Below, piece by piece: positions 1 to 64,000 of a stretch of DNA of 64,000 bases. Positions within the stretch are counted from its first letter, which is position 1, and the number at the start of each line of letters is the position of its first letter. The notes under the pieces were generated by a model. It made no database searches. It worked only from the letters and a program-made list of their open reading frames with translations, and had not been told where the DNA came from. Made by a program: the position numbers and the translations under genes. This DNA is from an uncultured Pseudomonadota bacterium. GTDB taxonomy: Bacteria > Pseudomonadota > Alphaproteobacteria > Rs-D84. The stretch spans positions 285,127 through 349,126 of the forward strand of contig CASFWA010000001.1 in NCBI GenBank assembly GCA_949298405.1, written 5' to 3'.

Positions 1-26
1 GAGGCATGGGCAAAAAAGGTTAAAAA

Positions 27-221
27 ATGGCAGAAAAGAAAGTTGAAAAAGAATCTTTGACGTTGGAAGCATTGCAGGGCAAACTGGAAAATTTGAAGAA
101 AGATCAAATGAATCAGCGCTTTCAGCATGCTGCGGGTCAGATGCCGAAAACACACGTTATGCGTCAAACCCGTCGCGAAATTGCACGCGTAAAAACTCAG
201 TTGAACGCTGCAAAAAAATAA
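27..221 (+). CDS. rpmC: 50S ribosomal protein L29
   Basis: 64-aa basic helical ORF directly upstream of S17, as in the conserved S10/spc order; ATG at 27. Confidence 0.9.
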   Translation: MAEKKVEKESLTLEALQGKLENLKKDQMNQRFQHAAGQMPKTHVMRQTRREIARVKTQLNAAKK

Positions 222-363
222 TAATAAATTGCCGATTTTTGTTGAGATTTCTAAAAAATTAGTTATCATATGCCGAAATCGGGTATAAAAATGGGCTTCA
301 AATTCTGTTTTTGCATGGTGCATTTACAGGGTTTGAGATAGAAAAATGTAAGGGACTATAGTT

Positions 364-633
364 ATGCCAAGACGTATACTGCAAGGAACAGTTAAAAGTA
401 CAGCAAATGACAAAACAGTCGTTGTAGAAGTTGAACGTCGTTTCCGTCATCCTTTGTACGGTAAGTTCGTTAAGCAGAATAAAAAGTATAAGGCTCACGA
501 TGAAAACAACGAATATAAAGTTGGTGACATCGTTGCCATCGAAGAACATCGTCCAATCTCTAAGACAAAATCTTGGGTTGTAAAGGGGCGCGTTGGTGTC
601 TCTAAAGACGGTTCGGTAGAAGTAGTGGACTAA
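364..633 (+). CDS. rpsQ: 30S ribosomal protein S17
   Basis: [10 protein letters not shown]... N-terminus and typical S17 size; order L29-S17-L14. Confidence 0.95.
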
Positions 634-741
634 AATCACAACAGGTTCTTTGAGGTCTTGTGATGTTTTACAGAGCAGGGCAGTCGGAACCTATAACAAA
701 GCAGCAGGGGATTGCCCTGCATGCAGGTAAAAGGTGAAAAT

Positions 742-1116
742 ATGATACAAAATGAAACAGTTATGACAGTTGCAGATAACTCTGGTGCGCGTAAAGCGAT
801 GTGCATCAAAGTTTTGGGCGGTTCTCATCGTCGTTATGCAACAGTTGGCGATAAAATCGTCGTCGCTATTAAAGAAGCGATTCCACGCGGTAAAGTTCAA
901 AAGGGTACAGTGCAACGTGCTATTATCGTTCGTACAAAGTTCCCTGTAAAACGTCCAGATGGTTCAATCATTCGTTTTGATGACAACGCAGTTGTTCTGA
1001 TAAATAAAAATAATTTCGAACCAATTGGTACACGTATTTTTGGACCTATCGCACGTGAAGTTCGTCGTAAATATGACGTTCAGAAAATCGTGTCTTTGGC
1101 ACCAGAAGTAATATAA
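742..1116 (+). CDS. rplN: 50S ribosomal protein L14
   Basis: [18 protein letters not shown] is the canonical L14 N-terminus; start moved to the internal ATG at 742, preceded by AAGGTGA. Confidence 0.95.
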
Positions 1117-1167
1117 CAATGGGTTAAAATAAAAGTTTGGTCCAGAAGTTAGAGAAAAGGTTACAAA

Positions 1168-1470
1168 ATGAAAATTAAGAAAGGCGACGAAGTCGTAGTT
1201 ATTTCGGGAAAATATAAAGGCGTAAAAGGTAAAGTTCTGGAAGCGCGCCCGTCTGAATCACGCGTTGTAGTTGAAGGTGTTAATCGTCACAAATGGCACG
1301 TAAAACCAACGCAAGAACAAGCTGGTCATATTGTTGATCGCGAAGCGCCTGTTCATGTTTCTAACGTTGCTTTGGTTGATCCAAAAACTAAAAAAGCAAC
1401 TCGCGTAGGATACAAAGTTGAAGGCGGCAAAAAAGTTCGCGTTGCAAAAAAGTCTGGCGTAGAATTGTAA
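1168..1470 (+). CDS. rplX: 50S ribosomal protein L24
   Basis: [18 protein letters not shown] (KOW motif); conserved position. Confidence 0.95.
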
Positions 1471-1479
1471 AAAAACCGG

Positions 1480-1497
1480 TTCCCGCTGTTACGGGGA
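1480..1497 (+). repeat. 18-nt hairpin-forming motif TTCCCGCTGTTACGGGGA, copy 1 (rplX-rplE spacer)
   Basis: Identical 18-mer also at 3442-3459; stem UCCCG/CGGGG with a 6-nt loop. Confidence 0.7.
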
Positions 1498-1519
1498 CAA
1501 AACGTTAAGGAATAAAAAA

Positions 1520-2065
1520 ATGCAAAGCAGATTGCGTGAAATTTATGAAAAAGAAATAGTACCTGAATTAATTAAAGAATTTGGGTATGAAAATAAGTTG
1601 GCAGTTCCAAAACTGTCTAAAATTGTTTTGAATATGGGCGTTGGTGAAGCGATTTCTGACAAAAAGAAATTGGATGCAGCAGCAGCAGATTTAACTGCTA
1701 TTGCAGCACAGAAATCTGTTATCACACGTGCAAAAAAATCTATCGCTACATATCGTTTGCGTGAAGGTCAACCTATTGGTACAAAAGTCACATTGCGTGG
1801 TAAAAGAATGTATGATTTCTTGGATAAATTAATTACTGTTGCATTGCCTCGCGTAAAAGACTTCCGTGGTTTATCAAAATCTAAATTTGACGGTCGTGGT
1901 AATTATGCTTTTGGTATCAAAGAACATTTGATATTCCCAGAAATTTCAGTTGATAAGATTGACGCAATTCGCGGAATGGATATCGTTATCGCAACAACTG
2001 CAAAAACTGATGATGAAGCACGTGCATTGCTGACAAAAATCGGCTTGCCATTGGTTTTGAAATAA
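1520..2065 (+). CDS. rplE: 50S ribosomal protein L5
   Basis: 181-aa ORF; L5-like sequence ([13 protein letters not shown]..., MYDFLDKL); conserved position. Confidence 0.95.
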
Positions 2066-2080
2066 TTAAAAGGTATAAAA

Positions 2081-2383
2081 ATGGCTAAATTAGCGTTAAT
2101 AAACAAACAAAAAAGACGTGAAAAATTAGTTGCTCAATACGCAAAAAAACGTGAAGCAATCAAGGCAAAAATGTCTGTAAATGCAACACCAGAAGAACGT
2201 ATGGATGCAATGAAGAAATTAGCAAAATTGCCACGTAATGCGAATCCTACGCGTTTGCGTAATCGTTGTTCTGTTACAGGTCGTTCACGCGGTTTTTCTC
2301 GCTTGTTCGGTTTGTGCCGTCAACAGGTTCGTACTATGGCGTCTGAAGGTAAACTGCCAGGCGTTCGTAAGTCAAGTTGGTAA
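2081..2383 (+). CDS. rpsN: 30S ribosomal protein S14 (long form)
   Basis: 100 aa ending ...LPGVRKSSW; RNRC..TGR motif. Confidence 0.95.
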
Positions 2384-2456
2384 TTTTTAACCTCAGTTGT
2401 GGACAATGCAACTGGGCAGCAGAACGAGAGAACTCGTTCATAACAAGGAGTAAAAG

Positions 2457-2855
2457 ATGTCATTATCACACCCAATCGGAGATATGCTGACTCGTATTCG
2501 TAACGGTCAGAATGCCGGTAAAGAATTTGTAACTGTTCCAAACAGCAAATTGCGTGCAGCAGTTTTGTCTGTTTTGAAAGATGAAGGTTTCATCACTGAT
2601 TTCCGTAAAGAACAAATTGACGAACATCGTTCTAATTTAGTTATTGAATTGAAATATGTCGGCGGAAATGGTGCAATCCAAGAAATTTCTGTAATTTCAA
2701 AACCAGGTCGTCGTGTATATTCTGGTAGTGCTAAAATGCCAAAAGTTTTAAACGGCTTGGGTATAGCGATTGTTTCTACACCAAACGGCGTTATGACCGA
2801 TCACAAGGCGCGCTTGATGAATGTCGGTGGCGAAGTTTTGTGCAAGGTTATCTAA
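2457..2855 (+). CDS. rpsH: 30S ribosomal protein S8
   Basis: DPIGDMLTRIRNG-type N-terminus (SHPIGDMLTRIRNGQ). Confidence 0.95.
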   Translation: MSLSHPIGDMLTRIRNGQNAGKEFVTVPNSKLRAAVLSVLKDEGFITDFRKEQIDEHRSNLVIELKYVGGNGAIQEISVISKPGRRVYSGSAKMPKVLNGLGIAIVSTPNGVMTDHKARLMNVGGEVLCKVI

Positions 2856-2875
2856 TTAGAAGTGAGGTTTAAGTT

Positions 2876-3427
2876 ATGTCTCGTGCAGGAAAATATCCAG
2901 TTAAACTGAAAGAAGGCGTATCTGCGGCAATTGCTGGGAATGTCTTGACAGTTAAAGGTCCAAAAGGCGAATTGAACTTGGCTTTGGATACAAAGCATGC
3001 CGGTTTGGTTGATGTTGTTATCGAAGCAGATAATATCGTTGTCACACCAAAAGATGCAGAAGATAAGGCTTCTCGTGCTATGTGGGGTACAATGACACGT
3101 AATATTCGTTCTGCTGTAGAAGGCGTTTCAGACGGCTTTACAAAAGAATTGTACATGAAGGGTGTTGGTTATAAAGCATCTGTTAATGGTAATAAGTTAG
3201 TCTTGGTTGCAGGTTATTCCCATGATGTTATCATGGAAATTCCAGCAGGGTTGACAGTTCAGATGGGCGAAACACCAACAGAATTCGCTATTAAAGGTAT
3301 TGATAAATGCTTGGTAGGACTTTTTGCTGATAAGGTTCATAAAGTTCGTAAAGCAGACCCATATAAGGGTAAAGGTATCTTCTATAAGGGTGAAAAAATC
3401 CGCCGTAAAGAAGGTAAGAAGAAATAA
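2876..3427 (+). CDS. rplF: 50S ribosomal protein L6
   Basis: MSRAGKYPVKLKEGV... with the typical YKGKGI C-terminal motif. Confidence 0.95.
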   Translation: MSRAGKYPVKLKEGVSAAIAGNVLTVKGPKGELNLALDTKHAGLVDVVIEADNIVVTPKDAEDKASRAMWGTMTRNIRSAVEGVSDGFTKELYMKGVGYKASVNGNKLVLVAGYSHDVIMEIPAGLTVQMGETPTEFAIKGIDKCLVGLFADKVHKVRKADPYKGKGIFYKGEKIRRKEGKKK

Positions 3428-3441
3428 TAATTAAGGTTTGA

Positions 3442-3459
3442 TTCCCGCTGTTACGGGGA
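3442..3459 (+). repeat. 18-nt hairpin-forming motif TTCCCGCTGTTACGGGGA, copy 2 (rplF-rplR spacer)
   Basis: Exact repeat of 1480-1497 in a second intergenic spacer of the same operon. Confidence 0.7.
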
Positions 3460-3479
3460 TTAGGAAAAAAGGAAACAAA

Positions 3480-3836
3480 ATGTTAAAACATTTGTCTACA
3501 GAAGAAAGACGCACGTTAGCAAATCGCGCGGCGTTAAAAAGAAAAAATCCAGGTAAAATCCGTTTGTCGGTATTTCGTTCTGGGCGTCATATTGAAATTC
3601 AGGCTATTGATGATGTCAAAGGTCATACAATTTGTGCTGCATCTTCAAAAGAAAAAGACTTTAAAGGTAAAGGTTGGAATACTGCCGGTGCTGAATTAGT
3701 CGGTAAAGCGTTCGCAGAACGTGCAGTTAAAGCAAATATTGCTGATAATTGTTATTTTGATCGTGGTGGTTATCGTTATCATGGTCGTGTAAAGGCTCTG
3801 TGCGAAGCAATCCGTGCAGGTGGTGTTAGAATTTAA
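3480..3836 (+). CDS. rplR: 50S ribosomal protein L18
   Basis: L18-like ([32 protein letters not shown]); start set to ATG 3480 after GGAAAAAAGGAAA. Confidence 0.93.
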
Positions 3837-3866
3837 TAATGTGTTTCTGAATATACGGAGTTTATA

Positions 3867-4430
3867 ATGGCACGTTTTGATGATAAAAAATTGCAGACGG
3901 ATAACTTGGTAGACAAATTAGTTTCTATCAATCGTGTATCTAAGACTGTAAAAGGTGGACGTAATATGTCTTTCTCGGCCTTGGTTGTGGTCGGTGATAA
4001 GGCAGGTAGAGTTGGTTTTGGAAAAGGTAAGGCTTTGGAAGTCCAAGCCGCTGTTCAAAAAGCAACAAAAGCAGCAAAGGCAAAAATGATCCGTGTTCCT
4101 TTGAAAGAAGGTCGTACTTTGCATCATGATAGCGCTGCAAAATATGGTGCAAGTAAGTTGGTTGTTCGTAGCGCTGTTCCTGGTACTGGTATTATCGCTG
4201 GTGGTGCTTTGCGTGCGGTATTTGAATGCTTGGGCGTTCAAGACGTTGTTGTAAAATCTCAGGGGTCTAATAATCCTAATAATATGATTCGTGCAGCGTT
4301 CTTGGCTTTCGCAAAAATGAATTCACCTAAGACGGTTGCTGCTCGTCGTGGTAAAAGCGTTGCAGAAATTATCGCTGGTCGTGATGGTAAAAAATTAGAA
4401 CCTGTTGCGGATGTTGCAGAATCTAAATAA
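3867..4430 (+). CDS. rpsE: 30S ribosomal protein S5
   Basis: [12 protein letters not shown] and GTGIIAGG motifs. Confidence 0.95.
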
Positions 4431-4461
4431 TCAACGCATTTAAAAAACGGAGTAGTGAATT

Positions 4462-4641
4462 ATGGCTAAGATAATTGTTAAGCAAGTTAAAAGCGTTATC
4501 GGTCGCCCAGAAGATCAACGTAAAGTTGTTGCTGCGTTGGGTTTGGGTAGAGTCGGTAAAACAAAAGAACTAGGTGATACACCTGCTGTTCGTGGTATGG
4601 TTGCAAAAGTTTCTCACCTGGTTGAAATTGTAGAAAAATAA
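4462..4641 (+). CDS. rpmD: 50S ribosomal protein L30
   Basis: Not in the ORF track (59 aa). Hand translation: [59 protein letters not shown]; lies between rpsE and rplO. Confidence 0.9.
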
Positions 4642-4719
4642 TAAAATAAACCGAGTACACTTGTTTGTGTGCGAAAAAGGACTACTTTTTTAGTAGACCG
4701 CAGGAAAAAGGAAAATAAA

Positions 4720-5178
4720 ATGAAACTTAATGCTTTGATGGATAATTTCGGTGCACGTGCAAATGTTAAACGTGTTGGTCGTGGTATCGGGTCTGGTATG
4801 GGTAAAACTTCTGGTCGTGGTAATAAGGGGCAGAAAGCACGTAGTGGTTCTCGTAAACAGGCTACTTTCCAAGGTGGACAGATGCCTATTTTACGTCGTT
4901 TCCCAAAATTTGGTTTTAACAATCCTTTTGCTAAGGAATATGTGACAATCAACTTGGGTGATATCGAAAAGTTTATCGCTTCCGGTAAAATCGATGCAAA
5001 ATCTCCGATTACAATTGATTCTTTGTTAAGCGCAAAAATCATTAATCGTAAAATGTCTGGCTTGAAAGTTTTGGCCAAAGGCGAAATAAAAACTTCTGTT
5101 AACATTATCGCTGATAAATGGTCAAAAGCAGCTGAAGAAGCAATCGTTAAAGCCGGTGGTTCAATAAAAAATAACTAA
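4720..5178 (+). CDS. rplO: 50S ribosomal protein L15
   Basis: MKLNALMDNFGARANVKRVGRGIGSGMGKTSGRG; start set to ATG 4720. Confidence 0.93.
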   Translation: MKLNALMDNFGARANVKRVGRGIGSGMGKTSGRGNKGQKARSGSRKQATFQGGQMPILRRFPKFGFNNPFAKEYVTINLGDIEKFIASGKIDAKSPITIDSLLSAKIINRKMSGLKVLAKGEIKTSVNIIADKWSKAAEEAIVKAGGSIKNN

Positions 5179-5237
5179 TCTTTATAATGTTTGCATCTGG
5201 TGCGCCAGATGCAAACTAACAATAAAAGTTCGTTCGC

Positions 5238-6554
5238 ATGAAATTTTTAAAAGATTTTTTTGGAAACTTATCTGATTTACAAAAACGCATACTTTTTACA
5301 CTGGGGGCGTTAATTGTTTATCGTATAGGTTCTTTTATCCCACTTCCAGGTGTTAATGCTTCTGCTGTTCTTCACTTGTTTAGCGGTGAAGGCAGCGGTA
5401 TGATGGGAATGTTTGATATGTTCTCTGGTGGGTCTTTGTCCCGTATGTCGGTTTTGGCTTTGAACATCTTTCCATACATCTCGGCTTCCATTGTTTTGCA
5501 ATTGTTGACAGCCACTAGCAAATCTTTAAATGAATTGCGTAAAGAAGGTGAATCAGGGCGTATTAAAATCAACCAGTATACTCGTTATTTAGCGGTTTTC
5601 TTGGCCGTAGTTCAAGGTTGGGCAGTAGTTCGTGGCTTGGAATCAATGGCACCAGTAAATGGTGTTGCAGCAGTTGTTAACCCTGGTTTTGCGTTCGAGT
5701 TGTCCGCGATTATTGCTTTGGTTGGTGGTACCGTATTTGTTATGTGGTTGGCAGAACAAATTACTGCGCGTGGTATAGGGCAGGGGGCTTCACTGTTAAT
5801 CTTCGCTGGTATTATAGCAGAAGTACCAGGTGGTATTGCTCAGTTATTCTCTTTGGGGTCTGTCGGACAAATTTCACCAGCGATGATTGCTTTGGTTGTT
5901 GCTTTCGTTATCGGTATTATCGCTTTGATAGCGTTTTTTGAACAGGCACAGCGTCGTATTCAAATTTTATACCCCCGTCAGGTTATGGCGAACGGTGTCA
6001 TGAATACAAATGCTTCTTATTTGCCTATCAAGGTTAATATGTCTGGTGTTATGGGACCTGTTTTCGCAGCAAGTATTATGATGTTGCCTGCATTCGTACA
6101 ACGTTTTGTTCAAAGCGAAAATGTAATTGTGCAAAATATTATGGCTTTCTTTACATATGGTGCATGGTCTTATATCATAACATATACAATTTTAATCGCG
6201 TTCTTTGCATATTTCCAAACTGCGGTTATATTTAATTCAGAAGAAACAAGTAATAATCTGAAAAATGCAGGTGGTTATATACCAGGTGTTCGCCCAGGTG
6301 AACAGACTATGCATTATTTAGATGCGGTTGTTTCTAGGACAACGGCAATAGGCGTTTTATACTTAGTCGTTGTTTGCGTTGTGCCAATAATTCTGAATAC
6401 TCATATGGGAATGCCGTTGACAATCGGTGGTACTAGCGTGTTAATCGTTGCTGGTGTTGTCTTGGATACCATGAATCAAGTTCAGTCTTATTTGGTCGCA
6501 AAGCAATATAAAAGCGTTATTAATAGCGCACAGAAAAAAGGTCGCTTCCGTTAA
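5238..6554 (+). CDS. secY: preprotein translocase subunit SecY
   Basis: 438 aa, 10-TM-like hydrophobic pattern; SecY motifs (IFPYISASI, LAEQITARGIGQGASL); follows rplO. Confidence 0.95.
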   Translation: MKFLKDFFGNLSDLQKRILFTLGALIVYRIGSFIPLPGVNASAVLHLFSGEGSGMMGMFDMFSGGSLSRMSVLALNIFPYISASIVLQLLTATSKSLNELRKEGESGRIKINQYTRYLAVFLAVVQGWAVVRGLESMAPVNGVAAVVNPGFAFELSAIIALVGGTVFVMWLAEQITARGIGQGASLLIFAGIIAEVPGGIAQLFSLGSVGQISPAMIALVVAFVIGIIALIAFFEQAQRRIQILYPRQVMANGVMNTNASYLPIKVNMSGVMGPVFAASIMMLPAFVQRFVQSENVIVQNIMAFFTYGAWSYIITYTILIAFFAYFQTAVIFNSEETSNNLKNAGGYIPGVRPGEQTMHYLDAVVSRTTAIGVLYLVVVCVVPIILNTHMGMPLTIGGTSVLIVAGVVLDTMNQVQSYLVAKQYKSVINSAQKKGRFR

Positions 6555-6594
6555 AGATTGTCTTTATGTGTTTTGGCGAGAAGCAAAACAAAAT

Positions 6595-6622
6595 TTGACT
6601 TTTGCAGCATTTTGTATAAAAT
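6595..6622 (+). promoter_or_regulatory. sigma70-like promoter upstream of rpsM (TTGACT-16-TAAAAT)
   Basis: Hexamers read directly; about 110 nt upstream of the rpsM ATG. Confidence 0.4.
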
Positions 6623-6730
6623 AATGCAGCAAAATAAAATACTCTTGAAAATCTGACGGCAGTTTTTTAAGAGGTTGGTATCGGAACTGATTAATTTATG
6701 TTCCGCAATAAATAAAAAGGAAAATGAAAA

Positions 6731-7108
6731 ATGGCACGTATAGCAGGTGTTAACATTCCTACAGAAAAGCGCATCGAAATCGCGTTGCAATACATTCATG
6801 GTATTGGACCTGCAAAGTCTGCTCAGATTTGCAAGGCTTTGAAATTAAAAGATGGTCTGCGCGCGAAAGACTTGACTGATGAGGAAGTTGTTAAAATTTC
6901 TAAATATATAGAAGAAAACTTTAAAGTAGAAGGTGATGTTCGCCGTGAAGTTGCAATGAATATTAAACGTTTGCAAGACTTGAAAACATATCGCGGTATT
7001 CGTCATCGTAACCGTTTACCGGTTCGCGGTCAGCGTACTCAGACAAATGCTCGTACTCGTAAGGGTAAGCGCGTTGTAGTTGCTGGTTCCGCAGTAAAGG
7101 GTAAATAA
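6731..7108 (+). CDS. rpsM: 30S ribosomal protein S13
   Basis: [10 protein letters not shown]...; canonical S13. Confidence 0.95.
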
Positions 7109-7169
7109 TATTAACAGGTAGAGATTAACACGATAGTTAATTGAAGACATCTAAAAAGGTAATTATAAA

Positions 7170-7553
7170 ATGGCAGTTACAAAAGCTAAAAAGAAAGTCG
7201 TAAAAAAAGTATCTCATGGTATTGCCCATGTTGTCGCGACTAATAACAATACTCGTATCACAATCACAGATCAGTCCGGTGCAGTTTTAACTTGGGCAAC
7301 GGCTGGTGCAAATAATTTTAAAGGCGCTAAAAAATCTACACCATATGCAGCAACTGTTGTTGCAGATGCAGTTGGTAAGAAAGTTGCTGAAATGGGCATG
7401 AAAACAGTTGATGTTTTGATGCGTGGTATTGGTCAAGGTCGTGAATCTGCTGTACGTGGTTTGGCGAATGCAGGATTGATTGTTCAATCTATTACAGATA
7501 CTACACGTATCCCACACAACGGATGCCGTCCAAAGAAAGTTCGTCGTGTATAA
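7170..7553 (+). CDS. rpsK: 30S ribosomal protein S11
   Basis: ITDTTRIPHNGCRPKKVRRV C-terminus. Confidence 0.95.
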   Translation: MAVTKAKKKVVKKVSHGIAHVVATNNNTRITITDQSGAVLTWATAGANNFKGAKKSTPYAATVVADAVGKKVAEMGMKTVDVLMRGIGQGRESAVRGLANAGLIVQSITDTTRIPHNGCRPKKVRRV

Positions 7554-7574
7554 TTATGATGAATTAGTGATAAT

Positions 7575-7605
7575 AAAAAATCCCGCATTCGCGGGATTTT
7601 TATTT
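7575..7605. terminator. bidirectional intrinsic terminator (AAAAAATCCCGC-ATTC-GCGGGATTTTT)
   Basis: Perfect GC stem flanked by an A-run and a T-run, between convergent rpsK and the 7622-7966 gene. Confidence 0.8.
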
Positions 7606-7621
7606 TGGGTTTATTTTTTTC

Positions 7622-7966
7622 TTATTTTACAATTCTACGAGTTGAAAATGTACCAGCAGGAACATATTTAGTCACAGGTTTATATACTTGGTAATGGTCA
7701 ATTACTTCTGTGTATGTTTTTACCTTAACTGGTTTTGCAGCCATTTGGCAACCGCAAGAATTACGTGGTACTTCAATAGATGATGCAACACGATGGCAAT
7801 CATTTTTATAATGTGCTTTTTTAGGCGCAACATATGCGCGATTTGTGTATGAAACGGTATCAATAGTTAATTTTTCACGAACTGTATAAGTTTCTGTTTC
7901 CTGATAAGCAAATGCATTAGAACATATTGCACCCGCAAAAATAAAACCTAAAAATAATTTTTTCAT
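7622..7966 (-). CDS. small secreted hypothetical protein
   Basis: 114 aa; signal peptide MKKLFLGFIFAGAICSNAFA; 3 Cys; inserted between rpsK and rpoA. Confidence 0.6.
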   Translation of the reverse strand: MKKLFLGFIFAGAICSNAFAYQETETYTVREKLTIDTVSYTNRAYVAPKKAHYKNDCHRVASSIEVPRNSCGCQMAAKPVKVKTYTEVIDHYQVYKPVTKYVPAGTFSTRRIVK

Positions 7967-8086
7967 ATTTGTCCTTTTGTAAGATTATTTTTATCTTAGG
8001 ACAATTATTTTTAGTTGTCAACATTTTGCGTGTTTTTTCTACTTTGTTTTTGTGGGGTAATTAAGCGGTTTTTTCTTAATAAATGT

Positions 8087-8115
8087 TTGACTTTTATATA
8101 TTTCTGATATAAAAT
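8087..8115 (+). promoter_or_regulatory. sigma70-like promoter for rpoA-rplQ (TTGACT-17-TAAAAT)
   Basis: Hexamers and spacing read directly; about 70 nt upstream of rpoA. Confidence 0.45.
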
Positions 8116-8187
8116 TCGCGGGCGCACATAAGGTTATGTGGGCAACCGAATGGTGAAAATAATAAACTAAGCCTAAAGGAATTATTC

Positions 8188-9216
8188 ATGATTGAAAAAA
8201 ACTGGATGACTTTGATTAAGCCTAAAAAACTTAATATCAAGGTAGATGAACATAATCCTAATTTAGCAACTTTGGTCGCAGAACCACTAGAAAAAGGATT
8301 TGGATTAACATTAGGTACTGCACTGCGTCGTGTATTGTTATCTTCTTTGCAAGGGTGCGCACCTATTTATATTAAAATTGATGGTGTTCAACATGAATTT
8401 TCCAGCATATCTGGTGTTCGTGAAGATGTCACAGATATTATTTTGAATTTGAAGGGTGTTTACTTTAAGGCGTTGACAGAAGGTCAGCATAAAGCATATT
8501 TGAAAGTAAAAGGCCCAGCAGTTGTTACAGCAGGTATGATTGAAACAACTGGTAATGTTGAAGTTATGAATAAAGATGTCGAAATTTGCACTTTGGATAA
8601 AGGCGCAAGTTTGGATATGGAAATTACTTTGGCAACAGGTCGTGGTTATGTACCAGCAAGCGCACACGCAGAAGGTTTGCCATTGGGGGTTATTCCTGTT
8701 GATTCTATCTTCTCGCCGATTTTGAATGTTGCTTCTGCAGTTTCAGAAACTCGTGTTGGACAGTCAACAGACTTTGATAAATTGGAATTAACTGTTAAGA
8801 CAAACGGTTCTGTTTCTCCAGAAGATGCAATCGCTTTCGCAGCACGTATCTTGACAGATCAATTGGTAGTATTTATCAACTTTGAAGACCCTGCACAGAT
8901 TAATGCGCCAACAGAAGAAGAAAAAGCAAAAGATGCTTTGCCATTCGATCCTAAATTGTTGAAGCATGTTGATGAATTAGAATTATCTGTTCGTGCAAAT
9001 AATTGCTTGAAGAATGACAAGATTAATTGGTTGGGCGAATTGGTACAGAAGACAGAAGCAGATATGTTGAAAACACCTAACTTCGGTCGTAAGTCTTTGA
9101 ACGAAATCAAAGTTCAATTGGAAGCAATGGGTTTAAGTCTGGGTATGGATGTACCAGGTTGGCCACCAGAAAATATTGCTGAATTGGCAAAAAAATACGA
9201 AGATCCATATAAATAA
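8188..9216 (+). CDS. rpoA: DNA-directed RNA polymerase subunit alpha
   Basis: 342 aa; NTD ([17 protein letters not shown]) and CTD ([13 protein letters not shown]...[14 protein letters not shown]). Confidence 0.95.
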
Positions 9217-9420
9217 GGATTTATAGTGAAGCAGAATAAAAACAAAAAAGAAAAATTCTTGCAAAATGAAAATATTTTTGCTCAAATTTTGCGGATGGTC
9301 TTTTTTGGTGAATATTCAAAACAAAAATAAATTCCTGGTTCTGAAATTTATGTTTTAGGCTAGGGAAGTCTCAGAAATCCCCGGTGAAAACCGGGGCAGA
9401 ACAAAATAAAGGAGTAATCG

Positions 9421-9933
9421 ATGAGACATATGAAAGCAGGTCGCACTTTTAATCGCGATACAAATGCTCGCAAGGCTTTGTTTATTGGTCTGGCGAAAAA
9501 TTTAATTGAAAAAGAACAAATTAAAACGACTTTGCCAAAAGCAAAAGATTTGCGTAGCGTAGTTGAAAAATTGATTACTCGCGCAAAGGTTGACACAGTT
9601 GCTAATCGTCGTTTGACAGCAAGTGAATTAGGTAATGATTCTGCTGCAACAGTAAAAAAATTATTTACTGTTTTGGGACCTCGTTATGCAAAACGTCCTG
9701 GTGGTTATACTCGTGTTTTAAAAGCGGGCTTCCGTTATGGTGATGCTGCACCTATGGCAATTATTGAATTGGTTGACCGTGATGTTAACGCAAAGAAAGT
9801 TGTAAAAAAGACTGCTGAAGAAACTGCAGAAAAGCCAGACGCAGAAAAAGCGGAAAAAGAAACTGCAAAAGAAGAAAAAGCAGAAGAAACAAAAAAAGAA
9901 ACAAGTAAACGTCGTACCACTTCTAAAAAGTAA
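9421..9933 (+). CDS. rplQ: 50S ribosomal protein L17 with K/E-rich C-terminal extension
   Basis: [13 protein letters not shown]...; about 50 extra residues of [19 protein letters not shown]... Confidence 0.93.
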
Positions 9934-9956
9934 TGTATGATTGTTTCTTAAAAAGC

Positions 9957-9987
9957 AAATGCCCCAAAATGGGGCGTTTGTTTTTTA
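9957..9987 (+). terminator. intrinsic terminator after rplQ
   Basis: GCCCCAAAATGGGGC hairpin followed by GTTTGTTTTTT. Confidence 0.75.
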
Positions 9988-10011
9988 TTGTTGTTATTTA
10001 TTTAGATTTTT

Positions 10012-10872
10012 TTATCTAGTTCTTTGTAGGATTGCTATCATTTCAGAATTTGCTTGGGTCTTATCTTTTTGAAGGAAACCAATTTTTGCCCATGTATGAA
10101 ATTTTTGAGAGGCTTCATAAAATGCTTGTCTGTTTCTGTGTATACCCCAACTGCCTGTTTGGGCAATTATGTAGCCTTCTGGGCGAATATGTTTTTTTAA
10201 ACTTATTAGGCTTTTATGAATTTGCTCTTCGTTCATGTATTCCAAAATGTTAGACAAATTAATAATGTCGTATTCTTTTGTTAAGTGATGGTGTAAGGAA
10301 TCAAGATTCGACCATATAAAATTAAATGGTTTTGAAATCTTTTCTTTCATAATTTTAAATTCTTCTTGGGTAGGAATGAACTCAGGATAATATTTTGCAC
10401 TAAGACCGTTACTAAAAATGTCGCAATCATTCATTTGGGTGATGAATTGTTGACTGTCTTTTGGCAGTGCTGATATTATTGGGCGCATGTTTGCAATAGA
10501 TGCAATATCACGACTTGTGTGTAAATCATTTAAAAGTTGAATATAGTCAGGTCTGTTTAATTTTTGTAAGGCGACTGTTTTTATGTCTGCAATTATTTTC
10601 GCACAGAAAGATATGTCAAACATGTCTATTTCTGTTGCGCCGTTTATGCTGTAAAATATTGGTTGGTCTCCGCTGCCGGTGACGGTTAACACTTTTTTCG
10701 CTTCGTTAGCGGTTAAACCAGAAACCCATCTGATGTCTTCGTTGGTTATTACATACGCTGGCGAATATTGTGAAAAACTTTTAAATTTGTTATATGTGTT
10801 GGAACCGTCTGATAACGGAATGTAGTCATTGCGAGCATTTGTAATGTTTATTTGTGGTGTGCTTATTTTCAT
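10012..10872 (-). CDS. SAM-dependent methyltransferase-fold protein (possibly DUF3419/BtaA-like)
   Basis: VLTVTGSGDQP glycine-rich motif-I-like segment, then EIDMFDIS and YDIINLSNILEYM, a typical class I MTase layout; family assignment is tentative. Confidence 0.45.
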   Translation of the reverse strand: MKISTPQINITNARNDYIPLSDGSNTYNKFKSFSQYSPAYVITNEDIRWVSGLTANEAKKVLTVTGSGDQPIFYSINGATEIDMFDISFCAKIIADIKTVALQKLNRPDYIQLLNDLHTSRDIASIANMRPIISALPKDSQQFITQMNDCDIFSNGLSAKYYPEFIPTQEEFKIMKEKISKPFNFIWSNLDSLHHHLTKEYDIINLSNILEYMNEEQIHKSLISLKKHIRPEGYIIAQTGSWGIHRNRQAFYEASQKFHTWAKIGFLQKDKTQANSEMIAILQRTR

Positions 10873-11038
10873 TGACGGTTTCCCTTTTTATGCTTTTACC
10901 TATTAAAATATAATACAAAAATAAAATATGTCAATATATTGTGGTGAATTTTTATCTTTATGGGTAAAAATGTGAAAAAAGGCTTTTAATAAAATCTTAA
11001 TATATGATAAAATTAAATAAATGTTGAAAGGATTTTGG

Positions 11039-13981
11039 ATGAAAAAGTGGCTATTGTTTTCTGTATTATTAGCAAGTGTGGGGTTTAATGTAGATGCAGC
11101 AGTCCCACAGCAAAGACGCGGTTCTGCCAGTACACAAACGGCGGCAACGACTTCGTCTGTGCGTTCAAGTGCTGTGACTGCAAGAAGCGCGACTACTGCA
11201 CGTAGTGCAACGCAGACCACAATGCCGGCTGTTTCTGCACGTGCTGCAACAACAGGACGTACTACGGTTAATAGAAGTTCTACAAGTACCGCATCCGCTA
11301 CACCAGGTGTGGCTGCACGTGCCGCCACAACAAAAAGTGTTATAGGGTCTGGTACAAAGGTTGCAACTGCTACAGAAAATGTGATTGTTAGTGAAGAATG
11401 TCGCCAGAAGTATATGGGGTGTATGGATTCTTTCTGTATGCTGGATAATGATACAGGTGGACGCTGTATTTGTAGCGATAGAAACGCCGAATTAGATAGC
11501 GTTTTGGCAGAAATTGAAAAACTCGACCAACAAAGTTATCAAATGGCAACTGTTGGTGTCGAAAGAATAGAAATGGGCGACGCGGCTGATGCGGCAATAG
11601 CAAATGCTACTGCTGTTGCAGATGCTATATTAAACGCAGTTGATGAAAAAGAAGAAAGAAAATTAGATTTATCTTTGTGGGATACAACTTTTAGTTTTGC
11701 TGATGAAGATATTTTTGCAGAAGCAGATTCTTTGCAAAGTGCAATAGAAGGTAAAGAAGGTGATAGTTTATACCGTGCGGCATCTGATATATGTATGGCT
11801 CAAATCCCAGAATGTTCAAGTGAATTGGCTATGTTGCAGTTAATGTATTCACAGCAAATAAAATCTGATTGTACTGCTTATGAAAATAGTCTTAAACAGC
11901 AAAAAAATGCTAGCGCACAAAAATTAGCGGCTGCGGAAAAGGCTTTGCGTGATGCTGCGCTGGAACAGTATCAATCTGCTAATAAGTATGATTTGGGGCA
12001 ATGTACTGTTGAATTTAAAAACTGTATGATTACAACTGGTGGTTGTGGGGAAGATTTTGCAAATTGTGCTTCTGTCGCCGCATCTGATAATACAAATGTT
12101 ACACAAAGTACTTCAAAGAAAGCAAAGAGTTATAAAATTCAAGGCGCAGTGACAAGTATCGAAATTTCTGCTTCTACATATGATACTTTGGTCGCTAAAA
12201 AGCCTTTGTGTGAATCTGTGACAAAATCTTGCGTTGCAGTCGCAGATCAGGTTTGGGATACTTTCTTAAGAGAGGTCGCACCACAAATTAAGTCCGCAGA
12301 ATTAATTGCAGAAAATAATGCACGTCAGAATTGTGTCGGCTCTATTTCAGAATGTTTCCAAAAGGCTTGTAAAGATAATATCGATCCAAACGATCCAGAT
12401 GGTTCTTATGATATGTGTTTGACTCGTCCTGAAACGATGTTGAATGTATGTAAGATTCCTTTAAATGCTTGTGGAATTGATGCTTCCTCGGCAGAAAAAG
12501 CGTCTCAATCTCAGATTTGGGATTTCGTTGTTGCTAGATTAGCATCTATGCGTGTGGATTCTTGTACGACACAAGTTAAAGAATGCTTGCAATCAGAAGA
12601 CCGTTGCGGTTCAGACTATACACAGTGTGTCGGGTTGGATACGGATACAATTGTTCGTATGTGTCCTTATGATTCTTTGATTGGTTGTCAAATGGTATAC
12701 GGTGAAGATGAAATTCGTGGCGATGCGGTTTATGACGAATTGGCTAATATGGTTCAGGGCATTATGTTAAATATTGATAATAGTATGTTAACGGAATGCC
12801 AGAATGCTGCCAATGAAGCCATGATAAAAGTATGCGGTAGTTCTGAAAACTGTGATAATTTGACTGTTGAGGAGAATATCGGTGCGCGCTCTTTGGAATA
12901 TAAGATTTGTGAATATACTAATAGTGATGATAGTCTTGATATTGATTATGCAAGATGTAGAACAGATGTATCACAAATTATGGATTCTGAATTGGGGCGT
13001 GTCCATGGGGCAGTTGGTGCTGGATTAGGACCGGTAACGCCGTTTGCAGGTATTATAGATGGTACTATTTATTGGGAAAGTGTTGATTTTGATGAAGATG
13101 GAAAATTGATGAGTGTTGATGAATATCTTGCTGCCGTTGGTTCAGAAGGTGTTACAGAACAGCAGAAAGAAAAAATATCATCAGAACTTGCGGTTTTGCA
13201 ATCAAATATAAATGCGGCAATTTCTGCAATAGAAGCAGACCCGACAGTTCAATTCTGTATGACAGGGCGTGAAGTTCAGGGTATGCGTACGTCTCAAAGT
13301 GATACAAGACAAGTTATAGGTCGTAGCGGCGCAAATGAAGGACGTTTCCCAGAACTTACAAAACAGATGCGTTTGATGATTGCTACATCTGCTTTGAAAT
13401 CAGCAAAAGACAATTACTATAAAAAGTATGATGAATTAAGCGAAAAAATGCTGCAAGATTATGTCACCATCGGTGAAAGAATGGCAGAAATAGAAGGTGA
13501 AAATGCACTGGATGCACGTCGTGAAATTGCACGTGTTGCATGTATAAATTTTGCAGATGCTTCTATATTACCGAAATCGCCGAATCCACCTAAAAATGCG
13601 TTTGGTAAGGTTTTGGGTGCCTTGGCTTTTGTCGGAGCCGCTGTTGCAGCACCATTTACTGGTGGCTTGAGCTTGACCGCAACAATCGCTATCGGGGCTG
13701 GGTTGACTGGAACTGCGGCAATCGGATTGCTTGGAAATGTCGGCTCTGGTGGGGCAAATGGTGCGGACTCTTCACTGCAACGAGAGTTGATAGGATCAAA
13801 GTCGCTTAACCAGTGGAACTATAAGGAAACTATTACGGCGACATTCGAATGGGATACACTGATTTGTCATAAATGTGTAAGAAGTCAGCAGTGCAGTAAG
13901 ACTAAGAATCCATTGTTTGGTAGAAAGTACTGTAAGACTTGGGCAGACCCAGTAGAAACATGTGATGATACACAGTTCTAA
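11039..13981 (+). CDS. large secreted cysteine-rich coiled-coil protein with C-terminal glycine zipper (family member P1)
   Basis: Signal peptide MKKWLLFSVLLASVGFNVDA; R/S/T/A-rich tract; CRQKYMGCMDSFC...RCICS motif; two CGxDF/YxxC modules; G-rich hydrophobic segment; CHKC tail. ORF track start is 11021; ATG 11039 has the better RBS. Confidence 0.85.
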   Translation: MKKWLLFSVLLASVGFNVDAAVPQQRRGSASTQTAATTSSVRSSAVTARSATTARSATQTTMPAVSARAATTGRTTVNRSSTSTASATPGVAARAATTKSVIGSGTKVATATENVIVSEECRQKYMGCMDSFCMLDNDTGGRCICSDRNAELDSVLAEIEKLDQQSYQMATVGVERIEMGDAADAAIANATAVADAILNAVDEKEERKLDLSLWDTTFSFADEDIFAEADSLQSAIEGKEGDSLYRAASDICMAQIPECSSELAMLQLMYSQQIKSDCTAYENSLKQQKNASAQKLAAAEKALRDAALEQYQSANKYDLGQCTVEFKNCMITTGGCGEDFANCASVAASDNTNVTQSTSKKAKSYKIQGAVTSIEISASTYDTLVAKKPLCESVTKSCVAVADQVWDTFLREVAPQIKSAELIAENNARQNCVGSISECFQKACKDNIDPNDPDGSYDMCLTRPETMLNVCKIPLNACGIDASSAEKASQSQIWDFVVARLASMRVDSCTTQVKECLQSEDRCGSDYTQCVGLDTDTIVRMCPYDSLIGCQMVYGEDEIRGDAVYDELANMVQGIMLNIDNSMLTECQNAANEAMIKVCGSSENCDNLTVEENIGARSLEYKICEYTNSDDSLDIDYARCRTDVSQIMDSELGRVHGAVGAGLGPVTPFAGIIDGTIYWESVDFDEDGKLMSVDEYLAAVGSEGVTEQQKEKISSELAVLQSNINAAISAIEADPTVQFCMTGREVQGMRTSQSDTRQVIGRSGANEGRFPELTKQMRLMIATSALKSAKDNYYKKYDELSEKMLQDYVTIGERMAEIEGENALDARREIARVACINFADASILPKSPNPPKNAFGKVLGALAFVGAAVAAPFTGGLSLTATIAIGAGLTGTAAIGLLGNVGSGGANGADSSLQRELIGSKSLNQWNYKETITATFEWDTLICHKCVRSQQCSKTKNPLFGRKYCKTWADPVETCDDTQF

Positions 13982-13983
13982 AT

Positions 13984-14008
13984 AAAAGCCGCCAAAAGGC
14001 GGTTTTTA
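13984..14008. terminator. bidirectional intrinsic terminator
   Basis: AAAAGCCGCC-AAAA-GGCGGTTTTT between convergent genes. Confidence 0.75.
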
Positions 14009-15019
14009 TATTGTTTCTAAATCGCTTAGATTTTTTATAATCTTTATTCCTTGGGATTCCCATTCTGCGCAACGAGTTTCTAAATCCATTATATTTGTTT
14101 CTGCTAGATATAAAACAGGAACTTGTTTGTTGACAGATGTTCTTTCTAATAATTTTTTTATGGGCGAAGTTTTTCTTTTTCCTGCCGCAAACCAATCTTC
14201 GTTGTCCGCAATCCAGAAGTCGCTGTCGTTATGTATGGCGATAACTATATTTTGCGTTATTATCAAATCGTCGTCAATATTTACTTCCTGACCTTGTTTT
14301 ATTAAAATATTGATAAGGTCGTCTTGGATATTTGGTGCACTTTCGTTTGGTGCTTTTTTTGTCGGTTCTTCTTCGTCAAAGTTTATGTCTTGAAATACAG
14401 GTGTAAAATTCGGAACAGAAAAGTTCCCTTCTGAAAAATCTTCTTCTGAAAGATTTTCGCTTTCAAAATTAAAATCTGTCGGTAATGGTAATTCGCCTGC
14501 TGCTTGTGTTGCAGCAATTGTTTCTTTTACTGGTTCTTCGTTTTTTTGTTGCAATTCTGTGACATTACTTATATCAAAATTTGATTTTATAAAACTACGA
14601 TTGATGGTGCTGCGCGCACGTAAAAATGGTGCACGTAATTCCGCAGGTAGCCCTTGGGGAAATGTATCTTTTTCTTCTTCTTGTTCTTCTTTTTTTTCTG
14701 GTTCTGCTTCCGGTTCCTTTTTTTCTTCTGCAACAGGTTGCAAGAATTTTGGTAATGGAATTGTAAATAAAGGTTTCTTTGTCCTGATTATAATTGCAGT
14801 TGTTGCAGCATATAAGGGAAGGGCCGCCAACATTAATAATCCGAATACAAAACCTGGGAAACCGCGTAATTCGGCATGCATAAGTCTTATCCATTGGGCT
14901 TTTGAAAAAATATCAAAGTTGAATAAACCAAGCAAAATACCCCACATCAATGTTATATAGCATGCGGTCCATATCAGAGCATATTTGTTTGTTTTAAAAA
15001 AATCTAAGATTTTATTCAT
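14006..15019 (-). CDS. hypothetical membrane protein with acidic linker
   Basis: 337 aa; N-terminal hydrophobic helices (ALIWTACYITLMWGILLGLF, FVFGLLMLAALPLYAATTAIII); E/P/K-rich linker; C-terminal domain not recognised. Confidence 0.6.
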   Translation of the reverse strand: MNKILDFFKTNKYALIWTACYITLMWGILLGLFNFDIFSKAQWIRLMHAELRGFPGFVFGLLMLAALPLYAATTAIIIRTKKPLFTIPLPKFLQPVAEEKKEPEAEPEKKEEQEEEKDTFPQGLPAELRAPFLRARSTINRSFIKSNFDISNVTELQQKNEEPVKETIAATQAAGELPLPTDFNFESENLSEEDFSEGNFSVPNFTPVFQDINFDEEEPTKKAPNESAPNIQDDLINILIKQGQEVNIDDDLIITQNIVIAIHNDSDFWIADNEDWFAAGKRKTSPIKKLLERTSVNKQVPVLYLAETNIMDLETRCAEWESQGIKIIKNLSDLETI

Positions 15020-15155
15020 TTGTTAATATTATAGACAACAATGTATGTTTGTCAATATTTATTGCGGTTAATCTGGTAAGGTTTTTAGTCTAAAAAACAC
15101 TTTTTTTTAATGTTCTTTTAGGGTATAATTATAAAGATAAAAAGGGGGAGCTTTT

Positions 15156-17243
15156 ATGCAAAATTTGCGTAAGTTTTTTAGTACATCTTTTGCGGTACTT
15201 GGGGCGTTTGTCTTTGTAGGAAACGCGTATTCTGCTGAAGGTACAGCAAGGTCTGGTTATGATGTAAGGGGGCTTAACCGCGCTGGCGCGACACAGATGA
15301 CCGCATCACAACGTATGCCAACTATGCCGATTTTACCTGGAAACTCTGTCGGAAATTTGTCTCCAAATTTACCTACTGGTGATTCTTCGTCTGGTGGTAA
15401 CCCAGATAATCCAGACAATCCAGATGAACCAGATAACCCCAGTGAAACTGAATGTCCAGATGGTGGTGTGAAAGATTCTGATTATACAATTGATAACTGT
15501 ATGACTGATATTTTGTCTTGTGTTAATAATGGTGCTTTGCCTGGTGGTTTAAATGATTTGTTTAATGAAGATTTGCGTAACGCAATAGTTAATGGAATGG
15601 GGCTTTGTTCTGCACAAGTAGAAAGGTGTATAACTGAGGTACGTAGAGATTGTAAAAATATTTATCGATCTTCCGCAGATGTTTGGATTGATTTTAATGC
15701 GCGTAAAGTTCAACCAGAATATTATAATTTTGTTTTGCGTAAGACAGGTTTAACGCCAAATCAGGCAGAGAATACTTGCTGGTTGCTAGATAAAAATGCG
15801 TACGGTTCTTCTTTCAATGCGGTTTCAAATTCAGGTTCTGTAACTGCAGAGTATAATAAAAATGTTGGGGCTTATAACAGCCAAAGCGGGAATGTGCTTA
15901 TAAAGACTCAACCACAAGGGGTTCAGGTAAATAATAATAATCCTGGTGTTGATGGACAACGTGGATATTATGCTCGTTGGGACCCAACTACCGCTGAATG
16001 TTGGTTAAGAGTTGCTGCTTATAATAAAGATACTCATATTAAGAATAGTTGGTTGTTTGGTGCTGCTGGTGATGATCAGCCCGCAGAAGTATGGAAACAA
16101 GCGGGTGATACATTTACTTGCAATAAAGATTTGTTCGGGTTTTCTTTGATGAATAAAACAAGTACTGCAGCCGTTGTTGGTATCGGTGGTGGAACTTTGG
16201 TTGGTGCTGGGGTTGGTGCTATTGTGGGGCATGGGGCGCGTCCATTTGATTGCAGTATAAAAAGTCATCGTGAAATGTTGACAGATGAATTGCGTACAGA
16301 TGGTAATATTGGGTCCATAAGTGAATATCTGGAAAATATAATTCCTGCTAATATTGATGTTATGGATGAAGGACAGTGTGCAGAAGTTGTTGAATTGTAT
16401 GATAAATATAATCAGTTAAAGTCTGCATTGAAATTGTGTAATACTGTAGAAGTTGTTTCTGAAGATGTCGAAATCATTTCTACTAGCGCGATTAATTGTT
16501 CTGGTTTCGCGGTTTTAGATGATTGTTTCGGAGCGCTAGAGATTGCTAAATCTTGTGTCGGAAAGGGCTTTACAGATGTTCAGCAATGTGTTGATTTCTT
16601 GAATCAGCAGGCTGTCGCAGATGCAGATGCTGCTATTACTGGTAATACCGATACATTGTGTTCGTTTGAACCTTTGAATTTGGCTCGTGCCAAGGGAACA
16701 AGTATTTATTGTTCTAGCACTACAGATATGTCTTGTAAAAGTGCTGTAGAGATACAAGTTGATATGGAACGCTTGGATAAAGTATTTACTTATAACATAT
16801 CAGATTTGTTGCAAAATGGTGAAGATTCTAATATGTGGAAAAGTATTGGAATCGGTGCGGGTGTTGGTGCAGGTGCAGGTGGTTTGGCAACTGCAATAAC
16901 CGCATTCGTGGAACGCAGCAATATTAATTGTCGCGTTGGGGACGGTTTGGCTCAGGTTGGTTTCGGTAAATCTTATTCTATAGGTTCATTGAAAGACTTT
17001 TATGTAAAGTGGAATCTACGTTTGCCAGATACAATTTCTCCGACAGCAACTGTTGATGATTGTGAGTCTTGGAAACGTGCTTGTGCCACATTGACAGACT
17101 TAAATCAATGTAAAGCAGCACAAGTAAATTATAAACCAGAGGGTGCGGCAACTACTACATTAGTACCGACTGCGTGTACTGTATCTGGTAGTGCATGTAT
17201 AGAAAATTATCCAGTTGCTAAATCTTATGGTGCATGTGAATAA
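15156..17243 (+). CDS. secreted cysteine-rich protein with two glycine-zipper segments (family-related, P7)
   Basis: Strong RBS AAAGGGGGAG; signal peptide ending ...GNAYSA; PDNPDNPDEPDNP linker; many Cys; AAVVGIGGGTLVGAGVGAIVG and IGIGAGVGAGAGGLATAI. Confidence 0.8.
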   Translation: MQNLRKFFSTSFAVLGAFVFVGNAYSAEGTARSGYDVRGLNRAGATQMTASQRMPTMPILPGNSVGNLSPNLPTGDSSSGGNPDNPDNPDEPDNPSETECPDGGVKDSDYTIDNCMTDILSCVNNGALPGGLNDLFNEDLRNAIVNGMGLCSAQVERCITEVRRDCKNIYRSSADVWIDFNARKVQPEYYNFVLRKTGLTPNQAENTCWLLDKNAYGSSFNAVSNSGSVTAEYNKNVGAYNSQSGNVLIKTQPQGVQVNNNNPGVDGQRGYYARWDPTTAECWLRVAAYNKDTHIKNSWLFGAAGDDQPAEVWKQAGDTFTCNKDLFGFSLMNKTSTAAVVGIGGGTLVGAGVGAIVGHGARPFDCSIKSHREMLTDELRTDGNIGSISEYLENIIPANIDVMDEGQCAEVVELYDKYNQLKSALKLCNTVEVVSEDVEIISTSAINCSGFAVLDDCFGALEIAKSCVGKGFTDVQQCVDFLNQQAVADADAAITGNTDTLCSFEPLNLARAKGTSIYCSSTTDMSCKSAVEIQVDMERLDKVFTYNISDLLQNGEDSNMWKSIGIGAGVGAGAGGLATAITAFVERSNINCRVGDGLAQVGFGKSYSIGSLKDFYVKWNLRLPDTISPTATVDDCESWKRACATLTDLNQCKAAQVNYKPEGAATTTLVPTACTVSGSACIENYPVAKSYGACE

Positions 17244-17680
17244 ATTGTGCCACAGTAAAATAATTAAAAGCCTGCTGATTTTATTAGCGGGCTTTTTTAT
17301 ATAATTTGATGGCAGAATGTGCATCTAGATTAAGTTGTTATTAAAATAAACTTCCATGGTTGAAATCAACGATTAATTTCGAAGAATATTATTTATTATT
17401 AATGCTTTGGTATATATTATTAGGTCGTTCGCGATTTAATAAATGGATTAAGTCAAAAAATTAACTGAATATAAAACATAAATTGTCTTTATATTGTTTT
17501 TTTTCTATGTGTTTTGTGTGTTGTGGCGCATAGTAACATATTTCTTTATCGTAATTTTCTATTGTGGTATTTTGAATGCTATTTTTTATTAGGATATTAT
17601 AAATTATTATTAGAGAAATGCTTAGAAGTGTTATAATCATCGTATAAAAATCCCGCTGTATGCGGGACTTTTTTATTTAT

Positions 17681-19981
17681 TTAACTATTACTGCAACTTG
17701 TGGTTGAGAAACTTATTTCGACTTTACGGCATGCCTTGCAATTATTACTGGTTGCTGCGCATCCTTCAGATTGTTTACGAAATTCTGGTGTACACTTTGT
17801 AGAACCTTGACCTTCTGTTACTATGTTTTTACTTTCTATGTTTGATTGTATTAATGCTGTTTTTACGGATTCGGCTCGATTTTTTGATAGCTGATTATTT
17901 ATATTATTGTTACCTGTTTTATCTGTATGTCCAATAACGGTTATACAATAATTTTTATCTGAAGCCATTCGGTTGTTTACATCGTCTGCGAATGTTTTTA
18001 TTATCTGTGTAGCTTCGTCAGTTAATTCATAAGAATTTAATTCGAATAATTGACTTGCAGATAATGATATCGTTGAAGAAGATGGTGATTCTTGATTTAA
18101 TGGTAATATTTCTAAGATGTTATCTAATTTATTTGGTAAACTGGTGTTGTTGGGCGTTATTGATGCTATAGTTTGGTCTTTTGGTATACATTGATTTTTA
18201 CCAAAAGGAATAGAGTTTTCTGGACATTTTTCGCATATATTAAGATTTGAGTTATAAATTTTATTAGTGTCATTACAGTTGCAATCTGGATAAAACCCAG
18301 TAGCATCTTCTGGACATTTTGCGTTTGCTTCTTGGTCTGGTAATGCTTTTACATTATTTTCAAGACTTTTTAAAGGTGCATATTTTGCTTTAATATCATC
18401 AGAACTTTCTTGCGCCGCTTTTCGGTTTTCATTTATCGCCAAATTACCCACAATACCGACTGCTGCACCAACGCCTGCAGTAATTAAACCCGTTTTTAAT
18501 TGTTGTGCGGTATCTGCTTTTTGCGCTGCCCATGCAGCAGCGTCGGCACTGGTAGAATCTGATAGTGCTGTTGCCAAAGACGTATAAGCACCACCTGTTT
18601 TTCCTAAACCGACATCGTCATATAGACCTGTTTCTGCCTTATCCAGAATGGTTTCTGATTCTATACCAGGTGTTAAGCCTAGCGCTTCCTTACGGATTTT
18701 TAAATCTGCGGCTAATTGAACATACTCATTGTATAGTGAAAATAGTTGGTTGCCACCAGGTAGTTCAATTCCTGTCTCGCCTCCTTGTATGTTTTTGCCT
18801 TGACCATAGTCACAACGAAATGTTGCAAGGTATGCGGCCATGTCTTGTTCTGCGGCGGTATCTGCGCGTTGTTCGGATAGAGCAGATAAAGCCTGCATGC
18901 CTCCTATGCCCATAGCACCAATGCTGGCTGCACCTAATAATTTATTCGCAGTAGATTGTTCTTTCGCCTTCATTTCATCTGCGTTTTCCTGCAGTTCTTC
19001 AATTTCTTTTTTTGCATCTTCTTCTGAAAGTATCGGTTCGATACAAGATAAGAAGTCAGGGGCTCTTGTATAACCTTCTTTGCACTCGTCTATTATGCAA
19101 ACTTCTTGTTGGGTTTCTTCGTTATATTCTCTGTGTGCCTTTATCGCATTTTTTGGCATATGGTTGCAATCACCTACTATACAAATACCGTCTTTCGGAT
19201 CATAACCTAGGTCGCATTCTGTTGCGTAACATTTACCGTTCTTTAATTCACCTGCGGTTGCATGTTCGATTTTCGCAATTTGTTCCTTAGAGCAGGGACC
19301 ATCACTAGGTATACATGCGCTGCCATCATCGTTCGGAATATAATGGTCATTACATTTTTTTATCTCGCAAATTAGTTGGTTGTTTTCCCATTTATATTTT
19401 GCTTCTTTTGCATAGGGGTCTGTTGAAGTGCATCTTTCGCCAACCATATCTTTGCAATCGTCACCGTCTTCATTTAAAACATAACGTGGACCAACGCATT
19501 CAATCTTTTCACATTTTTCTGCTTTTTTATTTAGTTTGTATCCAAAAACACAAGCGTCTGGTACACAATAAACCCCGTTCCCATCTGGGTTTCTGGCGGT
19601 CATGCCAGATTTTGCATTTATTGCGGTAAGTTGTGCGGATGAACATGGTTTGCTTTCCCATATCGCTACAACTGTTACATCATTTATTTTGAAACTTTCT
19701 TCTTTCAAAGTGACTCGCAGATTTTGACCAGGTGATAAAGTTTCTGTTTTAAAACCGACAAAGGATATTTTTAAGTCGTCTTCACTTGGAAAGTTTGTTA
19801 TTGTAAAATTTCCGTTTATATCAGATGTTGTACCTGTGTTTGGTGTAGAAGATGCTGAAATGTTTGCGCCTGGTAATGGTTCTCCCATTTCGTCAAGAAT
19901 TGTTCCTGATACAGTTATCGGTTCTGCAAGTGCAGGTATTACGATTAATGTGGAAAAGAATGTGCAAAATATTTTTTTCAT
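17681..19981 (-). CDS. chimeric envelope protein: CarboxypepD_reg-like N-domain, Cys-rich repeats, glycine zippers, OmpA C-terminal peptidoglycan-binding domain
   Basis: ITVSGTILDEMGEPLPGANI...TSDINGNFTI...ISFVGFKT; repeated C..C..GY...C modules; C-terminal ...VIGHTDKTGNNNINNQLSKNRAESV (OmpA_C-like). Confidence 0.8.
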   Translation of the reverse strand: MKKIFCTFFSTLIVIPALAEPITVSGTILDEMGEPLPGANISASSTPNTGTTSDINGNFTITNFPSEDDLKISFVGFKTETLSPGQNLRVTLKEESFKINDVTVVAIWESKPCSSAQLTAINAKSGMTARNPDGNGVYCVPDACVFGYKLNKKAEKCEKIECVGPRYVLNEDGDDCKDMVGERCTSTDPYAKEAKYKWENNQLICEIKKCNDHYIPNDDGSACIPSDGPCSKEQIAKIEHATAGELKNGKCYATECDLGYDPKDGICIVGDCNHMPKNAIKAHREYNEETQQEVCIIDECKEGYTRAPDFLSCIEPILSEEDAKKEIEELQENADEMKAKEQSTANKLLGAASIGAMGIGGMQALSALSEQRADTAAEQDMAAYLATFRCDYGQGKNIQGGETGIELPGGNQLFSLYNEYVQLAADLKIRKEALGLTPGIESETILDKAETGLYDDVGLGKTGGAYTSLATALSDSTSADAAAWAAQKADTAQQLKTGLITAGVGAAVGIVGNLAINENRKAAQESSDDIKAKYAPLKSLENNVKALPDQEANAKCPEDATGFYPDCNCNDTNKIYNSNLNICEKCPENSIPFGKNQCIPKDQTIASITPNNTSLPNKLDNILEILPLNQESPSSSTISLSASQLFELNSYELTDEATQIIKTFADDVNNRMASDKNYCITVIGHTDKTGNNNINNQLSKNRAESVKTALIQSNIESKNIVTEGQGSTKCTPEFRKQSEGCAATSNNCKACRKVEISFSTTSCSNS

Positions 19982-19992
19982 TTTTTATATCG

Positions 19993-21492
19993 TTATTTTC
20001 GTTGTACTACACTTTTTGTTTCTTTTGATTCTGAACCCGCAGAAGAACTTGCGCCTGTTGTCGTAGTTTTTGCTTCATTACCTGATGCTTGTGCTGTTTT
20101 TTGTTCAGATGTTGAATTTGTTGTTGCAGGTGTTTCACCTTCTTTTTTACTACTATTAGAATTATCTTCGGATTGTGTGGCGTTAGAAGATGCAGGTTTG
20201 TCGCCATAGTTTTCCTGGTATTCTTTTTTTGCGTCTTTTAACGCACTTTCTGCTTTTTGTGTGTCTATTGCACGACTAATTGCACCAGATGTTAATGCGC
20301 CTGCAGCAACGCCAAGACCGGAACCCAGCAAACTTGATGTCGCAGATGTCTGTGTTCTGGTCAGTCTGTATGCATTTTCCATAAATGTTGTGACATCTAT
20401 ACCAAACCAATTAGGTGTACAATCAAATGTGTTTCCTGCGTACGCTTTTTTAGATGCATAAAGTGCAGAATCATCACCTGCATAAAATTCAACAGTATAA
20501 ACACAATCTAAACTACGTTCGTCAAACATAGCACCCAGCATGCGACATTGTTCCGCCATCTGGTCACGTAAATCATATAGACGTTCTTCGTCTTTTTGAA
20601 CTTGCTTCTCTGCATCTTGACGCAAAGTTGCAAAGACTTGCATAGTGCGATTCGCAAGACCATTATCTTGTTGTGTACAATTTTTTGCAATTGTTTCGCA
20701 TGCAGCAATCGCCGCATCGCCTGCGGCTTTGCCTAAACACTTGCTAAATGTTACCCCGCATTGGGTCATTATGCAGTCGTTGTATCTGTTCCCACAATCT
20801 ATCACAGCGTTATATGAAGCGAGACGTGCATTCATGTCGCGGTCTGCCTTTATTTCAGATGCAAACATTCTGTATTCTTCGCCATTGCATTCTGTTTCAC
20901 GACGACAAGAATCCATTTTGTTGCCCCAACTGGTGTCCGTGTCACCACTGCATTTAGAAAAGTCGTTACCGCATTTGCCTTGCATACATTTTCTTAAACC
21001 AATATCACATGCGTTTTGACCACTGGATAATGCGTTTTGCATTGTTTGTGTCGCTGTATTGGTCGCATCTTGTGCGTCTAATGCGGCGCGCTGGCGTTGT
21101 ATCATTTCTGCTAGTTCTGTGCTGGAAGAATCTGTTGCAGATGTACTGGTTGAACCTAAAACTTCGTCAAATTGTGAAGATTTATTTTCAATTACGATTT
21201 CTTCTTCTACTTCTGCGTCTTCTTCTACGGTTTCTTCTTCTTCATCGTCTGTTTCTGTGGTCGATGTGCTTTGACTTGGAGAAATGCTCATTGTAGGCAT
21301 CCGAGAAGTAATATTTGTTCTTGTCGCAACAGTCGGTCTGGATGCAGCAGAAGTTGTTGTCCCACGTTGAACAACTGCGCCATTGGAAGAGGTGGCAAAA
21401 AGTGCAATTACAGTTATGCATATCGCATGACTTAGTGTTCGCATAGTATGCGATTGTGATATGTAATGAAATTTTTTTATCATGCTCTTCAT
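19993..21492 (-). CDS. secreted cysteine-rich protein with glycine zipper (family member P5)
   Basis: Signal-like MRTLSHAICITVIALFATSSNGA (start may be 21444); acidic DDEEEETVEED tract; CMQGKCGNDFSKC and CIMTQCGVTFSKC modules; LLGSGLGVAAGALTSGAI. Confidence 0.75.
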   Translation of the reverse strand: MKSMIKKFHYISQSHTMRTLSHAICITVIALFATSSNGAVVQRGTTTSAASRPTVATRTNITSRMPTMSISPSQSTSTTETDDEEEETVEEDAEVEEEIVIENKSSQFDEVLGSTSTSATDSSSTELAEMIQRQRAALDAQDATNTATQTMQNALSSGQNACDIGLRKCMQGKCGNDFSKCSGDTDTSWGNKMDSCRRETECNGEEYRMFASEIKADRDMNARLASYNAVIDCGNRYNDCIMTQCGVTFSKCLGKAAGDAAIAACETIAKNCTQQDNGLANRTMQVFATLRQDAEKQVQKDEERLYDLRDQMAEQCRMLGAMFDERSLDCVYTVEFYAGDDSALYASKKAYAGNTFDCTPNWFGIDVTTFMENAYRLTRTQTSATSSLLGSGLGVAAGALTSGAISRAIDTQKAESALKDAKKEYQENYGDKPASSNATQSEDNSNSSKKEGETPATTNSTSEQKTAQASGNEAKTTTTGASSSAGSESKETKSVVQRK

Positions 21493-21503
21493 TATCTTTT
21501 TAT

Positions 21504-22370
21504 TTATTTTAATAGGTCACAGGCCAAATCGTAAAATTTACATAATTGTGTTGCCGCTGATTTTTCTGATTCATAACCAACTGCGCATTTGTTTGGCATA
21601 CTGCGTTCACAAACACTTTTTATACATGTTTCACGAGCTGTATTGTCTGTACATGCGGCCTTTGCATCAGATAATTTTTTGTCGCGTGCTGTTTGGTATG
21701 CAGTGACTATGTTGGATAATAATTTGTCTGCATTTGCAATTGCTGTATCGCGGTCAGATATAAGTGTGTCACGAATACTTGATATGTAATCATCACAACC
21801 GGTGGCTTCTACACTGCATGCAGCAAAAAAGTTGTTGAATTCTGCATCTGTTTCGCATGAACTAAAATCAGGACCACATTTTTTTGTGTCTATCATGCAT
21901 GCACGAATGTCTGTGCTGCAAGTTGTAGCACTGACCGGTTTCGCAGCAGCGGCACGAAGTTCTGTCATTTTTGCGCTGATACCAGCCGCTTTACAAGATT
22001 GTTCAATTAAACTGTCGTATACATCAGAAACATCGTCCGCAGTACAACCTTCTATTTTCTTTATACATTCGGCAGTTGCCCACGCATATCGTTTGCCGGG
22101 ATCCGATGGCGCGTCTTCTAATTCGTCTTCTGTTAGTATGTATTTGGTAGATTGCCCCAAGGTTAAACTGCGCATAGCATTAGAATTTGACGGTGTGCCA
22201 GCACTTGATGTTCCGCAATATTGACAGCGTGCCGCAGGGTTTGAAGATACATTTATTGCACATGCGGAATCAAGACAACGAGTTAAATTTGCTTGCGAGC
22301 AGGTTGCAGCAACGGAAATCGCTGGCATAAAATACAACCCAAGCACAAAAAATAAGGCTTTTTTCTTCAT
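21504..22370 (-). CDS. secreted cysteine-rich protein (family member P6)
   Basis: Signal peptide MKKKALFFVLGLYFMPAISVAA; CSQANLTRCLDSAC and CMIDTKKCGPDFSSC modules; 11-nt gap to the next gene. Confidence 0.75.
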   Translation of the reverse strand: MKKKALFFVLGLYFMPAISVAATCSQANLTRCLDSACAINVSSNPAARCQYCGTSSAGTPSNSNAMRSLTLGQSTKYILTEDELEDAPSDPGKRYAWATAECIKKIEGCTADDVSDVYDSLIEQSCKAAGISAKMTELRAAAAKPVSATTCSTDIRACMIDTKKCGPDFSSCETDAEFNNFFAACSVEATGCDDYISSIRDTLISDRDTAIANADKLLSNIVTAYQTARDKKLSDAKAACTDNTARETCIKSVCERSMPNKCAVGYESEKSAATQLCKFYDLACDLLK

Positions 22371-22444
22371 TTCTCTCTTTAGGTAAAATTATATCAAAAA
22401 ATACTATGCTGTGAAAGAGAAAAAAGATTTTTTTATTTTAACAG

Positions 22445-22473
22445 TTGACAAAAGTATTGTTTTGTACTAAATT
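22445..22473 (+). promoter_or_regulatory. sigma70-like promoter (TTGACA-17-TAAATT) for the 22505 gene
   Basis: Hexamers and spacing read directly in the divergent intergenic region. Confidence 0.45.
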
Positions 22474-22504
22474 ATAAGTGTAGAATAAAAAAAAGGAAAG
22501 CAAA

Positions 22505-23242
22505 ATGGCTTTAAATCTTAATAAAAAAGTTTTAATTCATACTGGTGCAGGTGTTGCGGCAGTTTTGTTGTTATTGTTCGGTGTTTATCAATGTTCTGAA
22601 AAGCAGGATGAACGTGAGGTAAATAATCAAAATATCGAACAACTTAAAGATGCTAATACTCAATTATCAAATGCAGCAGATGCGTTGAAAGAGGCAAACT
22701 CTAAAATCTCAGATTTATCCTATGCAAATGATGTACAGGCTGATTCCATTATTGTTCTGAATGATTCTATTGGTGTCTTAAATGATTCTATTGTGGTCTT
22801 GAACGATTCGTTGGCTATTGTAAAAGGTGACTTGGAAGATTGCAGAAATAGCAAAAAGCCAGTAGCGCCGGTAAAGAAAACTAAAAAGCCTGTAATTGTA
22901 AAACCAAAACAAGAACAGAAAAAAGAACAACCTGTTATTAATAATGTTATAAATAATAACATAAATAATAATGTTAATGGTGTTGTTGGTGCTAATGTAA
23001 AACTTGATGAAAATGCAAGAAATACAGGAGACATAACAATTGTAAATGCTGCTCAGACACCTAATAATGCAACAGTTGTTTTAGGTAAGGGTGCCGTAAA
23101 CGAAGGTACAATCACTATTAATAATGGTGGTGTTATTAATAACTATTACAATGATACTATTAAACAGGCTGCTGCAAAGTATGCTGCAGCTAGTGGTGTA
23201 GTCATTGTAAAAAGAACAAGAGTTATTCAACGTGTTCGTTAA
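22505..23242 (+). CDS. membrane-anchored repeat protein (heptad VLNDSI repeats, K/P-rich and N-rich tracts)
   Basis: N-terminal anchor VLIHTGAGVAAVLLLLFGVYQC; coiled-coil-like segment; in-frame 21-bp tandem repeats; KKPVAPVKKTKKPVIVKPK; INNVINNNINNNVNG. Confidence 0.7.
   Translation: MALNLNKKVLIHTGAGVAAVLLLLFGVYQCSEKQDEREVNNQNIEQLKDANTQLSNAADALKEANSKISDLSYANDVQADSIIVLNDSIGVLNDSIVVLNDSLAIVKGDLEDCRNSKKPVAPVKKTKKPVIVKPKQEQKKEQPVINNVINNNINNNVNGVVGANVKLDENARNTGDITIVNAAQTPNNATVVLGKGAVNEGTITINNGGVINNYYNDTIKQAAAKYAAASGVVIVKRTRVIQRVR
22748..22810 (+). repeat. three in-frame 21-bp tandem repeats encoding (I/V)(I/G/V)VLNDS
   Basis: attattgttctgaatgattct / attggtgtcttaaatgattct / attgtggtcttgaacgattcg. 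Confidence 0.85.
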
Positions 23243-23362
23243 ATAATGATTTTCCTTTAATTTTTAGACCCGCCTTTATGGCGGGTGTTTTTTGCGAAAA
23301 AGTTTTTCCTAGACATATAATTCTGTTGTGTGTTAAAATATTTTCCATAGAGAGAATTGTTA

Positions 23363-26300
23363 ATGAAATATATTAGAATTTTACTTTTTTCATTGTTTTT
23401 AGCACCAAGTGCGTTATTTGCTGCAACTAATGATTTTACTATTGCTGCTCAGTTATTGTCTGCTGCTAAAAATGCAGATATTCAGCAGGTACAAATTTTA
23501 ATAAATAATGGTGCAAATGTTAATTATGTTGATAGTACAGGGTTATCTATCGTTTGTACTGCGTTGATGAATAACGATATTCGTGCAGCACAGATTTTAC
23601 AAATGTATGGTGCAGATGCTTCAAAATGCGACCAGCAAATAAAACAATATAAAAATCGAACTACTACAGAAAGTAGCGGGGGATTATTTAGCGGGTTGTC
23701 TTCCGCCCAAGGTATGGCACTAGCGGCGGCGGGAGCCGCCGTTGTTGTAGGTGGTTTGTTTTTGTTAACGGATGTTCTTGACCCTGGTAATGAAAATGCT
23801 GGCTCTTCTTCTGGTGGAACAAGACCAGGTGGTGATGGGGGTGGTAGTGATAGTGGTGCGACTGCCAGTGGAACTATACCTGTGGGGCCGGCTTATTTTA
23901 CAAGTACGGGTGAGATTTCTTATAGTCAGGCGGCTTATTTATCTAATTTACAAAATTGGGATCCTAGTGCTGGTGGTATTCGTGAAGCGGATTTTAATTA
24001 TTTTAGACCGTCTGTTCAAACCTCTAATAATTATGTGACAGGGGGAATAACTGTTCCTATGCAAAATTATTTGTTAATGATGCATGGTTATTCCGCTTTT
24101 GCAAATGGGTATATGGGGCAGGCTACATTTCGTGATGAATCGAATAATCCTGTAAAGATTTTAAATCAAGCAGGTGGTGGTAAGCCTATGCTTGTTTCTT
24201 TAATTACTGCGAATGGGGTAAATCCAACAGGTTCGGCAGGGCGAGGATATGGAATTACTTATTCAGATAGCGCAAGTGCAAATTCAAATACATATACTGT
24301 TGATAAATATGCGAACTATTCTGCACCTTGTGTAGAAGGTGAAACTTGTGGCGCAGAACTTGTCGGTTATGATTTGTCCGGAAGTGGTACCGCCATGAAT
24401 CCTTTTGCTACGGCAAATGAAAATGCGCTGGCTAAGATAGTTGCAGGTTGGGAAGCAGGTGGGCGCGCCTATGGTGATTTGTATGGCTTTGTTCCTAATG
24501 GTCAGTTGGCGGTATACAGAACTGGAAATGGATATGGATTCGTTGATGTTCAAAATCCAACGCAAGGAGCGGTGGTCGGTACTTTGACGGATTCTGCATC
24601 AGGTGGAACGGCTAATACTATCGAAGCAGGGGATTCAATAACCTTAAATGGAAAAACTTATACCATTGCCGCGGCAACAACTGGGGCAGGGGTCACAAAT
24701 CCAACAATAGAAATTAATGGTACTACGTATAACCTTGTTTCAGAAAGTTCTATGATGATAGGTACTTGTACAAGCGGTTGTGGTGATGATGAAACTGATA
24801 TCGCAATATATGTCGGAACAGATGGTTATTATTATGTAAATACTTCGGGGAAAAATACTATCGATGCAGTTTACGTAGTAAATAACAACAATATATATGT
24901 TCAAAAAAAGTGGCAGGAAATTGATGTTATGAATTTCCAGGCTATGTATAACGCGCGTAATAGTGGTTCTGCGGCAATTGCAAATGCTGTTTTGAATCCT
25001 GAATCGCGTAGTACTTCTTATTTAACAACAGGGGAAATGGCATCATTATTTGCGTTGAATAGCGGTTTGGATACAAAAACGGTTTTTATGAATCAGATAA
25101 ACTCATATTACGATAATGATGATTCAGGAACTACTACACAGGGGGGCTATGCCAATACTCTATTTAATGGATATAATTCTAGTTTGCCTATTTTAGTCAT
25201 GCCTGCCGGTGAATTTGAATATGGGGTAGGTGATGGTAAGTCTTTAACTGTTTTGGACGCAACTTTCGAAAATTATGCACCTGCATTATATGACGATAAT
25301 TTAGAACATTTATTTATGACGGTTGTTGCGGTACAGCATTCTAAAGGTACTTCTGGTGCAGATAGTATAGAAGATTATGGAAACGGTACAGGAAGTGCAT
25401 ATGGTCCAATTTATCTTTCTATGTGGCAGGATAATAAAGGTACAGATACTACTGATGATGATGTTATTTATTCTTCGCGTAAATGTGGTTTGGCGGGACT
25501 TGGAATAAATGGTATTGACCCATGGTGCTTTTCAGCAGCAGGACCCACTGCAGAAATGGCAACTGCTTCGGCAGCAGGTGCAGTTGCCGCATTAAAAGGC
25601 GCATTTAATTATATGAATAACCAACAGATATTTACTTTGTTGGCGTTGACAGCTGACGGACCTTATCTTGGTACGACAGATGCAGGAACTTCTTTCACAA
25701 CAGACACTTTGGTTGCTTATTTGAAATCTATGTACTCTTTGCCACCTGATTATTATGCTGATAATTTAACAGGACAGGCTTATTTGGATGCTTTTGCAGA
25801 AGTTTATGGTTATGGTTTAATTAATTTGGAAAGAGCTATGACCCCTGGACATGCTATTTATTACTATAATGGGAATACGATTGTTTCTGATTCAGGTAAT
25901 GCTTATTGGCGTGCTGCAAGTAATACTATTTTCCGGCCTTCTGCGGCATTAAGTCCCAGTACAGCAAGAATTAGTGCGCCTTTCTTTGACTTTTTGGAAA
26001 GTGTAGATGGCGATATGTCTTTGCCGCGTATTTGGAAGAATGATTTTGCACTGGGGGTACAGGATAAGCGTGGTTTATATATGGGTGATGTTTTGGGCGA
26101 TTTTAAAACACGTAAGTCAGAACCTAATAAAGTTCAATTCGGCGATTTTGGCTTTTCTATGGCTGTGTCTGAAAAACCTTATGCAGATAATCTGAATGGT
26201 TTGGATAACATGCGCTTAGACTATTCTGTTGATAATTGGAATTTAGCCGCAGAATATCAACGCTATTTTACAGATGGTGCTTCCAGATTTGATGGTATGT

Positions 26301-27079
26301 CAAATCCTGTGCTTGGGTTGGCTTCAAACGCGATAACCTCTGATATCGTTTATAATATGGGTAAATGGTCTTTTGGTACACGTGCTTTTTCTGGTGCAAT
26401 AACAGATGAAGAATTATTAGATAATGACCCAACTGTTTCTTCACAATATAATCCTGCAAGACTAGGATTGATGCAAGGTATGCAATCAGATGTTTCTTGG
26501 AACGGTGAAAAATTTGGGTTTAAAACATCTATTGGTACAGCGCATGAAACAGATACTTTATTGGGTGCACAAAGTGGTGGATTATTGAATATGGGGCAGG
26601 GTAATACCTCTTATGTAGATTCTGAAATTCGTTATTCCCCATATGAGAAATTGAATTTTACTTTGCGTTCTACTTTTGCACATACTGAATCTGATGCAAG
26701 TGGACAATTTATACTTGGGTTATCAGATATTGAATCTAATGCCTTCGCCTTTGGTATTGATGCGGGTAATTTCAGTTTTAGTGTTTCGCAACCGCTTACG
26801 GTAAGTAAAGGTAGTTTACAATATGCTTATGCAGATTATGAAATTGTTGAGGTCGATGGTGGAAAGTATGATTTAGTTGTAAATGATACTCATATCGAAA
26901 ATGTTGATTTAAGCCCAGATGCAAAAGAATTACGTTTTGTTGGAACTTATCGTCATAATTTTGGACCTTGGACAGATGGTGCAATTGGTTTTATTTATCG
27001 TGTAAATCCTAATAATACGAGTGAATTTGGTAATGAATCTATATTTATGATGAAATTGAATCATAGACTAGGAATTTAA
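23363..27079 (+). CDS. large outer-membrane-type protein: N-terminal ankyrin repeat, degenerate subtilase-like passenger, C-terminal beta-barrel-like region
   Basis: Signal peptide; ankyrin-like LLSAAKNADIQQVQILINNGANVNYVDSTGLS...; S8-like remnants (MMHGYSAF, LVMPAGEF, YGYGLINLERAMTPG); alternating beta-strand pattern in the last ~300 aa. ORF track start 23357 is TTG; ATG at 23363. Confidence 0.65.
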   Translation: MKYIRILLFSLFLAPSALFAATNDFTIAAQLLSAAKNADIQQVQILINNGANVNYVDSTGLSIVCTALMNNDIRAAQILQMYGADASKCDQQIKQYKNRTTTESSGGLFSGLSSAQGMALAAAGAAVVVGGLFLLTDVLDPGNENAGSSSGGTRPGGDGGGSDSGATASGTIPVGPAYFTSTGEISYSQAAYLSNLQNWDPSAGGIREADFNYFRPSVQTSNNYVTGGITVPMQNYLLMMHGYSAFANGYMGQATFRDESNNPVKILNQAGGGKPMLVSLITANGVNPTGSAGRGYGITYSDSASANSNTYTVDKYANYSAPCVEGETCGAELVGYDLSGSGTAMNPFATANENALAKIVAGWEAGGRAYGDLYGFVPNGQLAVYRTGNGYGFVDVQNPTQGAVVGTLTDSASGGTANTIEAGDSITLNGKTYTIAAATTGAGVTNPTIEINGTTYNLVSESSMMIGTCTSGCGDDETDIAIYVGTDGYYYVNTSGKNTIDAVYVVNNNNIYVQKKWQEIDVMNFQAMYNARNSGSAAIANAVLNPESRSTSYLTTGEMASLFALNSGLDTKTVFMNQINSYYDNDDSGTTTQGGYANTLFNGYNSSLPILVMPAGEFEYGVGDGKSLTVLDATFENYAPALYDDNLEHLFMTVVAVQHSKGTSGADSIEDYGNGTGSAYGPIYLSMWQDNKGTDTTDDDVIYSSRKCGLAGLGINGIDPWCFSAAGPTAEMATASAAGAVAALKGAFNYMNNQQIFTLLALTADGPYLGTTDAGTSFTTDTLVAYLKSMYSLPPDYYADNLTGQAYLDAFAEVYGYGLINLERAMTPGHAIYYYNGNTIVSDSGNAYWRAASNTIFRPSAALSPSTARISAPFFDFLESVDGDMSLPRIWKNDFALGVQDKRGLYMGDVLGDFKTRKSEPNKVQFGDFGFSMAVSEKPYADNLNGLDNMRLDYSVDNWNLAAEYQRYFTDGASRFDGMSNPVLGLASNAITSDIVYNMGKWSFGTRAFSGAITDEELLDNDPTVSSQYNPARLGLMQGMQSDVSWNGEKFGFKTSIGTAHETDTLLGAQSGGLLNMGQGNTSYVDSEIRYSPYEKLNFTLRSTFAHTESDASGQFILGLSDIESNAFAFGIDAGNFSFSVSQPLTVSKGSLQYAYADYEIVEVDGGKYDLVVNDTHIENVDLSPDAKELRFVGTYRHNFGPWTDGAIGFIYRVNPNNTSEFGNESIFMMKLNHRLGI

Positions 27080-27212
27080 TATTTACATATTTGTCCGGCA
27101 AAACTTTCCTGTCAGTTTTTGACTGCGGGAAAGTTTTGTTTGTTAGAATACTTGATAATTTATATTTTTTTTATATAATATATGCCTCTGTTTATAATAA
27201 AGGTTACATAAA

Positions 27213-27629
27213 ATGAATATTTTTAATGGAATTGAATATATAAAAAATTTTTTTACTGCGCCTAAATTGTCAGAAGGACTTAGCCCATTCGCTGATGAAG
27301 ATATTTATTTATTATCCTGTATGGCTTCTGAAACGTGTTTTTTAAATGCTAAGGATGGTAAAAATTATTTCTATTATGTTTTGCATGAAAAAGGAAATAT
27401 GGATGTCGCAAGGTTTTTGTTCGCAAGAAATGGTTTAAAAGCAAGTGTTCATAAAAGCGAATATTTCTATACTCCTAAATCTGTATTAAGAATTTTGAAT
27501 AAAGATTTTGCTGATAAAACAGAGCAGAAAAAATTTGTGCGTTCTATTAAAGTTAATTATTACAATGGTGAAGATATAAAAAATCGTATATTACAAATTC
27601 GTACAGAAATGAAGCAGAAATCTAAATAA
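27213..27629 (+). CDS. hypothetical protein
   Basis: 138-aa ORF with its own terminator; no recognisable motif. Confidence 0.5.
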   Translation: MNIFNGIEYIKNFFTAPKLSEGLSPFADEDIYLLSCMASETCFLNAKDGKNYFYYVLHEKGNMDVARFLFARNGLKASVHKSEYFYTPKSVLRILNKDFADKTEQKKFVRSIKVNYYNGEDIKNRILQIRTEMKQKSK

Positions 27630-27653
27630 AAAACCGCCTTTTGGCGGTTTTTT
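27628..27653. terminator. bidirectional intrinsic terminator
   Basis: AAAAAACCGCC-TTTT-GGCGGTTTTTT between convergent genes. Confidence 0.8.
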
Positions 27654-29064
27654 ATTTATTGAAAAATCTATCAAATGTTTTTTTGTTTATTTTTACTGGA
27701 TATTCTCTAATCAGAAACGCATTGTAGTCATCTGTAATTTCTTCCATAGAGATGTTTTCTAACTCTTTACGCAAGTCTGCCATTTTTTTTGTATCAGTTT
27801 TTGGTGCAATTTCTTTTTCTATGTGCAAAACATAGAATGCATCAGAGCCCGGAATAATAGAATTAGTCTTTAATTCCGAATTGAATGCCGCAACTAATAC
27901 GTCTGTAGGCGCGCCAGAAGTTCTGGAAACGGTAACTGTCTTTTTGTTTTCTTGCTTACCATTTTGATTTAAGTCTATCAGAATTTCGTTAGCACGAAGA
28001 TATGCTTGTTTACGTTGTTCTTCACGTTTCCAATCTGATGTGATATTCTTTTTAACAGATGAAAATTCTGCATTGTGTGAAGGTATTACTTTATCAACGC
28101 GAACAATTACAAATCCCTTTTTTGTTTCGATAATTTCACTTTCCAAACCTTCATCCATAGAGAATATTCTGGTCATCATCTGGTCTGTTAATAATGCGTC
28201 AACTGGGCGATTACCTTCACCGAAGGTACCAAGAGAAACATATTTTGCTTTGTTCTTGTTCGCAGCAGCAGACATTGATTCGCCAGCAATAATGTCATCT
28301 TCTACGCGAATCGCTTGTTCATAACCCTCGTCATAACTGTCCGGTTTATCCATATCCGCGGTAATCAATACATAAGATACTGTTCTTTGTTCTGGAATTA
28401 CGTGTGGGTGTTGCGAATAAAATTCTTTTAATTGTTCTTCTGTAGGTTCACCTACTTTGAAATCAGAGAATTTTACGGTTGTATAATCTATTTGTCTTTG
28501 ACTATATCTTGCATTGTAGGCCGCAGTTAATGCAAAATTTGGAACTTTTACTGGCAAGGACATCGCACCAAGAACATAAGAACGCAAAACTTGACCGCGT
28601 AAAACATTTGCAAATTCTGCTTCTGTATAACCAGAGTTTGCTAATACGTTATCAAATAAGTAGGTTGAAAATTCACCGTCTGATTGAAATTCTGGAAATT
28701 CACGAATCTCACTGGCGATTTTTGAATCTGTGACAAAAAATCCTAAATCTTTTGCACGGTTTTCTGCCATAGTTTGTGTTGTAAGATTAGATAATACCTT
28801 GTCGTTCAAAGCCTGAATAGAAACCGGGTCTGAATAAAACGCGCGTTGCCGTTCGCGGGACATATTTGATAATTCACGCGCCTTTTCCAAGTTGAATTGT
28901 TGCATCGTTATTTCTGAATCCCCAACGCGAACAAGTGTTGTGTCGCTTGCAACACCACCAAAAATCCATTCGGCAACGCCCCAACCGACAAATGAAAAAG
29001 CCAAAATCCCAATTAAAATTTTTGCAACAGGTTTGTCTGCCGCATTACGTAAATATTCTAGCAT
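27652..29064 (-). CDS. PpiD-like periplasmic chaperone (SurA N-terminal domain protein)
   Basis: N-terminal anchor KPVAKILIGILAFSFVGWG, typical PpiD architecture and size (470 aa). Confidence 0.7.
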   Translation of the reverse strand: MLEYLRNAADKPVAKILIGILAFSFVGWGVAEWIFGGVASDTTLVRVGDSEITMQQFNLEKARELSNMSRERQRAFYSDPVSIQALNDKVLSNLTTQTMAENRAKDLGFFVTDSKIASEIREFPEFQSDGEFSTYLFDNVLANSGYTEAEFANVLRGQVLRSYVLGAMSLPVKVPNFALTAAYNARYSQRQIDYTTVKFSDFKVGEPTEEQLKEFYSQHPHVIPEQRTVSYVLITADMDKPDSYDEGYEQAIRVEDDIIAGESMSAAANKNKAKYVSLGTFGEGNRPVDALLTDQMMTRIFSMDEGLESEIIETKKGFVIVRVDKVIPSHNAEFSSVKKNITSDWKREEQRKQAYLRANEILIDLNQNGKQENKKTVTVSRTSGAPTDVLVAAFNSELKTNSIIPGSDAFYVLHIEKEIAPKTDTKKMADLRKELENISMEEITDDYNAFLIREYPVKINKKTFDRFFNK

Positions 29065-29131
29065 TTAATCCCCTTTTGCGATACCATAGCAAAACGATAT
29101 CAGAAAAATCAATGAAAAAAAGGGAAAATCA

Positions 29132-29836
29132 ATGAAAATTATCGCTGGAAACTGGAAAATGAACGGGGCACAAAACGCACTGAAAGAAATGGTTGATGCA
29201 TTGCAAAATGTAGATACTGATAATAGGGTTGTTTTGTGTGTCCCTTATACAATGTTATGCTTGGATTCTGGTAGGGTTGCTTTGGGCGCGCAGGATGTCA
29301 GTGCACATGAAAAGGGGGCGTATACAGGTGAAGTTTCTGCAACAATGATTGCTGAAACTGGTGCTAAATATGTTATCGTTGGCCATAGTGAACGCCGCCA
29401 ATACCATGAAGAAACAAATTCTATTGTCCGTCAAAAAGCAGCATTGGCTTTAAATGCTGGTTTAACACCTATTATTTGTGTTGGTGAAACAATGGAAGAA
29501 AAGCAAGCAGGTAAAACAATGGCGGTTATAGAATCCGGAGTTCGTGAATCTATCCCAAGTGACGTTAGCCGTGATATAATTGTTGCTTATGAACCACGTT
29601 GGGCAATTGGTGCAGGGCTGACGCCAACAGAAGCAGAAATTGCAGAAGCGCACAAATTAATAGCAGATACTTTGAAGAATATGGGGTTGGCTGGAACTCC
29701 TGTATTATATGGCGCAAGCGTAAAAGCAACAAATGCGGCAGAAATAATGTCGATTCCAAATGTTGATGGCGTTTTAGTCGGTGGTGCATCCTTGAAACCT
29801 GACGACTTCATACCTATAATAACAAGTGTGAAATAA
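29132..29836 (+). CDS. tpiA: triosephosphate isomerase
   Basis: MKIIAGNWKMNG, VIVGHSERR, AYEPRWAIGAG motifs. Confidence 0.95.
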   Translation: MKIIAGNWKMNGAQNALKEMVDALQNVDTDNRVVLCVPYTMLCLDSGRVALGAQDVSAHEKGAYTGEVSATMIAETGAKYVIVGHSERRQYHEETNSIVRQKAALALNAGLTPIICVGETMEEKQAGKTMAVIESGVRESIPSDVSRDIIVAYEPRWAIGAGLTPTEAEIAEAHKLIADTLKNMGLAGTPVLYGASVKATNAAEIMSIPNVDGVLVGGASLKPDDFIPIITSVK

Positions 29837-29898
29837 TTATATAGTGGGTTTTGGGGGTGTAATCCGCCGCCCCCATTTATTTACAATAGGTTTATGGT

Positions 29899-30453
29899 AT
29901 GGAAGAAAAAGAAGTAAAAGTAGATGAAGTGTCGATTTCTGATACTGCAAATGAAGATGTTAAAGAAAAAACAGTAGAAATAGAAACCCCAGAAAGTGCA
30001 GAAGAAACCTCTAAAGAGGTTGCTGAATTAACTGCAAAACTTTCCGAATTAAATGATAAATATTTGCGTCTGGCGGCAGAATTAGAAAATACGCGTCGTC
30101 GTGCTGTGCTGGACGCAGAATCTAGTGCACGTAATAGGGCGATGTCTGTCGCAAAAAAGTTTTTACCTGTTATGGATGCGGTTGAGGCAGCGTTAAAACT
30201 TAATCCTGATGATGAAGGGATAAAGTCTATGCAAATGGCTTTGCTTGATGCTTTTGCTCAAATCGGGATTACTAAAATAGAATCTGTAGGTCAGGTTTTA
30301 AATCCACAATATCATAATGCTATCCAAGTCGTTGAAGTTCCAGAAGAAAACGGGAAAAAATTGGCTTCTAATACAATAGTTGAAGAAATGCAGCCAGGGT
30401 ATATGTTTGGTGATACTGTTCTTCGAACTGCAATGGTTGTTGTTGCTAAATAA
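29899..30453 (+). CDS. grpE: nucleotide exchange factor GrpE
   Basis: Acidic N-terminus, coiled coil LRLAAELENTRRR, C-terminal beta domain. Confidence 0.9.
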   Translation: MEEKEVKVDEVSISDTANEDVKEKTVEIETPESAEETSKEVAELTAKLSELNDKYLRLAAELENTRRRAVLDAESSARNRAMSVAKKFLPVMDAVEAALKLNPDDEGIKSMQMALLDAFAQIGITKIESVGQVLNPQYHNAIQVVEVPEENGKKLASNTIVEEMQPGYMFGDTVLRTAMVVVAK

Positions 30454-30481
30454 AAATAACCGCCATTTCTGGCGGTTGTTT

Positions 30482-31570
30482 TTATTGATTTATTTTTACT
30501 GGTATTATTGTTTCTTGCTCTTTTTCATCAAGTGGTGCAGATTGAAACGGAACATTCGCAAAATCTATCTTGGCCATATCAATAGAACGAATCGTTCTGT
30601 TATACATTGTGTGATAATATATAACTCTGTCTTTCATATCTGTTGCAATTGTCCATTGGGTCGCAGAAGGCATATCAACAGGTGCTTTGCCAACAGGGAA
30701 TTCTGTGCCAAGTGGAACATCAAAGTTATTTAGTATATGAAATGCTAACATTGCCGAATCGTATGAAGTGTCTTGCTGAATAGAGTATGTCTGGAAGAAA
30801 GAAGCACGAACGAATCGGGAAGGTGGGGTCATATCACCAGGAAGACCAAGCAAGCCACTACCTGCGCCGAATGCGGAAAGCGTTATCCCACCCATTTTTA
30901 CAGGACCTGCTGTTCCTGGCATAAGATTTACATAATTGTTTAGGTTTTTAATTTGCCATGGGAAATTGGGCGAGTTAGTTAAAACGCCTAATTCGTTTTC
31001 GTAGATTTGTGGTTTACCGTCAACAATTTCTATAACTATTTGTCGGCCGGTAGAATCTGTTACACGCCAGTGTGCAGTTGATGCGTTTGGATAGATGCCC
31101 ACAACATCAATATTTTGAATTGCTGCTTTTACTTGGTCTATGGTCGAAAATCTTGATAGTATCCAAGACACTAACTGAAAGTCTGATATTGTTTTCCCCT
31201 TGTTCGCAGGATTGTATTTCGGATATTGACCATAGCCTGGAAAATAGAATAGGGCAGCAGACAGACCCGCTTCGTTCATACCGTCAACAACCCAACCTGG
31301 TTCTACAACGGCCAAGCCGACGTATCCATACATGCTGGAAAATGTCATACCACCCGAATCACCGTCAGGTAGCATAGATTGCTGAATATGATTGCGCGGA
31401 ACAATTACATAAAGGTTTTCCATTTCGGATTCACCCCATTCAATTGTTCTTGCAACTACAACGCCATTATCTTTGGATTTCAGTGTGATACCCGTACAGG
31501 CATCGGCCACTGTTGCGCTGGTCAAAGTCATGATGACCGCCAGGCTAAAAATCAAGTTCTTCTTTTGCAT
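30482..31570 (-). CDS. secreted choloylglycine hydrolase / linear amide C-N hydrolase (Ntn family)
   Basis: Signal peptide ending ...ATVADA, followed directly by CTGITLK (N-terminal nucleophile Cys); size typical of the penicillin V acylase / bile salt hydrolase family. Confidence 0.75.
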   Translation of the reverse strand: MQKKNLIFSLAVIMTLTSATVADACTGITLKSKDNGVVVARTIEWGESEMENLYVIVPRNHIQQSMLPDGDSGGMTFSSMYGYVGLAVVEPGWVVDGMNEAGLSAALFYFPGYGQYPKYNPANKGKTISDFQLVSWILSRFSTIDQVKAAIQNIDVVGIYPNASTAHWRVTDSTGRQIVIEIVDGKPQIYENELGVLTNSPNFPWQIKNLNNYVNLMPGTAGPVKMGGITLSAFGAGSGLLGLPGDMTPPSRFVRASFFQTYSIQQDTSYDSAMLAFHILNNFDVPLGTEFPVGKAPVDMPSATQWTIATDMKDRVIYYHTMYNRTIRSIDMAKIDFANVPFQSAPLDEKEQETIIPVKINQ

Positions 31571-31629
31571 ATTGATATTATGGCAATTTTAAAGATACTA
31601 AGCAACGGGAATGAAATCGCCGAGACTGT

Positions 31630-32319
31630 TTACTGGGCCAATAATTTTTTTATTTCTTTTATCAGTTTATCTGTTTCTTGATTAGACCAGTCTTCACAGT
31701 ATCGTGGGTGAGAACATAATATAATCGTTTGTCCGTTATTTAGATTTATCAGAACTTTATTGTGTTTAGATGATTGTAATGATAGTTTGTTTTTTTCTTT
31801 ATCGAATTCTGAGGTGCAAAAGATTTCTAAAAATTGAGTCCAGTTTTTTTTTCCGAAACAAATTATGACATTTGCATTCTTTTTAAATTCTTGCCATTCG
31901 TTGTTGTTTGTTCTGGCGGATAGACATGCTTCTTCGTATTCTTGTCTGGTGTTTAGGCCAGTCAGTTCATATAAGTATTTTGTATCACAATCATTTGCGT
32001 TATAAAATGCAAAAGGAAATAAATTAGTACAATAAAAATTATTAGACTTATACATATCGTCCGCAGAGATGTTAGAATCAATAAGTCCTAAATGTTCAAG
32101 TATGTATTTTATCTTTTTGTTAAAAGGACCTGTTAGGTCTTGCCCAGAAAGTTTTGTGTATTCTGGTATGTTTAGTAAATTGAGATTATGTTCTTTTTGT
32201 GGAGTGCCATACGCCATGTTTTCAATACCGCAAAACCATAATTTAGCATTGGGGTTACCACCGTTTTCGCCTTTGCGGAAATTTTTTAGCATTGTGCTGA
32301 ATTTTTCTTTGTTATTCAT
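31630..32319 (-). CDS. hypothetical protein
   Basis: 229-aa ORF overlapping the ASCH gene stop by 8 nt (operon). Confidence 0.55.
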   Translation of the reverse strand: MNNKEKFSTMLKNFRKGENGGNPNAKLWFCGIENMAYGTPQKEHNLNLLNIPEYTKLSGQDLTGPFNKKIKYILEHLGLIDSNISADDMYKSNNFYCTNLFPFAFYNANDCDTKYLYELTGLNTRQEYEEACLSARTNNNEWQEFKKNANVIICFGKKNWTQFLEIFCTSEFDKEKNKLSLQSSKHNKVLINLNNGQTIILCSHPRYCEDWSNQETDKLIKEIKKLLAQ

Positions 32320-32710
32320 TTGTTGCGCCCTTCAAATCAATGTTCCACAGACCTTGTTTGCCAGATACTTTAATAGGATTTTCAAGAATTTCTATGTTTT
32401 CTAGTTTCCATGCATAATGCCCAGGTTGCCAATCACCAAAGTCTATTTCTGTTTGAGGTTGTGATTTTATAAAGTCTTCCGTTATTAAAATGCAATCGGT
32501 TAAGTCTGCGATAACTATTATTTCACCGAAAGAGAAATTTTTTATATCGTATTTTTCAGATAATAGTTCGCGTTCTTTTGATAAAGGTTTAATTGAGGCA
32601 TGAATAGCAATTTTGCCCCTGTGTTTTGTAGGCCAAGAACGTGTTTCATAGGTTTTGAGACCTAGTGTGATCGCTTGAGCATAAGGTTGCCAGATAGTTA
32701 ATGTTTTCAT
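32312..32710 (-). CDS. ASCH domain protein
   Basis: MKTLTIWQPYAQAITLGLKTYETRSWPTKHRGKIAIHAS matches the ASCH/PUA-like pattern; start set to ATG 32710. Confidence 0.7.
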   Translation of the reverse strand: MKTLTIWQPYAQAITLGLKTYETRSWPTKHRGKIAIHASIKPLSKERELLSEKYDIKNFSFGEIIVIADLTDCILITEDFIKSQPQTEIDFGDWQPGHYAWKLENIEILENPIKVSGKQGLWNIDLKGATNE

Positions 32711-32758
32711 GGTTCGTATTATAAATATAAGTGGATAAAAAACAAAATGAATAAAATT

Positions 32759-32847
32759 GTCGAACCAAAGCAACAGTCGTTGCATTGTTGAACCATCGCC
32801 ACAGACCAATAATTAAACCCGCACAAGGCGGGTTGAATTCTTGGTTG
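32759..32847. repeat. 89-bp direct repeat, copy 1 (includes a terminator hairpin and the sequence CAACCA on the minus strand)
   Basis: About 4 mismatches against 34897-34985 on direct comparison. Confidence 0.85.
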
Positions 32848-33083
32848 TGCAATCTGTGCAATTCGCGAACTAACGAATACAACAATCTCATAAAACTTGG
32901 GAGGGAAATCAATACTGCTAAATCAGATTTTTTGCGCAGGCAACACTAATTGTTACATATCTATATGTTTTTTCAAGTAATTTATGTTCAAACATCAATA
33001 TGTTACTGATTGACAGCATATTGGCCGCTGACTACCATTTCTTGTGAAACCTATTGGTGGTTTCATAACCAAAAGGAACTACA

Positions 33084-33329
33084 ATGCTGAAATATTTGCT
33101 GTTAACCAAGTTAAAGAATGGCGCCACAATTGCATATTTGTGCGACCATCCTGATTCACAACCTGGCGATGTTGAGCCGTGTGCAGGTACGGATGTTCCG
33201 GACACACCTACAACAGGCATCGCCATTATGGATACTGATGGGGAATGGATAGAAATGAAAAAGCGTCGTAATGTTTCCCAGCGTTTGCAATTACAACGCA
33301 ATAATGTTATACGCCAACACGTCAGATAA
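33084..33329 (+). CDS. hypothetical small protein
   Basis: 81-aa ORF with AAAGGAA upstream; locally GC-richer; no homology recognised. Confidence 0.35.
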   Translation: MLKYLLLTKLKNGATIAYLCDHPDSQPGDVEPCAGTDVPDTPTTGIAIMDTDGEWIEMKKRRNVSQRLQLQRNNVIRQHVR

Positions 33330-33382
33330 CTAATTGAACACCCAAATTGCCATAATTTTATGGCAATCTATAATAATATTGA

Positions 33383-34654
33383 ATGGATCATAATTTTATG
33401 ATGACCTTGCCTATTATATTTTGTTTATCTAATGGAATTCCCGTCATTATGGATAATGTGGATTCTTTAACGTGTTCCATATCTGTTAATCTTGGCATTG
33501 GAACACAAAATGAATCACGCGACGAATACGGAATTAGCCATTTCTTAGAACATATGTTGGGGCAAGGTACGCATACACATTCATCATTTTCGCTGCTTAA
33601 CAGGCGACTTGAATCCTGTGGCGCGATATTGGATATTCGTACCAGTCTGGATGATATATCTTTTTCTGGAACGGTTTTGGCAGAAAACCTGAATGCGCTT
33701 ATAGAAACAATCGCAGACGAATTACAAAATTCTTTGTTTGATGACAGTGTTATAGAAAACGAAAAAAAAGTCATATTGGACGAACAACGGCGATATGTGA
33801 ATGTAAATTCCTGGTGGCTGTTCAAGGCAAAAAAATTGCTTGGCGCACATAACATCTTGGGTACCCCAGAAACAATACAATCTTTTGCTCGACAACATTT
33901 GTTAGACTATTACCACAGACATTTGTCCGCGGATAACATGTTAATAGTTATATCTGGCAAAATTAGTAACAAAGAAACATTGAAAAAACAATTGGAACAA
34001 TTATTTTCATGGATTCCAAAGCAAGATGTCAAAAAAGCATCAACAAACATTACACCAACAATTGCACATGACTTTATAAATGGTGCTAAAAATCAGAAAA
34101 TCACGTTTGCCTGGGCGGATTCAATAGAATCATCTGTCGCCAACCGAGATAGAAAGGCGGCAATGGGGCTTTTTAGAAAAATATTACAAAACAGATTGAT
34201 GCAAGCCGTTCGTGAACAAAGCGGCTTGTCGTATTCTATTCAATGTTCGACAATGGAGTGGGCGGGCGCAAAATTACACACCATAAATTCAGAAACCCTG
34301 CCTCAAAATATCGGGCGCCTTATCGCAAACACTGCAAACGTGTGTCGCAACATTGTATCGGACACACCAATTACAGCAGACGAGTTGCTTTCAGCGCAAA
34401 TGGTGGTAAAGCTACAAAATGCCCAAATTATGGAATTTGGCGCAAAACGTTGTGCACTGTATGCGAATTATTTCAGAAAATATAAAGCGGTATATAATGT
34501 ATCCACCGAAACAAACAGAATCAACAATCTTGTTTTGGGCGATATTATTATGGCTGGGCAGGATTTCTTTGCAACCCCAATTTCTATTCTAACCCAAGGC
34601 CCTGTATTGGAATGTGATGTTACAGACACATGGAATAAACATTTTGTTGTATAA
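33383..34654 (+). CDS. M16 (pitrilysin/insulinase) family zinc peptidase-like protein
   Basis: HxxEH zinc motif in GISHFLEHMLGQG; size fits a single M16 unit. Confidence 0.75.
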   Translation: MDHNFMMTLPIIFCLSNGIPVIMDNVDSLTCSISVNLGIGTQNESRDEYGISHFLEHMLGQGTHTHSSFSLLNRRLESCGAILDIRTSLDDISFSGTVLAENLNALIETIADELQNSLFDDSVIENEKKVILDEQRRYVNVNSWWLFKAKKLLGAHNILGTPETIQSFARQHLLDYYHRHLSADNMLIVISGKISNKETLKKQLEQLFSWIPKQDVKKASTNITPTIAHDFINGAKNQKITFAWADSIESSVANRDRKAAMGLFRKILQNRLMQAVREQSGLSYSIQCSTMEWAGAKLHTINSETLPQNIGRLIANTANVCRNIVSDTPITADELLSAQMVVKLQNAQIMEFGAKRCALYANYFRKYKAVYNVSTETNRINNLVLGDIIMAGQDFFATPISILTQGPVLECDVTDTWNKHFVV

Positions 34655-34772
34655 TGTCACTAAACAGCCCCTATTAATGTTGATCAACAAAAACAGTTCG
34701 AAAGTGGTAATTTTTCACCACTTTTTTATATTCAACTTTCGAACTCGCTGAAAATATTAGGAACCAAACAAA

Positions 34773-34804
34773 AACCCGCACAAGGCGGGTTGAATTCTTG
34801 GTTG
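34773..34804. repeat. 32-bp partial copy of the repeat (terminator hairpin + GAATTCTTGGTTG)
   Basis: AACCCGCACAAGGCGGGTTGAATTCTTGGTTG is identical to the ends of the two 89-bp copies. Confidence 0.8.
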
Positions 34805-34896
34805 GTCGCAGCTGATTCCCTCGGGCATATATAAATATATGTCCTGCGGGGCATTCGTGACGATTTGATTGCGCAGGCTTATCAAATCTACTCATT

Positions 34897-34985
34897 GTCG
34901 AACCAAAGCAACAGTCGTTGCATTGTCGAACCATCACCTCAGACCAATAATTAAACCCGCACAAGGCGGGTTGAATTCTTGGTTG
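34897..34985. repeat. 89-bp direct repeat, copy 2, overlapping the last 6 nt of tRNA-Gln
   Basis: See 32759-32847. Confidence 0.85.
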
Positions 34986-35053
34986 GGGCAGCTGGATTCG
35001 AACCAACACTGACGGAGTCAGAGTCCGGAGTTCTACCGTTAAACTATGCCCCA
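34980..35053 (-). tRNA. tRNA-Gln (anticodon CUG)
   Basis: Reverse complement TGGGGCATAGTTTAACGGTAGAACTCCGGACTCTGACTCCGTCAGTGTTGGTTCGAATCCAGCTGCCCCAACCA; U1-A72 acceptor, loop CUCUGAC, T-loop TTCGAAT, encoded CCA. Confidence 0.9.
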
Positions 35054-35105
35054 ATGCGCGCTTTATTATATATTAATTTTGCTTTTTTGCAATCAAAATA
35101 TTTTC

Positions 35106-35133
35106 TTGTCTTTTTATGTGCTTTTCGTATAAT
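35106..35133 (+). promoter_or_regulatory. sigma70-like promoter (TTGTCT-16-TATAAT) driving leader A
   Basis: Consensus -10; downstream TGAATCCAMAGGGAT is shared with leader B. Confidence 0.5.
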
Positions 35134-35139
35134 TTTTAT

Positions 35140-35378
35140 GAATCCACAGGGATGTGGTTTCGGGCCGTAAGAAAGCCAACCCAAAAGCAGCATAAGTTTT
35201 TTTATGCTGAAATGTAGGGATGATACACGGCGCGGATTTGCGCCATTTATTGTCTCTGAACCCCGTATCAGGTCGGGGAGCCGTCAGTTATAAAATAGGG
35301 TATCCCGAAAACTGGCGGGGTCATACTTTTGGGTGATTTTCTTAACTCCCCGACCGCCATTTCCTTGGCGGTTTTTTA
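35140..35378 (+). ncRNA. structured 5' leader A (riboswitch/attenuator-like, unclassified) ending in an intrinsic terminator
   Basis: Paralogous to 62433-62683. Helices GUCGGGGAG/CUCCCCGAC, CCGUCAG/CUGGCGG and terminator CCGCCA/UGGCGG+U6, all with compensatory changes in the paralog. Confidence 0.65.
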
Positions 35379-35476
35379 TAGGATTATTATCAAAAATATT
35401 TTTGTTGACGATAGTCCTAGTTATGATAGGCTTTTTGTACAGAAGGCCCAAAATAAAATTTAATAAAGGAGAAAGT

Positions 35477-38400
35477 ATGTCTACATACAAGCATCTAGCT
35501 GATTTATTAAAAATCTGCTCTGTGTTGCCGGTGCTGGCAGTTATGCCCGCAATGGCAGAGGATAATTTTGCTATAGAAAATCAAATTTATAGCGACTTAA
35601 TAGAAGGCAATGTTAATAAGGATAGTACACGTGGTGGTGCTATAACCATTAATTATAACACAAATGGTGTTACAGTTGCAGATGGAACCGTTTTTCAAAA
35701 TAATGAAACAGAAGTGTCTGCAGGTGGTGTTATAAAAGCCCTTAATGGATTTACTGTTGGGGATAATGTTAAGTTCTTGAATAATAAGGCAACAAAAAAA
35801 GGTTGGGGCGCAGGTGCTTTGTATATAAAGTTGGCTAATGGTGCGACTCCATCTGAAAATACAGATGTTGTAATTGGCAAAGATAGTTTGTTTGAAGGTA
35901 ATGTTGCGGGTCTTGGTGGGGCGATAGGTTTAGAATATGGTGATTTAGAAATTGCAGATGGTGCGCAATTTATTGGTAATGAATCAACAAGTGCAGAAGC
36001 AACACATGGTGGTGGTGCAATAATTGTTTGGCAGGACCAAAAAGATCGTCCAGATTTGCATTCAGCTTTGAAATTAAATGGTGCTACTTTCAGTGAAAAC
36101 TCTGCTGTAAATGTTGGCGGTGCTGTTGCTGTTTTTGATACAGGTGCAAAAGTAAGTATGATAAATACCGTATTTGGTAATAATTCTGCTAATAAAGGTG
36201 GAGCTATCTATAATGAAGGTGAAATATCCTTAACTGGTGATACACAGTTTGTTGAAAATTCTGCTTCAAATACTGGTGGGGCAATCTTTAATGCATCCGA
36301 AGGTGTTATAACAGAAATTTCAAATGCTTTGTTCCAAGGTAATAAGGCAGAAAATTATAAAGATGCAGAAGCAGAATTAAAAAAAGACGTCTATGCCCAG
36401 GGTGGTGCTATTTATAATTTGGGTGAAATTGGTGCCGTTACAGGTGATTTTTCTAATAATACTGCACATACAAAGTCAGAAACCGCAAGTAAAGCAACTG
36501 CAAATGGTGGTGCGCTGGCTCTGTATCAAAGTACAATAGAAAGTATCACAGGTAATTTTGTTGGTAACGCAGCAATTGCAGAAATTGTCGGCAAAAATCA
36601 TGATTATTCAGATGATATGGTTTCTCAGGATAAGTTAGTTTCTGCTGGTGGTGGCGCGATTCATATCGAAGGTAAATGGGCAACTGGTGATACAACAAAA
36701 ATCGGTTCCATTAATGGTAACTTTGTAAATAATAGTGCAACTGGTGATGCTTATGCAAATGGTGGTGCTATTTATATCAAAGCAGGACCAAACACAGATG
36801 TTTCTATTGATAAAATCACAGGCGACTTTATAAATAATAAAGTTGTTGCCGTGACAGATAATAAAGACATAGCAAAAACTTCTACTGGTGGTGCTATTTC
36901 TATCAAAGAAGCAAGTGGTAAAACTGCAACAGTTGATGTAGAAGGTAATTTCGGTGGAAACAGCGTTACAACAAATGCGACAAATGCTTTTGGTGGTGCC
37001 GTTTATAATGAAGGCACATTTACTGCAAAAGGTAATTTCCAGAATAACTTGGCTTTCTCTAATACCGGAAAGGTTTATGGTGGTGCATTGTATAACAAAG
37101 GAACTGCAAATATCACAGGTCACTTTGTAAATAACGCTGCGCAATCAGAAGACCATGTAAGCGGTTTTGGTGGTGCTATATTTAATGACGGTGATTTAAC
37201 ATTAGCAGAAAATACAACGTTCTATGCAAACCGTGCAGATAATGCAGGTGGAGCATTGTATAATGGTGGTAAAATTGAAAATCTGTCGGGTATAACATTT
37301 AGAAATAATTATGCTTTTACAGGTGGAGCAATTAATAACGCTAAGGTTAATGCAGATGCGACTGCGGGGTATATAGGAACAATTGAAAATTCTTCGTTTG
37401 TAGGAAACTTTGCCGCTGCTTCACAAGGGGGGGCGATTCGTAATCAAGGTGTTATAAACGATATTAAAAGTTCTCTGTTCGAAGGGAATGTGGCAGCTAA
37501 TGGCGGTGCCTTGAATAACGGTACATGGGGAACTGTTGTTAATAGCATTGTAGATACTCAATTTATTAATAATACTGCTTTGACAGGTATAGCTCAGGGT
37601 GGTGCAATTGTTAATGCGGGTACAATCGGTTTGATTGATAATTCAACTTTTGCCGGTAATCAGGCTGGTAAATTAGGTGGTGCTATTGCAAATGTGACAC
37701 CACAGGATTCTAGCAACCCAGAAAAAGTATCTGAAATTACTTTCAATGGCGTTACTTTCACAAATAACGTTGCTGGTGTAGAAGGTGGTGCTATCTATAA
37801 CAAAGGTGCGATCACTTTCCAAGGCGATAACGTTTTTGCAGGCAATACTGCTGCAGGTGTTGCAAACGATATCCATAACTTAGGTTCCTTGACTTTTGCT
37901 GATGGCACAACCATCATTGGTGGCGGTATCACAGGTACAGGTTCTTTGGATTTGAACGAAGGGGCTACTCTGAATATCGGTGCTAACACAATCAATCAGG
38001 GTACAATGAACATCAATGGTAATGTTGCTGCTTCTATCGTAAACTCTCAGTCTTACGGTAAATTGGTTGGCGACTTGACTGTCGGTGATTCCGCAGAACT
38101 TACATTGAATATCGGTGCAACTGGGGTTTATAATATCTTTGCAGATGAAGACCTTGAAATTGCTAATCTGACAATCAATGCAAATAATGCTTTGTATAAT
38201 GTTTCTATGGATGGCAGTGCTATCGTAGTTGAAACAAAAGCTGTCGAAGAAATTGCAGCCGCAACAAACTTGGCAGTAGATACTGCAGGCGTTTTGGCAG
38301 GTTTGGCAAATAGTGATAGCTATGAAATGGGAATAGCTTCGTTGGTAGCTCAGCAGGCTTTGGCAGAAGGTAATACAGAATATGTTGAAGCAGAATCTGC

Positions 38401-39307
38401 AAAGTTGAAAGCAGATGATAAACCTGTTACTCATTCTGTTGCAACATCTGTTCAGAATCAGGTCTTGTCCTTGGCTTCTGGTCGTATGTCCGGTAATGCA
38501 AATGTTGGACGTAGTGGTGGTGATTTAGCAAATGCAGATTATGGTGTATGGGCGCAGGGGCTGTTCAATAAATCTAAACTGAACGGTCAATTCGACGGTT
38601 ATACTCGTGGGGTTGCTGTCGGTGCAGATGCATTGATTGGTGGCGATTATACAATTGGTATCGGTTATGCTTATAACTCTACGGATGTTCATGCAGAAAG
38701 TGCTCGTGATACAGATATTGAAAGCAACAGCGTATTTGTATACGGTCAGTACAAACCAGCACAGTGGTATGTAAATGCTGCATTGAACTACACAATGGCG
38801 GACTATACAGAAACAACAAACGCGTTCGGTGTTGATATCAATTCTGAATATGATGTCACATCTTTCGGTGGTCAAGTTGCAGCAGGTTATGACTTTGCAA
38901 GTGGGTTGACACCAGAAGCAGGTGTTCGCTACTTACATGTTTCTCAAGACGACTATAATAACGGCTTGGCAGATATCAAAGTTGGCGATACAGATTACTT
39001 GACAGGTGTCGCAGGTGTAAAGTATACCTTTGATATCGATACAGAAAAAGGTTTAAGTTTGCGTCCAGAATTGCGTGCGGCAGCTACATATGACGTATTG
39101 TCTGATGAAGCAATCGCAACAGTCACAATGCCTGGTGCCGCATCATACATTGTTGACAGTAAACGTCTGTCTCGCTTGGGTGGTGAATTCGGTATCGGTT
39201 TGACTGCAAACTATAAGGGTGTAGAAGTATCGTTGAACTATGACTTAGACTTGCATGAAGATTACACTTCTCAGACAGGTATGTTGAAGTTCAGATATAA
39301 CTTCTAA
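35477..39307 (+). CDS. autotransporter with polymorphic-membrane-protein (Pmp) type GGA(I/L/V) / FxxN repeats
   Basis: RBS AAGGAGAAAG; signal peptide ...AVMPAMA; roughly two dozen FxxN...GGAIYN units by eye; C-terminal beta-barrel domain ending ...GMLKFRYNF. Confidence 0.88.
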   Translation: MSTYKHLADLLKICSVLPVLAVMPAMAEDNFAIENQIYSDLIEGNVNKDSTRGGAITINYNTNGVTVADGTVFQNNETEVSAGGVIKALNGFTVGDNVKFLNNKATKKGWGAGALYIKLANGATPSENTDVVIGKDSLFEGNVAGLGGAIGLEYGDLEIADGAQFIGNESTSAEATHGGGAIIVWQDQKDRPDLHSALKLNGATFSENSAVNVGGAVAVFDTGAKVSMINTVFGNNSANKGGAIYNEGEISLTGDTQFVENSASNTGGAIFNASEGVITEISNALFQGNKAENYKDAEAELKKDVYAQGGAIYNLGEIGAVTGDFSNNTAHTKSETASKATANGGALALYQSTIESITGNFVGNAAIAEIVGKNHDYSDDMVSQDKLVSAGGGAIHIEGKWATGDTTKIGSINGNFVNNSATGDAYANGGAIYIKAGPNTDVSIDKITGDFINNKVVAVTDNKDIAKTSTGGAISIKEASGKTATVDVEGNFGGNSVTTNATNAFGGAVYNEGTFTAKGNFQNNLAFSNTGKVYGGALYNKGTANITGHFVNNAAQSEDHVSGFGGAIFNDGDLTLAENTTFYANRADNAGGALYNGGKIENLSGITFRNNYAFTGGAINNAKVNADATAGYIGTIENSSFVGNFAAASQGGAIRNQGVINDIKSSLFEGNVAANGGALNNGTWGTVVNSIVDTQFINNTALTGIAQGGAIVNAGTIGLIDNSTFAGNQAGKLGGAIANVTPQDSSNPEKVSEITFNGVTFTNNVAGVEGGAIYNKGAITFQGDNVFAGNTAAGVANDIHNLGSLTFADGTTIIGGGITGTGSLDLNEGATLNIGANTINQGTMNINGNVAASIVNSQSYGKLVGDLTVGDSAELTLNIGATGVYNIFADEDLEIANLTINANNALYNVSMDGSAIVVETKAVEEIAAATNLAVDTAGVLAGLANSDSYEMGIASLVAQQALAEGNTEYVEAESAKLKADDKPVTHSVATSVQNQVLSLASGRMSGNANVGRSGGDLANADYGVWAQGLFNKSKLNGQFDGYTRGVAVGADALIGGDYTIGIGYAYNSTDVHAESARDTDIESNSVFVYGQYKPAQWYVNAALNYTMADYTETTNAFGVDINSEYDVTSFGGQVAAGYDFASGLTPEAGVRYLHVSQDDYNNGLADIKVGDTDYLTGVAGVKYTFDIDTEKGLSLRPELRAAATYDVLSDEAIATVTMPGAASYIVDSKRLSRLGGEFGIGLTANYKGVEVSLNYDLDLHEDYTSQTGMLKFRYNF

Positions 39308-39440
39308 AAATTACCAAAATAAAATCCCCCAATCGGGGGATTTTTTTATATATAATTATTTTAAATTTATAAATACCTGATAAGTTTTTTATAAGATAAA
39401 TAATAAAAATAAGGAGGCTTTATTGCCTCCTGTAATATTT

Positions 39441-40145
39441 TTAGTCTTTATCAAAATATTTTTGTCTTTGGGTTTCTGATACAGATTCCATTTGATCAAA
39501 TATTTTATCTGCAGCTGATTTGTCTGCAGGTGCATCACCAGATGGTGCCGTATAGTCAGCACCATTTAATAAAATTATACGACTTGGTAATAAATCATCA
39601 CCTTCGCATTCAATAAAATATTCTGATTGATCGTAATATTTTCCGTAACAACGATTGTTTACAACACCAACATAACCATATTCTGCTAAATCAGAACATG
39701 TTGGTTGTGCACCGTAAGTTATTTCGCCGTTTGTTAAAAACTCATCTGGGTTTTCCAGTATACCGTTGCACCATACCCTTACATATTCACCGTTAACAGA
39801 CGCCATGGTGCCGTTAGATGTCGTTTTTCTTACCCCAAAACAATCACCGTTCAAAATATCTGTATTAAAGTCTTGTTTTATTTCTGTACCTTTTGCAATT
39901 TCTGTCTTACCCATAGGAACAGGTTGATATTCTTCGCGTTTTAGTGCCTCTGGACAAATTAATTTCATACCCCAACATTCACTATTAGCGTCCCACATTT
40001 CACTGTCGTATCCTGTGCCCATGCTGGTATAGCAATCGGTTGGGTCTAAACGACAAACCGTTGGTCTTTCCCACCAATTAATTGCCGCATTGGCCCCATG
40101 TGATGCAAGTATACTTATCAAAGAAACTGCAAATATTTTTTTCAT
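39441..40145 (-). CDS. small secreted cysteine-rich protein
   Basis: Signal peptide MKKIFAVSLISILASHGANA; about 10 Cys; flanked by terminators. Confidence 0.65.
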   Translation of the reverse strand: MKKIFAVSLISILASHGANAAINWWERPTVCRLDPTDCYTSMGTGYDSEMWDANSECWGMKLICPEALKREEYQPVPMGKTEIAKGTEIKQDFNTDILNGDCFGVRKTTSNGTMASVNGEYVRVWCNGILENPDEFLTNGEITYGAQPTCSDLAEYGYVGVVNNRCYGKYYDQSEYFIECEGDDLLPSRIILLNGADYTAPSGDAPADKSAADKIFDQMESVSETQRQKYFDKD

Positions 40146-40203
40146 TTTTCTCTCTTATTCTTTTATTTTATCAAATTTTTATTCCTTTATCAAGATGACT
40201 TTA

Positions 40204-42762
40204 TTATTGACCAGTAGTGTCATCTGTTCCTTCTTCGTCTGTTGCAGTCATTTGCTCTTTGTCCGCGCAATATCCCCACTTTGTATTAGCACCGGTTTCG
40301 TCATAGAAATATTTGTATAATATATGTCCTGTTATATCATGTATGTTGTCAGAACCTTCTATTAAGTCACTTGGAGCACGTGTCGTAGTGCCTGAATTTG
40401 CATCTTTTGGGTGCATTGTGTCAACCCATTGGGTGTCAACCCACACGCCGCCAAGACGCTCGCATTCGGCAGATAGTACCTTTGCCATTTCTACACGAAT
40501 TGAATCCATTACAACATTGACATCTTCTAAAACGGTTGTTGGTATATTTTTTCGACCAGCAGTAATTTCTTCTAAGTCTGAAGGACGTATACATACTTGG
40601 GCCGCATATTTTACCATTTTCTGGTACAAACTTCCTGCGTAGTCTGTCCCGCAATCAATTCCTTCTGTGTCGAATGATTCACCAACTGGTCCCTTGGTTC
40701 CACCAGGGCATTGTGCATCGGCAGGACATGCTATACAAGCATTGCCCGGAACTGGATTGGAATTGTATACCCAACTCCCAGATTCATTTTTTGTTGCAAG
40801 ATAATAACCAACATTACATGACGTGTATCGTTTGTATGAAGGGCATATATATCCCTTGCTAGGCGTGGAGGTAGGTGGTTCTGGAGTTATTTCAGATACA
40901 GAATCATTGCTTGATGACCATTGTAATTGGTTGCAGAACCAGTTAGCAGCATAAATTTGATCGCCGGGTGCATAAACACGACAGCCATAAGGGTAAGAAT
41001 GTAAACTGTCATTGCTTGGTACTGCACACATATCAACCGCAAATTCTTTTAACAATGTTGCGCATTCCTGGGCAATTTTCTGGTCTGTTATGTTATGCAT
41101 AGCAGTTATTAGCAATTCTAAACCATTGCCATTTGGGTCGCCGTATAGATTGCTGCATGCATATAATTTTTCTTGGCATAGTTCTTCTGATAGTTCTAAA
41201 CGAGAACCAAGTAGCAATTCTTCTTTTATGTTTGTAAAGTCTTTTAATGATTCACTTTGTTCGTCATAGCAGGCGTTTACAACATCTAAACATTCATTCT
41301 TTACATTTCTAATTTTTTCTTGCTGTCCTTGATAAATTTCTGTAATTGCTTGACGCATAAATTCGTCCCATACTTCGTCGGCAATATCACGACAAGTTTC
41401 TAAGCCGCGTTCCGCAAAACTACGTTTCCTATTTAATTCCGCAACAAGCATGCGATTTGTCGGATTGGTTAATATGTCTCCACTTAAAGAGGTTTGGGCT
41501 TCTAATTGATAAAAGTCTTGGGTGTAAATTGGTTCGCCCGTTTCACGATTTAAATATCGACCCGTTATATCCAGACAGTGTACGTAATCTTCACCACATG
41601 CATTATCCGCTGTTATGTCTTTGCGAACCTGGGCAATACAATCGTTTATAGAAGTAGAATTATGGGCGTTATAATTGTCAAGACGAGCCATATTCATTTC
41701 GCGTTCTGTGTCGCGTATTGTACTGTTTGCTTGGTTTAAACTTTTATCAAGCGCATTTGCTAATGTTGTGCAGTCGTTTTCAATGTACATACCATAAGCA
41801 GATACAACCATGTTAAAGGTTGCTGTTGATGTGCAGTTTCCAGATACCAGTTCTGCACATTGTGCATGAACAGCATTGTAAAGTGATTCACCTGTTAAAT
41901 TTATAATGTTTTCACCTGATGCCAGGTCCGTTGTTGCCCATATCTGATTTATGTCGCCGGCGATGTCCAGAGTACCTAGGGTGGATAAGGATTTTGACTT
42001 CGTTGATGATAATACATCACTTATTCCTGCTAGTTTCTGAGCAGATGCGGAATTGTCCGTTTTTATAGCACTTTCGCCTTCTGATGCAGAAAGCATCGCT
42101 TTTACTTCTTCAGCGGTTTTAGGTATTACTTCCAGATTTAAATCTTTGAAATCTTGGATTTGATTCGCACTTTGTGATAATGCGCGTTCTTTTTCTTGAA
42201 TTTCGGAAAGACGAGAAGAACAAACACAACGACGATAAGAGTCATTCGCGTTCGCACAAAATTGATCCATACATGTGAAATATGCATCGCGACATGAATT
42301 ATAACTTGTTCCAAATGTATTCGTCGATGATGTAGATATTGTAGATGCACGACCAGGTGTTAATGCAGAACGTACAGATGGGGTCACCGTTTTTCTGGGA
42401 GTTGCAGTTGTCCTTACAACAGAATTGTTTGCCGCATTTCGCGAAGTTGCCGATTGTGCTGAATTGGATGTGCTGCGGGCAGCGGTTGCACTGCGTGAAA
42501 CATTAGATTGAGTAATATTTTTTGTAGATGCGGTTCTGGAAATTATGTTGCCTGTATCGCGCGTTGTTGTGTTCGTTGTTGTTCTGTTCGTAGTGTCTTG
42601 CCCCTGAATAGTCGCGGCCGAGTTGGTCGCAGCACGCGCAATAACTGTGGCAACACTTGAATCTTTTGAATTTCTATTTATGGATTCTGTACTACGAACA
42701 GCAGCATCGACACAGCCGATGCCTATGCTATACGCTAGTACAAAAAGCAAAAACCTTTTCAT
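40204..42762 (-). CDS. large secreted cysteine-rich coiled-coil protein (family member P2) with a CxxCP module in the C-terminal part
   Basis: Signal peptide; long R/S/T/N-rich tract; CRDAYFTCMDQFC...RCVCS; ACGEDYVHC; CNVGYY...GNACIACPADAQCPGG. Confidence 0.85.
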   Translation of the reverse strand: MKRFLLFVLAYSIGIGCVDAAVRSTESINRNSKDSSVATVIARAATNSAATIQGQDTTNRTTTNTTTRDTGNIISRTASTKNITQSNVSRSATAARSTSNSAQSATSRNAANNSVVRTTATPRKTVTPSVRSALTPGRASTISTSSTNTFGTSYNSCRDAYFTCMDQFCANANDSYRRCVCSSRLSEIQEKERALSQSANQIQDFKDLNLEVIPKTAEEVKAMLSASEGESAIKTDNSASAQKLAGISDVLSSTKSKSLSTLGTLDIAGDINQIWATTDLASGENIINLTGESLYNAVHAQCAELVSGNCTSTATFNMVVSAYGMYIENDCTTLANALDKSLNQANSTIRDTEREMNMARLDNYNAHNSTSINDCIAQVRKDITADNACGEDYVHCLDITGRYLNRETGEPIYTQDFYQLEAQTSLSGDILTNPTNRMLVAELNRKRSFAERGLETCRDIADEVWDEFMRQAITEIYQGQQEKIRNVKNECLDVVNACYDEQSESLKDFTNIKEELLLGSRLELSEELCQEKLYACSNLYGDPNGNGLELLITAMHNITDQKIAQECATLLKEFAVDMCAVPSNDSLHSYPYGCRVYAPGDQIYAANWFCNQLQWSSSNDSVSEITPEPPTSTPSKGYICPSYKRYTSCNVGYYLATKNESGSWVYNSNPVPGNACIACPADAQCPGGTKGPVGESFDTEGIDCGTDYAGSLYQKMVKYAAQVCIRPSDLEEITAGRKNIPTTVLEDVNVVMDSIRVEMAKVLSAECERLGGVWVDTQWVDTMHPKDANSGTTTRAPSDLIEGSDNIHDITGHILYKYFYDETGANTKWGYCADKEQMTATDEEGTDDTTGQ

Positions 42763-42837
42763 CCTTATCTTTTAAGTATGATAACAAAAATATATTTTTA
42801 AGGAAAGAAATATTTAAAAAATATGTGCTTTTTTATA

Positions 42838-42868
42838 AGAAAAAATCCCGCCTTTTGGCAGGATTTTA
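42838..42868 (-). terminator. intrinsic terminator downstream of infA
   Basis: Minus strand AAAATCCTGCC-AAAA-GGCGGGATTTTTT. Confidence 0.7.
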
Positions 42869-42871
42869 TAT

Positions 42872-43120
42872 TTAATTTCCTGTTGCATCGCCCGATGTGC
42901 GATTGCGTTCAACGAAAGTTATTCTACCTTTGTCCAGGTCATAGGGCGTCATTTCTACACGAACTTTTTCACCAACGTTTACCCATATACGAGCCTTGCG
43001 CATCTTGCCGCATACGGTTGCTAAAATTTCGTGCCCGTTTTCTAATTTTACACGAAACATTGTATTTGGAAGTTTATCTTCAACTGTGCCGCTAAAAACA
43101 ATTACATCATCTTTTGCCAT
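42872..43120 (-). CDS. infA: translation initiation factor IF-1
   Basis: [42 protein letters not shown]...; canonical IF-1. Confidence 0.95.
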
Positions 43121-43258
43121 AATTATCACCAGAATTTACTTAAAAATTACAGCGATTATCATATTATTTTTAATAAAAAATTGCAAGTTGTTTTTATGTG
43201 CTTGCACACAAACTCTTCATTTGATAAAATTAATAATAATTTATGTAGGGTGGGTTTT

Positions 43259-45412
43259 ATGAAATTAAGATTTGTTTTGGCGGTTTTATTAACGTTCCCA
43301 GGTTTCGCTTTCGCGGCAGAACGCGCAGATTCTAATGTCAGAGTTGGCGTAAATCGTATGTCTATGGCGGGGGTGCGGGTGCCTAATATGACTGCGAATA
43401 TTACTACAAATACAACTAATCCTACAATGTCGACTAAGCCAGCAGGAACAACAAGTTCTAATTCTACGGGCAGTTCCACGACAAATGAAAATACGGATGC
43501 ATCTGATGATGATGCTGGTTCACAAACAGGAAGTCAATCTTGCCGAGATGCGTATCGTGCGTGTATGGATGAATTTTGTTTGTTAGATGAATCAGAAGGG
43601 AACCGTTGTGCTTGTTCGTCTAATATTAATCAATCAAAATCTTTAATACAAGAAATTCAGGAAATTCAAGAAGAAGCGGATTTGCTTTATACAGAGGGGG
43701 TCGAAAGAGAACAGTTGGGGGCCCAGGCAAAATTGGTTTTCGGAGAAAGTGAACAGGCAAAGAAAAGTTCCGCAGTTTCGGGGATAAATTTCTTAGATTG
43801 GATAAGTAGTGGGACCGAAGAAGAAGTTAGTCTTGGCGCAGATGCGGATATTGGTGATTCTTTATATGCGATGGCTTCACAATTTTGTTCTGATAAATTA
43901 GCAGCGTGTGGTAGCAGTGCGGAAATGGAAGAAGTTTTGTATGCGCGTCAAATAGTTCAAGATTGTAAATCTTTTGAATCTTATTTAAATGATCAAAAGT
44001 CTATTGCTGAATCTAATAAACGTACGGCAGAAGCGGCGGTGCGCCAAGCACGCTTAGAAATGTTGGATACAACAAATAAGTATAATCGTGGTGAATGTTT
44101 GTTGGCTTATCGTGCATGTATTTCTGATAAGGGCGGTTGTGGTGTAAACTTTGAAAATTGTTTAGATGCTGATTTGTTGGGTAGACGTGCGAATGCTTGT
44201 GAAAATGTATTAGACCAATGTATGGCTGTTCGTGAATATGTGTTGGAAGATTGGGAGGCAGAGGCAGAAAGTATACTTGTTGATGCGGCAAAGTATGCCG
44301 ATAGAAACGCAAGGGCTACGTGTTTGGCAAGAATACAGGTATGCTTAGAAGACGGGTGCTCTACAGAAACTAACTCTGCTTGTTTGACGGATGTTAATGT
44401 TGCGGCGGGAATTTGTCCTGTTATTGATGAGTGTGAATCAATGATTCCAGGTATTAAATCTGTGGTAAATGATAAGTTAGGATATTTGCGTACTCAATTC
44501 TGTCAAAATGATATTGACCAGTGTTTGCGCGATAGATGTGGTGATAACTTTACTGCACCAGAATGCGTTGGTAAAAGTGCAATTGAAATTGCTGAACTTT
44601 GTCCGCAATCAATGTTTCCGTCTTGTAAAAATGAAACTCAGTTTGACATAATTGTTCAGGCGGCTTTGTTGCAGATGGATTATCAAATGTTGCAGGGATG
44701 TTTAAATTATTTTGGGGAACAACTTGGTAATGTTTGCGGAACAGATATGTCTTGTTTGCCAACTGATACAAAAATTACGTCTTTGGTTGCTGTGCCAGAT
44801 ACAGAAGAGGGCTTGGCTGAATTGCGTGAAACTGTTAGAGCAAATACAGAAGCGGCAGTTGATGATTTCTTTGTTCAGTTTGAAAAAGATAAAACAGTTG
44901 CTGCTTGTCAGGATAGTCAAAAACCTGCTGATCAGAAAAGGTTAGGTGAAAGTGTATTTAATAGTGCAAAGCTAGTTGCACAAATTAGTGCGGAAAATCG
45001 TGCTATGCGTGAACTAGAAAGCAAAATTGCTGAGTTATCGCGTGAGCAGGATTTAGAAGCGGCAGAACAAAACTGTTTAAACACGTATAAAGTAGAAACG
45101 CCAGATAAGTCTAGCAAAAACTATAGTTATATACGTAGTGTATCTTTTGAGCCGGCCTTGCGTAATTGCCATGTTTGCCGTATGCAACAAGTTTGTGAAG
45201 TTGGCGGTGAAAGTAAAGGTGCTGCTGGGGTAAAAGGATTGGCTGGTGGTTTGTCCGCTGGTGCAGCAGCAGGAACAATGGTTTCACCGGGTTGGGGAAC
45301 TGCCATCGGTGGCGTCGTTGGTGCTGTGGGCGGTTTCTTCGCAGGCCGTAGTGCTGGCGGCGAACAAGAATTCTGTCAGGAAATTGAGAGTTGTGAAGAT
45401 ATAAATATGTAA
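43259..45412 (+). CDS. large secreted cysteine-rich coiled-coil protein with C-terminal glycine zipper (family member P3)
   Basis: Signal peptide MKLRFVLAVLLTFPGFAFA; CRDAYRACMDEFC...RCACS; GGCGVNFENC; CGDNFTAPEC; CHVC; WGTAIGGVVGAVGGFFAG. Confidence 0.85.
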   Translation: MKLRFVLAVLLTFPGFAFAAERADSNVRVGVNRMSMAGVRVPNMTANITTNTTNPTMSTKPAGTTSSNSTGSSTTNENTDASDDDAGSQTGSQSCRDAYRACMDEFCLLDESEGNRCACSSNINQSKSLIQEIQEIQEEADLLYTEGVEREQLGAQAKLVFGESEQAKKSSAVSGINFLDWISSGTEEEVSLGADADIGDSLYAMASQFCSDKLAACGSSAEMEEVLYARQIVQDCKSFESYLNDQKSIAESNKRTAEAAVRQARLEMLDTTNKYNRGECLLAYRACISDKGGCGVNFENCLDADLLGRRANACENVLDQCMAVREYVLEDWEAEAESILVDAAKYADRNARATCLARIQVCLEDGCSTETNSACLTDVNVAAGICPVIDECESMIPGIKSVVNDKLGYLRTQFCQNDIDQCLRDRCGDNFTAPECVGKSAIEIAELCPQSMFPSCKNETQFDIIVQAALLQMDYQMLQGCLNYFGEQLGNVCGTDMSCLPTDTKITSLVAVPDTEEGLAELRETVRANTEAAVDDFFVQFEKDKTVAACQDSQKPADQKRLGESVFNSAKLVAQISAENRAMRELESKIAELSREQDLEAAEQNCLNTYKVETPDKSSKNYSYIRSVSFEPALRNCHVCRMQQVCEVGGESKGAAGVKGLAGGLSAGAAAGTMVSPGWGTAIGGVVGAVGGFFAGRSAGGEQEFCQEIESCEDINM

Positions 45413-45480
45413 TTCTTGGTTTCAAAGATGTGTAATTTTATCCGAATAATAATTAAAGTTCGGATTTGAAAGGAAAAAAG

Positions 45481-47985
45481 ATGAAAGTAAAAAATCTTTT
45501 TGGGTTTATGTCAGGGTTGATTGCGTGTGGTATGATAACAGGGGCCTATGCTTTGACTAGTACGACCGCCACAAAGCAATCTGCGATACAAAAGGGTACA
45601 ACGGTTAGGACTCGTGTTGCGGCTACCAGTTTGTATGATCAAGCCTGCTATGATGCTTATTTCGGATGTATGGATCAGTTCTGTATTACGGATAATTCTA
45701 ATGGTGGTAGTTGTACTTGCAGTGATGATAGTATTGAATATGAAAAAGAATTTGCAGAAATTCAGGCTATATTAGAAGAGGCTAATAGAATTAATACTGT
45801 GGAAGTTGAACGTGTAAAAGCGGGTGCAGATGCTGATATTATTTTTACTGGTGAACGTAGATATGATGCAGATGGTAATATAATAAGTGACAATGAGTTA
45901 ATAGAAGCAGAAAAAAAAGAACAAGAACGCGCAAGTTTGTTGGCTCTGTTCGAAAATACTTTATATACAGAAGATGATGTCTTTGAAGATACGGTTAGCA
46001 CAATAGCAGATAAAACAGGGGCAGAGTTATATAGTGCTGCACACGAACTATGTTATGCACAGGTTCCTGATTCTTGTGCAGGTGATATAGAATTTTTACG
46101 TCAATTATATGCAAGACAAATAACTTCTGATTGTTTGGGCTTTAAAAATACTTTGACGGAAAAAAGAGCCGCGGCAGAACTTGAACTGGCAAATGCGGAG
46201 TCTGCTGTTAGAAATGCTTTGAAAGAAAGTTTCGAAGAAGCGAATAAATATGACCTTGGTCAGTGTATGGTTGAGTTTAAAAAATGTATGCAGACAGAAG
46301 ATGCCTGCGGAGAAAACTGGGAAAATTGTGTTTCTACTATCGCTTCTGAAAATATGCAGAATAATGAAGCTGTTAGTACTGCAGGAACAAAGGTTAAAAC
46401 GGTTGAAACTTATGATATAACTGCGTCTACGATGGAAATACTGGAAGCGAAACGAACAATTTGTGAATCCGTTTTGGATAATTGTGTCGCAGTTCGTGAT
46501 ATGGTTTGGCCAAGTTTTTTAAGAGAAGCGGCACCAACAATAAATGTTGCAGAAATGCAGGCAGAATCAAAATTCCGCCAGTCTTGCTTAACTAACATCT
46601 CAAATTGTATTCAGAATGCGTGTAGAGATGATATTGCAGGGAAGGGTATCGCAACTATGGACGCTTGTTTATCTAGACCTGATATGGCGCGTAGTTTCTG
46701 TAAGGTTGAAATTGACCCTTGTGAACGTATGGAACCTTTAATCTGGGGATATGTGGAAGATAAATTAGCCGCAATGAGAGTCGATGCTTGTACACAAGAA
46801 GTTAAAGATTGTTTTACTGCGGATACAAGGTGCGGTAAAGATTTTGAAAATTGTATAGGTATGGATTATGATTATATAAAAAATATTTGTCCATTGGATT
46901 CTTTGGTAGTTTGTAAAGCTAATAACCCAGATTTTTCAATGGATGATTTGGACAGTATGTTGATGGGTTTATATCTGAATATCGATAATGCTGCTATGGA
47001 ACAATGTCAGAATTTGGTTGACCAAAAAATGGCCGAGGTTTGTGGCAGTACAACAGACTGTAATAGGTTTGCCGCAGATGATACTATTGGGACAGGCTCT
47101 TTGCGTTCACAGAAAGATGGTACTACATATCGTGTGACTGGTATGATTTCTTTCGGTAGTATAAAAATGGGTGATGCGGCAGGAACTGTTATAGATGATG
47201 GTGAAGGTGGACGTGTCACATTAGAACCTGGTGAAATTGGTGTTCAAGAATACCTTGCAAAAGTTCGTGCAAATAATTCAGGGGTTGCAAATTCTGAAGC
47301 AATTATTTCTTCTATTGAAGAAGAGTTGAATAATATTGCAGGAACGATAAATCGTACAATTACTATGATAGAACAAGACCCAGAAATACAATATTGTGTA
47401 AATGGGCGTGATTTATCACAGATAACTGGAAAAGCAGGTGAAAAAACTTCTGGGCGGTTCCCAAATCTGCTGAATCAGGTTAAAATGCAAATCGCGGTCG
47501 CTGCTTTGCGTCAAGCGCAAGATAATTATAATGCAAAGTTAAATTATGAGGTCGCAGAGGCAACTAAAAATGCGTCTACTGATTTAGCACAGTATATGTG
47601 TCAAAAGATTGCAGAAAATGGTGGTGCTGGTAGCGGCGACGTCATCGCATCTACACCATTAACCGCTCCTTATGCAATTAGTTATGATGTCGGATCCGGC
47701 TTGTCTACAGAAGATTTAACAAAAGGTGGTGCAGGTGTTTTGCAGGCTGGTGGTGTGACATTTAAAAATAGCGGATATTTGGGTGGTGCTAGCATGAGTG
47801 GTGGTGGTATGACCAAAGAAGTCACAGCAATATTTAGTCGTGATACAAGAACTTGCCATATCTGTACAACTGTGACTGTGGAAAATTGCAAAACAACAGG
47901 TAGTAGCAGTTGGTTCCATAATAGTAGAAATACAAGTTGTACGACCGAAGTAGCAAAATCTGAATGCGAAGATATTGTTATGTGA
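45481..47985 (+). CDS. large secreted cysteine-rich coiled-coil protein (family member P4, collinear with P1)
   Basis: Signal peptide MKVKNLFGFMSGLIACGMITGAYA; CYDAYFGCMDQFC...SCTCS; ACGENWENC; RCGKDFENC; G-rich segment; CHIC tail. ORF track start 45466 is TTG. Confidence 0.85.
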   Translation: MKVKNLFGFMSGLIACGMITGAYALTSTTATKQSAIQKGTTVRTRVAATSLYDQACYDAYFGCMDQFCITDNSNGGSCTCSDDSIEYEKEFAEIQAILEEANRINTVEVERVKAGADADIIFTGERRYDADGNIISDNELIEAEKKEQERASLLALFENTLYTEDDVFEDTVSTIADKTGAELYSAAHELCYAQVPDSCAGDIEFLRQLYARQITSDCLGFKNTLTEKRAAAELELANAESAVRNALKESFEEANKYDLGQCMVEFKKCMQTEDACGENWENCVSTIASENMQNNEAVSTAGTKVKTVETYDITASTMEILEAKRTICESVLDNCVAVRDMVWPSFLREAAPTINVAEMQAESKFRQSCLTNISNCIQNACRDDIAGKGIATMDACLSRPDMARSFCKVEIDPCERMEPLIWGYVEDKLAAMRVDACTQEVKDCFTADTRCGKDFENCIGMDYDYIKNICPLDSLVVCKANNPDFSMDDLDSMLMGLYLNIDNAAMEQCQNLVDQKMAEVCGSTTDCNRFAADDTIGTGSLRSQKDGTTYRVTGMISFGSIKMGDAAGTVIDDGEGGRVTLEPGEIGVQEYLAKVRANNSGVANSEAIISSIEEELNNIAGTINRTITMIEQDPEIQYCVNGRDLSQITGKAGEKTSGRFPNLLNQVKMQIAVAALRQAQDNYNAKLNYEVAEATKNASTDLAQYMCQKIAENGGAGSGDVIASTPLTAPYAISYDVGSGLSTEDLTKGGAGVLQAGGVTFKNSGYLGGASMSGGGMTKEVTAIFSRDTRTCHICTTVTVENCKTTGSSSWFHNSRNTSCTTEVAKSECEDIVM

Positions 47986-48057
47986 TTATATCTTTTTGTA
48001 TTAACTTTTCAGTCCTCGCGGTTATTCGCGAGGGTTGATTTATATATAGGATAAAAA

Positions 48058-48900
48058 ATGAATGCAGAAAATTTAAATATAGAAACTGATAGTTTGGAAA
48101 CCATTATAAAATCTTTGGGGCAATTGGCCGTTGATTTCGGTGTTAAACTAATTGCTGCAATTTTAATACTTATTTTTGGTATGTGGCTTGCAAATAGATT
48201 AACAAGAGGACTTAAAAATTTAATGGAACAACGTAAAATGGATGGTTCTTTGCAATCATTCTTTGTTTCATCTGCAAATATATTGCTAAAAATTTTGGTG
48301 GTCATTGTTGTATTGACTACGGTCGGAGTGCATATGACTTCTATTATCGCTGTACTTGGTGCGGCTTCTTTGGCGGTTGGTATGGCTTTATCTGGTACTT
48401 TGCAAAATGTTGCGGGGGGAATAGTTATTCTGATGTTTAAACCTTTTAAAGTGGGTGATGTAATAGAAATTGGTACAGGTGAAAGTGGCGTAGTGAAAAA
48501 AATAATGATTTTCACAACAGAAGTTCAGACATTTGACAATCAAATAGTCTTCTTCCCAAATTCGTCACTGTCAAATGGTGTTATAACAAATTTGTCCAGG
48601 GGGGATATAAGAAGAACAGATTTAAAAATAGGTATTGCTTATGGAACTAAAATAGAAACTGCTAGAAAGATTTTGTTAAGTATTTTAGAAAAAGAAAAGA
48701 GAATTTTAAAAAATAAATTACCAGAAGTTTTTATTAGTGATTTAGGTGATAGTGCAGTTGTTTTAACTATAAGATATTGGACCAAATTTGAAGATTTATA
48801 TGCGGTAAAGTCGGATGTATTAGAGAAAATTTATAAAGAATTACCTGCTAAAAAAATAGATTTTCCATTCCAACAGATGGATGTAAGAATTATAAAATAA
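48058..48900 (+). CDS. small-conductance mechanosensitive channel (MscS family)
   Basis: 3 TM helices, then FKVGDVIEI...GVVKKIMIFTTEVQTFDNQIVFFPNS, a typical MscS beta domain. Confidence 0.85.
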   Translation: MNAENLNIETDSLETIIKSLGQLAVDFGVKLIAAILILIFGMWLANRLTRGLKNLMEQRKMDGSLQSFFVSSANILLKILVVIVVLTTVGVHMTSIIAVLGAASLAVGMALSGTLQNVAGGIVILMFKPFKVGDVIEIGTGESGVVKKIMIFTTEVQTFDNQIVFFPNSSLSNGVITNLSRGDIRRTDLKIGIAYGTKIETARKILLSILEKEKRILKNKLPEVFISDLGDSAVVLTIRYWTKFEDLYAVKSDVLEKIYKELPAKKIDFPFQQMDVRIIK

Positions 48901-48979
48901 ATTTTATAAAAATTTATTCCTAGACATTTAGTAGAATAAATGTGATAAAGTGTATGTTATAAACATAAAGGAGTTCAAT

Positions 48980-49357
48980 ATGAAAAAAATTTCAATTATG
49001 GCTGCAATTTGTTCTTTGATGGTGGGCGGTGCTTATGCTGATTTTCAGCCAAATATGCCACAAAAGGTATCTCCAATGGGTGGTTTCGTAGGTGGAACTG
49101 AAAATATTGCGACTGTTAGTCAGGTAAAAGAAATGCGCGATGATGTTCCTGTAATTGTAAAAGGTCATATTGTTCAGCGTATGGGGAATGAAAAATATTT
49201 GTTTGAAGATTCTACTGGGTCAATAACTGTTGAAATAGATAAGGAAGATTGGCGCGGACAAACTGTCACTCCATCTGATAATGTAAAACTTTATGGTGAA
49301 GTTGATGCAGGGTGGTTTAATACTGAAATAGATGTTGATTATGTAGAAAAAATATAA
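48980..49357 (+). CDS. YgiW/YdeI (BOF) family periplasmic OB-fold protein
   Basis: Signal peptide; ...VIVKGHIVQRMGNEKYLFEDSTGSITVEIDKEDW...; RBS AAAGGAG before ATG 48980. Confidence 0.75.
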   Translation: MKKISIMAAICSLMVGGAYADFQPNMPQKVSPMGGFVGGTENIATVSQVKEMRDDVPVIVKGHIVQRMGNEKYLFEDSTGSITVEIDKEDWRGQTVTPSDNVKLYGEVDAGWFNTEIDVDYVEKI

Positions 49358-49440
49358 TCTTTCTAGTTTATTTCGTTTTTATTGCACCGATTTTTATCGG
49401 TGCTTTTTTATATAAAAATACTGCCCAAAAGGCAGTATTT

Positions 49441-50553
49441 TTATCTGTTTGTTAATTGTAATTCGATTCGTCTATTCTTTTGCAGACTTGCTTGGTCGGT
49501 GCCCAGTTCAACAGGATGTAAGTCACCAAAACCACTAGGTACTAAGCGACGTTTTGATACGCCTGCCTTGGCCAATTCTTCGGCAACTGCATTTGCACGT
49601 AATAAAGATAATTCCATGTTATTTGAATATCCTTTTGTCCCAGGAACTACTTTCTGTCTATCTGTATGACCATCTATGCGGATAATCCAGTTAACATCTG
49701 TTGGGATTTTATTTTCTAAATCTTTTATTACATTCGCAATTAAACGTAATTGATTTTTTCCTTCTGGTGACAGTTTGTATGAACCGCTACCAAATAGAAT
49801 GTCACTGGATACTATGAAACGGTCACCATCTGGTTGAATATATGCGCCGTCACCCAAAGCCGTCTTTATCGCTTTATAAAACTCAGATTGATATTGTGAG
49901 ACTTTGTTCAATTCTGCAACTTTATCAGCCAAGGCTTTATTCAAACGTGAAGACATTTCTACATATTGAATATCTTTTTCATGGGCTTTTTCTTCTGCCG
50001 CATCTAATGCAGCTTGCAATTTTGTTAATTGTTCTGCTAAAGATGCTCGTTGCGCTTCCATTTGACTTTGTAGGGCACGACGTTCTTGTTCTAATTCTGC
50101 TGTTTTCTGTTTGTCCAAGGTCGCTTGGTTTAATTGCTGGGTTAATTCTGCAACCTGATTCTGTAAATCTATACCCTGAGTTTGCAATTCGGCGACTTTT
50201 GCTTCATATTCAGAAACAAGTTCGTCCATACTGATATTTACTTGCTGCAATTCATTCGTTAATTTGGTGTTGCTATTACCTAAATTTTCTAATTCTGCAC
50301 GTGCTAAAATCAGCAAGCGTTTTGCTTCTTCCTCGTCCGCGGTCATTTGTAATATTTTTTGTGCTTGTTCAGCATTTGCTTGTTTTAAGTCAGAAACTAC
50401 TTTGGCACCTGTGTTTTTATTAAATACACTGGTCGTAGTCCATAAAAAGACAAAAACAATTAATAAAAATATCAAAATTATGACCAAATTTGAAAATAAG
50501 TCCACAAACGCTGGCCATGTGTTTGTTTTTTCTCGAAAACGAATGTTTAACAT
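49441..50553 (-). CDS. MotB/OmpA-family protein with a long coiled-coil linker
   Basis: N-terminal plug/TM WPAFVDLFSNLVIILIFLLIVFVF (conserved Asp); heptad-rich linker of about 180 aa; C-terminal OmpA-like domain (IDGHTD...LSLLRANAV...NRRIEL). Confidence 0.8.
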   Translation of the reverse strand: MLNIRFREKTNTWPAFVDLFSNLVIILIFLLIVFVFLWTTTSVFNKNTGAKVVSDLKQANAEQAQKILQMTADEEEAKRLLILARAELENLGNSNTKLTNELQQVNISMDELVSEYEAKVAELQTQGIDLQNQVAELTQQLNQATLDKQKTAELEQERRALQSQMEAQRASLAEQLTKLQAALDAAEEKAHEKDIQYVEMSSRLNKALADKVAELNKVSQYQSEFYKAIKTALGDGAYIQPDGDRFIVSSDILFGSGSYKLSPEGKNQLRLIANVIKDLENKIPTDVNWIIRIDGHTDRQKVVPGTKGYSNNMELSLLRANAVAEELAKAGVSKRRLVPSGFGDLHPVELGTDQASLQKNRRIELQLTNR

Positions 50554-50580
50554 TTGTTTTTCCCTCTCGCTTAATATTTT

Positions 50581-51342
50581 TTATAATTCTGAAACTGTTT
50601 TTTGCAGTTCTTGAATATTTTTATTTATTTCTTTTGCGGCTGTATTTATCGTTTCTGTTGTGTCTGGAATTACAGGAGTTGTATGAGCAGATAAATAATC
50701 TTCTAGTTCATTAAATATCGCATTCTGGGCCAGTTGAACCTGTAAACCTAAAAAGCCAATCATCAGACTGCCTGCAAGCCCCATTAATGAACTTGTAAAT
50801 GCAGTTGCCATACCTGATAAAGGTTTAGATAAGCCTTCTTGCATAACACTTAGTACAGCAGCGTCATCAAAGTTCAGACTGCCGATTAAATCCGCAAAAC
50901 CACCAACTGTAATTATCAATCCCCAAAAAGTACCCAATAACCCTAAGAAAATAAGAGTGTTGGTTATGTATCTGATTGATTCACGTGAATCTTCAAAGCG
51001 CATCAAAATCATATCCAACATGCTTTGTAGGGTTGCAGTAGATATTCTTGTCGGGCGAGCACGTAAAATTAATGCAACAGGTCTTAATAACCGAGGTGGA
51101 AGTTCAACATTCCTTTTACCCCTGAAATAAGCACTTGCCCATCTATATTCTGGTAATAATTTAAATATTTCTATGAAACTTAGACCAATACCAAACAGGG
51201 TTGTACCAATAATTATTCCATTTAAGAATATGTTTGCGCTGGCTATACGCAAAAATGGTTCATAAAACAAAATTAAACCTGCTGCAAGTAAAGCAGTAAA
51301 AAATGCCATACGATTAAGTGTTCTATGAAACTGATTTGTCAT
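50581..51342 (-). CDS. MotA/TolQ/ExbB proton-channel family protein
   Basis: LIFLGLLGTFWGL ... GMATAFTSSLMGLAGSL signature; directly upstream of the MotB-like gene. Confidence 0.8.
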   Translation of the reverse strand: MTNQFHRTLNRMAFFTALLAAGLILFYEPFLRIASANIFLNGIIIGTTLFGIGLSFIEIFKLLPEYRWASAYFRGKRNVELPPRLLRPVALILRARPTRISTATLQSMLDMILMRFEDSRESIRYITNTLIFLGLLGTFWGLIITVGGFADLIGSLNFDDAAVLSVMQEGLSKPLSGMATAFTSSLMGLAGSLMIGFLGLQVQLAQNAIFNELEDYLSAHTTPVIPDTTETINTAAKEINKNIQELQKTVSEL

Positions 51343-51449
51343 GCAATCTCTCTTTTATATATAAATGATAGTAAATTTTAATAATTTAAGTCAATAGGGA
51401 TTATTAAGAAACTTATTGCATTTATATGATTGATTCTTTTAGAAAATAC

Positions 51450-51478
51450 TTGATTTTGTCAAATTTTTTTGCATAATT
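51450..51478 (+). promoter_or_regulatory. sigma70-like promoter (TTGATT-17-ATAATT) for rpsF-rpsR-rplI
   Basis: Hexamers read directly, about 58 nt upstream of rpsF. Confidence 0.4.
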
Positions 51479-51535
51479 GATGGCGTTCCTGCTGATGACA
51501 TGGGGTCGTCGGCTGTTAAGACCAAAGGAAAAAAA

Positions 51536-51874
51536 ATGGCTTATTATGAAAGCGTCTTGGTTTTCCGCCAGGACTTGACTGAACCGCAGGTTAAAGAAAA
51601 AGCGGCAAAATTTACTGAAATTATTAAAGAACTGGGTGGCGATGTTAAATCCACAGAATTCTGGGGATTGAAAAATTTGGCATATGTTATCCGTAAAAAT
51701 CGTAAGGCACATTACGTTATGTTAAATATCGAATTGCCAGGTGATAAAGTTGCAGAATTAGAACGTCGTTCTCGTATTGATGAAGATGTTATCCGTTTCT
51801 TGAACGTTCGTGTTGATGAATTAGCAACAACACCATCCATAATGATGAAAAAGAATAATGAAGAGGTTGAATAA
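51536..51874 (+). CDS. rpsF: 30S ribosomal protein S6
   Basis: [14 protein letters not shown]...; start set to ATG 51536. Confidence 0.93.
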
Positions 51875-52101
51875 TGGCAGTTCGTGCAGCAATTTATCGT
51901 AAAAAATCTAACCCTTTAAAGGGAAAGGTTATTGATTATAAAGATATAAAAACTTTGTCTCATTATATCACAGAACGTGGTAAAATCGTTCCAAGTCGTA
52001 TAAGTGGCGTTTCTCAGAAAGATCAACGTGAATTAGCAACTGCTATTAAACGTGCACGTCATCTGGGCTTGCTACCATTCGTTCGTAACAATTTAGGCTA
52101 A
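51874..52101 (+). CDS. rpsR: 30S ribosomal protein S18
   Basis: TAATG overlap with rpsF; [26 protein letters not shown]. Confidence 0.95.
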
Positions 52102-52149
52102 AAATTTTAATATTTGGGATTAATTCTCTAACTTGAAAAAGGACAGATT

Positions 52150-52734
52150 ATGAAAGTTATTTTGACAGAAAAAGTTACTAAATTAGGTAATATCGGTGAC
52201 ACGGTTGAAGTAAAAACTGGGTTCGCACGTAATTATTTGTTGCCAAATGGCAAGGCTATGCGCTGGACACGTGAAAATGTTGCGTTGTTTGAAGCAAAGA
52301 AAGCAGAATTGCAGGCTCGTCAGGATGCTGCAAAGAAAAATGCAGAAGCAAATGTAGATGCAGTAAAAAATGCAAAATTGTACATGATTCGTCAGGCTGG
52401 TGATACAGGTCAGTTGTATGGTTCTGTATCAACACGTGATATTGCACGCACATTGAAAGAAGTTGCAGGCGTAAATGTCGAATCTGCACAGGTTTTGTTA
52501 GGCAGCCCAATTAAATCTATCGGTGCTTTTGATACAAAAATTGCTTTGCACCCAGATGTAATTGTTCCTGTAAAAATCTATGTCGCACAGACACAAGATG
52601 AAATCGAAGCTTTGGTTGCGGGTAAAGTATTGACTTTTGGTACAAAAAAAGTTGAAGAAGAATCAGAAGCAGAAGATAAATCTGAAGAAAAGAAAGATGA
52701 AAAATCTGAAGAAAAAGTTGCAGATGCAGAATAA
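52150..52734 (+). CDS. rplI: 50S ribosomal protein L9 with acidic C-terminal tail
   Basis: MKVILTEKVTKLGNIGDTVEVKTGFARNYLLP. Confidence 0.95.
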   Translation: MKVILTEKVTKLGNIGDTVEVKTGFARNYLLPNGKAMRWTRENVALFEAKKAELQARQDAAKKNAEANVDAVKNAKLYMIRQAGDTGQLYGSVSTRDIARTLKEVAGVNVESAQVLLGSPIKSIGAFDTKIALHPDVIVPVKIYVAQTQDEIEALVAGKVLTFGTKKVEEESEAEDKSEEKKDEKSEEKVADAE

Positions 52735-52831
52735 GATTTTTCTGATTTTGAATAAAACCTGCCCAAGGGCAGGTTTTATTTTTATAATCTATATTGATAA
52801 ATATTATTTATAATGTTATAGAATAAACTTT

Positions 52832-53491
52832 ATGAAATTAGAAACAGTTGGTATTTTAATTGCTTTGAAACCTTTGGGTGAACGCGATTCGGTGGCACAC
52901 GTTTTTACTTATGACTATGGGTTATTAGTTGGGATGATGCGCGGGGCGCAAGTAGCTAGAAAAAATAAGCCTTTAATAGGTCAATTAGGAGCCGTTTCTT
53001 GGAATGCAAGACTTGATTCTCAGTTAGGTGCTTTCCATTGGGAAGCTGAAAAAAATCTGGTTGCAAGCAGTATGTCTTCACAAATGTCTTTAGATTTTAT
53101 AAATAGTTCTTTTGAACTGATTGATTCTTTGTTACCAGAAAGAGAAAAATATGAATATTTATATGAAGCAACAATAGATTTTATGAAAAAAACGCAAGAA
53201 GGTAATTTGAAATATTCCTATTTAATGTGGGAGGTTTGCTTGCTAAGGGAATTGGGATATGCATTAGATTTAAGTCGTTGCTCGGGTTGCGGAACAAGGG
53301 AAAATTTAAATTATTTGTCACCAAAAACAGGCAGGGCAGTTTGTGATGCTTGTGCCGAACCTTATATTGACAAAGTATATAAACTTCCTTTGTCGCTTGA
53401 AATAACAGGTTGTTTTTTGCAGAAGGTTTGTGATAGTCAAGGTATAGTTTTACCTTTCTCAAGAAAAATTTTGACTGAAAAATATTTATGA
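52832..53491 (+). CDS. recO: DNA repair protein RecO
   Basis: OB-fold N-terminus and CSGCG...CDAC zinc motif; typical size. Confidence 0.8.
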   Translation: MKLETVGILIALKPLGERDSVAHVFTYDYGLLVGMMRGAQVARKNKPLIGQLGAVSWNARLDSQLGAFHWEAEKNLVASSMSSQMSLDFINSSFELIDSLLPEREKYEYLYEATIDFMKKTQEGNLKYSYLMWEVCLLRELGYALDLSRCSGCGTRENLNYLSPKTGRAVCDACAEPYIDKVYKLPLSLEITGCFLQKVCDSQGIVLPFSRKILTEKYL

Positions 53492-53568
53492 TTTTTTGTT
53501 TATTTTTTCTTGCACTTTGCGGATTTTTTGACTATTGTTAATTCGTTCAACAGAAAAGGAGAAAGACT

Positions 53569-54396
53569 ATGACTTGGACAATTTTGGTTCTAGTAGTTGG
53601 TATTCTTCTGTTCATGTTTGGTGGCATGATGTTGCCAAAAGGTGACGGGAAAAAACCTTCTGCAAAAAATATCGTATTACACAAATCTATCAAATTGATT
53701 TCAATCATTTTGATTTCTGGCAGTATCTGCCGCTTGTATGTTCCATATTATTTGACTGCGGTAAATCCTATTATCGTTCAGGAAATGGTAAACGGTATGC
53801 AAGAACAGCAGCAGGCTGAAAAAAATAAACAAATTCGCAAAATGGTTCGCTCTGAAGGCGAAAAAATGATGGCTGATGCACCTGTATTGGGTAATCGCGA
53901 TGCGAAAAAAACAATTTATGTTTGGACAGATTTCTCTTGCCCATACTGCCGCCGTGTACACGGGGAATTGGATAGAGTTTTGTCAGAACGTGACGATGTT
54001 CGCGTAGTTGTAAAGAATTTCTCTATTCATGGTCCTTTGTCTGATGGTCCTGCAAAAGCAGTTATCGCTGCTAAATTACAGAGCCCAGAAAAAGCAGCAA
54101 AATTAACAGATATGTTAATGACACGCGAATTCTATACTCAGGACGATTTGAAAGATCAGTCAAAAATTGCTGAAAAAGTTGAAGCAAATGTTATGAAAAT
54201 GGCAGAAGAAGCAGGTTTGGATACTGCAAAGTTGAAAGAAGATATGAACGGTGAAGTAGTTGCTCGTGAATTGAGAAACGTTCGTGACTTGGCTCAGCAG
54301 TTCGAAATCAGCGGTACACCATTCTTAATCATCGGTGAACAAGCATTCCCAGGTGCAATACCTTATGCTCAGATTAACGATGCTTTGAATGATTAA
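53569..54396 (+). CDS. membrane-anchored DsbA-family thiol:disulfide oxidoreductase
   Basis: N-terminal TM; WTDFSCPYCRRVH (CxxC); C-terminal ...GTPFLIIG. Confidence 0.8.
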   Translation: MTWTILVLVVGILLFMFGGMMLPKGDGKKPSAKNIVLHKSIKLISIILISGSICRLYVPYYLTAVNPIIVQEMVNGMQEQQQAEKNKQIRKMVRSEGEKMMADAPVLGNRDAKKTIYVWTDFSCPYCRRVHGELDRVLSERDDVRVVVKNFSIHGPLSDGPAKAVIAAKLQSPEKAAKLTDMLMTREFYTQDDLKDQSKIAEKVEANVMKMAEEAGLDTAKLKEDMNGEVVARELRNVRDLAQQFEISGTPFLIIGEQAFPGAIPYAQINDALND

Positions 54397-54526
54397 TTCT
54401 GATTGATTGCAAATTAAATACTCGCCATAATTTGGCGAGTATTTTTTGTTATATTTTTTTGTGTGAACATAAAAAAGTATTTTACTAAAAAAATATCCCA
54501 CTATTTAATGGGATATTTTTTATTCT

Positions 54527-55696
54527 TTATTTATCTTCTAGAATTGCAATGCCTGGTAAAGTGCGGCCTTCAATGAATTCTAAGAATGCGCCACCACCAG
54601 TTGACACATATGTTATGTCATCTTTTACCCCGCACGCTTCTAGGGCAGCAACAGTATCACCCCCACCAACGATACTTTCTAATTTACCTGCACGTGTTTG
54701 TTCGGCGATTGCTTTCGCCAAAGCAAAAGAACCGTATGACCATGTTGGCATCCATTCTGCCATACCGACTGTACCGTTCCAGATGACTGTCGCGGCAGAA
54801 CGTATTATCTCTACATCGCGTTTGGTTGTTTCTTCCCCTGCGTCAATTATTACATCGTCATCTTCTATTTCATTAAAGTTTTTATTTGCGCGTTTGGCAT
54901 CGCGAGTAAACTCTTTTGCAACACCTTTATCTAATGGTAATAAAACTTCACAATCGTTTTGTTTCGCATATTCCAAAATTTCTAATGCGGTATCTTTTTG
55001 GTCTGCTTCGTATAAAGAATTTCCTACCTTTCCACCCAGTGCGTAATTAAATGTTGTGCCCAGTGCGCCTCCTATGATTAGTTTATCTGATAATTTTGCC
55101 AGTGCTTTTAATACGCCTATTTTGGTTGATACCTTGCTGCCTGCAACTATTGAGAGCAGGGGGCGTTTCGGGTTCTCCATAACCTGACTTAAATGTGATA
55201 TTTCTGATGCTAATAGTTTACCCGCATAAGAAGGTAAAATTTCTGCCACGCCAACTGTACTTGCGTGCGCACGATGTGATACTGCAAATGCATCATTTAC
55301 AAAAATATCAAAACCTTTTGCTAATTCCGCAGAAAAGGCAGGGTCATTCGCTTCTTCACCAGGATAAAAACGTACATTTTCAAGTAAAACAATATCGCCG
55401 TCCTTCATGTCTTTCATAAAATCTTTATCAAGGCAGTCAGAAATTAAAGGTATTTTCATATATTCTGCAATTGGTGCCAAACTATATTCTATATTTCTTG
55501 TGCCTTTGGGACGACCAAGGTGTGCACAAATTGCAATTTTTGCGCCAGATTTTTTTAAGTACTCTATTGTTGGCATACTTTGTTGGATTCTGAATGCGTC
55601 AGTGATTTTACCGTCTACTATTTGAACATTGAAGTCATCGCGTAATAAAACAAATTTTCCGCGAACATCAATATTAGTAATCGTTCTTAGTTCCAT
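54527..55696 (-). CDS. pgk: phosphoglycerate kinase
   Basis: VLLRDDFNV, AHLGRPKG, STGGGAFLEF motifs. Confidence 0.95.
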   Translation of the reverse strand: MELRTITNIDVRGKFVLLRDDFNVQIVDGKITDAFRIQQSMPTIEYLKKSGAKIAICAHLGRPKGTRNIEYSLAPIAEYMKIPLISDCLDKDFMKDMKDGDIVLLENVRFYPGEEANDPAFSAELAKGFDIFVNDAFAVSHRAHASTVGVAEILPSYAGKLLASEISHLSQVMENPKRPLLSIVAGSKVSTKIGVLKALAKLSDKLIIGGALGTTFNYALGGKVGNSLYEADQKDTALEILEYAKQNDCEVLLPLDKGVAKEFTRDAKRANKNFNEIEDDDVIIDAGEETTKRDVEIIRSAATVIWNGTVGMAEWMPTWSYGSFALAKAIAEQTRAGKLESIVGGGDTVAALEACGVKDDITYVSTGGGAFLEFIEGRTLPGIAILEDK

Positions 55697-56300
55697 TTTT
55701 TATCCTTTCTTTTATTGGTCCAAAACTTTTTCTATAATGCATGTTTATACCATATTTATCTATAGCTTGCAAATGTGATGCCGTAGGATAACCCGCATTT
55801 TTATCCCAACCGTATTCTGGGTACTGTTTTGCAAGGTCGTGCATAATTTTATCCCTGGTTTCTTTCGCTATTATGGATGCGGCAGCAATAGATAATGACT
55901 TTGCATCACCTTTTACAATAGGTTTACCTATTAAATTATCGGGCAATCTGTTCCCGTCTATTAAGCAAAACTGGGGGGATGAACTTAATTTTTTTACTGC
56001 ACGTTGCATGGCCAGCATTGATGCCCATAAAATATTTAATTCGTCTATTTCGCTTGGACTGCATTCTGCACAAGCCCATATTGTGTTTTGAATAATCCAT
56101 TCATAAGCGACTGCGCGCATGTGTGGTGTCATTTGTTTAGAGTCACGAATTATTACAGGAATTTCTATTTCGTGATTAGGAAAGATGACTGCTGCTGCAA
56201 CAACAGGTCCGCATAATGGGCCGCGACCTGCCTCGTCAACACCGGCAACTAAATCGAAACCACTTTCTTTTTCTAATGAAAAATCAGGTATTGTTTTCAT
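55674..56300 (-). CDS. rnhB: ribonuclease HII
   Basis: VAGVDEAGRGPLCGPVVAAAV; ORF track start 56309 is TTG, ATG at 56300; overlaps the pgk start. Confidence 0.9.
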   Translation of the reverse strand: MKTIPDFSLEKESGFDLVAGVDEAGRGPLCGPVVAAAVIFPNHEIEIPVIIRDSKQMTPHMRAVAYEWIIQNTIWACAECSPSEIDELNILWASMLAMQRAVKKLSSSPQFCLIDGNRLPDNLIGKPIVKGDAKSLSIAAASIIAKETRDKIMHDLAKQYPEYGWDKNAGYPTASHLQAIDKYGINMHYRKSFGPIKERIKNGTKNDY

Positions 56301-56378
56301 GATAGCCAAAAAGATACCACATTATTAAATATAATTAAATTAATTTGTTTATAAAAAAGCCTCTTTTAAGAGGCTTTT

Positions 56379-58109
56379 TTATATAGACATTCTATCAGCA
56401 ATTTGTTTCTGTACATACTCGTCTTCGCTGTTATATAGTGGCCATTCTGAATTTGCTAGTTCTTTCATAGATGTTAAAGGTTGATTCAATCTTGCACGGT
56501 ATAGCCACATATTTGACATAACTCTTTTTATATAACTGCGAGTCTCATAAGCAGGAAAGCTTTCTATATATAATAAAGGATCATATGTTTCAAACGATTT
56601 TTCAAATTTTACCATTGTACCCATACCAGCATTATAAGCAGCTAGCATTTTTATAATATTGTTGTTTATATTAGGATGAGATAGTAAATCTACTATATAT
56701 TGTTGGCCTAAGAACATATTGTGTTCCGGATTAGACATATCCATTTCTGATAAATTTACCTTGTTTTCACGCGCAACCTTTTTAGCGGTGCTTGGCATTA
56801 ATTGCATCAAACCGTTGGCACCTGCATTCGATTTAGCAGTCGTTCTGAATCCGCTTTCTTGCTTTGTGATTGCAAGTAATAATGCGCGGTCTATAGACCA
56901 TCCACCCATAGGTTCCCAATCTGGTAATGGGTATTGGGCGGAATAAATAATATCATCGTCAATTTCTAAGATTCCTCGGTCTTGGATAACACTAGATGCC
57001 TGTATTGATACTCTTGGTAGACCATACACTGTCGCAATAGAATTTATTGCGTGCAATGTCTTATCAGAAACTTTCGCAGTAATCATATATTTTAAGTACG
57101 CTTCTGCACGGTCTTTTTTTCCAACTTGCAATAAAGCCAATGCAATTTTCCCATATTTGCTGTTGCGCAATTCTTCGATATCGTCGTCAGAGCAATCCTG
57201 TTCGAAGAATTCGTATTTTGGTGTGTCGCCAAGCATTATAGAGGCCAAGGCACCGTAAAAAGCCATAGGATGTACTGCAGCTATTTTCCAATATTTCTTT
57301 GCTTCGCTACGGTTACCGTTTTCATATGCGGCGCGTCCTGCCCAGAAGGCGGCTTCCGTTTTTCTGGCATTATTTATTTGATCTAGTTTTAAAATTTGGC
57401 TGAAATATTTTTCACTTTCGTCAAATTTTTCTTCTTTAAAATATAATAAGCCCATTGACCATAGACCATATTCTGATTTCGCATCAGAAGCTACAAAACC
57501 CCATTTCTTTGCGAGTTCAAATTCGCCATTTGTATAATATATATAAGACAGACGACCTGCAAGACGACCATAGTCTGATTCTGTAAGTTTTTTCTTGAAA
57601 GATGGGTCTTCTAATATTAAGCGGGCTGTTTTTGTGGAACCACTGCGAATAGCTTTTTTGAATTTGTTTATTTTTGTGTTTGTTGTACCAGTATACTTTT
57701 TCGCTGTCCAGGTTTCTGATTGGGCGGTTTCTATTGAGGCACCACCGCTTATAGTGCGGGGTACTTTTGCACTACGAACAGTTGCTTTCTTTATTTTTGC
57801 CAGTTTTGCCATTCTTTCCGCACCTGGCATGTCATAATATTTTTCCATCCAAGCAACAATTTCTTTCCCGCGTGTATGATAAGTTTTTGAAATATAGCGC
57901 TGATATAAAACCTCGTTCATTAATAATGGGTCTGTTAATTGTTTTTCTAGTTTTTGTGCTGCACTTATTTCTTCCTCGGATTGCAATAAGAAGATTTGTG
58001 TGTATAAACTTGCGTCTGCATCATTTAGTATGTCTATATTCGGCAAATCTTCCGCATAAATAGAAAGCGGCAAAAAGATTGCTATTAAAAATGTAAATAT
58101 TTTTTTCAT
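56379..58109 (-). CDS. soluble lytic murein transglycosylase (Slt family)
   Basis: Signal peptide MKKIFTFLIAIFLPLSIYA; superhelical N-domain; catalytic ITKQESGF ... GLMQLMP motif. Confidence 0.88.
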   Translation of the reverse strand: MKKIFTFLIAIFLPLSIYAEDLPNIDILNDADASLYTQIFLLQSEEEISAAQKLEKQLTDPLLMNEVLYQRYISKTYHTRGKEIVAWMEKYYDMPGAERMAKLAKIKKATVRSAKVPRTISGGASIETAQSETWTAKKYTGTTNTKINKFKKAIRSGSTKTARLILEDPSFKKKLTESDYGRLAGRLSYIYYTNGEFELAKKWGFVASDAKSEYGLWSMGLLYFKEEKFDESEKYFSQILKLDQINNARKTEAAFWAGRAAYENGNRSEAKKYWKIAAVHPMAFYGALASIMLGDTPKYEFFEQDCSDDDIEELRNSKYGKIALALLQVGKKDRAEAYLKYMITAKVSDKTLHAINSIATVYGLPRVSIQASSVIQDRGILEIDDDIIYSAQYPLPDWEPMGGWSIDRALLLAITKQESGFRTTAKSNAGANGLMQLMPSTAKKVARENKVNLSEMDMSNPEHNMFLGQQYIVDLLSHPNINNNIIKMLAAYNAGMGTMVKFEKSFETYDPLLYIESFPAYETRSYIKRVMSNMWLYRARLNQPLTSMKELANSEWPLYNSEDEYVQKQIADRMSI

Positions 58110-58116
58110 GTTTTTG

Positions 58117-58617
58117 CTAGAATAAAGATGTTTTCGGTAACTGGCAAACCGCGGCACCTTCGTCCGCTTCTGGAATTTGATCAATTATTTTCTTGAAATC
58201 AGAAATTTTTGAGAATTTACGATATACTGATACAAAACGTACGAAAGCAATCGGGTCTAAATTTAATAAAGAATCTGATACCATTTGCCCAACCATAGCA
58301 CTGCTTACCGTATCGTCAGCGGTTTCTGTTTCAAGTCTGCGATGTATTGATGTCACCAGTTTTTCTATTTGTTCATCACCAACATCGCGGTTGCGACATG
58401 CCAGTTTTATACTGCGACGCAGTTTCTCGCGGTCAAATGGTTCTAGTTTCCCGCTGTTTTTACGTACCATTAAATCGCGCATTTGTACGCGTTCAACTGT
58501 CGTAAACTTTGCTCCGCACTGATTACATACACGACGACGACGAATAATCGCGTCTTCTATGTCAGGTCTGGAATCAGTTACCCGGCTGTCTGTAGAATTA
58601 CAATATGGACATCTCAT
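58117..58617 (-). CDS. nrdR: transcriptional repressor NrdR
   Basis: MRCPYCNSTDSRVTDSR...CNQCGAKFTTVERV zinc ribbon plus ATP-cone. Confidence 0.93.
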   Translation of the reverse strand: MRCPYCNSTDSRVTDSRPDIEDAIIRRRRVCNQCGAKFTTVERVQMRDLMVRKNSGKLEPFDREKLRRSIKLACRNRDVGDEQIEKLVTSIHRRLETETADDTVSSAMVGQMVSDSLLNLDPIAFVRFVSVYRKFSKISDFKKIIDQIPEADEGAAVCQLPKTSLF

Positions 58618-58793
58618 ATTACTATACGGTAGCAATCAAATCCGAAACTGTAAAGCAGAATTTGCATTTTGCACTTTTTTCAAAAAAATTGCTTTTTTAT
58701 AAAAATCAAGTGTTTTATTTGTGGGGCTTTGCTTAGGGTGCGCTTTTTAATAGGGGCTTTTTGTGATAAAATGTGTCTTGAGACCAGAGAGAG

Positions 58794-59894
58794 ATGGAAA
58801 AATACTTAAATAAGATTTTAATCGGTGACTGTATCGAAGTTATGCGTGGAATCCCTGATGCGTCAGTAGATGCGGTTTTTGCAGATAGCCCTTATAACTT
58901 GCAGTTGGGCGCAAAGACTTTGTATCGCCCAGAAGACCAAACTGCGGCACGTGCAGTCCGTGATGCGTGGGATGCTTTTGAAAGCCCAGAAGAATACGAT
59001 GCTTTTACACGTGCATGGTTGACAGAATGTAAACGTGTTTTAAAACCTGATGGCGCAATGTGGGTTATTGGTAGTTATCATAATATATTTAGAGTAGGTG
59101 CTATTTTACAGGATTTAGGTTTCTGGATTTTAAATGATATTGTTTGGGTAAAAACTAATCCTATGCCTAATTTCCGTGGAACAAGATTTACCAATGCTCA
59201 TGAAACACTAATTTGGGCTACGCCAAGAAAAACAGGTAAATATACATTTAATTACGAAACTATGAAAAAACTGAACGGTGGTAAGCAAATGCGTTCAGAT
59301 TGGGATATTAATATTTGTTTGGGCGAAGAACGTGTAAAAGACGAAAATGGAAAAAGTTTACACAATACCCAAAAACCTATGGATTTATTAAGAAGGGTTA
59401 TACTTTCTTCAACAAAAGCAGGTGATGTCATTCTGGACCCGTTCGTTGGAAGTGGTACAACTGCGGCGGCGGCCAAAGAATTAGGTCGTAATTTTATCGG
59501 TATTGATAGAGAAGAAAGTTATGTAAAAGCAGCGCGTGAACGCGTTGAAAGTATTAAACCTATTGACTTGTCTGAAATTGAGGTTGCTGCGCCAAAACGC
59601 GAAGAAGTTCGTGTTGCCTTTAAGGAATTAATAGAAGCAGGTTTATTATATGTAGGTCAGACTTTGGTAAGCCCACGCGGAGAACGTGTTATGATTACGC
59701 GGGATGGAATGTTGGTACATTCTTTGCATGGTAAGGCTTCAATTCATGTAATGGCCGCAAAACTGCAACATTCTGTAAGTTATAACGGTTGGGATTACTG
59801 GTCCGCAGAAAAAAGAGATGGGGCCTTGGTCCCAATAGATGAATTGCGTAAATATATTCGTGGCATAAAGCGCGATATGAAAAAGGCTGCTTAA
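58794..59894 (+). CDS. ccrM: CcrM-type N6-adenine DNA methyltransferase (GANTC class by homology)
   Basis: Collinear with the Caulobacter CcrM sequence as I recall it (WVIGSYHNIFRVG, GFWILNDIVW, NPMPNFRGTRFTNAHETLIWA, DPFVGSGTT, C-terminal domain); motif IV reads DSPY. Confidence 0.9.
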   Translation: MEKYLNKILIGDCIEVMRGIPDASVDAVFADSPYNLQLGAKTLYRPEDQTAARAVRDAWDAFESPEEYDAFTRAWLTECKRVLKPDGAMWVIGSYHNIFRVGAILQDLGFWILNDIVWVKTNPMPNFRGTRFTNAHETLIWATPRKTGKYTFNYETMKKLNGGKQMRSDWDINICLGEERVKDENGKSLHNTQKPMDLLRRVILSSTKAGDVILDPFVGSGTTAAAAKELGRNFIGIDREESYVKAARERVESIKPIDLSEIEVAAPKREEVRVAFKELIEAGLLYVGQTLVSPRGERVMITRDGMLVHSLHGKASIHVMAAKLQHSVSYNGWDYWSAEKRDGALVPIDELRKYIRGIKRDMKKAA

Positions 59895-59920
59895 AAATTT
59901 TTCGTTAAAACTGTTGAACA

Positions 59921-59951
59921 AGAATCCCGCGTTTGGCGGGATTCTTTATTT
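59921..59951. terminator. bidirectional intrinsic terminator
   Basis: GAATCCCGC-GTTTG-GCGGGATTC with flanking T-run. Confidence 0.75.
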
Positions 59952-60290
59952 CGTTTTTGTGGAATGTACGGAAAGATTGTGTGCTTTTTCTATTTCATAA
60001 AATTTTTGTGCTTGTAAGAAAAGAATTTCTTTATTCTTTTTGTATTCTTCTTCCAGCATGTTTTTCTGTGCTTTCGCAGCTAATAAATATTTCGCACTTT
60101 TAAAGTCTTTTGATAAAAGTAAAATTTTTTGAAGAAATCTTAGATGGTTTTTATCAAGAATATTTAAAAGTTTTATTTGTGTTTGATATGTGTCGGAAAA
60201 AGTATCTATATACTCTTCAATTTGGTGTATTTGTTTTTTTAGACGTTGTGACTCTAAAAGATATGTGCTTATTGTGTATTCTTTTTTCAT
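59946..60290 (-). CDS. hypothetical coiled-coil protein
   Basis: 114-aa K/E/L/Q-rich ORF; no motif recognised. Confidence 0.45.
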   Translation of the reverse strand: MKKEYTISTYLLESQRLKKQIHQIEEYIDTFSDTYQTQIKLLNILDKNHLRFLQKILLLSKDFKSAKYLLAAKAQKNMLEEEYKKNKEILFLQAQKFYEIEKAHNLSVHSTKTK

Positions 60291-60451
60291 AAAATTCCTT
60301 TTAAATCTTATAGAGATATTATACTATGTTGGTTGTTTGTCAATATTTATTTGGCTTGTATTTTTTGTTTTTGTACTTATATATATGATAAATTCGCGAA
60401 TCGGGTTTTTGTATGATATAGTTTTATGTATAAAAAAGTAAGGATTATGTT

Positions 60452-61033
60452 ATGGCTTTAATTCCTATGGTTATAGAGGAATCACCACGTGGTGAACGTT
60501 CTTTTGATATTTATTCAAGATTATTACGTGACCGTATCGTTATGATAAATGGACAGATTGAACCGAATATGGCTAATTCTGTGGTTGCGCAATTGTTATT
60601 CTTGGAGTCTGAAAATCCAAATGCAGAAATTTCTGTTTATATAAACTCGCCTGGTGGTGATGTTTCTGCAGGTTGGGCGATTATGGATACTATGCAATAT
60701 ATTAAAGCACCTGTATCAACTATTGGTATGGGGTTGGTTGCGTCTATGGGGTCTGTATTGTTGGCTGCAGGTGAAAAGGGTAAACGTTTTGTTTTGCCTA
60801 ATACTCAGATAATGATTCACCAGCCTTTGGCAGGTGCAGAAGGTCAGATTACGGATATGGAAATTCGTATGGCACAGTATCAGAAAAATAAAAAGACTTT
60901 GATTAAGCAAATGGCTGCTTTTACAGGTCGTAAAGAAAAAGAGTTATTTGATGCTATGGAACGCGATAACTGGATGGATCCAGATGAAGCCAAAGATTTC
61001 GGCTTGATTGATGGTGTTCTGAAAAGAAAATAA
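60452..61033 (+). CDS. clpP: ATP-dependent Clp protease proteolytic subunit
   Basis: [32 protein letters not shown] motifs. Confidence 0.95.
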
Positions 61034-61062
61034 TTTTATCCGAATAAGGTTGAGGAAGGGAT

Positions 61063-62349
61063 ATGAGCGACGATAAAATTAAATCTACAGAAGAACAACA
61101 AAACGGGAATAATCCCCAGTTTTGTAGTTTTTGTGGAAAAGCAGTTTATGAAGTAAAAAAATTAGTCAGTGGTCGTAATGTTTGTATCTGTGATGAGTGT
61201 ATCAATTTATGTAATGATATCATGGCAGATGATGGGCGTGCAGAACTTGATAAAGATTCTGCTAAATTGCCTACACCACGTCAGATTTATAACTTTTTGA
61301 ATGAATATATCATCGGACAAGATGATGCAAAACGTACGTTGTCTGTTGCGGTTTATAATCATTATAAACGCCATAGTGTTGCGGCTACATCAAAAGTTGA
61401 AATTCAGAAATCTAATGTTTTGTTAATCGGGTCAACAGGTACAGGTAAGACGTTATTTGCTCAGACATTGGCTCGGATACTAGATGTACCTTTTGCAATT
61501 GCTGACGCGACAACTTTGACAGAAGCGGGTTATGTTGGCGATGACGTAGAAAGCGTTTTAACGCGTCTTTTGCAGAATGCTAATTTTGATGTAGAACGCG
61601 CCAGCCGTGGAATTATCTATATCGATGAAATTGATAAGATTTCAAGAAAATCTGAAAATCCGTCACTTACACGCGATGTTTCTGGTGAAGGTGTGCAACA
61701 GGCGTTATTAAAGTTGATAGAAGGTACTGTCGCCAATGTTCCTGCTGGTGGGGCAGGGCGCAAGCACCCAGGGGAAGCAACTGTTCAACTGGATACCAGC
61801 AAGATTTTGTTTATCTGTGGTGGGGCATTTGACGGGTTAAATAAAATAATTGGTTCGCGCACAAATGAACGCGCAGGAATTGGGTTTGGGGCGCATGTTG
61901 AATCTAAAAAAGAACGTGAATCAAAAAATAATTTGGCGGATGTTCAACCAGAAGATTTAGTTAAATTCGGGATTATCCCAGAATTAGTCGGGCGTTTGCC
62001 GATTATAACAACGTTGAAAGATTTGGACGAAGACGCATTGATAAAAATTTTGACAGAACCAAAGAATGCTGTTGTAAAGCAATTTGCGGCTATGTTGGAA
62101 ATGGACGGTGTTAAATTGACTATCACAGATGACGGGTTGCGTGAAATTGCCAAAATGGCTGTTGCACGCAAGACAGGTGCACGTGGGTTGCGTAGTATAT
62201 TAGAAAAATTACTGTTGCAGCCTATGTTTGAGGCTCCTGAAAAGGACGATTTGGCAGAAATTGTGATAGATAAAAATGTTGTGTTGGGGAAGAAGCAACC
62301 CATAGAAATATTAAAAGAAAATAAAAAAGAAAGTAAAAAAGCCGCTTAA
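61063..62349 (+). CDS. clpX: ATP-dependent Clp protease ATP-binding subunit ClpX
   Basis: CSFCGK zinc finger; Walker A GSTGTGKT; [10 protein letters not shown]. Confidence 0.95.
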
Positions 62350-62360
62350 ATATGAAAAAG

Positions 62361-62390
62361 AAAAACACCCGCATTATTGCGGGTGTTTTA
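62361..62390 (+). terminator. intrinsic terminator after clpX
   Basis: CACCCGC-ATTATT-GCGGGTG followed by TTTT. Confidence 0.75.
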
Positions 62391-62397
62391 ATAATTC

Positions 62398-62426
62398 TTG
62401 TTTTTATTTTTTACATAATTTATAAT
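62398..62426 (+). promoter_or_regulatory. sigma70-like promoter (TTGTTT-17-TATAAT) driving leader B
   Basis: Consensus -10; same spacing to the shared GAATCCA start motif as in leader A. Confidence 0.5.
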
Positions 62427-62432
62427 TTCCTT

Positions 62433-62683
62433 GAATCCAAAGGGATTTGGGTTCGGGACTTAGAAAATCCCATAAATACGCGGTGCGTTAATGCGCATTG
62501 TTATCTATATAAAAGAAATCATATACATACATTGTATGTCATTGTTTTCTTTTGTCCCGATGTTTTAAATGTCGGGAAGCCACGATTATATAATAGGGTT
62601 TTCCCGAAAGTCGTGGGGTCATTCGTATTTATGATTTTTCTAACTTCCCGACCACCAGTTTGTTTGGTGGTTTTTGTTTTTTT
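62433..62683 (+). ncRNA. structured 5' leader B (paralog of leader A) ending in an intrinsic terminator
   Basis: GUCGGGAAG/CUUCCCGAC, CCACGA/UCGUGG, terminator ACCACCA/UGGUGGU plus U-run; the SD and ATG of the next gene follow within about 25 nt. Confidence 0.65.
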
Positions 62684-62707
62684 ATACAAATTAAGGAGTT
62701 AGAAAAA

Positions 62708-63226
62708 ATGAAAGGTTATGTAAAATATATTGTGGGCTTTTATATTTCTGTTTTATTACCAACATATGCAAATGGAGGTATTTTTGAGGATTGGTATGAG
62801 AATACGTTACCCAGATATCAAATGCAAATAACAGATATTATAGAATTTTACGGAGATACCGCAGTTTTATTAGATGCTTTGTCTGATGATAGTGGTATAA
62901 GAATAAAAATTAATACTTTGCGATCAGATATGACAGAAAATTATGTTGTTTGCTTTTACGGATGTCATGACAAGAATATGTATGAAGCAAAATCAAATAC
63001 GAATTCTGTTATTTGTTGGGATTGTAAATATCAAGATTGTGAGATGTGGCCTTTTTTGGGGTATTGTAAAACTTGTCCTTCATCTGAGGTTAGTGGCATA
63101 AATGCTGTGCTTTCTGATAATCCTACTTCTTATGATATAAGAGATTGTGTGATACCCAAAAATACGGTTATTAAGGATGAGTCTGGGACGTTTATATTTA
63201 CAGATGATTGCCATTATTCAGAGTAA
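62708..63226 (+). CDS. small secreted cysteine-rich protein
   Basis: RBS AAGGAG; signal-like MKGYVKYIVGFYISVLLPTYANG; CWDCKYQDC...YCKTCPSSE. Confidence 0.65.
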   Translation: MKGYVKYIVGFYISVLLPTYANGGIFEDWYENTLPRYQMQITDIIEFYGDTAVLLDALSDDSGIRIKINTLRSDMTENYVVCFYGCHDKNMYEAKSNTNSVICWDCKYQDCEMWPFLGYCKTCPSSEVSGINAVLSDNPTSYDIRDCVIPKNTVIKDESGTFIFTDDCHYSE

Positions 63227-63276
63227 AAAATATCCCCAAATCGGGGATGTTTTTATTCCTGGTGGCCCTGGTCGGA
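63226..63276. repeat. repeat unit: terminator hairpin plus a 17-nt copy of the tRNA-Leu 3' end (TCCGACCAGGGCCACCA on the minus strand)
   Basis: AAAAATATCCCCAAATCGGGGATGTTTTTATTCCTGGTGGCCCTGGTCGGA; near-duplicate at 63372-63435. Confidence 0.8.
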
Positions 63277-63408
63277 TTGCTCGCGGGCTCGCCAACTCGT
63301 AAGGTTCAAACTTCGCATAGCTTGTTTTCACCAACTATCGTTTCGAACCGACGGTTCTCGTCCGACAGGATAAAAAAACATCCCCAAATGGAGATGTTTT
63401 TATTTCTG

Positions 63409-63432
63409 GTGGCCCTGGTCGTGGCCCTGGTC
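63409..63432. repeat. perfect 12-bp tandem duplication (GTGGCCCTGGTC x2) at the 3' end of tRNA-Leu
   Basis: 63409-63420 equals 63421-63432, read directly. Confidence 0.9.
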
Positions 63433-63503
63433 GGACTCGAACCGACACTCCTTGCAGAACTTGATTTTGAGTCAAGCGCGTCTACCAATTCCGCCACGGG
63501 GCC
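63422..63503 (-). tRNA. tRNA-Leu (anticodon CAA), class II with long variable arm
   Basis: Reverse complement GGCCCCGTGGCGGAATTGGTAGACGCGCTTGACTCAAAATCAAGTTCTGCAAGGAGTGTCGGTTCGAGTCCGACCAGGGCCA; anticodon loop CUCAAAA; T-loop TTCGAGT; CCA is displaced by the 12-bp duplication. Confidence 0.88.
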
Positions 63504-63521
63504 AAAACGTAAACTGCGTGA

Positions 63522-63896
63522 TTATTTCGCAGCCGCTTTCTTGGCTTCGACTTTCTTTACCAAACGTGCACTGCGAGTTGCCTTGTGTGCAGGTTTTTTT
63601 GCTGGTTTTTCAGCCTTGCCATTTTTCTTTTCAATCGCTTTCTTTATCGCTGCCATTTCGTCTGTCAAGCGTGATACTGGTTTAGACATGACATATGCAT
63701 CCAAACCGCCATGCTTTGTCAATGTACGCAAACCTGCGGTTGAAATGCGTAATGAGAAATCACGATTTAAAATATCGCTGTGAAACTTTAATTTTTGCAA
63801 ATTCGGCAAGAATGTACGTTTTGTATGACGCATAGAGTGAGATACGTTCATCCCAACTTCTGTTTTCTTACCTGTAACTTTACATACACGTGGCAT
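63522..63896 (-). CDS. rpmB: 50S ribosomal protein L28 with K/A-rich C-terminal extension
   Basis: MPRVCKVTGKKTEVGMNVSHSMRHTKRTFLPNLQ; lysine/alanine-rich tail. Confidence 0.92.
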   Translation of the reverse strand: MPRVCKVTGKKTEVGMNVSHSMRHTKRTFLPNLQKLKFHSDILNRDFSLRISTAGLRTLTKHGGLDAYVMSKPVSRLTDEMAAIKKAIEKKNGKAEKPAKKPAHKATRSARLVKKVEAKKAAAK

Positions 63897-64000
63897 AATA
63901 ATAATCCTTTATAACTGGGGCATAATTTATAATAAAAAACAAGAAAAGTCAAGCATTGTTTTTACTTTTTCTTGCTTAATTACAATGTGCCATACTTAAT

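What the first reader, a model, noticed from the sequence alone, without database searches (positions are those of the whole stretch)
11021..13981. Founding member of an unrecognised family of giant secreted cysteine-rich, coiled-coil, glycine-zipper proteins
This ~980-aa protein has five parts in order. (1) A signal peptide. (2) An Arg/Ser/Thr/Ala-rich low-complexity tract (VTARSATTARSATQTT...SARAATTGRTT...AARAATTK). (3) A block CRQKYMGCMDSFCMLDNDTGGRCICS followed by heptad-like sequence. (4) Repeated modules of the form C-x(3-6)-C-G-x-[DNT]-[FYW]-x(2-3)-C (NCMITTGGCGEDFANC, ECLQSEDRCGSDYTQC). (5) A C-terminal hydrophobic Gly-rich stretch (VLGALAFVGAAVAAPFTGGLSLTATIAIGAGLTGTAAIGLLGNVGSGG), then a Cys tail (ICHKCVRSQQC...YCKTW...TCDD). 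It is collinear end to end with the 45481-47985 protein and shares its N-terminal ~350 aa with the proteins at 40204-42762 and 43259-45412. I do not recognise the block as any named domain. The architecture suggests a disulfide-locked, membrane-inserted or oligomeric surface protein.
Basis: partly seen in the sequence, partly recalled or inferred. Interest (0 to 1): 0.8.

Follow-up and report, generated by a model that had tools for sequence, protein, structure and literature searches.

The report
Uncharacterised disulfide-stapled bacterial envelope protein
A real, strongly conserved gene of an uncultured small-genome gut bacterium (Candidatus Enterousia) encodes an exported, mostly helical 980-residue protein that is probably held together by about 19 disulfide bonds; it belongs to a large family that no domain database or solved structure explains, so its role in the cell envelope is inferred, not known.

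Summary
The ORF is real and all five described parts are present. The likely start is ATG 11039 (M7), giving 980 aa.

The family is genuine but this gene is not its "founding member". More than 1000 sequence clusters exist in public data. All located relatives are in gut Alphaproteobacteria MAGs (Ca. Enterousia, order Rs-D84), and the few named by a source are called hypothetical.

Nothing known matches it. Pfam, NCBIfam, PHROGs, PDB sequences, and Foldseek against PDB and BFVD gave no significant hit. A fairly confident AlphaFold model (mean pLDDT 76) shows:
- a disordered basic tail;
- a long helical body;
- a low-confidence hydrophobic loop;
- a small C-terminal β-domain.

Three results support structural disulfides:
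- Cysteines are nearly invariant and are lost in pairs.
- Cysteine counts are even in 100 of 115 representatives.
- A DsbA-like gene lies in the window.

dN/dS is 0.05, so selection is strongly purifying.

The target's hydrophobic stretch contains no glycine-zipper motif. Paralog C and a neighbouring ORF do carry true zippers.

Best reading: a Sec-exported, disulfide-stapled structural envelope protein, possibly tethered by a hydrophobic hairpin. Function and location are inferred. Novel as a family, moderately interesting.

The parts
11027..11032 (+). Shine-Dalgarno-like AAAGGA, 6 nt before ATG 11039
   Evidence: Read directly from the sequence.
11039..13981 (+). Coding sequence of the target (980 aa plus stop).
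   Evidence: ORF list. M7-K8 are invariant in the paralogs. The public gene call is 980 aa. dN/dS is 0.049 against a 96%-identical ortholog.
11039..11098 (+). Sec signal peptide, with predicted signal peptidase I cleavage VDA|A
   Evidence: Hydropathy. The -3/-1 rule was applied by eye (inference). There is no lipobox, and only 9 of 237 relatives have one.
11099..11380 (+). Basic, disordered Ala/Arg/Ser/Thr low-complexity tail (residues 27-120)
   Evidence: 71% ARST, net charge +10, four AR[AS]AT repeats. pLDDT below 50. The tail is net positive in 93% of 121 representatives, while the rest of the protein is net negative in 100%.
11393..13570 (+). Acidic, mostly alpha-helical, Cys-stapled body (residues 125-850), with helices up to 58 residues
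   Evidence: AlphaFold model, pLDDT mostly 80-95. 29 Cys between residues 127 and 611 are at least 94% conserved. Cys are lost in pairs.
11399..11473 (+). Family signature block C-x6-CMDxFC-x9-C-x-C (residues 127-151)
   Evidence: Invariant or nearly invariant in 77 and in 148 sequences. Present in exactly four window ORFs.
11996..12082 (+). Cys module copy 1: C-x6-C-x6-CG-x-DF-x2-C (residues 326-354)
   Evidence: hhalign against copy 2 gives probability 94.8%. Module HMM score 54 bits.
12557..12643 (+). Cys module copy 2 (residues 513-541)
   Evidence: 59.5 bits.
13610..13765 (+). Charge-free Gly/Ala-rich hydrophobic run (residues 864-915), bilobed around PFTGG. Candidate membrane hairpin; not a glycine zipper.
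   Evidence: 52 residues without D/E/K/R (shuffle maximum 44). Kyte-Doolittle hydropathy above 1.4. pLDDT below 50. No zipper motif or zipper Pfam hit. The equivalent run is 0-136 residues long in relatives.
13790..13978 (+). C-terminal five-stranded beta-domain with 5 Cys (residues 924-986), ending in ...TCDDTQF
   Evidence: pLDDT above 90. Co-loss pairs C952-C981 and C958-C971. C949 is left to pair with C841 (the last pairing is inferred).
13982..14009 (.). Bidirectional intrinsic terminator (12-bp stem) shared with the convergent gene 14006-15019
   Evidence: Terminator scan.
45481..47985 (+). Paralog B. Collinear with the target, but its equivalent of the hydrophobic run contains charged residues.
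   Evidence: BLASTP 35% over 750 aa, E 1e-137. Alignment A1. No hydrophobic segment after the signal peptide.
43259..45412 (+). Paralog C. Shares the body to about residue 605 of the target and carries a true glycine zipper near its C-terminus.
   Evidence: BLASTP E 3e-39. 15 overlapping zipper motifs against 5.1 in shuffles. Gly-zipper_Omp scores 18.5 bits, below the 25-bit cut-off.
40204..42762 (-). Paralog D. Shares the tail and body to about residue 442 of the target and has a different Cys-rich C-terminal half.
   Evidence: BLASTP E 7e-26. Alignment A1.
19993..21492 (-). Shorter secreted Cys-rich ORF (499 aa, 16 Cys) carrying the same CG-x-DF-x2-C module twice
   Evidence: Module HMM E 2.3e-4 and motif matches. 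Sequence.
21504..22370 (-). Shorter secreted Cys-rich ORF (288 aa, 20 Cys) carrying the module once
   Evidence: Module HMM E 4.3e-7. Sequence.
53569..54396 (+). Membrane-anchored DsbA-like thiol:disulfide oxidoreductase (CPYC), the likely oxidant for the family
   Evidence: Pfam DSBA PF01323, E 9e-21. N-terminal TM segment seen in the sequence. The functional link to the target is inferred.

Best explanation
The gene encodes a Sec-exported, disulfide-stapled structural protein of the cell envelope of Candidatus Enterousia (order Rs-D84, reduced-genome gut Alphaproteobacteria).

Proposed sequence of events (steps marked inferred are not shown):
1. The signal peptide is cut at VDA|A.
2. A DsbA-type oxidase forms about 19 disulfides (inferred).
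3. Many disulfides come from C-x6-C pairs on one face of a helix that bond to a second pair on a facing helix. An example is C438/C445 with C484/C477 (inferred from co-loss). This turns a long acidic helical body into a rigid, protease-resistant rod or bundle.
4. A basic, disordered tail of about 95 residues precedes the body and probably holds it to an anionic envelope component (inferred).
5. Near the C-terminus, a charge-free hydrophobic loop is closed at its base by an inferred C841-C949 bond. It dips into a membrane as a hairpin, leaving both flanks on the oxidising side (inferred).
6. A small disulfide-knotted beta-domain ends the chain.

The protein is one of at least four ancient paralogs. 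Two have hydrophobic cassettes and two do not. With shorter module-bearing proteins, they may form or brace an envelope-associated assembly (inferred). It is probably not an enzyme.
For: Real, constrained gene:
- dN/dS is 0.049 at dS 0.41. That is tighter than L17 (0.105) and the neighbouring envelope genes (0.085-0.25).
- It has its own terminator.
- Synteny next to rpoA-rplQ is conserved in about 56 of 78 loci.

Exported:
- A signal peptide is present and most relatives have no lipobox.

Disulfides:
- 36 of the 85 positions conserved at >=85% are Cys.
- Cys are lost strictly in pairs: 450/466 in 21 of 21 sequences and 438/484 in 5 of 5. Jaccard indices are 0.83 for 952/981 and 0.76 for 958/971.
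- Cys counts are even in 100 of 115 representatives, p = 1.4e-16.
- C-x6-C occurs 11 times against 1.4 expected.
- A DsbA-like gene lies in the window.

Fold:
- The AlphaFold model has mean pLDDT 76, with long helices and a C-terminal beta-domain.

Not an enzyme:
- Only 2 His, neither conserved, and no catalytic motif.
- No Pfam domain is fused in 50 diverse members.

Charge dipole:
- It is conserved family-wide.

Hydrophobic loop:
- A 52-residue charge-free run is flanked by conserved Cys on both sides.

Lineage:
- It has a reduced genome and is suspected to depend on a partner. It is reported to encode many unexplained membrane proteins (PMC12306168).
Against: - There is no direct evidence of localisation, oligomerisation or disulfide state.
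The C841-C949 pairing is confounded by loss of the whole C-terminal region.
- The hydrophobic run is modelled at pLDDT below 50. It has no basic loop and no zipper motif. It is absent or charged in many relatives, including paralogs B and D. Anchoring therefore cannot be the core function.
- No peptidoglycan-, LPS- or OMP-binding domain was recognised.
- The lineage is reported to lack respiratory chains (PMC12306168), so it is unclear how DsbA would be re-oxidised.
- "Structural" is largely an argument from the absence of catalytic features.
Confidence: 0.45

Rival explanations
1. Partner-directed surface effector or adhesin. The protein crosses the outer membrane by an unidentified route. 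The disulfide-armoured rod projects from the cell, and the charge-free cassette inserts into the membrane of a host or partner cell to attach or to open a pore for nutrient uptake or killing. This would work as glycine-zipper toxins do.
For: - The lineage lacks most biosynthesis and standard transporters and is suspected to live off a partner (PMC12306168).
- Heavy disulfide stapling suits an extracellular life in the gut.
- Charge-free runs of 36-136 residues occur in relatives.
- Paralog C and ORF 15156-17243 carry true glycine zippers.
- Glycine zippers drive surface aggregation and membrane attack in CdzC/D (PMC5380434).
- The neighbourhood is rich in surface genes, including a PMP-type autotransporter and an ankyrin protein.
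Against: - No outer-membrane translocation signal, partner secretion gene or immunity gene was recognised.
- dN/dS of 0.05 is low for an exposed protein in an arms race.
- The target itself has no zipper motif.
- The cassette is dispensable in many relatives.
- No relatives were found in phages or plasmids, and chromosomal synteny is conserved. Cdz-like systems, in contrast, are often laterally acquired (PMC5380434).
Confidence: 0.2
2. Soluble periplasmic protein with a non-structural role, such as a thiol/redox buffer, a metal (Zn or Fe) store using its cysteines, or a holdase.
For: - There are 38 Cys.
- Four Cys (335, 397, 515, 529) are lost together in 15 sequences. This could reflect one tetra-Cys metal site rather than two disulfides.
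- The lineage's source of oxidising power is unclear (PMC12306168).
Against: - The other co-losses are strictly pairwise.
- Spacing is heptad C-x6-C on helices, not CxxC. Only one CxxC is present.
- His is almost absent.
- A DsbA-like gene is present.
- A 980-residue rod with a basic tail is an odd design for a buffer.
Confidence: 0.08
3. Autotransporter-like adhesin. The C-terminal beta-strands ending in Phe would form (as an oligomer) an outer-membrane barrel through which the helical stalk is exported, as in trimeric autotransporters.
For: - The layout is signal peptide, long helices, then 5 C-terminal beta-strands.
- The last residue is Phe in the target and its orthologs.
Against: - No YadA_anchor or Autotransporter hit even at E<=1 on the isolated C-terminal domain or the whole protein. 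The true autotransporter at 35333-39307 scores E 7e-33.
- The domain is polar, with K/R and 5 conserved Cys.
- Paralogs B and C end in Met, and many relatives lack the domain.
Confidence: 0.03
4. Not a functional gene: a chance ORF or a decaying pseudogene.
For: None found.
Against: - The 2.9-kb ORF is intact in dozens of species.
- dN/dS is 0.049.
- A Shine-Dalgarno sequence and a terminator are present.
- The Cys skeleton is invariant.
Confidence: 0.01

Closest known systems
Helicobacter cysteine-rich proteins (HcpB, HcpC; Sel1-like repeat fold)
   Same: - Sec-exported and all-alpha.
- Helices are tethered by conserved disulfides that lock the packing geometry (PMC3851747).
   Different: - No Sel1 (or any other) Pfam hit in the target, its paralogs or 50 relatives.
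- No regular 36-38-residue repeat. Only one 29-residue module is duplicated.
- Cys spacing is C-x6-C on helices.
- Three to seven times larger.
- Foldseek against PDB, which should include the deposited HcpB and HcpC entries (1KLX, 1OUV), found nothing at E<=1e-3.
Twin CX9C / CX3C (CHCH) helix-loop-helix proteins of the mitochondrial intermembrane space
   Same: The structural principle is shared. Two Cys on one face of a helix bond to two Cys on the antiparallel helix, giving nested disulfides. This is inferred here for C438/C445 with C477/C484. The CHCH description rests on established knowledge and PMC12114033.
   Different: - Spacing is 6, not 9 or 3.
- Bacterial DsbA setting, not Mia40/CHCHD4.
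- About 100 kDa multi-helix body rather than about 10 kDa.
- No sequence relationship was detected.
- The pairing is not verified on coordinates.
Glycine-zipper membrane proteins: Pfam Gly-zipper_Omp (PF13488), Glycine zipper 2TM / Rickettsia 17-kDa antigen (PF05433), and the Caulobacter CdzC/CdzD contact-dependent toxins
   Same: - Charge-free Gly/Ala-rich hydrophobic segment near one end of an exported protein.
- Paralog C, ORF 15156-17243 and ORF 19993-21492 carry real zipper motifs.
- CdzC/D belong to another alphaproteobacterium (PMC5380434).
   Different: - The target has no zipper motif and no zipper Pfam hit at E<=1.
- Paralog C is below the Pfam cut-off (18.5 against 25 bits).
- Cdz toxins are 84-86 aa and exported by type I secretion next to an immunity gene. 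None of this applies here.
Chlamydial cysteine-rich envelope proteins (OmcB/OmcA of the outer membrane complex)
   Same: From my own knowledge, not tested here beyond Pfam:
- Cys-rich exported envelope proteins of a host-dependent bacterium.
- They cross-link by disulfides.
- OmcB has a basic N-terminal region.
The window also encodes a Chlamydia-PMP-type autotransporter.
   Different: - No sequence or fold similarity was detected.
- The chlamydial proteins are not long helical bundles.
- Intermolecular cross-linking is not shown here.

Membership tests
Glycine-zipper families (Pfam PF13488, PF13441, PF05433) | Profile match above the family's gathering score | tested here: not met
   The target, both whole and as the isolated stretch 850-930, gives no hit at E<=1. 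The paralog C stretch scores 18.5 bits against a 25-bit cut-off.
Glycine-zipper families (Pfam PF13488, PF13441, PF05433) | Repeated (G/A/S)xxxGxxxG or GxxxGxxx(G/S/T) motif in a hydrophobic segment | tested here: not met
   The target has 0 motifs against a shuffle mean of 2.3. Paralog C has 15 against 5.1 (p = 0.003).
Sel1-like repeat / Helicobacter cysteine-rich proteins | Tandem 36-38-residue alpha/alpha repeats matching the Sel1 profile, with inter-repeat disulfides | tested here: not met
   No Sel1 hit at E<=1 in the target or paralogs, or at E<=1e-3 in 50 relatives. Only one duplicated 29-residue module. No Foldseek hit in PDB.
Trimeric / classical autotransporters | C-terminal YadA_anchor or Autotransporter beta-domain | tested here: not met
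   No hit at E<=1 on the whole protein or the isolated C-terminal 57 residues. Positive control: ORF 35333-39307 scores E 6.6e-33.
Bacterial lipoproteins | Lipobox [LVI][ASTVI][GAS]C at the end of the signal peptide | tested here: not met
   The target's signal peptide has no Cys. Only 9 of 237 family members have a lipobox-like match.
Class II bacteriocins / microcins (PF10439) and Cdz-like toxins | Small peptide with a double-glycine or type I secretion leader, next to an exporter and an immunity gene | tested here: not met
   The protein is 980 aa with a Sec signal peptide. Only paralog C gives a sub-threshold Bacteriocin_IIc hit (17.2 against 27.1 bits). No ABC exporter or immunity gene was recognised among the neighbours.
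Twin CXnC helical-hairpin (CHCH-like) proteins | Two CXnC motifs on antiparallel helices joined by nested disulfides | tested here: inconclusive
   C-x6-C is enriched 8-fold. Both Cys of several pairs lie in single predicted helices. C438 and C484 are lost together. Spacing differs from CX9C and CX3C.
Disulfide-bonded exported proteins (DsbA substrates) | Cys oxidised in pairs in an extracytoplasmic compartment | not testable with these tools
   Indirect support only: even Cys counts in 100 of 115 representatives, pairwise co-loss, a signal peptide and a DsbA-like gene.
Phage or plasmid cargo | Relatives encoded on phage or plasmid records | tested here: not met
   tblastn found no match at E<=1e-3 in 50,697 phage and 72,556 plasmid records. 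The only PHROG hit is to paralog C's Gly-rich stretch.

The most novel reading that the evidence does not exclude
The four paralogs, the shorter module-bearing proteins (19993-22370) and the zipper-bearing neighbour (15156-17243) would together form a lineage-specific, disulfide-armoured contact apparatus. A biosynthetically crippled gut bacterium would use it to fasten to a partner cell and to breach that cell's membrane. The basic tails would hold the rods on the producer. The charge-free or glycine-zipper cassettes would enter the partner's bilayer. This would be a new kind of cell-cell interface, unrelated to known secretion systems or toxins.
Probability: 0.12. Interest if true: 0.85.

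Novelty: categorically new. Interest (0 to 1): 0.55.

Why it matters
Candidatus Enterousia and its order Rs-D84 are widespread in human, ruminant, horse and bird guts. Their genomes are under 1 Mb and lack most biosynthesis, respiration and standard transporters. How they live is unknown (PMC12306168).

This family takes about 10 kb of such a genome for the four paralogs alone. It is conserved more tightly than ribosomal protein L17 (dN/dS 0.049 against 0.105). It has no detectable relative of known function or structure. It is therefore a prime candidate for the lineage's unexplained envelope or partner-contact biology.

It also raises a concrete biochemical puzzle. These cells are reported to lack respiratory chains, yet each copy apparently needs about 19 disulfides.

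"Categorically new" here refers to the family and fold. No library tried recognises them. The function is still unassigned, and AlphaFold DB and HHpred could not be consulted.

Tried and rejected
- Lipoprotein anchoring. Paralogs B and D have a Cys in or near the signal peptide. The idea was dropped because the Cys is not conserved and only 9 of 237 relatives have a lipobox.
- Trimeric-autotransporter anchor for the C-terminal beta-domain. No profile hit, a polar Cys-rich sequence, and a non-aromatic last residue in the paralogs.
- Glycine zipper in the target itself. No motif and no Pfam hit.
- Rosetta-stone search for fused known domains in the 50 longest or most diverse relatives. Nothing was found except one sub-threshold DUF7631 hit.
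- Phage or plasmid origin. No matches.
- Sequence search of PDB with the paralog profile. Only E>6 noise.
- Foldseek of the full model against PDB and BFVD. Best E values were 0.057 and 0.09 with TM about 0.06.
- Literature searches for Enterousia, Rs-D84, CX6C and cysteine-rich gut Alphaproteobacteria. No description of the family was found.
- Technical dead ends. The 148-sequence alignment A2 was too large for structure prediction and for Pfam, and too divergent for locus scanning. Smaller alignments A3 and A4 and the four-paralog alignment A1 were used instead.
- Disulfide geometry could not be read from the model because coordinates are not returned.


Full report
**What is there**

- The window holds an intact ORF at 11021..13981 (+), 986 aa.
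- The true start is most likely ATG 11039 (M7).
  - An AAAGGA Shine-Dalgarno sequence sits 6 nt upstream.
  - M7-K8 are invariant among the paralogs.
  - The identical protein is called as 980 aa in a public assembly.
- A 12-bp-stem bidirectional terminator follows the stop codon at 13982-14009.
- The gene lies just after the ribosomal-protein/secY/rpoA/rplQ cluster and a divergent DUF3419/CheR-like methyltransferase gene.

**The five parts are real and non-random**

1. A signal peptide is present, with no lipobox.
2. Residues 28-120 are 71% A/R/S/T against 33% overall. Net charge is +10 in a protein of net -41. There are four AR[AS]AT repeats. AlphaFold models this tract as disordered.
3. The block C127-x6-CMDSFC-x9-C-x-C is invariant in 77 relatives that fall to about 20% identity.
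4. The module C-x6-C-x6-CG-x-D-[FY]-x2-C occurs at 326-354 and 513-541. The two copies align with hhalign probability 94.8%.
5. Residues 864-915 form a 52-residue run without any D/E/K/R (shuffle mean 21, maximum 44). A Cys-bearing tail follows.

Eleven of the 37 gaps between consecutive cysteines are exactly 7 residues, that is C-x6-C. Shuffles give 1.4 +/- 1.2.

**Paralogs**

| Paralog | Coordinates | BLASTP against the target |
|---|---|---|
| B | 45481-47985 | 35% over 750 aa, E 1e-137; MAFFT also aligns the Cys tail |
| C | 43259-45412 | 25% over 530 aa, E 3e-39 |
| D | 40204-42762 | 24% over 520 aa, E 7e-26 |

- A profile of the four paralogs finds no other window ORF.
- A profile of the 31-residue module alone also hits ORF 21504-22370 (E 4e-7) and ORF 19993-21492 (E 2e-4). 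Both are secreted and Cys-rich.
- The module is therefore shared by a wider set of secreted proteins.

**Who has it**

- The word-indexed search found at least 1015 relatives. The top 120 are full-length and 62-95% identical. None carries a Pfam domain, and the only names given are "hypothetical protein [Alphaproteobacteria bacterium]".
- An exhaustive profile search of 1.84 billion representatives found 1018 clusters at E<=1e-3, of which 486 are at E<=1e-30.
- In species-representative genomes, 135 relatives were found with close patterns and 291 with paralog-level patterns.
  - Nearly every listed locus is titled Candidatus Enterousia, uncultured Alphaproteobacteria, proteobacterium or Rickettsiales; one contig is filed under a Bacteroides fragilis bin. 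Where the record title names a host it is cattle, sheep, yak, deer, water buffalo, horse or chicken.
  - One locus is 96% identical.
  - Paralogs often sit in tandem.
- The ortholog sits beside rpoA-rplQ in about 56 of 78 loci. It is followed by the same two ORFs (14006-15019 and 15156-17243) in about 50.
- The lineage (order Rs-D84) has genomes under 1 Mb.
  - It lacks a TCA cycle, respiratory chains, flagella, and amino-acid, nucleotide and fatty-acid synthesis.
  - It is suspected to depend on partner cells.
- "Founding member" is therefore wrong, but "unrecognised family" is right.

**It is a working gene under strong constraint**

Against the 96%-identical ortholog (dS 0.41), dN/dS values are:

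| Gene | dN/dS |
|---|---|
| RpoA | 0.006 |
| SecY | 0.019 |
| Target | 0.049 |
| ORF 15156 | 0.085 |
| L17 | 0.105 |
| ORF 14006 | 0.17 |
| OmpA-like 17681 | 0.25 |

Across species the target keeps 69-74% identity, while the OmpA-like neighbour keeps 44-54%. This is not the behaviour of a rapidly diversifying surface antigen.

**No known family or fold matches**

- Pfam and NCBIfam gave no hit at E<=1.
- PHROGs gave none for the target.
- A PDB sequence search with the paralog profile gave only E>6.
- Pfam on 50 diverse or long relatives found no fused known domain.
- tblastn against phage and plasmid collections found nothing.
- AlphaFold2 with a 77-sequence alignment gave mean pLDDT 76 and pTM 0.54. 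The model shows:
  - disorder at 22-120, 207-236 and 862-914;
  - long helices (263-320, 405-453, 781-825) with pLDDT 80-95;
  - two small beta-hairpins;
  - a five-stranded C-terminal beta-domain (924-985, pLDDT above 90).
- Foldseek found no match at E<=1e-3 in PDB (best E 0.057, TM 0.06) or in BFVD.
- AlphaFold DB and HHpred were not available.

**Disulfides**

- Of the 85 positions conserved at >=85%, 36 are Cys. His occurs twice and is not conserved. No catalytic motif is present.
- Where cysteines are missing in relatives they vanish in pairs:
  - 450 with 466 (21 of 21 sequences);
  - 438 with 484 (5 of 5);
  - 952 with 981, 958 with 971, 522 with 548, 630 with 646 and 841 with 949 (Jaccard 0.71-0.83);
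  - 335, 397, 515 and 529 together in 15 sequences.
- Cys counts downstream of the first block are even in 100 of 115 representatives (p = 1.4e-16).
- A membrane-anchored DsbA-like protein (CPYC motif) is encoded at 53569-54396.
- C438 and C445 share one predicted helix, and C477 and C484 share the next helical stretch. The 438-484 co-loss therefore suggests nested bonds 438-484 and 445-477, a "twin C-x6-C" hairpin analogous to twin CX9C proteins. This pairing is inferred because coordinates were not returned.
- By elimination, C949 pairs with C841. That would close the hydrophobic run into a loop. The signal is confounded by whole-domain loss.

**The hydrophobic stretch is not a glycine zipper here**

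- The target's run contains no (G/A/S)xxxGxxxG or GxxxGxxx(G/S/T) motif (shuffle mean 2.3).
- It gives no zipper Pfam hit at E<=1.
- Paralog C has 15 overlapping motifs (shuffle 5.1, p = 0.003) and sub-threshold Gly-zipper_Omp and Bacteriocin_IIc hits.
- ORF 15156-17243 has two zippers and ORF 19993-21492 has one.
- Among 118 representatives, 25 have a charge-free run of at least 35 residues; about 20 of these are Gly/Ala-rich hydrophobic stretches (up to 136 residues) near the C-terminus, and most members lack one.
- The cassette is therefore an optional insertion between conserved Cys. Any anchoring it provides is accessory to the function of the helical body.

**A conserved charge dipole**

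In 121 representatives:
- the post-signal tail has a median length of 95 residues;
- it is 69% A/R/S/T/G/N;
- it is net positive in 93% (median +8, Arg-biased);
- the remainder of the protein is net negative in 100% (median -24).

**Most likely mechanism** (confidence 0.45)

- The protein is a Sec-exported, DsbA-oxidised, disulfide-stapled helical structural protein of the envelope.
- A basic tail probably holds it to an anionic envelope component.
- In this paralog, a hydrophobic hairpin may tether it, leaving both flanks on the oxidising side.
- It probably acts together with its paralogs.
- Shown: the gene is real and constrained, it has the exported-protein architecture, it carries disulfide signatures, and it matches no known family.
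- Inferred: the disulfide pairing, the membrane hairpin, tail binding, assembly and compartment.

**Rivals**

| Rival | Confidence |
|---|---|
| Partner-directed membrane-inserting effector or adhesin | 0.2 |
| Redox or metal-binding periplasmic protein | 0.08 |
| Autotransporter-like adhesin | 0.03 |
| Non-gene | 0.01 |

The remaining probability is "something else".

**Verdict**

- The family and fold are new to every library available.
- The function is unassigned.
- Interest is moderate (0.55). The family is a well-defined, abundant and tightly conserved unknown in a poorly understood gut lineage. It comes with an attached puzzle about disulfide formation without respiration. No mechanism has yet been demonstrated.

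Noticed in passing
window 19993-21492 (-) and 21504-22370 (-): Two adjacent secreted Cys-rich ORFs (499 aa with 16 Cys; 288 aa with 20 Cys) carry the same C..C..CG-x-DF-x2-C module as the target. The full-length family profile does not detect them. They hint at a wider superfamily of module-bearing secreted proteins, and they are syntenic with the target in many genomes.
   Followed up: partly
window 15156-17243 (+): A 695-aa ORF with a signal peptide, 26 Cys, two true glycine zippers and no Pfam hit. It follows the target in 51 of 78 loci and has dN/dS 0.085. Just after its signal peptide it shares the motif RMPTM[SP]I with ORF 19993-21492.
   Followed up: partly
window 53569-54396 (+): A membrane-anchored DsbA-like thioredoxin-fold protein with a CPYC motif (PF01323, E 9e-21). 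No DsbB or VKOR partner was seen in the window. The lineage is reported to lack respiratory chains, so the source of oxidising power is unexplained (PMC12306168).
   Followed up: partly
window 35333-39307 (+): A 1324-aa autotransporter with Chlamydia polymorphic-membrane-protein repeats (Autotransporter E 7e-33; Chlam_PMP E 6e-19). It lies just upstream of the paralog cluster.
   Followed up: no
window 23357-27079 (+): A 1240-aa ORF with a signal-peptide-like N-terminus. It has only a weak ankyrin-repeat match (Ank_4, 22.4 bits against a 22.7-bit cut-off) and is otherwise unannotated.
   Followed up: no
window 30482-31570 (-): A choloylglycine (bile-salt) hydrolase family protein (PF02275, E 2e-66), consistent with a gut habitat.
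   Followed up: no
window 39441-40145 (-): A 234-aa secreted ORF with 9 Cys and no Pfam hit, immediately downstream of paralog D on the same strand.
   Followed up: no
window 14006-15019 (-): This ORF converges on the target and shares its terminator. It is 337 aa with N-terminal transmembrane segments, a very acidic linker and no Pfam hit. It is syntenic with the target in 50 of 78 loci.
   Followed up: no
window 17681-19981 (-): A 766-aa protein with an N-terminal CarboxypepD_reg domain and a C-terminal OmpA domain. It evolves much faster than the target (dN/dS 0.25; 44-54% identity between species).
   Followed up: no
family-wide (proteins P0121-P0270): The C-termini of many relatives end in a short conserved motif such as C-[ED]-D-[IT]-x-[FM], or ...I-[KQ]-M. 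The last residue is usually hydrophobic. Its meaning is unknown.
   Followed up: no

Follow-up and report, generated by a model that had tools for sequence, protein, structure and literature searches.

The window analysed here is a stretch of 64,000 nucleotides, and a compact three-gene locus lies on its minus strand. The first-pass annotation had described minus-strand open reading frames at 22370-21504 (288 aa), 21492-19993 (499 aa) and 19981-17681 (766 aa) with very short spacers, and all of these positions were borne out, the gene 1/gene 2 and gene 2/gene 3 gaps being exactly 11 nt each. One homolog of gene 2 begins at M4, so the start of gene 2 may sit a few codons downstream, which would make the first gap 20, not 11 nt. 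The genes and their flanking signals are as follows.

22445-22473, plus strand: divergent promoter-like site for a 245-aa gene
22388..22415, minus strand: promoter-like site lying 18 nt upstream of gene 1; TTCACA-16 nt-TATAAT plus extended -10 TG
21504..22370, minus strand: gene 1, exported 288-aa protein with a Sec signal peptide and no lipobox, orphan family
19993..21492, minus strand: gene 2, exported; signal peptide, Ser/Thr/acidic low-complexity region, disulfide-stapled helical core, glycine zipper and low-complexity tail
17681..19981, minus strand: gene 3, exported multidomain protein with a C-terminal OmpA-like peptidoglycan-binding domain
17651..17667, readable on both strands: terminator-like GC-rich hairpin with A-run and T-run flanks

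The site upstream of gene 1, a consensus match only, agreed with the promoter consensus at 11 of 12 positions and was the best minus-strand site within 17000-23400. The hairpin lies 13 nt past the gene 3 stop and reads GTCCCGC-ATACA-GCGGGAT-TTTTAT on the minus strand. Altogether, the promoter-like site, the close spacing, the terminator and synteny down to about 46% identity agree with the operon-like arrangement proposed earlier, and the three genes would be co-transcribed.

The host is a Candidatus Enterousia-like gut alphaproteobacterium, outside Bacteroidota. Gene order and strand were identical in the related loci L001, L002, L003, L009, L011 and L012. When 80 related species-level genomes were compared, gene 2 directly followed gene 1 in 79 of them, and the trio was present in at least 60 (58 complete, 2 more truncated at contig ends); the two gaps had medians of 9 nt and 14.5 nt. 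Gene 3 was missing beside genes 1 and 2 in at least 7 related genomes. Thus, the invariant core of the locus is genes 1 and 2, rather than the OmpA chimera, and a peptidoglycan tether would not be obligatory for this core pair. The neighbouring genes for proteins of 1240, 245, 695, 337 and 986 aa were likewise conserved. The neighbourhood also holds a Chlam_PMP autotransporter and an ankyrin protein, both likely surface proteins, and a DsbA-like protein is encoded in the window at 53569-54396.

Signal peptides were found in all three protein families. Protein 1 contains 20 Cys, all invariant among 120 homologs, and its Cys count was even in 105 of 106 homologs. Profile searches revealed no relative of it in Pfam, NCBIfam or PDB, and a deep search with the gene-1 profile gave only 67 matches among 1.84 billion representatives, all orthologs or fragments. 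The single large match of the gene-1 profile search (P0427, 840 aa) was discarded as an unrelated repeat protein. A lipoprotein anchor for the product of gene 1 or gene 3 was rejected as well, because the first Cys is preceded mostly by T or K, at a variable position. It is by synteny alone that protein 1 is tied to proteins 2 and 3.

Within gene 2, three segments were distinguished.

20437..21015, minus strand: conserved Cys core (residues 160-352)
20275..20337, minus strand: glycine zipper (residues 386-406)
19996..20205, minus strand: variable C-terminal tail (residues 430-499), low complexity in the window

In the Cys core, long helices and a small beta-sheet accompany two C-x6-C-x4-CG-xx-F-xx-C helix-loop-helix modules, and residues 160-340 of the AF2 model reached pLDDT 85-95. 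The mature part holds 15 invariant Cys, and one of the trio C316/C330/C358 must be unpaired. The glycine zipper noticed by the first-pass annotation proved to be a canonical GxxxGxxxG motif at 386-402, invariant across 120 homologs and accompanied by invariant G390/G392/G394/G403; despite this invariance its AF2 confidence stayed below 50. The glycine-zipper models of Pfam (Gly-zipper_Omp, Gly-zipper_YMGG, Rick_17kDa_Anti) gave no match to protein 2 or protein 3, even at E<=10. The tail bears 6-14 Cys modules in at least 41 of 120 homologs, some of them common to gene 3 proteins. Since these Cys-rich modules follow the zipper in 41 of 120 homologs, both sides of the zipper most likely lie in an oxidising compartment. 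No relative of protein 2 was found in Pfam, NCBIfam or PDB by sequence profile, and a Foldseek comparison of its AF2 model against PDB yielded no fold match (best E 2.4). An apparent head-to-tail echo between the C-terminal SVVQRK and the mature N-terminal AVVQRG was abandoned, as the C-terminal motif occurs in just about 28 of 121 homologs.

Gene 3 encodes a longer succession of domains, listed here from the N-terminus.

19670..19912, minus strand: N-terminal beta-sandwich (residues 24-104), CarbopepD_reg_2 / SusC-NTE-like
19043..19645, minus strand: Cys-repeat rod (residues 113-313)
18347..19030, minus strand: central domain (residues 318-545), helical, including both Gly-rich helices and C390
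18875..18940, minus strand: Gly/Ala-rich hydrophobic helix 1 (residues 348-369)
18812..18814, minus strand: codon of C390, an isolated invariant Cys in the motif FRCDYGQG, candidate for an intermolecular disulfide
18434..18490, minus strand: Gly-rich hydrophobic helix 2 (residues 498-516), mean Kyte-Doolittle 1.83
18188..18316, minus strand: second Cys cluster (residues 556-598), 6 Cys, beta-hairpins
17702..18076, minus strand: OmpA-like domain (residues 636-760) with GHTD and LSxxRA motifs

The CarboxypepD_reg-like beta-sandwich suspected earlier was supported by concordant domain, PDB profile and Foldseek searches: CarbopepD_reg_2 (PF13715) matched residues 24-104 with 57.9 bits (Pfam cut-off 32.2), the PDB profile match to SusC had an E value of 2.5e-18, and the AF2 model superimposed on the SusC NTE of 9hfj with TM 0.87, rmsd 1.4 A and 40% identity. 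The first-pass annotation had called this a fold of Bacteroidota receptors, and the fold is indeed that of the SusC N-terminal extension; the organism, however, belongs to the Alphaproteobacteria, and here the domain is a variable module that can be dispensed with: gene 3 of L003 lacks it, and other homologs have it replaced. The rod consists of four C-x4-C-x2-[GH]Y-x6-9-C beta-hairpin units of CPL1/EGF-like character with 18 conserved Cys (pLDDT 80-89). The C-x4-C-x2-[GH]-Y motif occurs 4 times in protein 3, a count that none of 5000 shuffles reached. Residues 101-314 scanned alone matched the CPL1-like family PF21671 above cut-off (31.3 bits versus 27.4, in 3 stretches), the same model being sub-threshold when protein 3 was scanned at full length, and many homologs have a precomputed CPL1-like match. 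The Cys repeats noticed from the letters are real.

The central domain is the most conserved part of the family and contains most of the invariant columns, yet it was modelled at pLDDT 30-50 in the AF2 monomer; Pfam gave no match to it at E<=10. The two glycine-zipper stretches claimed for protein 3 are Gly/Ala-rich hydrophobic helices with GxxxG, but they are only partly canonical as zippers. The second Cys cluster, which is longer by 53 aa with additional Cys repeats in L001, is followed by a variable disordered linker (604-634). As for the C-terminal OmpA-like domain, the domain search was well over cut-off (PF00691 at 645-729, 63.3 bits, Pfam cut-off 27.2) with PDB profile matches at E ~1e-17, and the fold match concurred (Foldseek TM 0.7-0.8, with 0.70-0.79 to 3td5, 5nhx and 4rha; model pLDDT 85-92). 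D687 and R702 aligned with their counterparts in YiaD and OmpA and are at least 90% conserved in 116 homologs. D687 (GHTD) and R702 (LSxxRA) are residues which we take to be the peptide-stem contacts, going by the OmpA and Pal structures, and the predicted peptidoglycan-binding residues of the domain thus appear intact.

We also studied the kinship of the trio to the large Cys-rich paralogs encoded in the window (986, 839, 743 and 852 aa). The trio had been called family-related, and the short motifs quoted for this are present; genes 1 and 2 do share one short Cys motif with the paralogs, whereas gene 3 shares nothing with them. Among the 41 open reading frames of the window, C-x3-6-CG-x2-[FY]-x2-C was confined to the proteins of 288 (1 copy), 499 (2), 986 (2), 743 (1) and 839 (1) aa. 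BLASTP matches of genes 1 and 2 to the paralogs covered just 30-40 aa (E 0.002-0.01), and hmmsearch with profile HMMs of the three gene families matched no other open reading frame of the window. With hhalign, genes 1 and 2 gave probabilities of 44-71% against the paralogs, including 60% for the 288-aa protein and 71% for the 499-aa protein, the latter mostly from the signal peptide and the low-complexity N-terminus. Gene 3 reached 1.8%, from the signal peptide only, and lacks the short Cys motif. Global homology of genes 1-3 to the big paralogs was dropped on these negative hmmsearch and borderline hhalign results, and only the shared short motif remains.

The comparison between genomes connected proteins 2 and 3 in two ways. 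For three independent Cys-rich modules the carrier differed between genomes, being either the gene-2 tail or a gene-3 protein; in context, gene 2 and gene 3 encode 668+818 aa in L011 and 515+915 aa in L012. The 659+528 aa split of L003 was considered as a frameshift or assembly artefact and this was rejected, as gene 3 has its own start and signal peptide there; the same arrangement recurs in a 14-member protein cluster (P0126), and two further modules behave alike. Entire modules crossing from one gene to the next give clean natural fusion-type (Rosetta stone) evidence for a predicted interaction of proteins 2 and 3. Secondly, the Cys count was odd for protein 2 in 117 of 120 homologs (counts 14-29) and for protein 3 in 96 of 103 (counts 23-49), while the window's other Cys-rich proteins are even after removal of the signal peptide. 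Odd parity in proteins 2 and 3 and even parity in protein 1 lead to the prediction of an intermolecular disulfide. The earlier general idea of a co-expressed, peptidoglycan-tethered envelope complex finds comparative support in module swaps and odd Cys parity.

The reading that we favour, giving it somewhat better than even chances, is that one transcription unit yields a Sec-exported, disulfide-stabilised, lineage-specific envelope complex tied non-covalently to peptidoglycan. The three products would leave via Sec, be oxidised in the periplasm and assemble into a single complex. Its conserved core would comprise protein 1, two parts of protein 2 (the helical Cys core and the glycine zipper) and, from protein 3, the helical central domain in which both Gly-rich helices lie. 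Packing between proteins 2 and 3 may run via their Gly-rich helices and be locked by one disulfide that joins C390 of protein 3 to the unpaired Cys of protein 2 (C316, C330 or C358, with C358 the most likely). In protein 3, the two Gly-rich helices would form a hairpin dipping into a membrane, probably the outer membrane, and the OmpA-like domain would tie the assembly non-covalently to peptidoglycan. That the most conserved segments of both proteins are not foldable by AF2 as monomers is as expected of interface or membrane-embedded segments. An interchangeable periphery would be formed by the variable Cys-rich modules, among them the beta-sandwich and the CPL1-like rod, attached to protein 2 at its C-tail or to protein 3 at either end. 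One shared module was also found C-terminal to the OmpA-like domain, so by parsimony, on which the same-compartment argument from shared modules is based, all attachment points most likely face the periplasm. Counting against a complex, the unpaired Cys could instead make homodimers, bind a ligand or remain free. The assembly could serve as an envelope tether or scaffold, or in adhesion.

Between genomes with 95-99% identical flanks, gene 3 varies as mosaic alleles, a pattern more typical of exposed proteins and counting against a periplasmic complex. It brings in surface display, to which we assign about one chance in four: the Gly-rich helices would cross the outer membrane and expose the variable Cys-rich modules as an adhesin or coat, with the OmpA-like domain holding from below. 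The high variability of the peripheral modules with their domain shuffling, the repeats of EGF/CPL1-like type and the low-complexity linkers rich in Ser/Thr, both typical of exposed proteins, the autotransporter and the ankyrin protein nearby, and the ~1-Mb genome of at least one relative (L031), which suggests host dependence, all fit this view. The divergent allele tract, however, includes the OmpA domain itself, so variation is not a specific mark of exposure, and one shared module follows C-terminally on the OmpA-like domain, itself necessarily periplasmic. Moreover, two hydrophobic helices put the N- and C-termini of protein 3 on the same side, and there is neither a beta-barrel nor a known export route through the outer membrane.

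We regard it as unlikely that protein 3 is instead a two-pass MotB/TagL-like anchor of the inner membrane, with a conserved 125-aa loop in the cytoplasm that holds C390 and the OmpA domain reaching peptidoglycan from the inner-membrane side. Location in the cytoplasm would account for the isolated, reduced C390 without a partner; both helices have 21-22 uncharged residues, the hydrophobicity of helix 2 is of transmembrane grade (Kyte-Doolittle 1.83), and anchoring in the inner membrane is well known for OmpA-like proteins, with MotB and TssL among the matches. Helix 1, however, is weakly hydrophobic (about 1.4) and its flanks oppose the positive-inside rule, with 3 Lys on the periplasmic side and a net negative charge on the supposed cytoplasmic side, and the loop was not predicted as a folded cytoplasmic domain. 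Nor would this topology explain why protein 2 has an odd Cys count; in 41 of 120 homologs, disulfide-rich modules flank its zipper on either side. Equally improbable are three exported proteins acting independently, merely co-located and co-regulated in a larger Cys-rich envelope gene island: gene 3 is dispensable at the locus in some genomes and conservation of the entire neighbourhood makes synteny alone not trio-specific, but dozens of genomes keep very tight gaps, modules are exchanged specifically between proteins 2 and 3, and only these two share an odd Cys parity.

Our literature searches found no description of this protein combination or of such a system in this lineage, and the trio probably makes up one cell-envelope complex, of a kind that so far has neither description nor name. 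Alphaproteobacteria of the Candidatus Enterousia type are widespread gut bacteria of humans, rodents, birds and ruminants but uncultured, and almost nothing is known of their cell surface. The locus is conserved in hundreds of species-level genomes (gene order was counted in 80) and consists largely of families without Pfam, NCBIfam or PDB relatives; it may therefore mark a lineage-defining envelope structure. A wall tether or surface coat would bear on persistence in, and movement between, hosts.

Among known systems, PorE (PG1058), from the type IX secretion system of Bacteroidota, is a periplasmic protein with a carboxypeptidase-regulatory-like beta-sandwich and an OmpA_C-like peptidoglycan-binding domain at its C-terminus, proposed to tie an outer-membrane-associated machine to the wall (PMC7192894). 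Protein 3 likewise joins a beta-sandwich to an OmpA-like domain, and the PorE C-terminal domain was among its fold matches. PorE, in contrast, is a lipoprotein with TPR and WD40 and without Cys-rich repeats or Gly-rich helices; protein 3 scored 27.2 bits with the PorE model NF052230 (cut-off 600), in the OmpA part only, with no TPR/WD40 match and no lipobox, and its dispensable beta-sandwich sits at the N-terminus, a long way from the OmpA domain. To our knowledge, there is no T9SS in Alphaproteobacteria. The pairing of Gly-rich helices with an OmpA-like domain resembles YiaD and the SlyB/YfgH group of glycine-zipper outer-membrane lipoproteins, YiaD having an OmpA-like domain as well; glycine-zipper lipoproteins such as SlyB oligomerise in the outer membrane. 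YiaD was the best single-sequence PDB match to the OmpA domain of protein 3, and its model NF053611 matched with 65.7 bits (cut-off 175) at model positions 98-185 only, i.e. the OmpA part. Unlike YiaD, protein 3 has no lipobox, its helices are 125 conserved aa apart rather than in a tight hairpin, and it has large extra domains and two putative dedicated partner proteins. With the SusC/RagA NTE, the beta-sandwich shares the same fold and clear sequence similarity, but TonB box, plug and 22-strand barrel are lacking (no barrel in the AF2 model), and the TIGR04056 match (83.5 bits, cut-off 368) covers positions 1-88 of 981, identifying the domain, not the family.

In the chlamydial outer membrane complex, OmcA and OmcB are co-transcribed Cys-rich envelope proteins cross-linked by disulfides. 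The present locus resembles them by analogy only, as an operon of very Cys-rich exported proteins with a predicted intermolecular disulfide and a Chlam_PMP autotransporter nearby; Pfam families of the OmcA/OmcB type were not among the matches of the trio at E<=0.1 or E<=10. On this analogy, the operon and the surrounding Cys-rich, glycine-zipper island could, as a rather improbable extension, form a disulfide-cross-linked envelope protein lattice in a reduced-genome, host-dependent bacterium, pinned to peptidoglycan and with peripheral modules swapped by recombination; its rigidity could follow the redox state, e.g. on passage from the anoxic gut to the outside. Unlike the Chlamydia system, this organism has peptidoglycan enzymes (SLT) together with a peptidoglycan-binding domain, and unlike in OmcA/OmcB nearly all Cys appear to be intramolecular, with one predicted to be unpaired in each of proteins 2 and 3.

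The three minus-strand ORFs were found exactly where the first-pass annotation had placed them, with gaps of 11 nt between genes 1 and 2 and between genes 2 and 3. Directly 5' of gene 1 lies a putative promoter, the top minus-strand match to the sigma-70-like consensus in 17000-23400, and a terminator-like element is predicted 13 nt past the gene 3 stop; no promoter- or terminator-like sites of similar strength were seen within the unit.

22415-22388, minus strand: sigma-70-like site TTCACA-16-TATAAT with extended -10 TG, 11/12 consensus matches
22370-21504, minus strand: gene 1 ORF, 288 aa
21492-19993, minus strand: gene 2 ORF, 499 aa
19981-17681, minus strand: gene 3 ORF, 766 aa
17667-17651: GC-rich hairpin followed by a T-run

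Order and strand of the trio are kept in six loci of related genomes (L001, L002, L003, L009, L011 and L012). Among 80 species-level loci, gene 1 was followed by gene 2 in 79 and the trio was complete in 58, two more being cut by contig ends; median gaps, taken from longest-ORF starts, were 9 and 14.5 nt. Gene 3 was missing in at least seven long loci, three of which carry instead a protein of the big family, the large exported Cys-rich paralogs of the window. Thus, genes 1 and 2 form the invariant core. The neighbourhood 10012-29064 is syntenic throughout in relatives, with a 1240-aa ankyrin protein and a 245-aa membrane and coiled-coil protein on one flank of the trio, and proteins of 695 aa, 337 aa (two transmembrane helices and an acidic region) and 986 aa on the other.

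Gene 3 also varies between close relatives. In the MAG L001 the flanking genes encode proteins 95-99% identical to those of the window, and identity over most of the operon DNA does not fall under 94% (94-100% for flanks and operon together); against the L001 gene 3 (9989-12448), DNA identity was 0.73-0.77 over the tract 19300-19000 and 0.55-0.85 over 18700-17800, which covers the linker and the OmpA-like domain. The linker is 53 aa longer in L001, and the final 16 residues of the product are identical. From these alignments gene 3 looks like a recombination mosaic whose cassettes have been replaced.

Proteins 1 and 2 both carry a Sec signal peptide without a lipobox. Unnamed orthologs that are 55-70% identical number in the hundreds for each of the two; no relatives of either were found in Pfam, NCBIfam or PDB. 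A family profile of protein 1 retrieved 67 proteins among 1.84 billion representatives, one spurious and the others orthologs or fragments. All 20 Cys residues of protein 1 are invariant, as are 15 Cys in the mature part of protein 2. The AlphaFold2 (AF2) model of protein 2 shows a confident helical core (160-340), leaves the glycine zipper (369-410) unmodelled and has no fold match in PDB. Past the signal peptide, at residues 39-67, the gene 2 family conserves the motif 'A-VV-x-RG ... RP ... RMPT'; 'RMPT' recurs as 'QRMPTMP' in the neighbouring 695-aa Cys-rich protein (15156-17243, plus strand) and its orthologs, and the motif might direct sorting or processing. A C-terminal '[RK]-x-V-x-x-R(K)' (SVVQRK in the window, 19996-20016), which resembles the mature N-terminal 'AVVQRG', occurs in 28/121 homologs only and is thus ruled out as a general feature of gene 2.

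The domains proposed for protein 3 were borne out by several methods. In Pfam, CarbopepD_reg_2 (residues 24-104) scored 57.9 bits against a cut-off of 32.2 and the OmpA domain (645-729) 63.3 bits against 27.2. In PDB, a profile of 116 homologs hit the N-terminal extension of SusC at 2.5e-18 and C-terminal domains of OmpA at about 1e-17, and Foldseek aligned the N-terminal end of the model to 9hfj (TM 0.87) and the C-terminal end to OmpA-like domains (TM 0.7-0.8). The N-terminal domain has the SusC fold of Bacteroidota, in a host outside that phylum. The GHTD and LSxxRA motifs align to YiaD and OmpA, and there is almost no variation at D687 and R702. The earlier claim of four or more Cys repeats was likewise confirmed: C-x4-C-x2-[GH]Y occurs four times, a count reached in 0 of 5000 shuffles, and the repeat region scanned alone rose above the Pfam CPL1-like cut-off. 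The AF2 model of protein 3 comprises:

Residues 22-95: beta-sandwich
Residues 110-315: rod of beta-hairpin Cys repeats, pLDDT 80-89
Residues 320-530: helical centre of low confidence, pLDDT 30-50
Residues 555-600: second set of Cys-hairpins, followed by a disordered linker
Residues 636-760: OmpA-like domain, pLDDT 85-92

That proteins 2 and 3 work together is suggested by modules exchanged between them, and by the Cys parity and conservation pattern described below. When gene-2 tails were compared with gene-3 homologs by BLASTP, three separate modules proved to be common to both: the first is 73-78% identical to gene-3 N-termini, the second ('KYAF...PRY') 36-49% identical to other gene-3 N-termini, and the third 48-63% identical to a region C-terminal of the OmpA domain. 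In L003, the beta-sandwich-like module and the Cys repeats with which gene 3 begins in other genomes are found on the tail of gene 2 (659 aa), and gene 3 (528 aa) passes from the signal peptide directly to the central domain. The same either/or placement was seen in genomic context for L011 (668 + 818 aa) versus L012 (515 + 915 aa), where the two genes lie 8 and 6 nt apart.

Module sharing also bears on topology. Disulfide-rich modules follow the glycine zipper in 41/120 protein 2 homologs, and therefore both sides of the zipper are extracytoplasmic, which argues against an inner-membrane anchor. The tail of protein 2 has modules in common with protein 3, both at its N-terminus and at its C-terminus past the OmpA domain, and in the simplest reading all three regions would face the periplasm. 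In the same reading the Gly-rich helices of protein 3 would pair into a hairpin associated with a membrane; by analogy to YiaD and SlyB-type proteins, this is probably the outer one. In view of the high variability of the peripheral parts, their exposure at the cell surface is kept as the main rival to the periplasmic arrangement.

The number of mature Cys residues was odd in 117/120 homologs of protein 2 and 96/103 of protein 3, despite the variable modules, and even in 105/106 homologs of protein 1. The odd Cys of protein 3 is evidently C390, invariant and isolated between the two Gly-rich helices, and that of protein 2 is one of C316, C330 and C358. This parity predicts one intermolecular disulfide between proteins 2 and 3; alternatively, the unpaired Cys would form homodimers or remain free thiols. 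The best-conserved segments of both proteins are those for which AF2 gave no monomer fold, the pattern that would be expected of interface or membrane-embedded segments.

The big family (986, 839, 743 and 852 aa) consists of true paralogs (BLASTP E down to 1e-138) that match nothing in Pfam or NCBIfam. Long hydrophobic stretches rich in Gly close several of them, and the family and the 695-aa protein together take up over 13 kb of the window.

11021-13981, plus strand: exported Cys-rich big-family protein (members 743-986 aa)
40204-42762, minus strand: the same
43181-45412, plus strand: the same
45466-47985, plus strand: the same

The trio had been called related to this family. For genes 1 and 2 this holds weakly: BLASTP matched 30-40 aa only (E 0.002-0.01), hmmsearch gave no match, and hhalign probabilities reached 60% for gene 1 and 71% for gene 2, the latter mostly over signal peptide and low-complexity N-terminus. 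Among 41 window ORFs, C-x3-6-CG-x2-[FY]-x2-C occurs only in genes 1 and 2 and in big-family members; in protein 2 it is modelled within a helix-loop-helix. Gene 3 has nothing in common with the big family, and its profile matched one other window ORF, the 370-aa protein of the gene pair at 49441-51342, via the OmpA domain alone. In three more distant relatives without gene 3 (L066 8624-11695, L085 8616-12029, L089 9330-12161), genes 1-2 are followed, on their own strand, by a big-family protein of 943-1138 aa with 38-57 Cys. These arrangements hint that the core may partner with either gene 3 or the big family.

The window is chromosomal (ribosomal protein genes, secY, rpoA, tpiA, grpE, pgk, clpX), and its nearest genomes are uncultured Alphaproteobacteria MAGs. 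A gene 1 relative is encoded in 258 species-representative genomes; in a wider scan many of these relatives were named Candidatus Enterousia, from guts of human, chicken, mouse, ruminant, horse and rabbit. The chromosome of the locus-bearing relative L031 (OZ007020.1; circular by isolate name) measures only 958,618 bp, and therefore genomes of this lineage are strongly reduced, and the lineage could rely on a host or partner. Other genes noted in the window are:

35333-39307, plus strand: 1324-aa autotransporter with Chlam_PMP (Chlamydia-type polymorphic membrane protein) repeats and a C-terminal autotransporter barrel, here in an alphaproteobacterial host
49441-51342, minus strand: stator- or Tol-like pair of a MotA/ExbB-like protein and, adjoining it, a second OmpA-domain protein of 370 aa
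53569-54396, plus strand: DsbA-like thioredoxin-fold oxidoreductase

As an SLT lytic transglycosylase is encoded as well, it is plausible that disulfides form in the periplasm and that the wall contains peptidoglycan. The DsbA-like protein could plausibly oxidise the many Cys-rich proteins that this genome exports.

A literature search found no paper describing the trio locus. Judged from sequence, the trio is a lineage-specific, conserved envelope operon of mostly orphan protein families, whose last product in most genomes would be a multidomain protein with a predicted peptidoglycan-binding domain. The nearest architectural precedent is PorE of the T9SS, which unites a carboxypeptidase-regulatory-like domain and OmpA_C in one periplasmic tether (PMC7192894). 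For Gly-rich helices with OmpA the nearest precedent is YiaD. Protein 3 nevertheless falls below the curated NCBIfam cut-offs for PorE, YiaD and SusC. The chlamydial Cys-rich outer membrane complex offers an analogy to the trio, without homology. Altogether, the earlier reading of a peptidoglycan-tethered envelope complex is partly supported and sharpened, and peptidoglycan-tethered envelope assemblies are the known kind to which the trio would belong.

Follow-up and report, generated by a model that had tools for sequence, protein, structure and literature searches.

Two structured leaders in the window

What kind of RNA is encoded by the two similar leaders found in the window, the whole stretch of 64,000 nucleotides analysed here from an uncultured alphaproteobacterium? 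The first-pass annotation had taken them for a riboswitch or attenuator of no known class. Our analyses indicate instead that leaders A and B most likely represent distant, chromosomally co-opted relatives of an antisense immunity RNA of the c4 / sRNA-Xcc1 type, by which phage P1 silences its antirepressor gene.

Inspection of the sequence placed leader A at 35140-35378 and leader B at 62433-62683, each opening with the motif GAAUCCAMAGGGAU 6 or 7 bases 3′ of a TATAAT box, as had been noted before. They are the only two copies of the element within the window, A having tRNA-Gln and an autotransporter gene as neighbours and B clpX and a secreted-protein gene. The promoter upstream of A would start transcription at G35140, and three homologs (L001, L006 and L013, described below) carry a −35/−10 pair at the same distance from the G of the 5′ hairpin. 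At the 3′ end of both leaders stands a G+C hairpin with a U run after it (35352-35373 in A, 62650-62672 in B). The MFE z-scores were −8.0 for A and −7.8 for B. The earlier view of a strongly structured, conserved RNA that is transcribed from a promoter of its own is supported. In ten strain-level contigs the score of the 3′ domain was identical to that in the window, which adds no covariation; the three contigs aligned without length shift showed zero differences, and none of the ten contained a further copy beyond the window end.

The downstream genes are the following:

35477-39307, + strand: gene A, a 1276-aa autotransporter with Chlamydia-PMP repeats (Pfam Autotransporter and Chlam_PMP)
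62708-63226, + strand: gene B, a 172-aa Cys-rich protein with a signal peptide (no Pfam family)

A homolog search with the gene B product returned its own cluster only, and by Pfam neither gene encodes a phage antirepressor.

Leader A comprises these parts:

35106-35133, + strand: promoter, TTGTCT-16-TATAAT (promoter scan, 10/12 matches)
35140-35161, + strand: H0, 5′-terminal hairpin with a GGGA loop (sequence and fold; one compensatory pair)
35163-35177, + strand: H1, hairpin (GGC/GCC) with stem pairs covarying 4/4
35168-35174, + strand: box a1, UAAGAAA in the H1 loop, complementary to a′ (loop-to-J3/1 helix covarying at 4/8 pairs)
35180-35187, + strand: box b1, CCCAAAAG, complementary to the P3 loop b′ (two-sided changes at 8/9 pairs)
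35229-35254, + strand: T1, internal terminator-like hairpin, GGCGCGGAUUUGCGCC plus a U-rich tail (terminator scan)
35261-35265, + strand: CCCCG, the anti-P1 strand, able to pair with the P1 5′ strand (read from the sequence)
35271-35355, + strand: Xcc1/c4-like three-way junction (RF02221 42.5 bits, E 2.8e-6; R1 model 97.5 bits; covariation)
35271-35280 with 35346-35355, + strand: junction helix P1
35281-35287 with 35312-35318, + strand: junction helix P2, with the small hairpin P2b at 35298-35306
35320-35337, + strand: junction hairpin P3, with b′, CUUUUGGG, at 35326-35333
35338-35344, + strand: a′, UUUCUUA
35352-35379, + strand: G-CCA tail (35356-35359) and intrinsic terminator T2 (terminator scan)
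35447-35479, + strand: candidate target boxes CCCAAAA (35447-35453) and AAAGUAUG (35472-35479), both complementary to b′

Leader B has the same layout:

62433-62454, + strand: H0, 5′-terminal hairpin 3′ of the TATAAT box (sequence and fold)
62455-62479, + strand: H1 (GGGA/UCCC), then b1 (covariation)
62460-62467, + strand: box a1, UUAGAAAA (covariation)
62471-62479, + strand: box b1, CAUAAAUAC (covariation)
62483-62506, + strand: T1, terminator-like hairpin, GUGCGUUAAUGCGC plus AUUGUUAUCU (terminator scan)
62555-62564, + strand: anti-P1 strand, UCCCGAUGUU, pairing with 62568-62577 (present in the MFE fold)
62570-62653, + strand: three-way junction (RF02221 40.8 bits, E 6.3e-6; R1 model 88.1 bits; covariation)
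62571-62579 with 62644-62652, + strand: junction helix P1
62580-62585 with 62611-62616, + strand: junction helix P2, with P2b at 62596-62605
62618-62635, + strand: junction hairpin P3, with b′, GUAUUUAUG, at 62625-62633
62635-62644, + strand: a′, UUUUUCUAAC
62650-62686, + strand: A-CCA tail (62654-62657) and intrinsic terminator T2 (terminator scan)
62698-62707, + strand: box a2, GUUAGAAAAA, a perfect 10-nt complement of a′ between SD (62693-62698) and AUG (62708)

The lower stem of T2 in A overlaps the last 4 nt of P1. In B the terminator lies only 25 nt from the AUG, the leader being continuous with the 5′ UTR of the downstream gene, and a scan found no promoter-like site in between.

Covariation across six homologs

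Motif-exact pattern scans recovered further loci, and covariation was analysed in six distinct homologs: A, B, L001, L005, L006 and L013. Their hosts are uncultured Alphaproteobacteria and Rickettsiales-like MAGs. Among the metagenome pattern hits, 14 of 17 were chance matches, and the first viral scan, run with a subfamily pattern, returned chance matches only.

The four helices in which A and B had been seen to keep their pairing by double substitution (the 5′ hairpin, CCACA/UGUGG versus CCAAA/UUUGG, together with P1, P2 and the terminator) read exactly as originally described, and their support survived the addition of the four other loci. Seven pairs of P1, P2 and P2b changed on both sides, against 2.3 ± 1.1 in column shuffles and 0-1 in slid registers. 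Across the whole structure of 45 pairs, 95.8% of the cells were paired and 24 pairs showed two-sided changes, against 9.1 ± 2.2 in shuffles and 3-6 in slid registers. The strongest covariation was found in two long-range helices that had been overlooked, one joining the H1 loop to J3/1 and the other joining the linker that follows to the P3 loop, with two-sided changes at 12 of 17 pairs (4/8 and 8/9, respectively). Boxes complementary to a1 and b1 map to J3/1 and the P3 loop in 6/6 homologs. The segments first described as conserved and unpaired turned out to be paired: AGGG/CCC forms P2b, GGUCAU/AUGAU is the invariant P3 stem and UUUUCUAAC is paired to a 5′ hairpin loop.

P1 and the long-range helices cross. 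The nested MFE fold took a long-range helix plus the anti-P1 pairing, and a nested fold, whether by eye or by MFE, was rejected as the full picture since the crossing helices cannot appear in it together with P1. The proposal that an upstream CCCCG hairpin competes with P1 was borne out by the competing pairings present; the anti-P1 strand occurs in 5/6 homologs, in locus L024 and in phage P1, and is weaker in locus L023 (4 bp). All six homologs keep the P2 internal loop (UUAUAnAAUA / GAAA) and the GGGG of J2/3 unchanged. P1 is followed by an RCCA-like tail in A, B, L001, L006, L023 and L024, but not in L013 (GCCU) or L005, the latter having an SD-sequestering hairpin in place of the terminator.

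The antiterminator that had been proposed, in which the 3′ strand of P2 pairs with the 5′ strand of the terminator, can be formed in A (6/6 pairs) and in B and L001 (5/6), but is absent in L013 and L006, and L005 has no terminator; strand exchange of this kind was therefore rejected.

The genes that follow the homologs encode a PMP autotransporter, Cys-rich secreted proteins and a GIY-YIG protein, with no common metabolic theme. Two homologs have no co-oriented downstream gene: L006 sits between a divergent ORF and a convergent lpxI, and L001 precedes convergent genes.

Relation to sRNA-Xcc1

At gathering thresholds, Rfam returned two tRNAs and no other family. Below threshold, the 3′ domains of both leaders match sRNA-Xcc1 (RF02221) over model positions 1-87, with 42.5 bits (E 2.8e-6) for A and 40.8 bits (E 6.3e-6) for B, in searches of ~450 nt and short of the gathering score of 53 bits. 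The label ‘unclassified' gave way to these full-length, significant sub-threshold matches and to the box-for-box layout of P1 c4 set out below. Reciprocally, R1, a covariance model built solely from the six alphaproteobacterial sequences, finds canonical Xcc1 RNAs over their full length, with E-values down to 1.8e-9 in 252 kb. A and B share the three-way junction P1/P2/P3, the P2 internal loop (AUAnAAUA ... GAA) and the small tip hairpin that characterize Xcc1, but not its location in mobile elements upstream of symE, BRO, ORF6N or antirepressor genes.

sRNA-Xcc1 was first described in Xanthomonas campestris integron cassettes and is catalogued as a trans-acting sRNA. The canonical loci, 62 of them distinct, point to a larger unit. 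Complements of at least 7 nt were found upstream for a′ in 58% and for b′ in 85% (non-cognate seeds, 5% and 13%), and downstream for a′ in 60% and for b′ in 69% (non-cognate seeds, 9% and 8%). The downstream boxes adjoin the start codon, in cis, and the genes belong to the Bro-N, ORF6N, P22_AR, KilA-N, AntA and pRha antirepressor types. One locus, L024, carries a classical c4-a1b1/isrK/C4 module and an Xcc1 module in tandem, with an ORF6N gene after each. A BLAST search of plasmids, with the Rfam consensus and L023 as queries, gave two loci only. In the literature searched, no paper making the link between Xcc1 and c4 was found.

These results indicate that the Rfam family sRNA-Xcc1 represents only the 3′ third of a larger conserved unit, made up of an a1b1 decoy, an antisense junction and a2b2 at the antirepressor RBS. 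Leaders A and B are probably divergent members of sRNA-Xcc1, a family that we conclude to be a c4-type, cis-encoded antisense cassette of the P1/P7 immI kind. The covarying segments are easier to account for as antisense boxes (a′, b′) with their decoys (a1, b1) than as parts of a ligand pocket.

Complementary boxes at the downstream start sites

Target boxes were sought as contiguous complements, with cognate seeds compared with non-cognate controls. For each window copy, the best complement of its antisense box lies in its own downstream start region. The 10-nt a2 box of B is the clearest case: non-cognate seeds reached at most 8 nt, and 16 of the 6392 background windows, those over the a2 site itself counted in, reached 10 nt. 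No convincing b2 box was found in the downstream start region of B. In A, the 8-nt complement of b′, AAAGUAUG, covers the start codon, with the SD at 35466-35471; it exceeds every non-cognate seed (at most 5 nt), yet ~6% of background windows reach 7 nt. In A, this b2-like match across the AUG is accompanied by CCCAAAA, 30 nt upstream of it; a2 there is only G-U-rich and not convincing. Among the other homologs, L001 has a 9-bp pairing (one G-U) that is not cognate-specific, as non-cognate seeds match equally well by the Watson-Crick measure. Overall, the boxes were graded as convincing only in B, fair in A, weak in L013 and none in L005. Comparing the seed region with 260 nt of downstream sequence by global RNAduplex, shuffles included, gave no discrimination because long interior loops dominate.

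Proposed mechanism and alternatives

We infer, at the level of function (processing, direction of regulation and physiological signal included), the following order of events for the A and B cassettes. Transcription would start from a sigma-70 promoter at G35140 or G62433 and run through a 5′ domain presenting two decoy boxes, a1 in the H1 loop and b1 just 3′, followed by T1. The 3′ domain would form a tRNA-like three-way junction, with the P3 loop (b′) and J3/1 (a′) acting as antisense boxes, ahead of the RCCA-like tail and the intrinsic terminator T2. By analogy with c4, an RNase P cut at the 5′ end of P1 may free the junction RNA, whose 3′ end would come from T2. Using a′ and/or b′, this RNA is predicted to base-pair to the downstream mRNA in its ribosome-binding region and so to block translation. 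T2 stands between the antisense RNA and its proposed target, so that action in cis needs read-through, and it is from such read-through that the downstream mRNA would arise. Repression may be relieved by a1 and b1 competing for the antisense boxes, either in cis on the precursor or in trans on a short T1-terminated RNA, as for IsrK. The helices between a1/b1 and a′/b′ could also be a permanent pseudoknotted fold instead of a competition. More tentatively, and on balance we would not yet bet on it, a phage immunity module may have been domesticated by a Rickettsiales-like alphaproteobacterium and duplicated with reprogrammed a′ and b′, each copy then gating the translation of a single protein, a PMP-type autotransporter in one case and an orphan Cys-rich secreted protein in the other.

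Three other readings were weighed against this antisense cassette. The leaders might be free-standing genes for a trans-acting sRNA, the ~240-nt transcript or the processed junction hitting unlinked mRNAs with the gene neighbours being incidental. The strong promoter and Rho-independent terminator of each element, the settings of L006 and L001 and the cataloguing of Xcc1 as trans-acting would suit such genes. Against them stand the 25 nt between terminator and AUG in B, where no promoter-like site was found, the best complements of the window antisense boxes in their own downstream start regions and the a2/b2 boxes of canonical Xcc1, in cis and just downstream. We consider this reading unlikely.

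A control of termination like that of P4 CI or IsrK seems improbable to a clearly higher degree. Here the processed junction RNA would pair with nascent a1/b1 (in the manner of seqA) and with the downstream boxes, setting termination at T1 and T2. Terminator-like hairpins do lie directly after b1 and after P1 in both copies, and P4 CI RNA and the IsrK locus are described as acting via termination and read-through, but the complementary box falls on the SD-AUG region in B and A, as translational occlusion predicts. Such control is a variant of the main explanation and not an exclusive alternative to it.

Least probable of all, and very improbable in itself, is a ligand-sensing riboswitch or attenuator, with the junction as aptamer and a ligand choosing between P1 plus terminator and the antiterminator: the invariance of the large P2 internal loop and of the J2/3 GGGG in 6/6 homologs, the abutment of the terminator on P1, the upstream strand that competes with P1 and the SD-sequestering hairpin of L005 (varied expression platforms being typical of riboswitches) speak for it, but the heterogeneous downstream genes share no pathway, two homologs stand without a co-oriented gene, relatives stand in front of phage antirepressor genes, the antiterminator put forward earlier lacks conservation, Rfam gave no significant aptamer family in either leader (only preQ1-II was listed, at E 8.6), and the covarying boxes differ completely between copies, which fits antisense specificity determinants and not ligand pockets. 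A hammerhead or other ribozyme and a 6S-like RNA were dropped for lack of an Rfam match.

Implications

The antisense reading removes a false riboswitch candidate and puts a concrete mechanism in its place. The window module lies outside any recognisable prophage, and its two copies, whose boxes differ, precede the genes for an adhesin-like autotransporter and for a secreted protein, which suggests that a phage immunity RNA was co-opted for host gene control in this uncultured alphaproteobacterial lineage. If the domestication is true, it would amount to a switch for envelope or host-interaction factors that can be programmed, works without protein and is specific to single genes.

Bakta or Prokka routinely label Xcc1 as a trans-acting virulence sRNA. 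If our reading is true, Xcc1 in general would be the antisense RNA with which many prophages silence their antirepressor, and it would have an a1b1 domain that annotation had so far passed over; Xcc1 hits in Xanthomonas, Xylella, APSE phages and enterobacterial prophages would then need reinterpretation.

Comparison with known systems

Several junction features recur in sRNA-Xcc1 and the window RNAs: besides P1 there is a long P2, which has an AUAnAAUA/GAA internal loop and is capped by a tip hairpin of 3 bp, then P3, a J3/1 rich in U and a tail rich in CC. Upstream, Xcc1 loci and the window RNAs alike carry an a1/b1 domain, a hairpin resembling a terminator and an anti-P1 strand. By contrast, the tip hairpin is reversed (GGG..CCC in the window, CCC..GGG in Xcc1), P3 is invariant (GUCAU/AUGAU) and the b1 pairing extends into its 3′ strand, and the window RNAs have an extra 5′-terminal hairpin, H0, and an intrinsic terminator directly 3′ of P1. 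The downstream genes encode an autotransporter and secreted proteins in the window, and are antirepressor, BRO or symE genes in Xcc1.

The c4 antisense RNA of P1/P7 is known from Citron & Schuster 1990, whose work is recounted in Weinberg 2010 and in the annotated P1 record AF234172; our account of c4 rests on these two sources, PMC5320573 and PMC4825925. In phage P1 (AF234172) the promoter is followed by two hairpins, the second of which holds a1 in its loop. Next come b1, 7 nt further on, a terminator-like hairpin and C4, a three-way junction closed by P1 in which P2 is a tetraloop hairpin, b′ occupies the P3 loop and a′ lies in J3/1. Beyond C4 are an ACC tail, a2, and b2, the last at the icd RBS. 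Weinberg 2010 reported the same boxes, proposed that a1b1 competes with a2b2 and noted that some c4 RNAs have an intrinsic terminator overlapping the 3′ half of P1.

The window leaders equal c4 in order and topology. A promoter precedes two hairpins, the second having a1 in its loop and b1 just 3′ of it; then come a terminator-like hairpin, a leader strand able to pair with P1, and the junction with b′ in the P3 loop and a′ in J3/1. The junction with b′ in the P3 loop and a′ between P3 and P1 was found in 6/6 homologs, and H0 plus H1 reproduce the upstream arrangement, H0 of A being the counterpart of the first hairpin of the a1b1 domain. The A/G-CC(A) tail is similar, and candidate complementary boxes lie at the downstream RBS. 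The differences lie in P2, which is a plain tetraloop hairpin in c4, in the single convincing downstream box per window copy and in a target gene other than icd-ant. Phage P1 itself scores 68.8 bits with C4 (RF01695) and 51 bits with c4-a1b1 (RF03163); these models and that of isrK gave no match in A or B even at E ≤ 10, and the R1 model missed P1 c4.

At the IsrK / STnc1160 locus of Salmonella Gifsy-1 (Hershko-Shalev 2016, PMC4825925), a 5′ RNA stops at an internal terminator with partial read-through, the read-through transcript is kept inactive by long-range pairing of its 5′ part with a downstream part, and a processed stable RNA lies downstream. P4 CI RNA and the IsrK locus are reported to act by termination and read-through, by way of the same kind of complementary boxes upstream and downstream (PMC4825925). 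The IsrK locus and P4 CI RNA, with its seqA/seqC, resemble the window layout, T1 of A occupying the place of the IsrK / P1 a1b1 terminator, and the isrK model is without a match to the window. In the relatives the regulated gene is an antirepressor.

Finally, the C4-like ‘Group 1' sRNAs of Acinetobacter baumannii (PMC5320573) offer a precedent, having multiplied in the chromosome with diverged a′/b′ loops, and co-option for host targets has been proposed. These sRNAs match Rfam C4, whereas the window RNAs are of the Xcc1 type and lie directly upstream of their candidate targets.

Two related leaders and their surroundings

The following features of the window bear on the two look-alike structured leaders, A and B.

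34980–35053, minus strand: tRNA-Gln
35065–35092, minus strand: promoter-like TTGCAA-16-TATAAT (10/12), directed at tRNA-Gln
35140–35378: leader A
62352–62702: 116-aa ORF spanning all of leader B
62362–62389: perfect 12-bp hairpin between A and T runs, directly 3' of clpX, bidirectional terminator-like
62433–62683: leader B
62698–62707: complement of the leader B antisense box a', between SD and AUG
62708–63226: gene B, downstream of leader B

Both leaders start with GAAUCCAMAGGGAU a few bases 3' of a TATAAT box and end in a G+C hairpin followed by a U run (terminator scan), as the first-pass annotation had described; the pairing-preserving changes that it reported between A and B in the 5' hairpin, P1, P2 and the terminator were all four seen. 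The leaders are 77% identical over ∼300 columns of a pairwise alignment, and comparison of fold stability with their own shuffles gave MFE z-scores of −8.0 (A) and −7.8 (B). No third copy was found in the window by motif search and covariance-model search.

Leader A, with the promoter TTGTCT-16-TATAAT (consensus scan), lies between the tRNA-Gln gene and a gene for a 1276-aa autotransporter with Chlamydia-PMP repeats. The tRNA-side promoter diverges from that of leader A at a distance of ∼15 bp, and these back-to-back promoters sit in a 90-bp A+T-rich spacer, kept in loci L002 and L003 too. Leader B lies between clpP-clpX and the gene for a 172-aa Cys-rich protein with a signal peptide, its terminator only 25 nt from the AUG. 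Because the hairpin at 62362–62389 parts clpX from leader B, the latter needs its own promoter. The 116-aa ORF, which is a gene call in one public assembly (L150, 9645–9995), is almost certainly a spurious call on a structured RNA.

Homologues and their gene contexts

Exact-pattern scans of genome and metagenome collections provided a set of six distinct sequences: A, B, a divergent copy from a Rickettsiales MAG (L001) and three metagenomic copies (L005, L006 and L013). L002 and L003, from uncultured alphaproteobacterial MAGs, are near-identical orthologues of A, each with a PMP autotransporter downstream. A −35/−10 pair stands at fixed spacing from the first G of the 5' hairpin in every full-length homologue; L005 is cut by a contig end and therefore falls outside this comparison. 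L005 lacks a terminator and leads straight to a GIY-YIG-like gene, running into its SD; L006 is flanked by a divergent ORF and a convergent lpxI; and downstream of L001 there is just a 25-codon ORF before convergent genes.

L013 lies upstream of two small Cys-rich secreted proteins. The second, a 77-aa ORF, carries the C-terminal motif D.SGTFIF..DC.Y of the gene B product, itself an orphan: of 5.8 billion proteins, it is related only to the members of its 90% cluster. This hints at a fast-evolving secreted-protein family linked to these RNAs.

A conserved fold with two long-range helices

When just the 3' domain is considered, 7 pairs of P1, P2 and the tip hairpin P2b have changed on both sides, versus 2.3±1.1 in shuffles and 0–1 in slid registers; the P3 stem (GUCAU/AUGAU) is invariant across homologues. 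MFE folds of A and B pair the segment right after the 5' hairpin with the distal part of the 3' domain, a feature absent from the first-pass annotation, whose observations are borne out and extended. When the 5' and 3' domains were joined in one alignment, all four stem pairs of the second hairpin, H1, covaried. The helix between the 9-nt H1 loop and junction strand J3/1 has both-side changes at 4 of 8 pairs, its lone G-C pair shifting along an A/U tract between homologues. The linker 3' of H1 forms a helix with the P3 loop that also takes in two bases of the P3 3' strand, and 8 of its 9 pairs show both-side changes (across homologues, CCCAAAAG/CUUUUGGG, CAUAAAUAC/GUAUUUAUG, AUGUUGAAA/UUUCAACAU, UAUCAAAG/CUUUGAUA and GUGUUAG/CUAACAC). 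Over the whole alignment such changes affect 24 of 45 pairs, versus 9.1±2.2 in shuffles and 3–6 in slid registers. No nested-fold prediction can contain both P1 and these long-range helices, because they cross.

The variable middle region holds a recurring hairpin with a U-rich tail, terminator-like by scan in A and B, and a CCCCG strand able to pair with the P1 5' strand occurs in five of the six homologues. In L001, L005, L006 and L013 a GNRA tetraloop caps P2, as GCAA or GCGA, but at this tip A (35298–35306) has UAU and B (62596–62605) has UUUU; GNRA and UNCG loops predominate at the corresponding position of c4 (Weinberg 2010).

Relationship to sRNA-Xcc1

At gathering scores, Rfam recognised two tRNAs and no other family in the whole window. 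The 3' domains of A and B match sRNA-Xcc1 (RF02221) over the entire model at 42.5 and 40.8 bits, below the cut-off of 53; the leaders had previously been taken as unclassified. The E-values (2.8 × 10−6 and 6.3 × 10−6) come from searches of ∼450 nt reported by E-value and, scaled to 64 kb, are still <10−3. Reciprocally, a covariance model of the six alphaproteobacterial sequences recovers canonical Xcc1 RNAs full length (best E 1.8 × 10−9 in 252 kb). Xcc1 belongs to no Rfam clan. It has been described in the published record as a trans-acting sRNA, and the same papers place it in Xanthomonas integron cassettes, where symE lies downstream, and in APSE phage, ahead of an ORF6N gene.

Canonical Xcc1 as a probable c4-type antisense RNA

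Two canonical loci were analysed, one on a Pseudomonas aeruginosa plasmid upstream of a BRO gene (L023) and one on an E. coli phage-plasmid upstream of an ORF6N/P22_AR_C gene (L024). In both, the upstream H1 loop and linker are complementary to J3/1 and the P3 loop, as in the window copies; both also have a terminator-like hairpin and an anti-P1 strand, which in L023 is weak (4 bp), and both boxes recur at the SD of the downstream gene. The phage P1/P7 c4 antisense RNA has this architecture: boxes a' and b' have pairing partners on either side, upstream (a1 and b1) and downstream (a2 and b2), one downstream box overlaps an RBS, a1b1 is proposed to compete with a2b2, and the c4-a1b1 motif consists of two hairpins containing a1, directly 5' of b1 (Weinberg 2010). 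In the annotated phage P1 record and Rfam alignments, a1 occupies the second-hairpin loop and b1 follows seven nt on; next come a terminator-like hairpin within the isrK model match and a leader strand able to pair with the P1 helix. C4 itself folds as a three-way junction whose P3 loop carries b', with a' in J3/1 and then an ACC tail, and a2 and b2 sit at the icd RBS. RNase P excises C4 at the base of P1 (PMC5320573).

A viral-contig scan yielded at least 120 canonical Xcc1 loci, 62 distinct ones of which were used to compare cognate with non-cognate boxes.

Xcc1 loci (62) with a complement of at least 7 nt (cognate; non-cognate)
a', upstream: 58%; 5%
b', upstream: 85%; 13%
a', downstream: 60%; 9%
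b', downstream: 69%; 8%

The geometry is constant, with a1 near −95, b1 ∼12 nt later, a2 at +5 to +29, b2 at +27 to +52 and the start codon near +45, and the downstream ORFs are of antirepressor types (Bro-N, ORF6N, P22_AR_N/C, KilA-N, AntA and pRha). We conclude that sRNA-Xcc1 is a c4-type antisense RNA; no paper equating the two was found in the literature library searched. Canonical Xcc1 is very common in prophage-like contigs (at least 120 loci among the matches listed). Its upstream a1b1 domain is missed by the Rfam c4-a1b1 and isrK models and hence is currently unannotated.

The E. coli plasmid (NZ_CP114132) carries two tandem antisense modules at 776–2298, both followed by an ORF6N gene; neither ORF is annotated in the PLSDB table.

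776–974: classical c4-a1b1/isrK/C4, upstream of an ORF6N gene (1027–1362)
∼1390–1585: Xcc1 with its own a1b1 boxes, upstream of an ORF6N/P22_AR_C gene (1625–2298)

Candidate target boxes of the window copies

The a' box of B (UUUUUCUAAC) is perfectly complementary over 10 nt to GUUAGAAAAA at 62698–62707; matches of this length occur in only 16 of 6392 background windows, windows over this site included, and non-cognate seeds do not exceed 8 nt. In A and its orthologues L002 and L003, the start codon is covered by AAAGUAUG, which pairs with CAUACUUU, a segment made up of the end of the P3 5' strand and b'; no non-cognate seed matches more than 5 nt, and CCCAAAA lies 30 nt upstream. Taken alone, the match in A is modest evidence, as ∼6% of background windows reach 7 nt. 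The evidence from the other homologues, L001 included, is weaker. L013 has a 7-nt complement over the AUG, and the cognate-complement test gave nothing convincing downstream of L005. The 25-codon ORF after L001 (∼7092–7169, minus strand; MKKADNRFLGSGLFRRRIRVRPQAR) has an AUG region, CAUGAAAAA, that would form 9 bp with b', including one G-U; this may mark a small icd-like target ORF, or be coincidence.

A purely trans-acting sRNA would fit the leaders' own promoter and terminator, and also L001 and L006, but it leaves the cognate start-site boxes and the 25-nt spacing in B unexplained, and we consider it unlikely. P4 CI-type termination control, a variant of the antisense explanation inseparable from it in silico, appears improbable. 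Least probable of all is a ligand riboswitch, whose sole remaining support is the invariant P2 internal loop and J2/3, against heterogeneous gene contexts, stand-alone copies (L001 and L006), relatives in antirepressor contexts and a proposed antiterminator strand exchange that is not conserved among homologues.

Leaders A and B as probable c4-like RNAs

Taken together, leaders A and B have a covarying fold, kinship with Xcc1, a box-for-box c4 layout and cognate complementarity at both start sites in the window. They are likely to represent a sub-threshold alphaproteobacterial subfamily of Xcc1/c4 antisense RNA, a function that we infer. The first-pass view of a structured regulatory leader is retained, while its riboswitch and unclassified status give way to the Xcc1 match and c4 layout. 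By analogy with c4, IsrK and P4 CI, RNase P would release the junction RNA from a precursor, the junction RNA would occlude the ribosome-binding region of the read-through mRNA, and a1b1 would compete for a' and b', within the precursor or as a short RNA terminated at the internal terminator T1. Perhaps the most useful outcome is a side result, namely that Rfam sRNA-Xcc1 is a c4-like antisense RNA of prophage antirepressor operons with an unannotated a1b1 domain. A and B lie outside any recognisable prophage, with surface or secreted protein genes downstream, and are two copies with differing specificity boxes.

Part by part, the 5' hairpins H0 and H1 correspond to the two hairpins of c4-a1b1, with the H1 loop as a1 and the linker as b1; the internal hairpin and U run correspond to a T1/IsrK-like terminator, and the three-way junction, whose P3 loop carries b' and whose J3/1 carries a', to the c4/Xcc1 RNA. 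The tail 3' of P1, G-CCA in A and A-CCA in B, is the 5' strand of the final terminator T2, whose lower stem shares the last P1 bases; a terminator likewise overlaps P1 in some c4 RNAs (Weinberg 2010).
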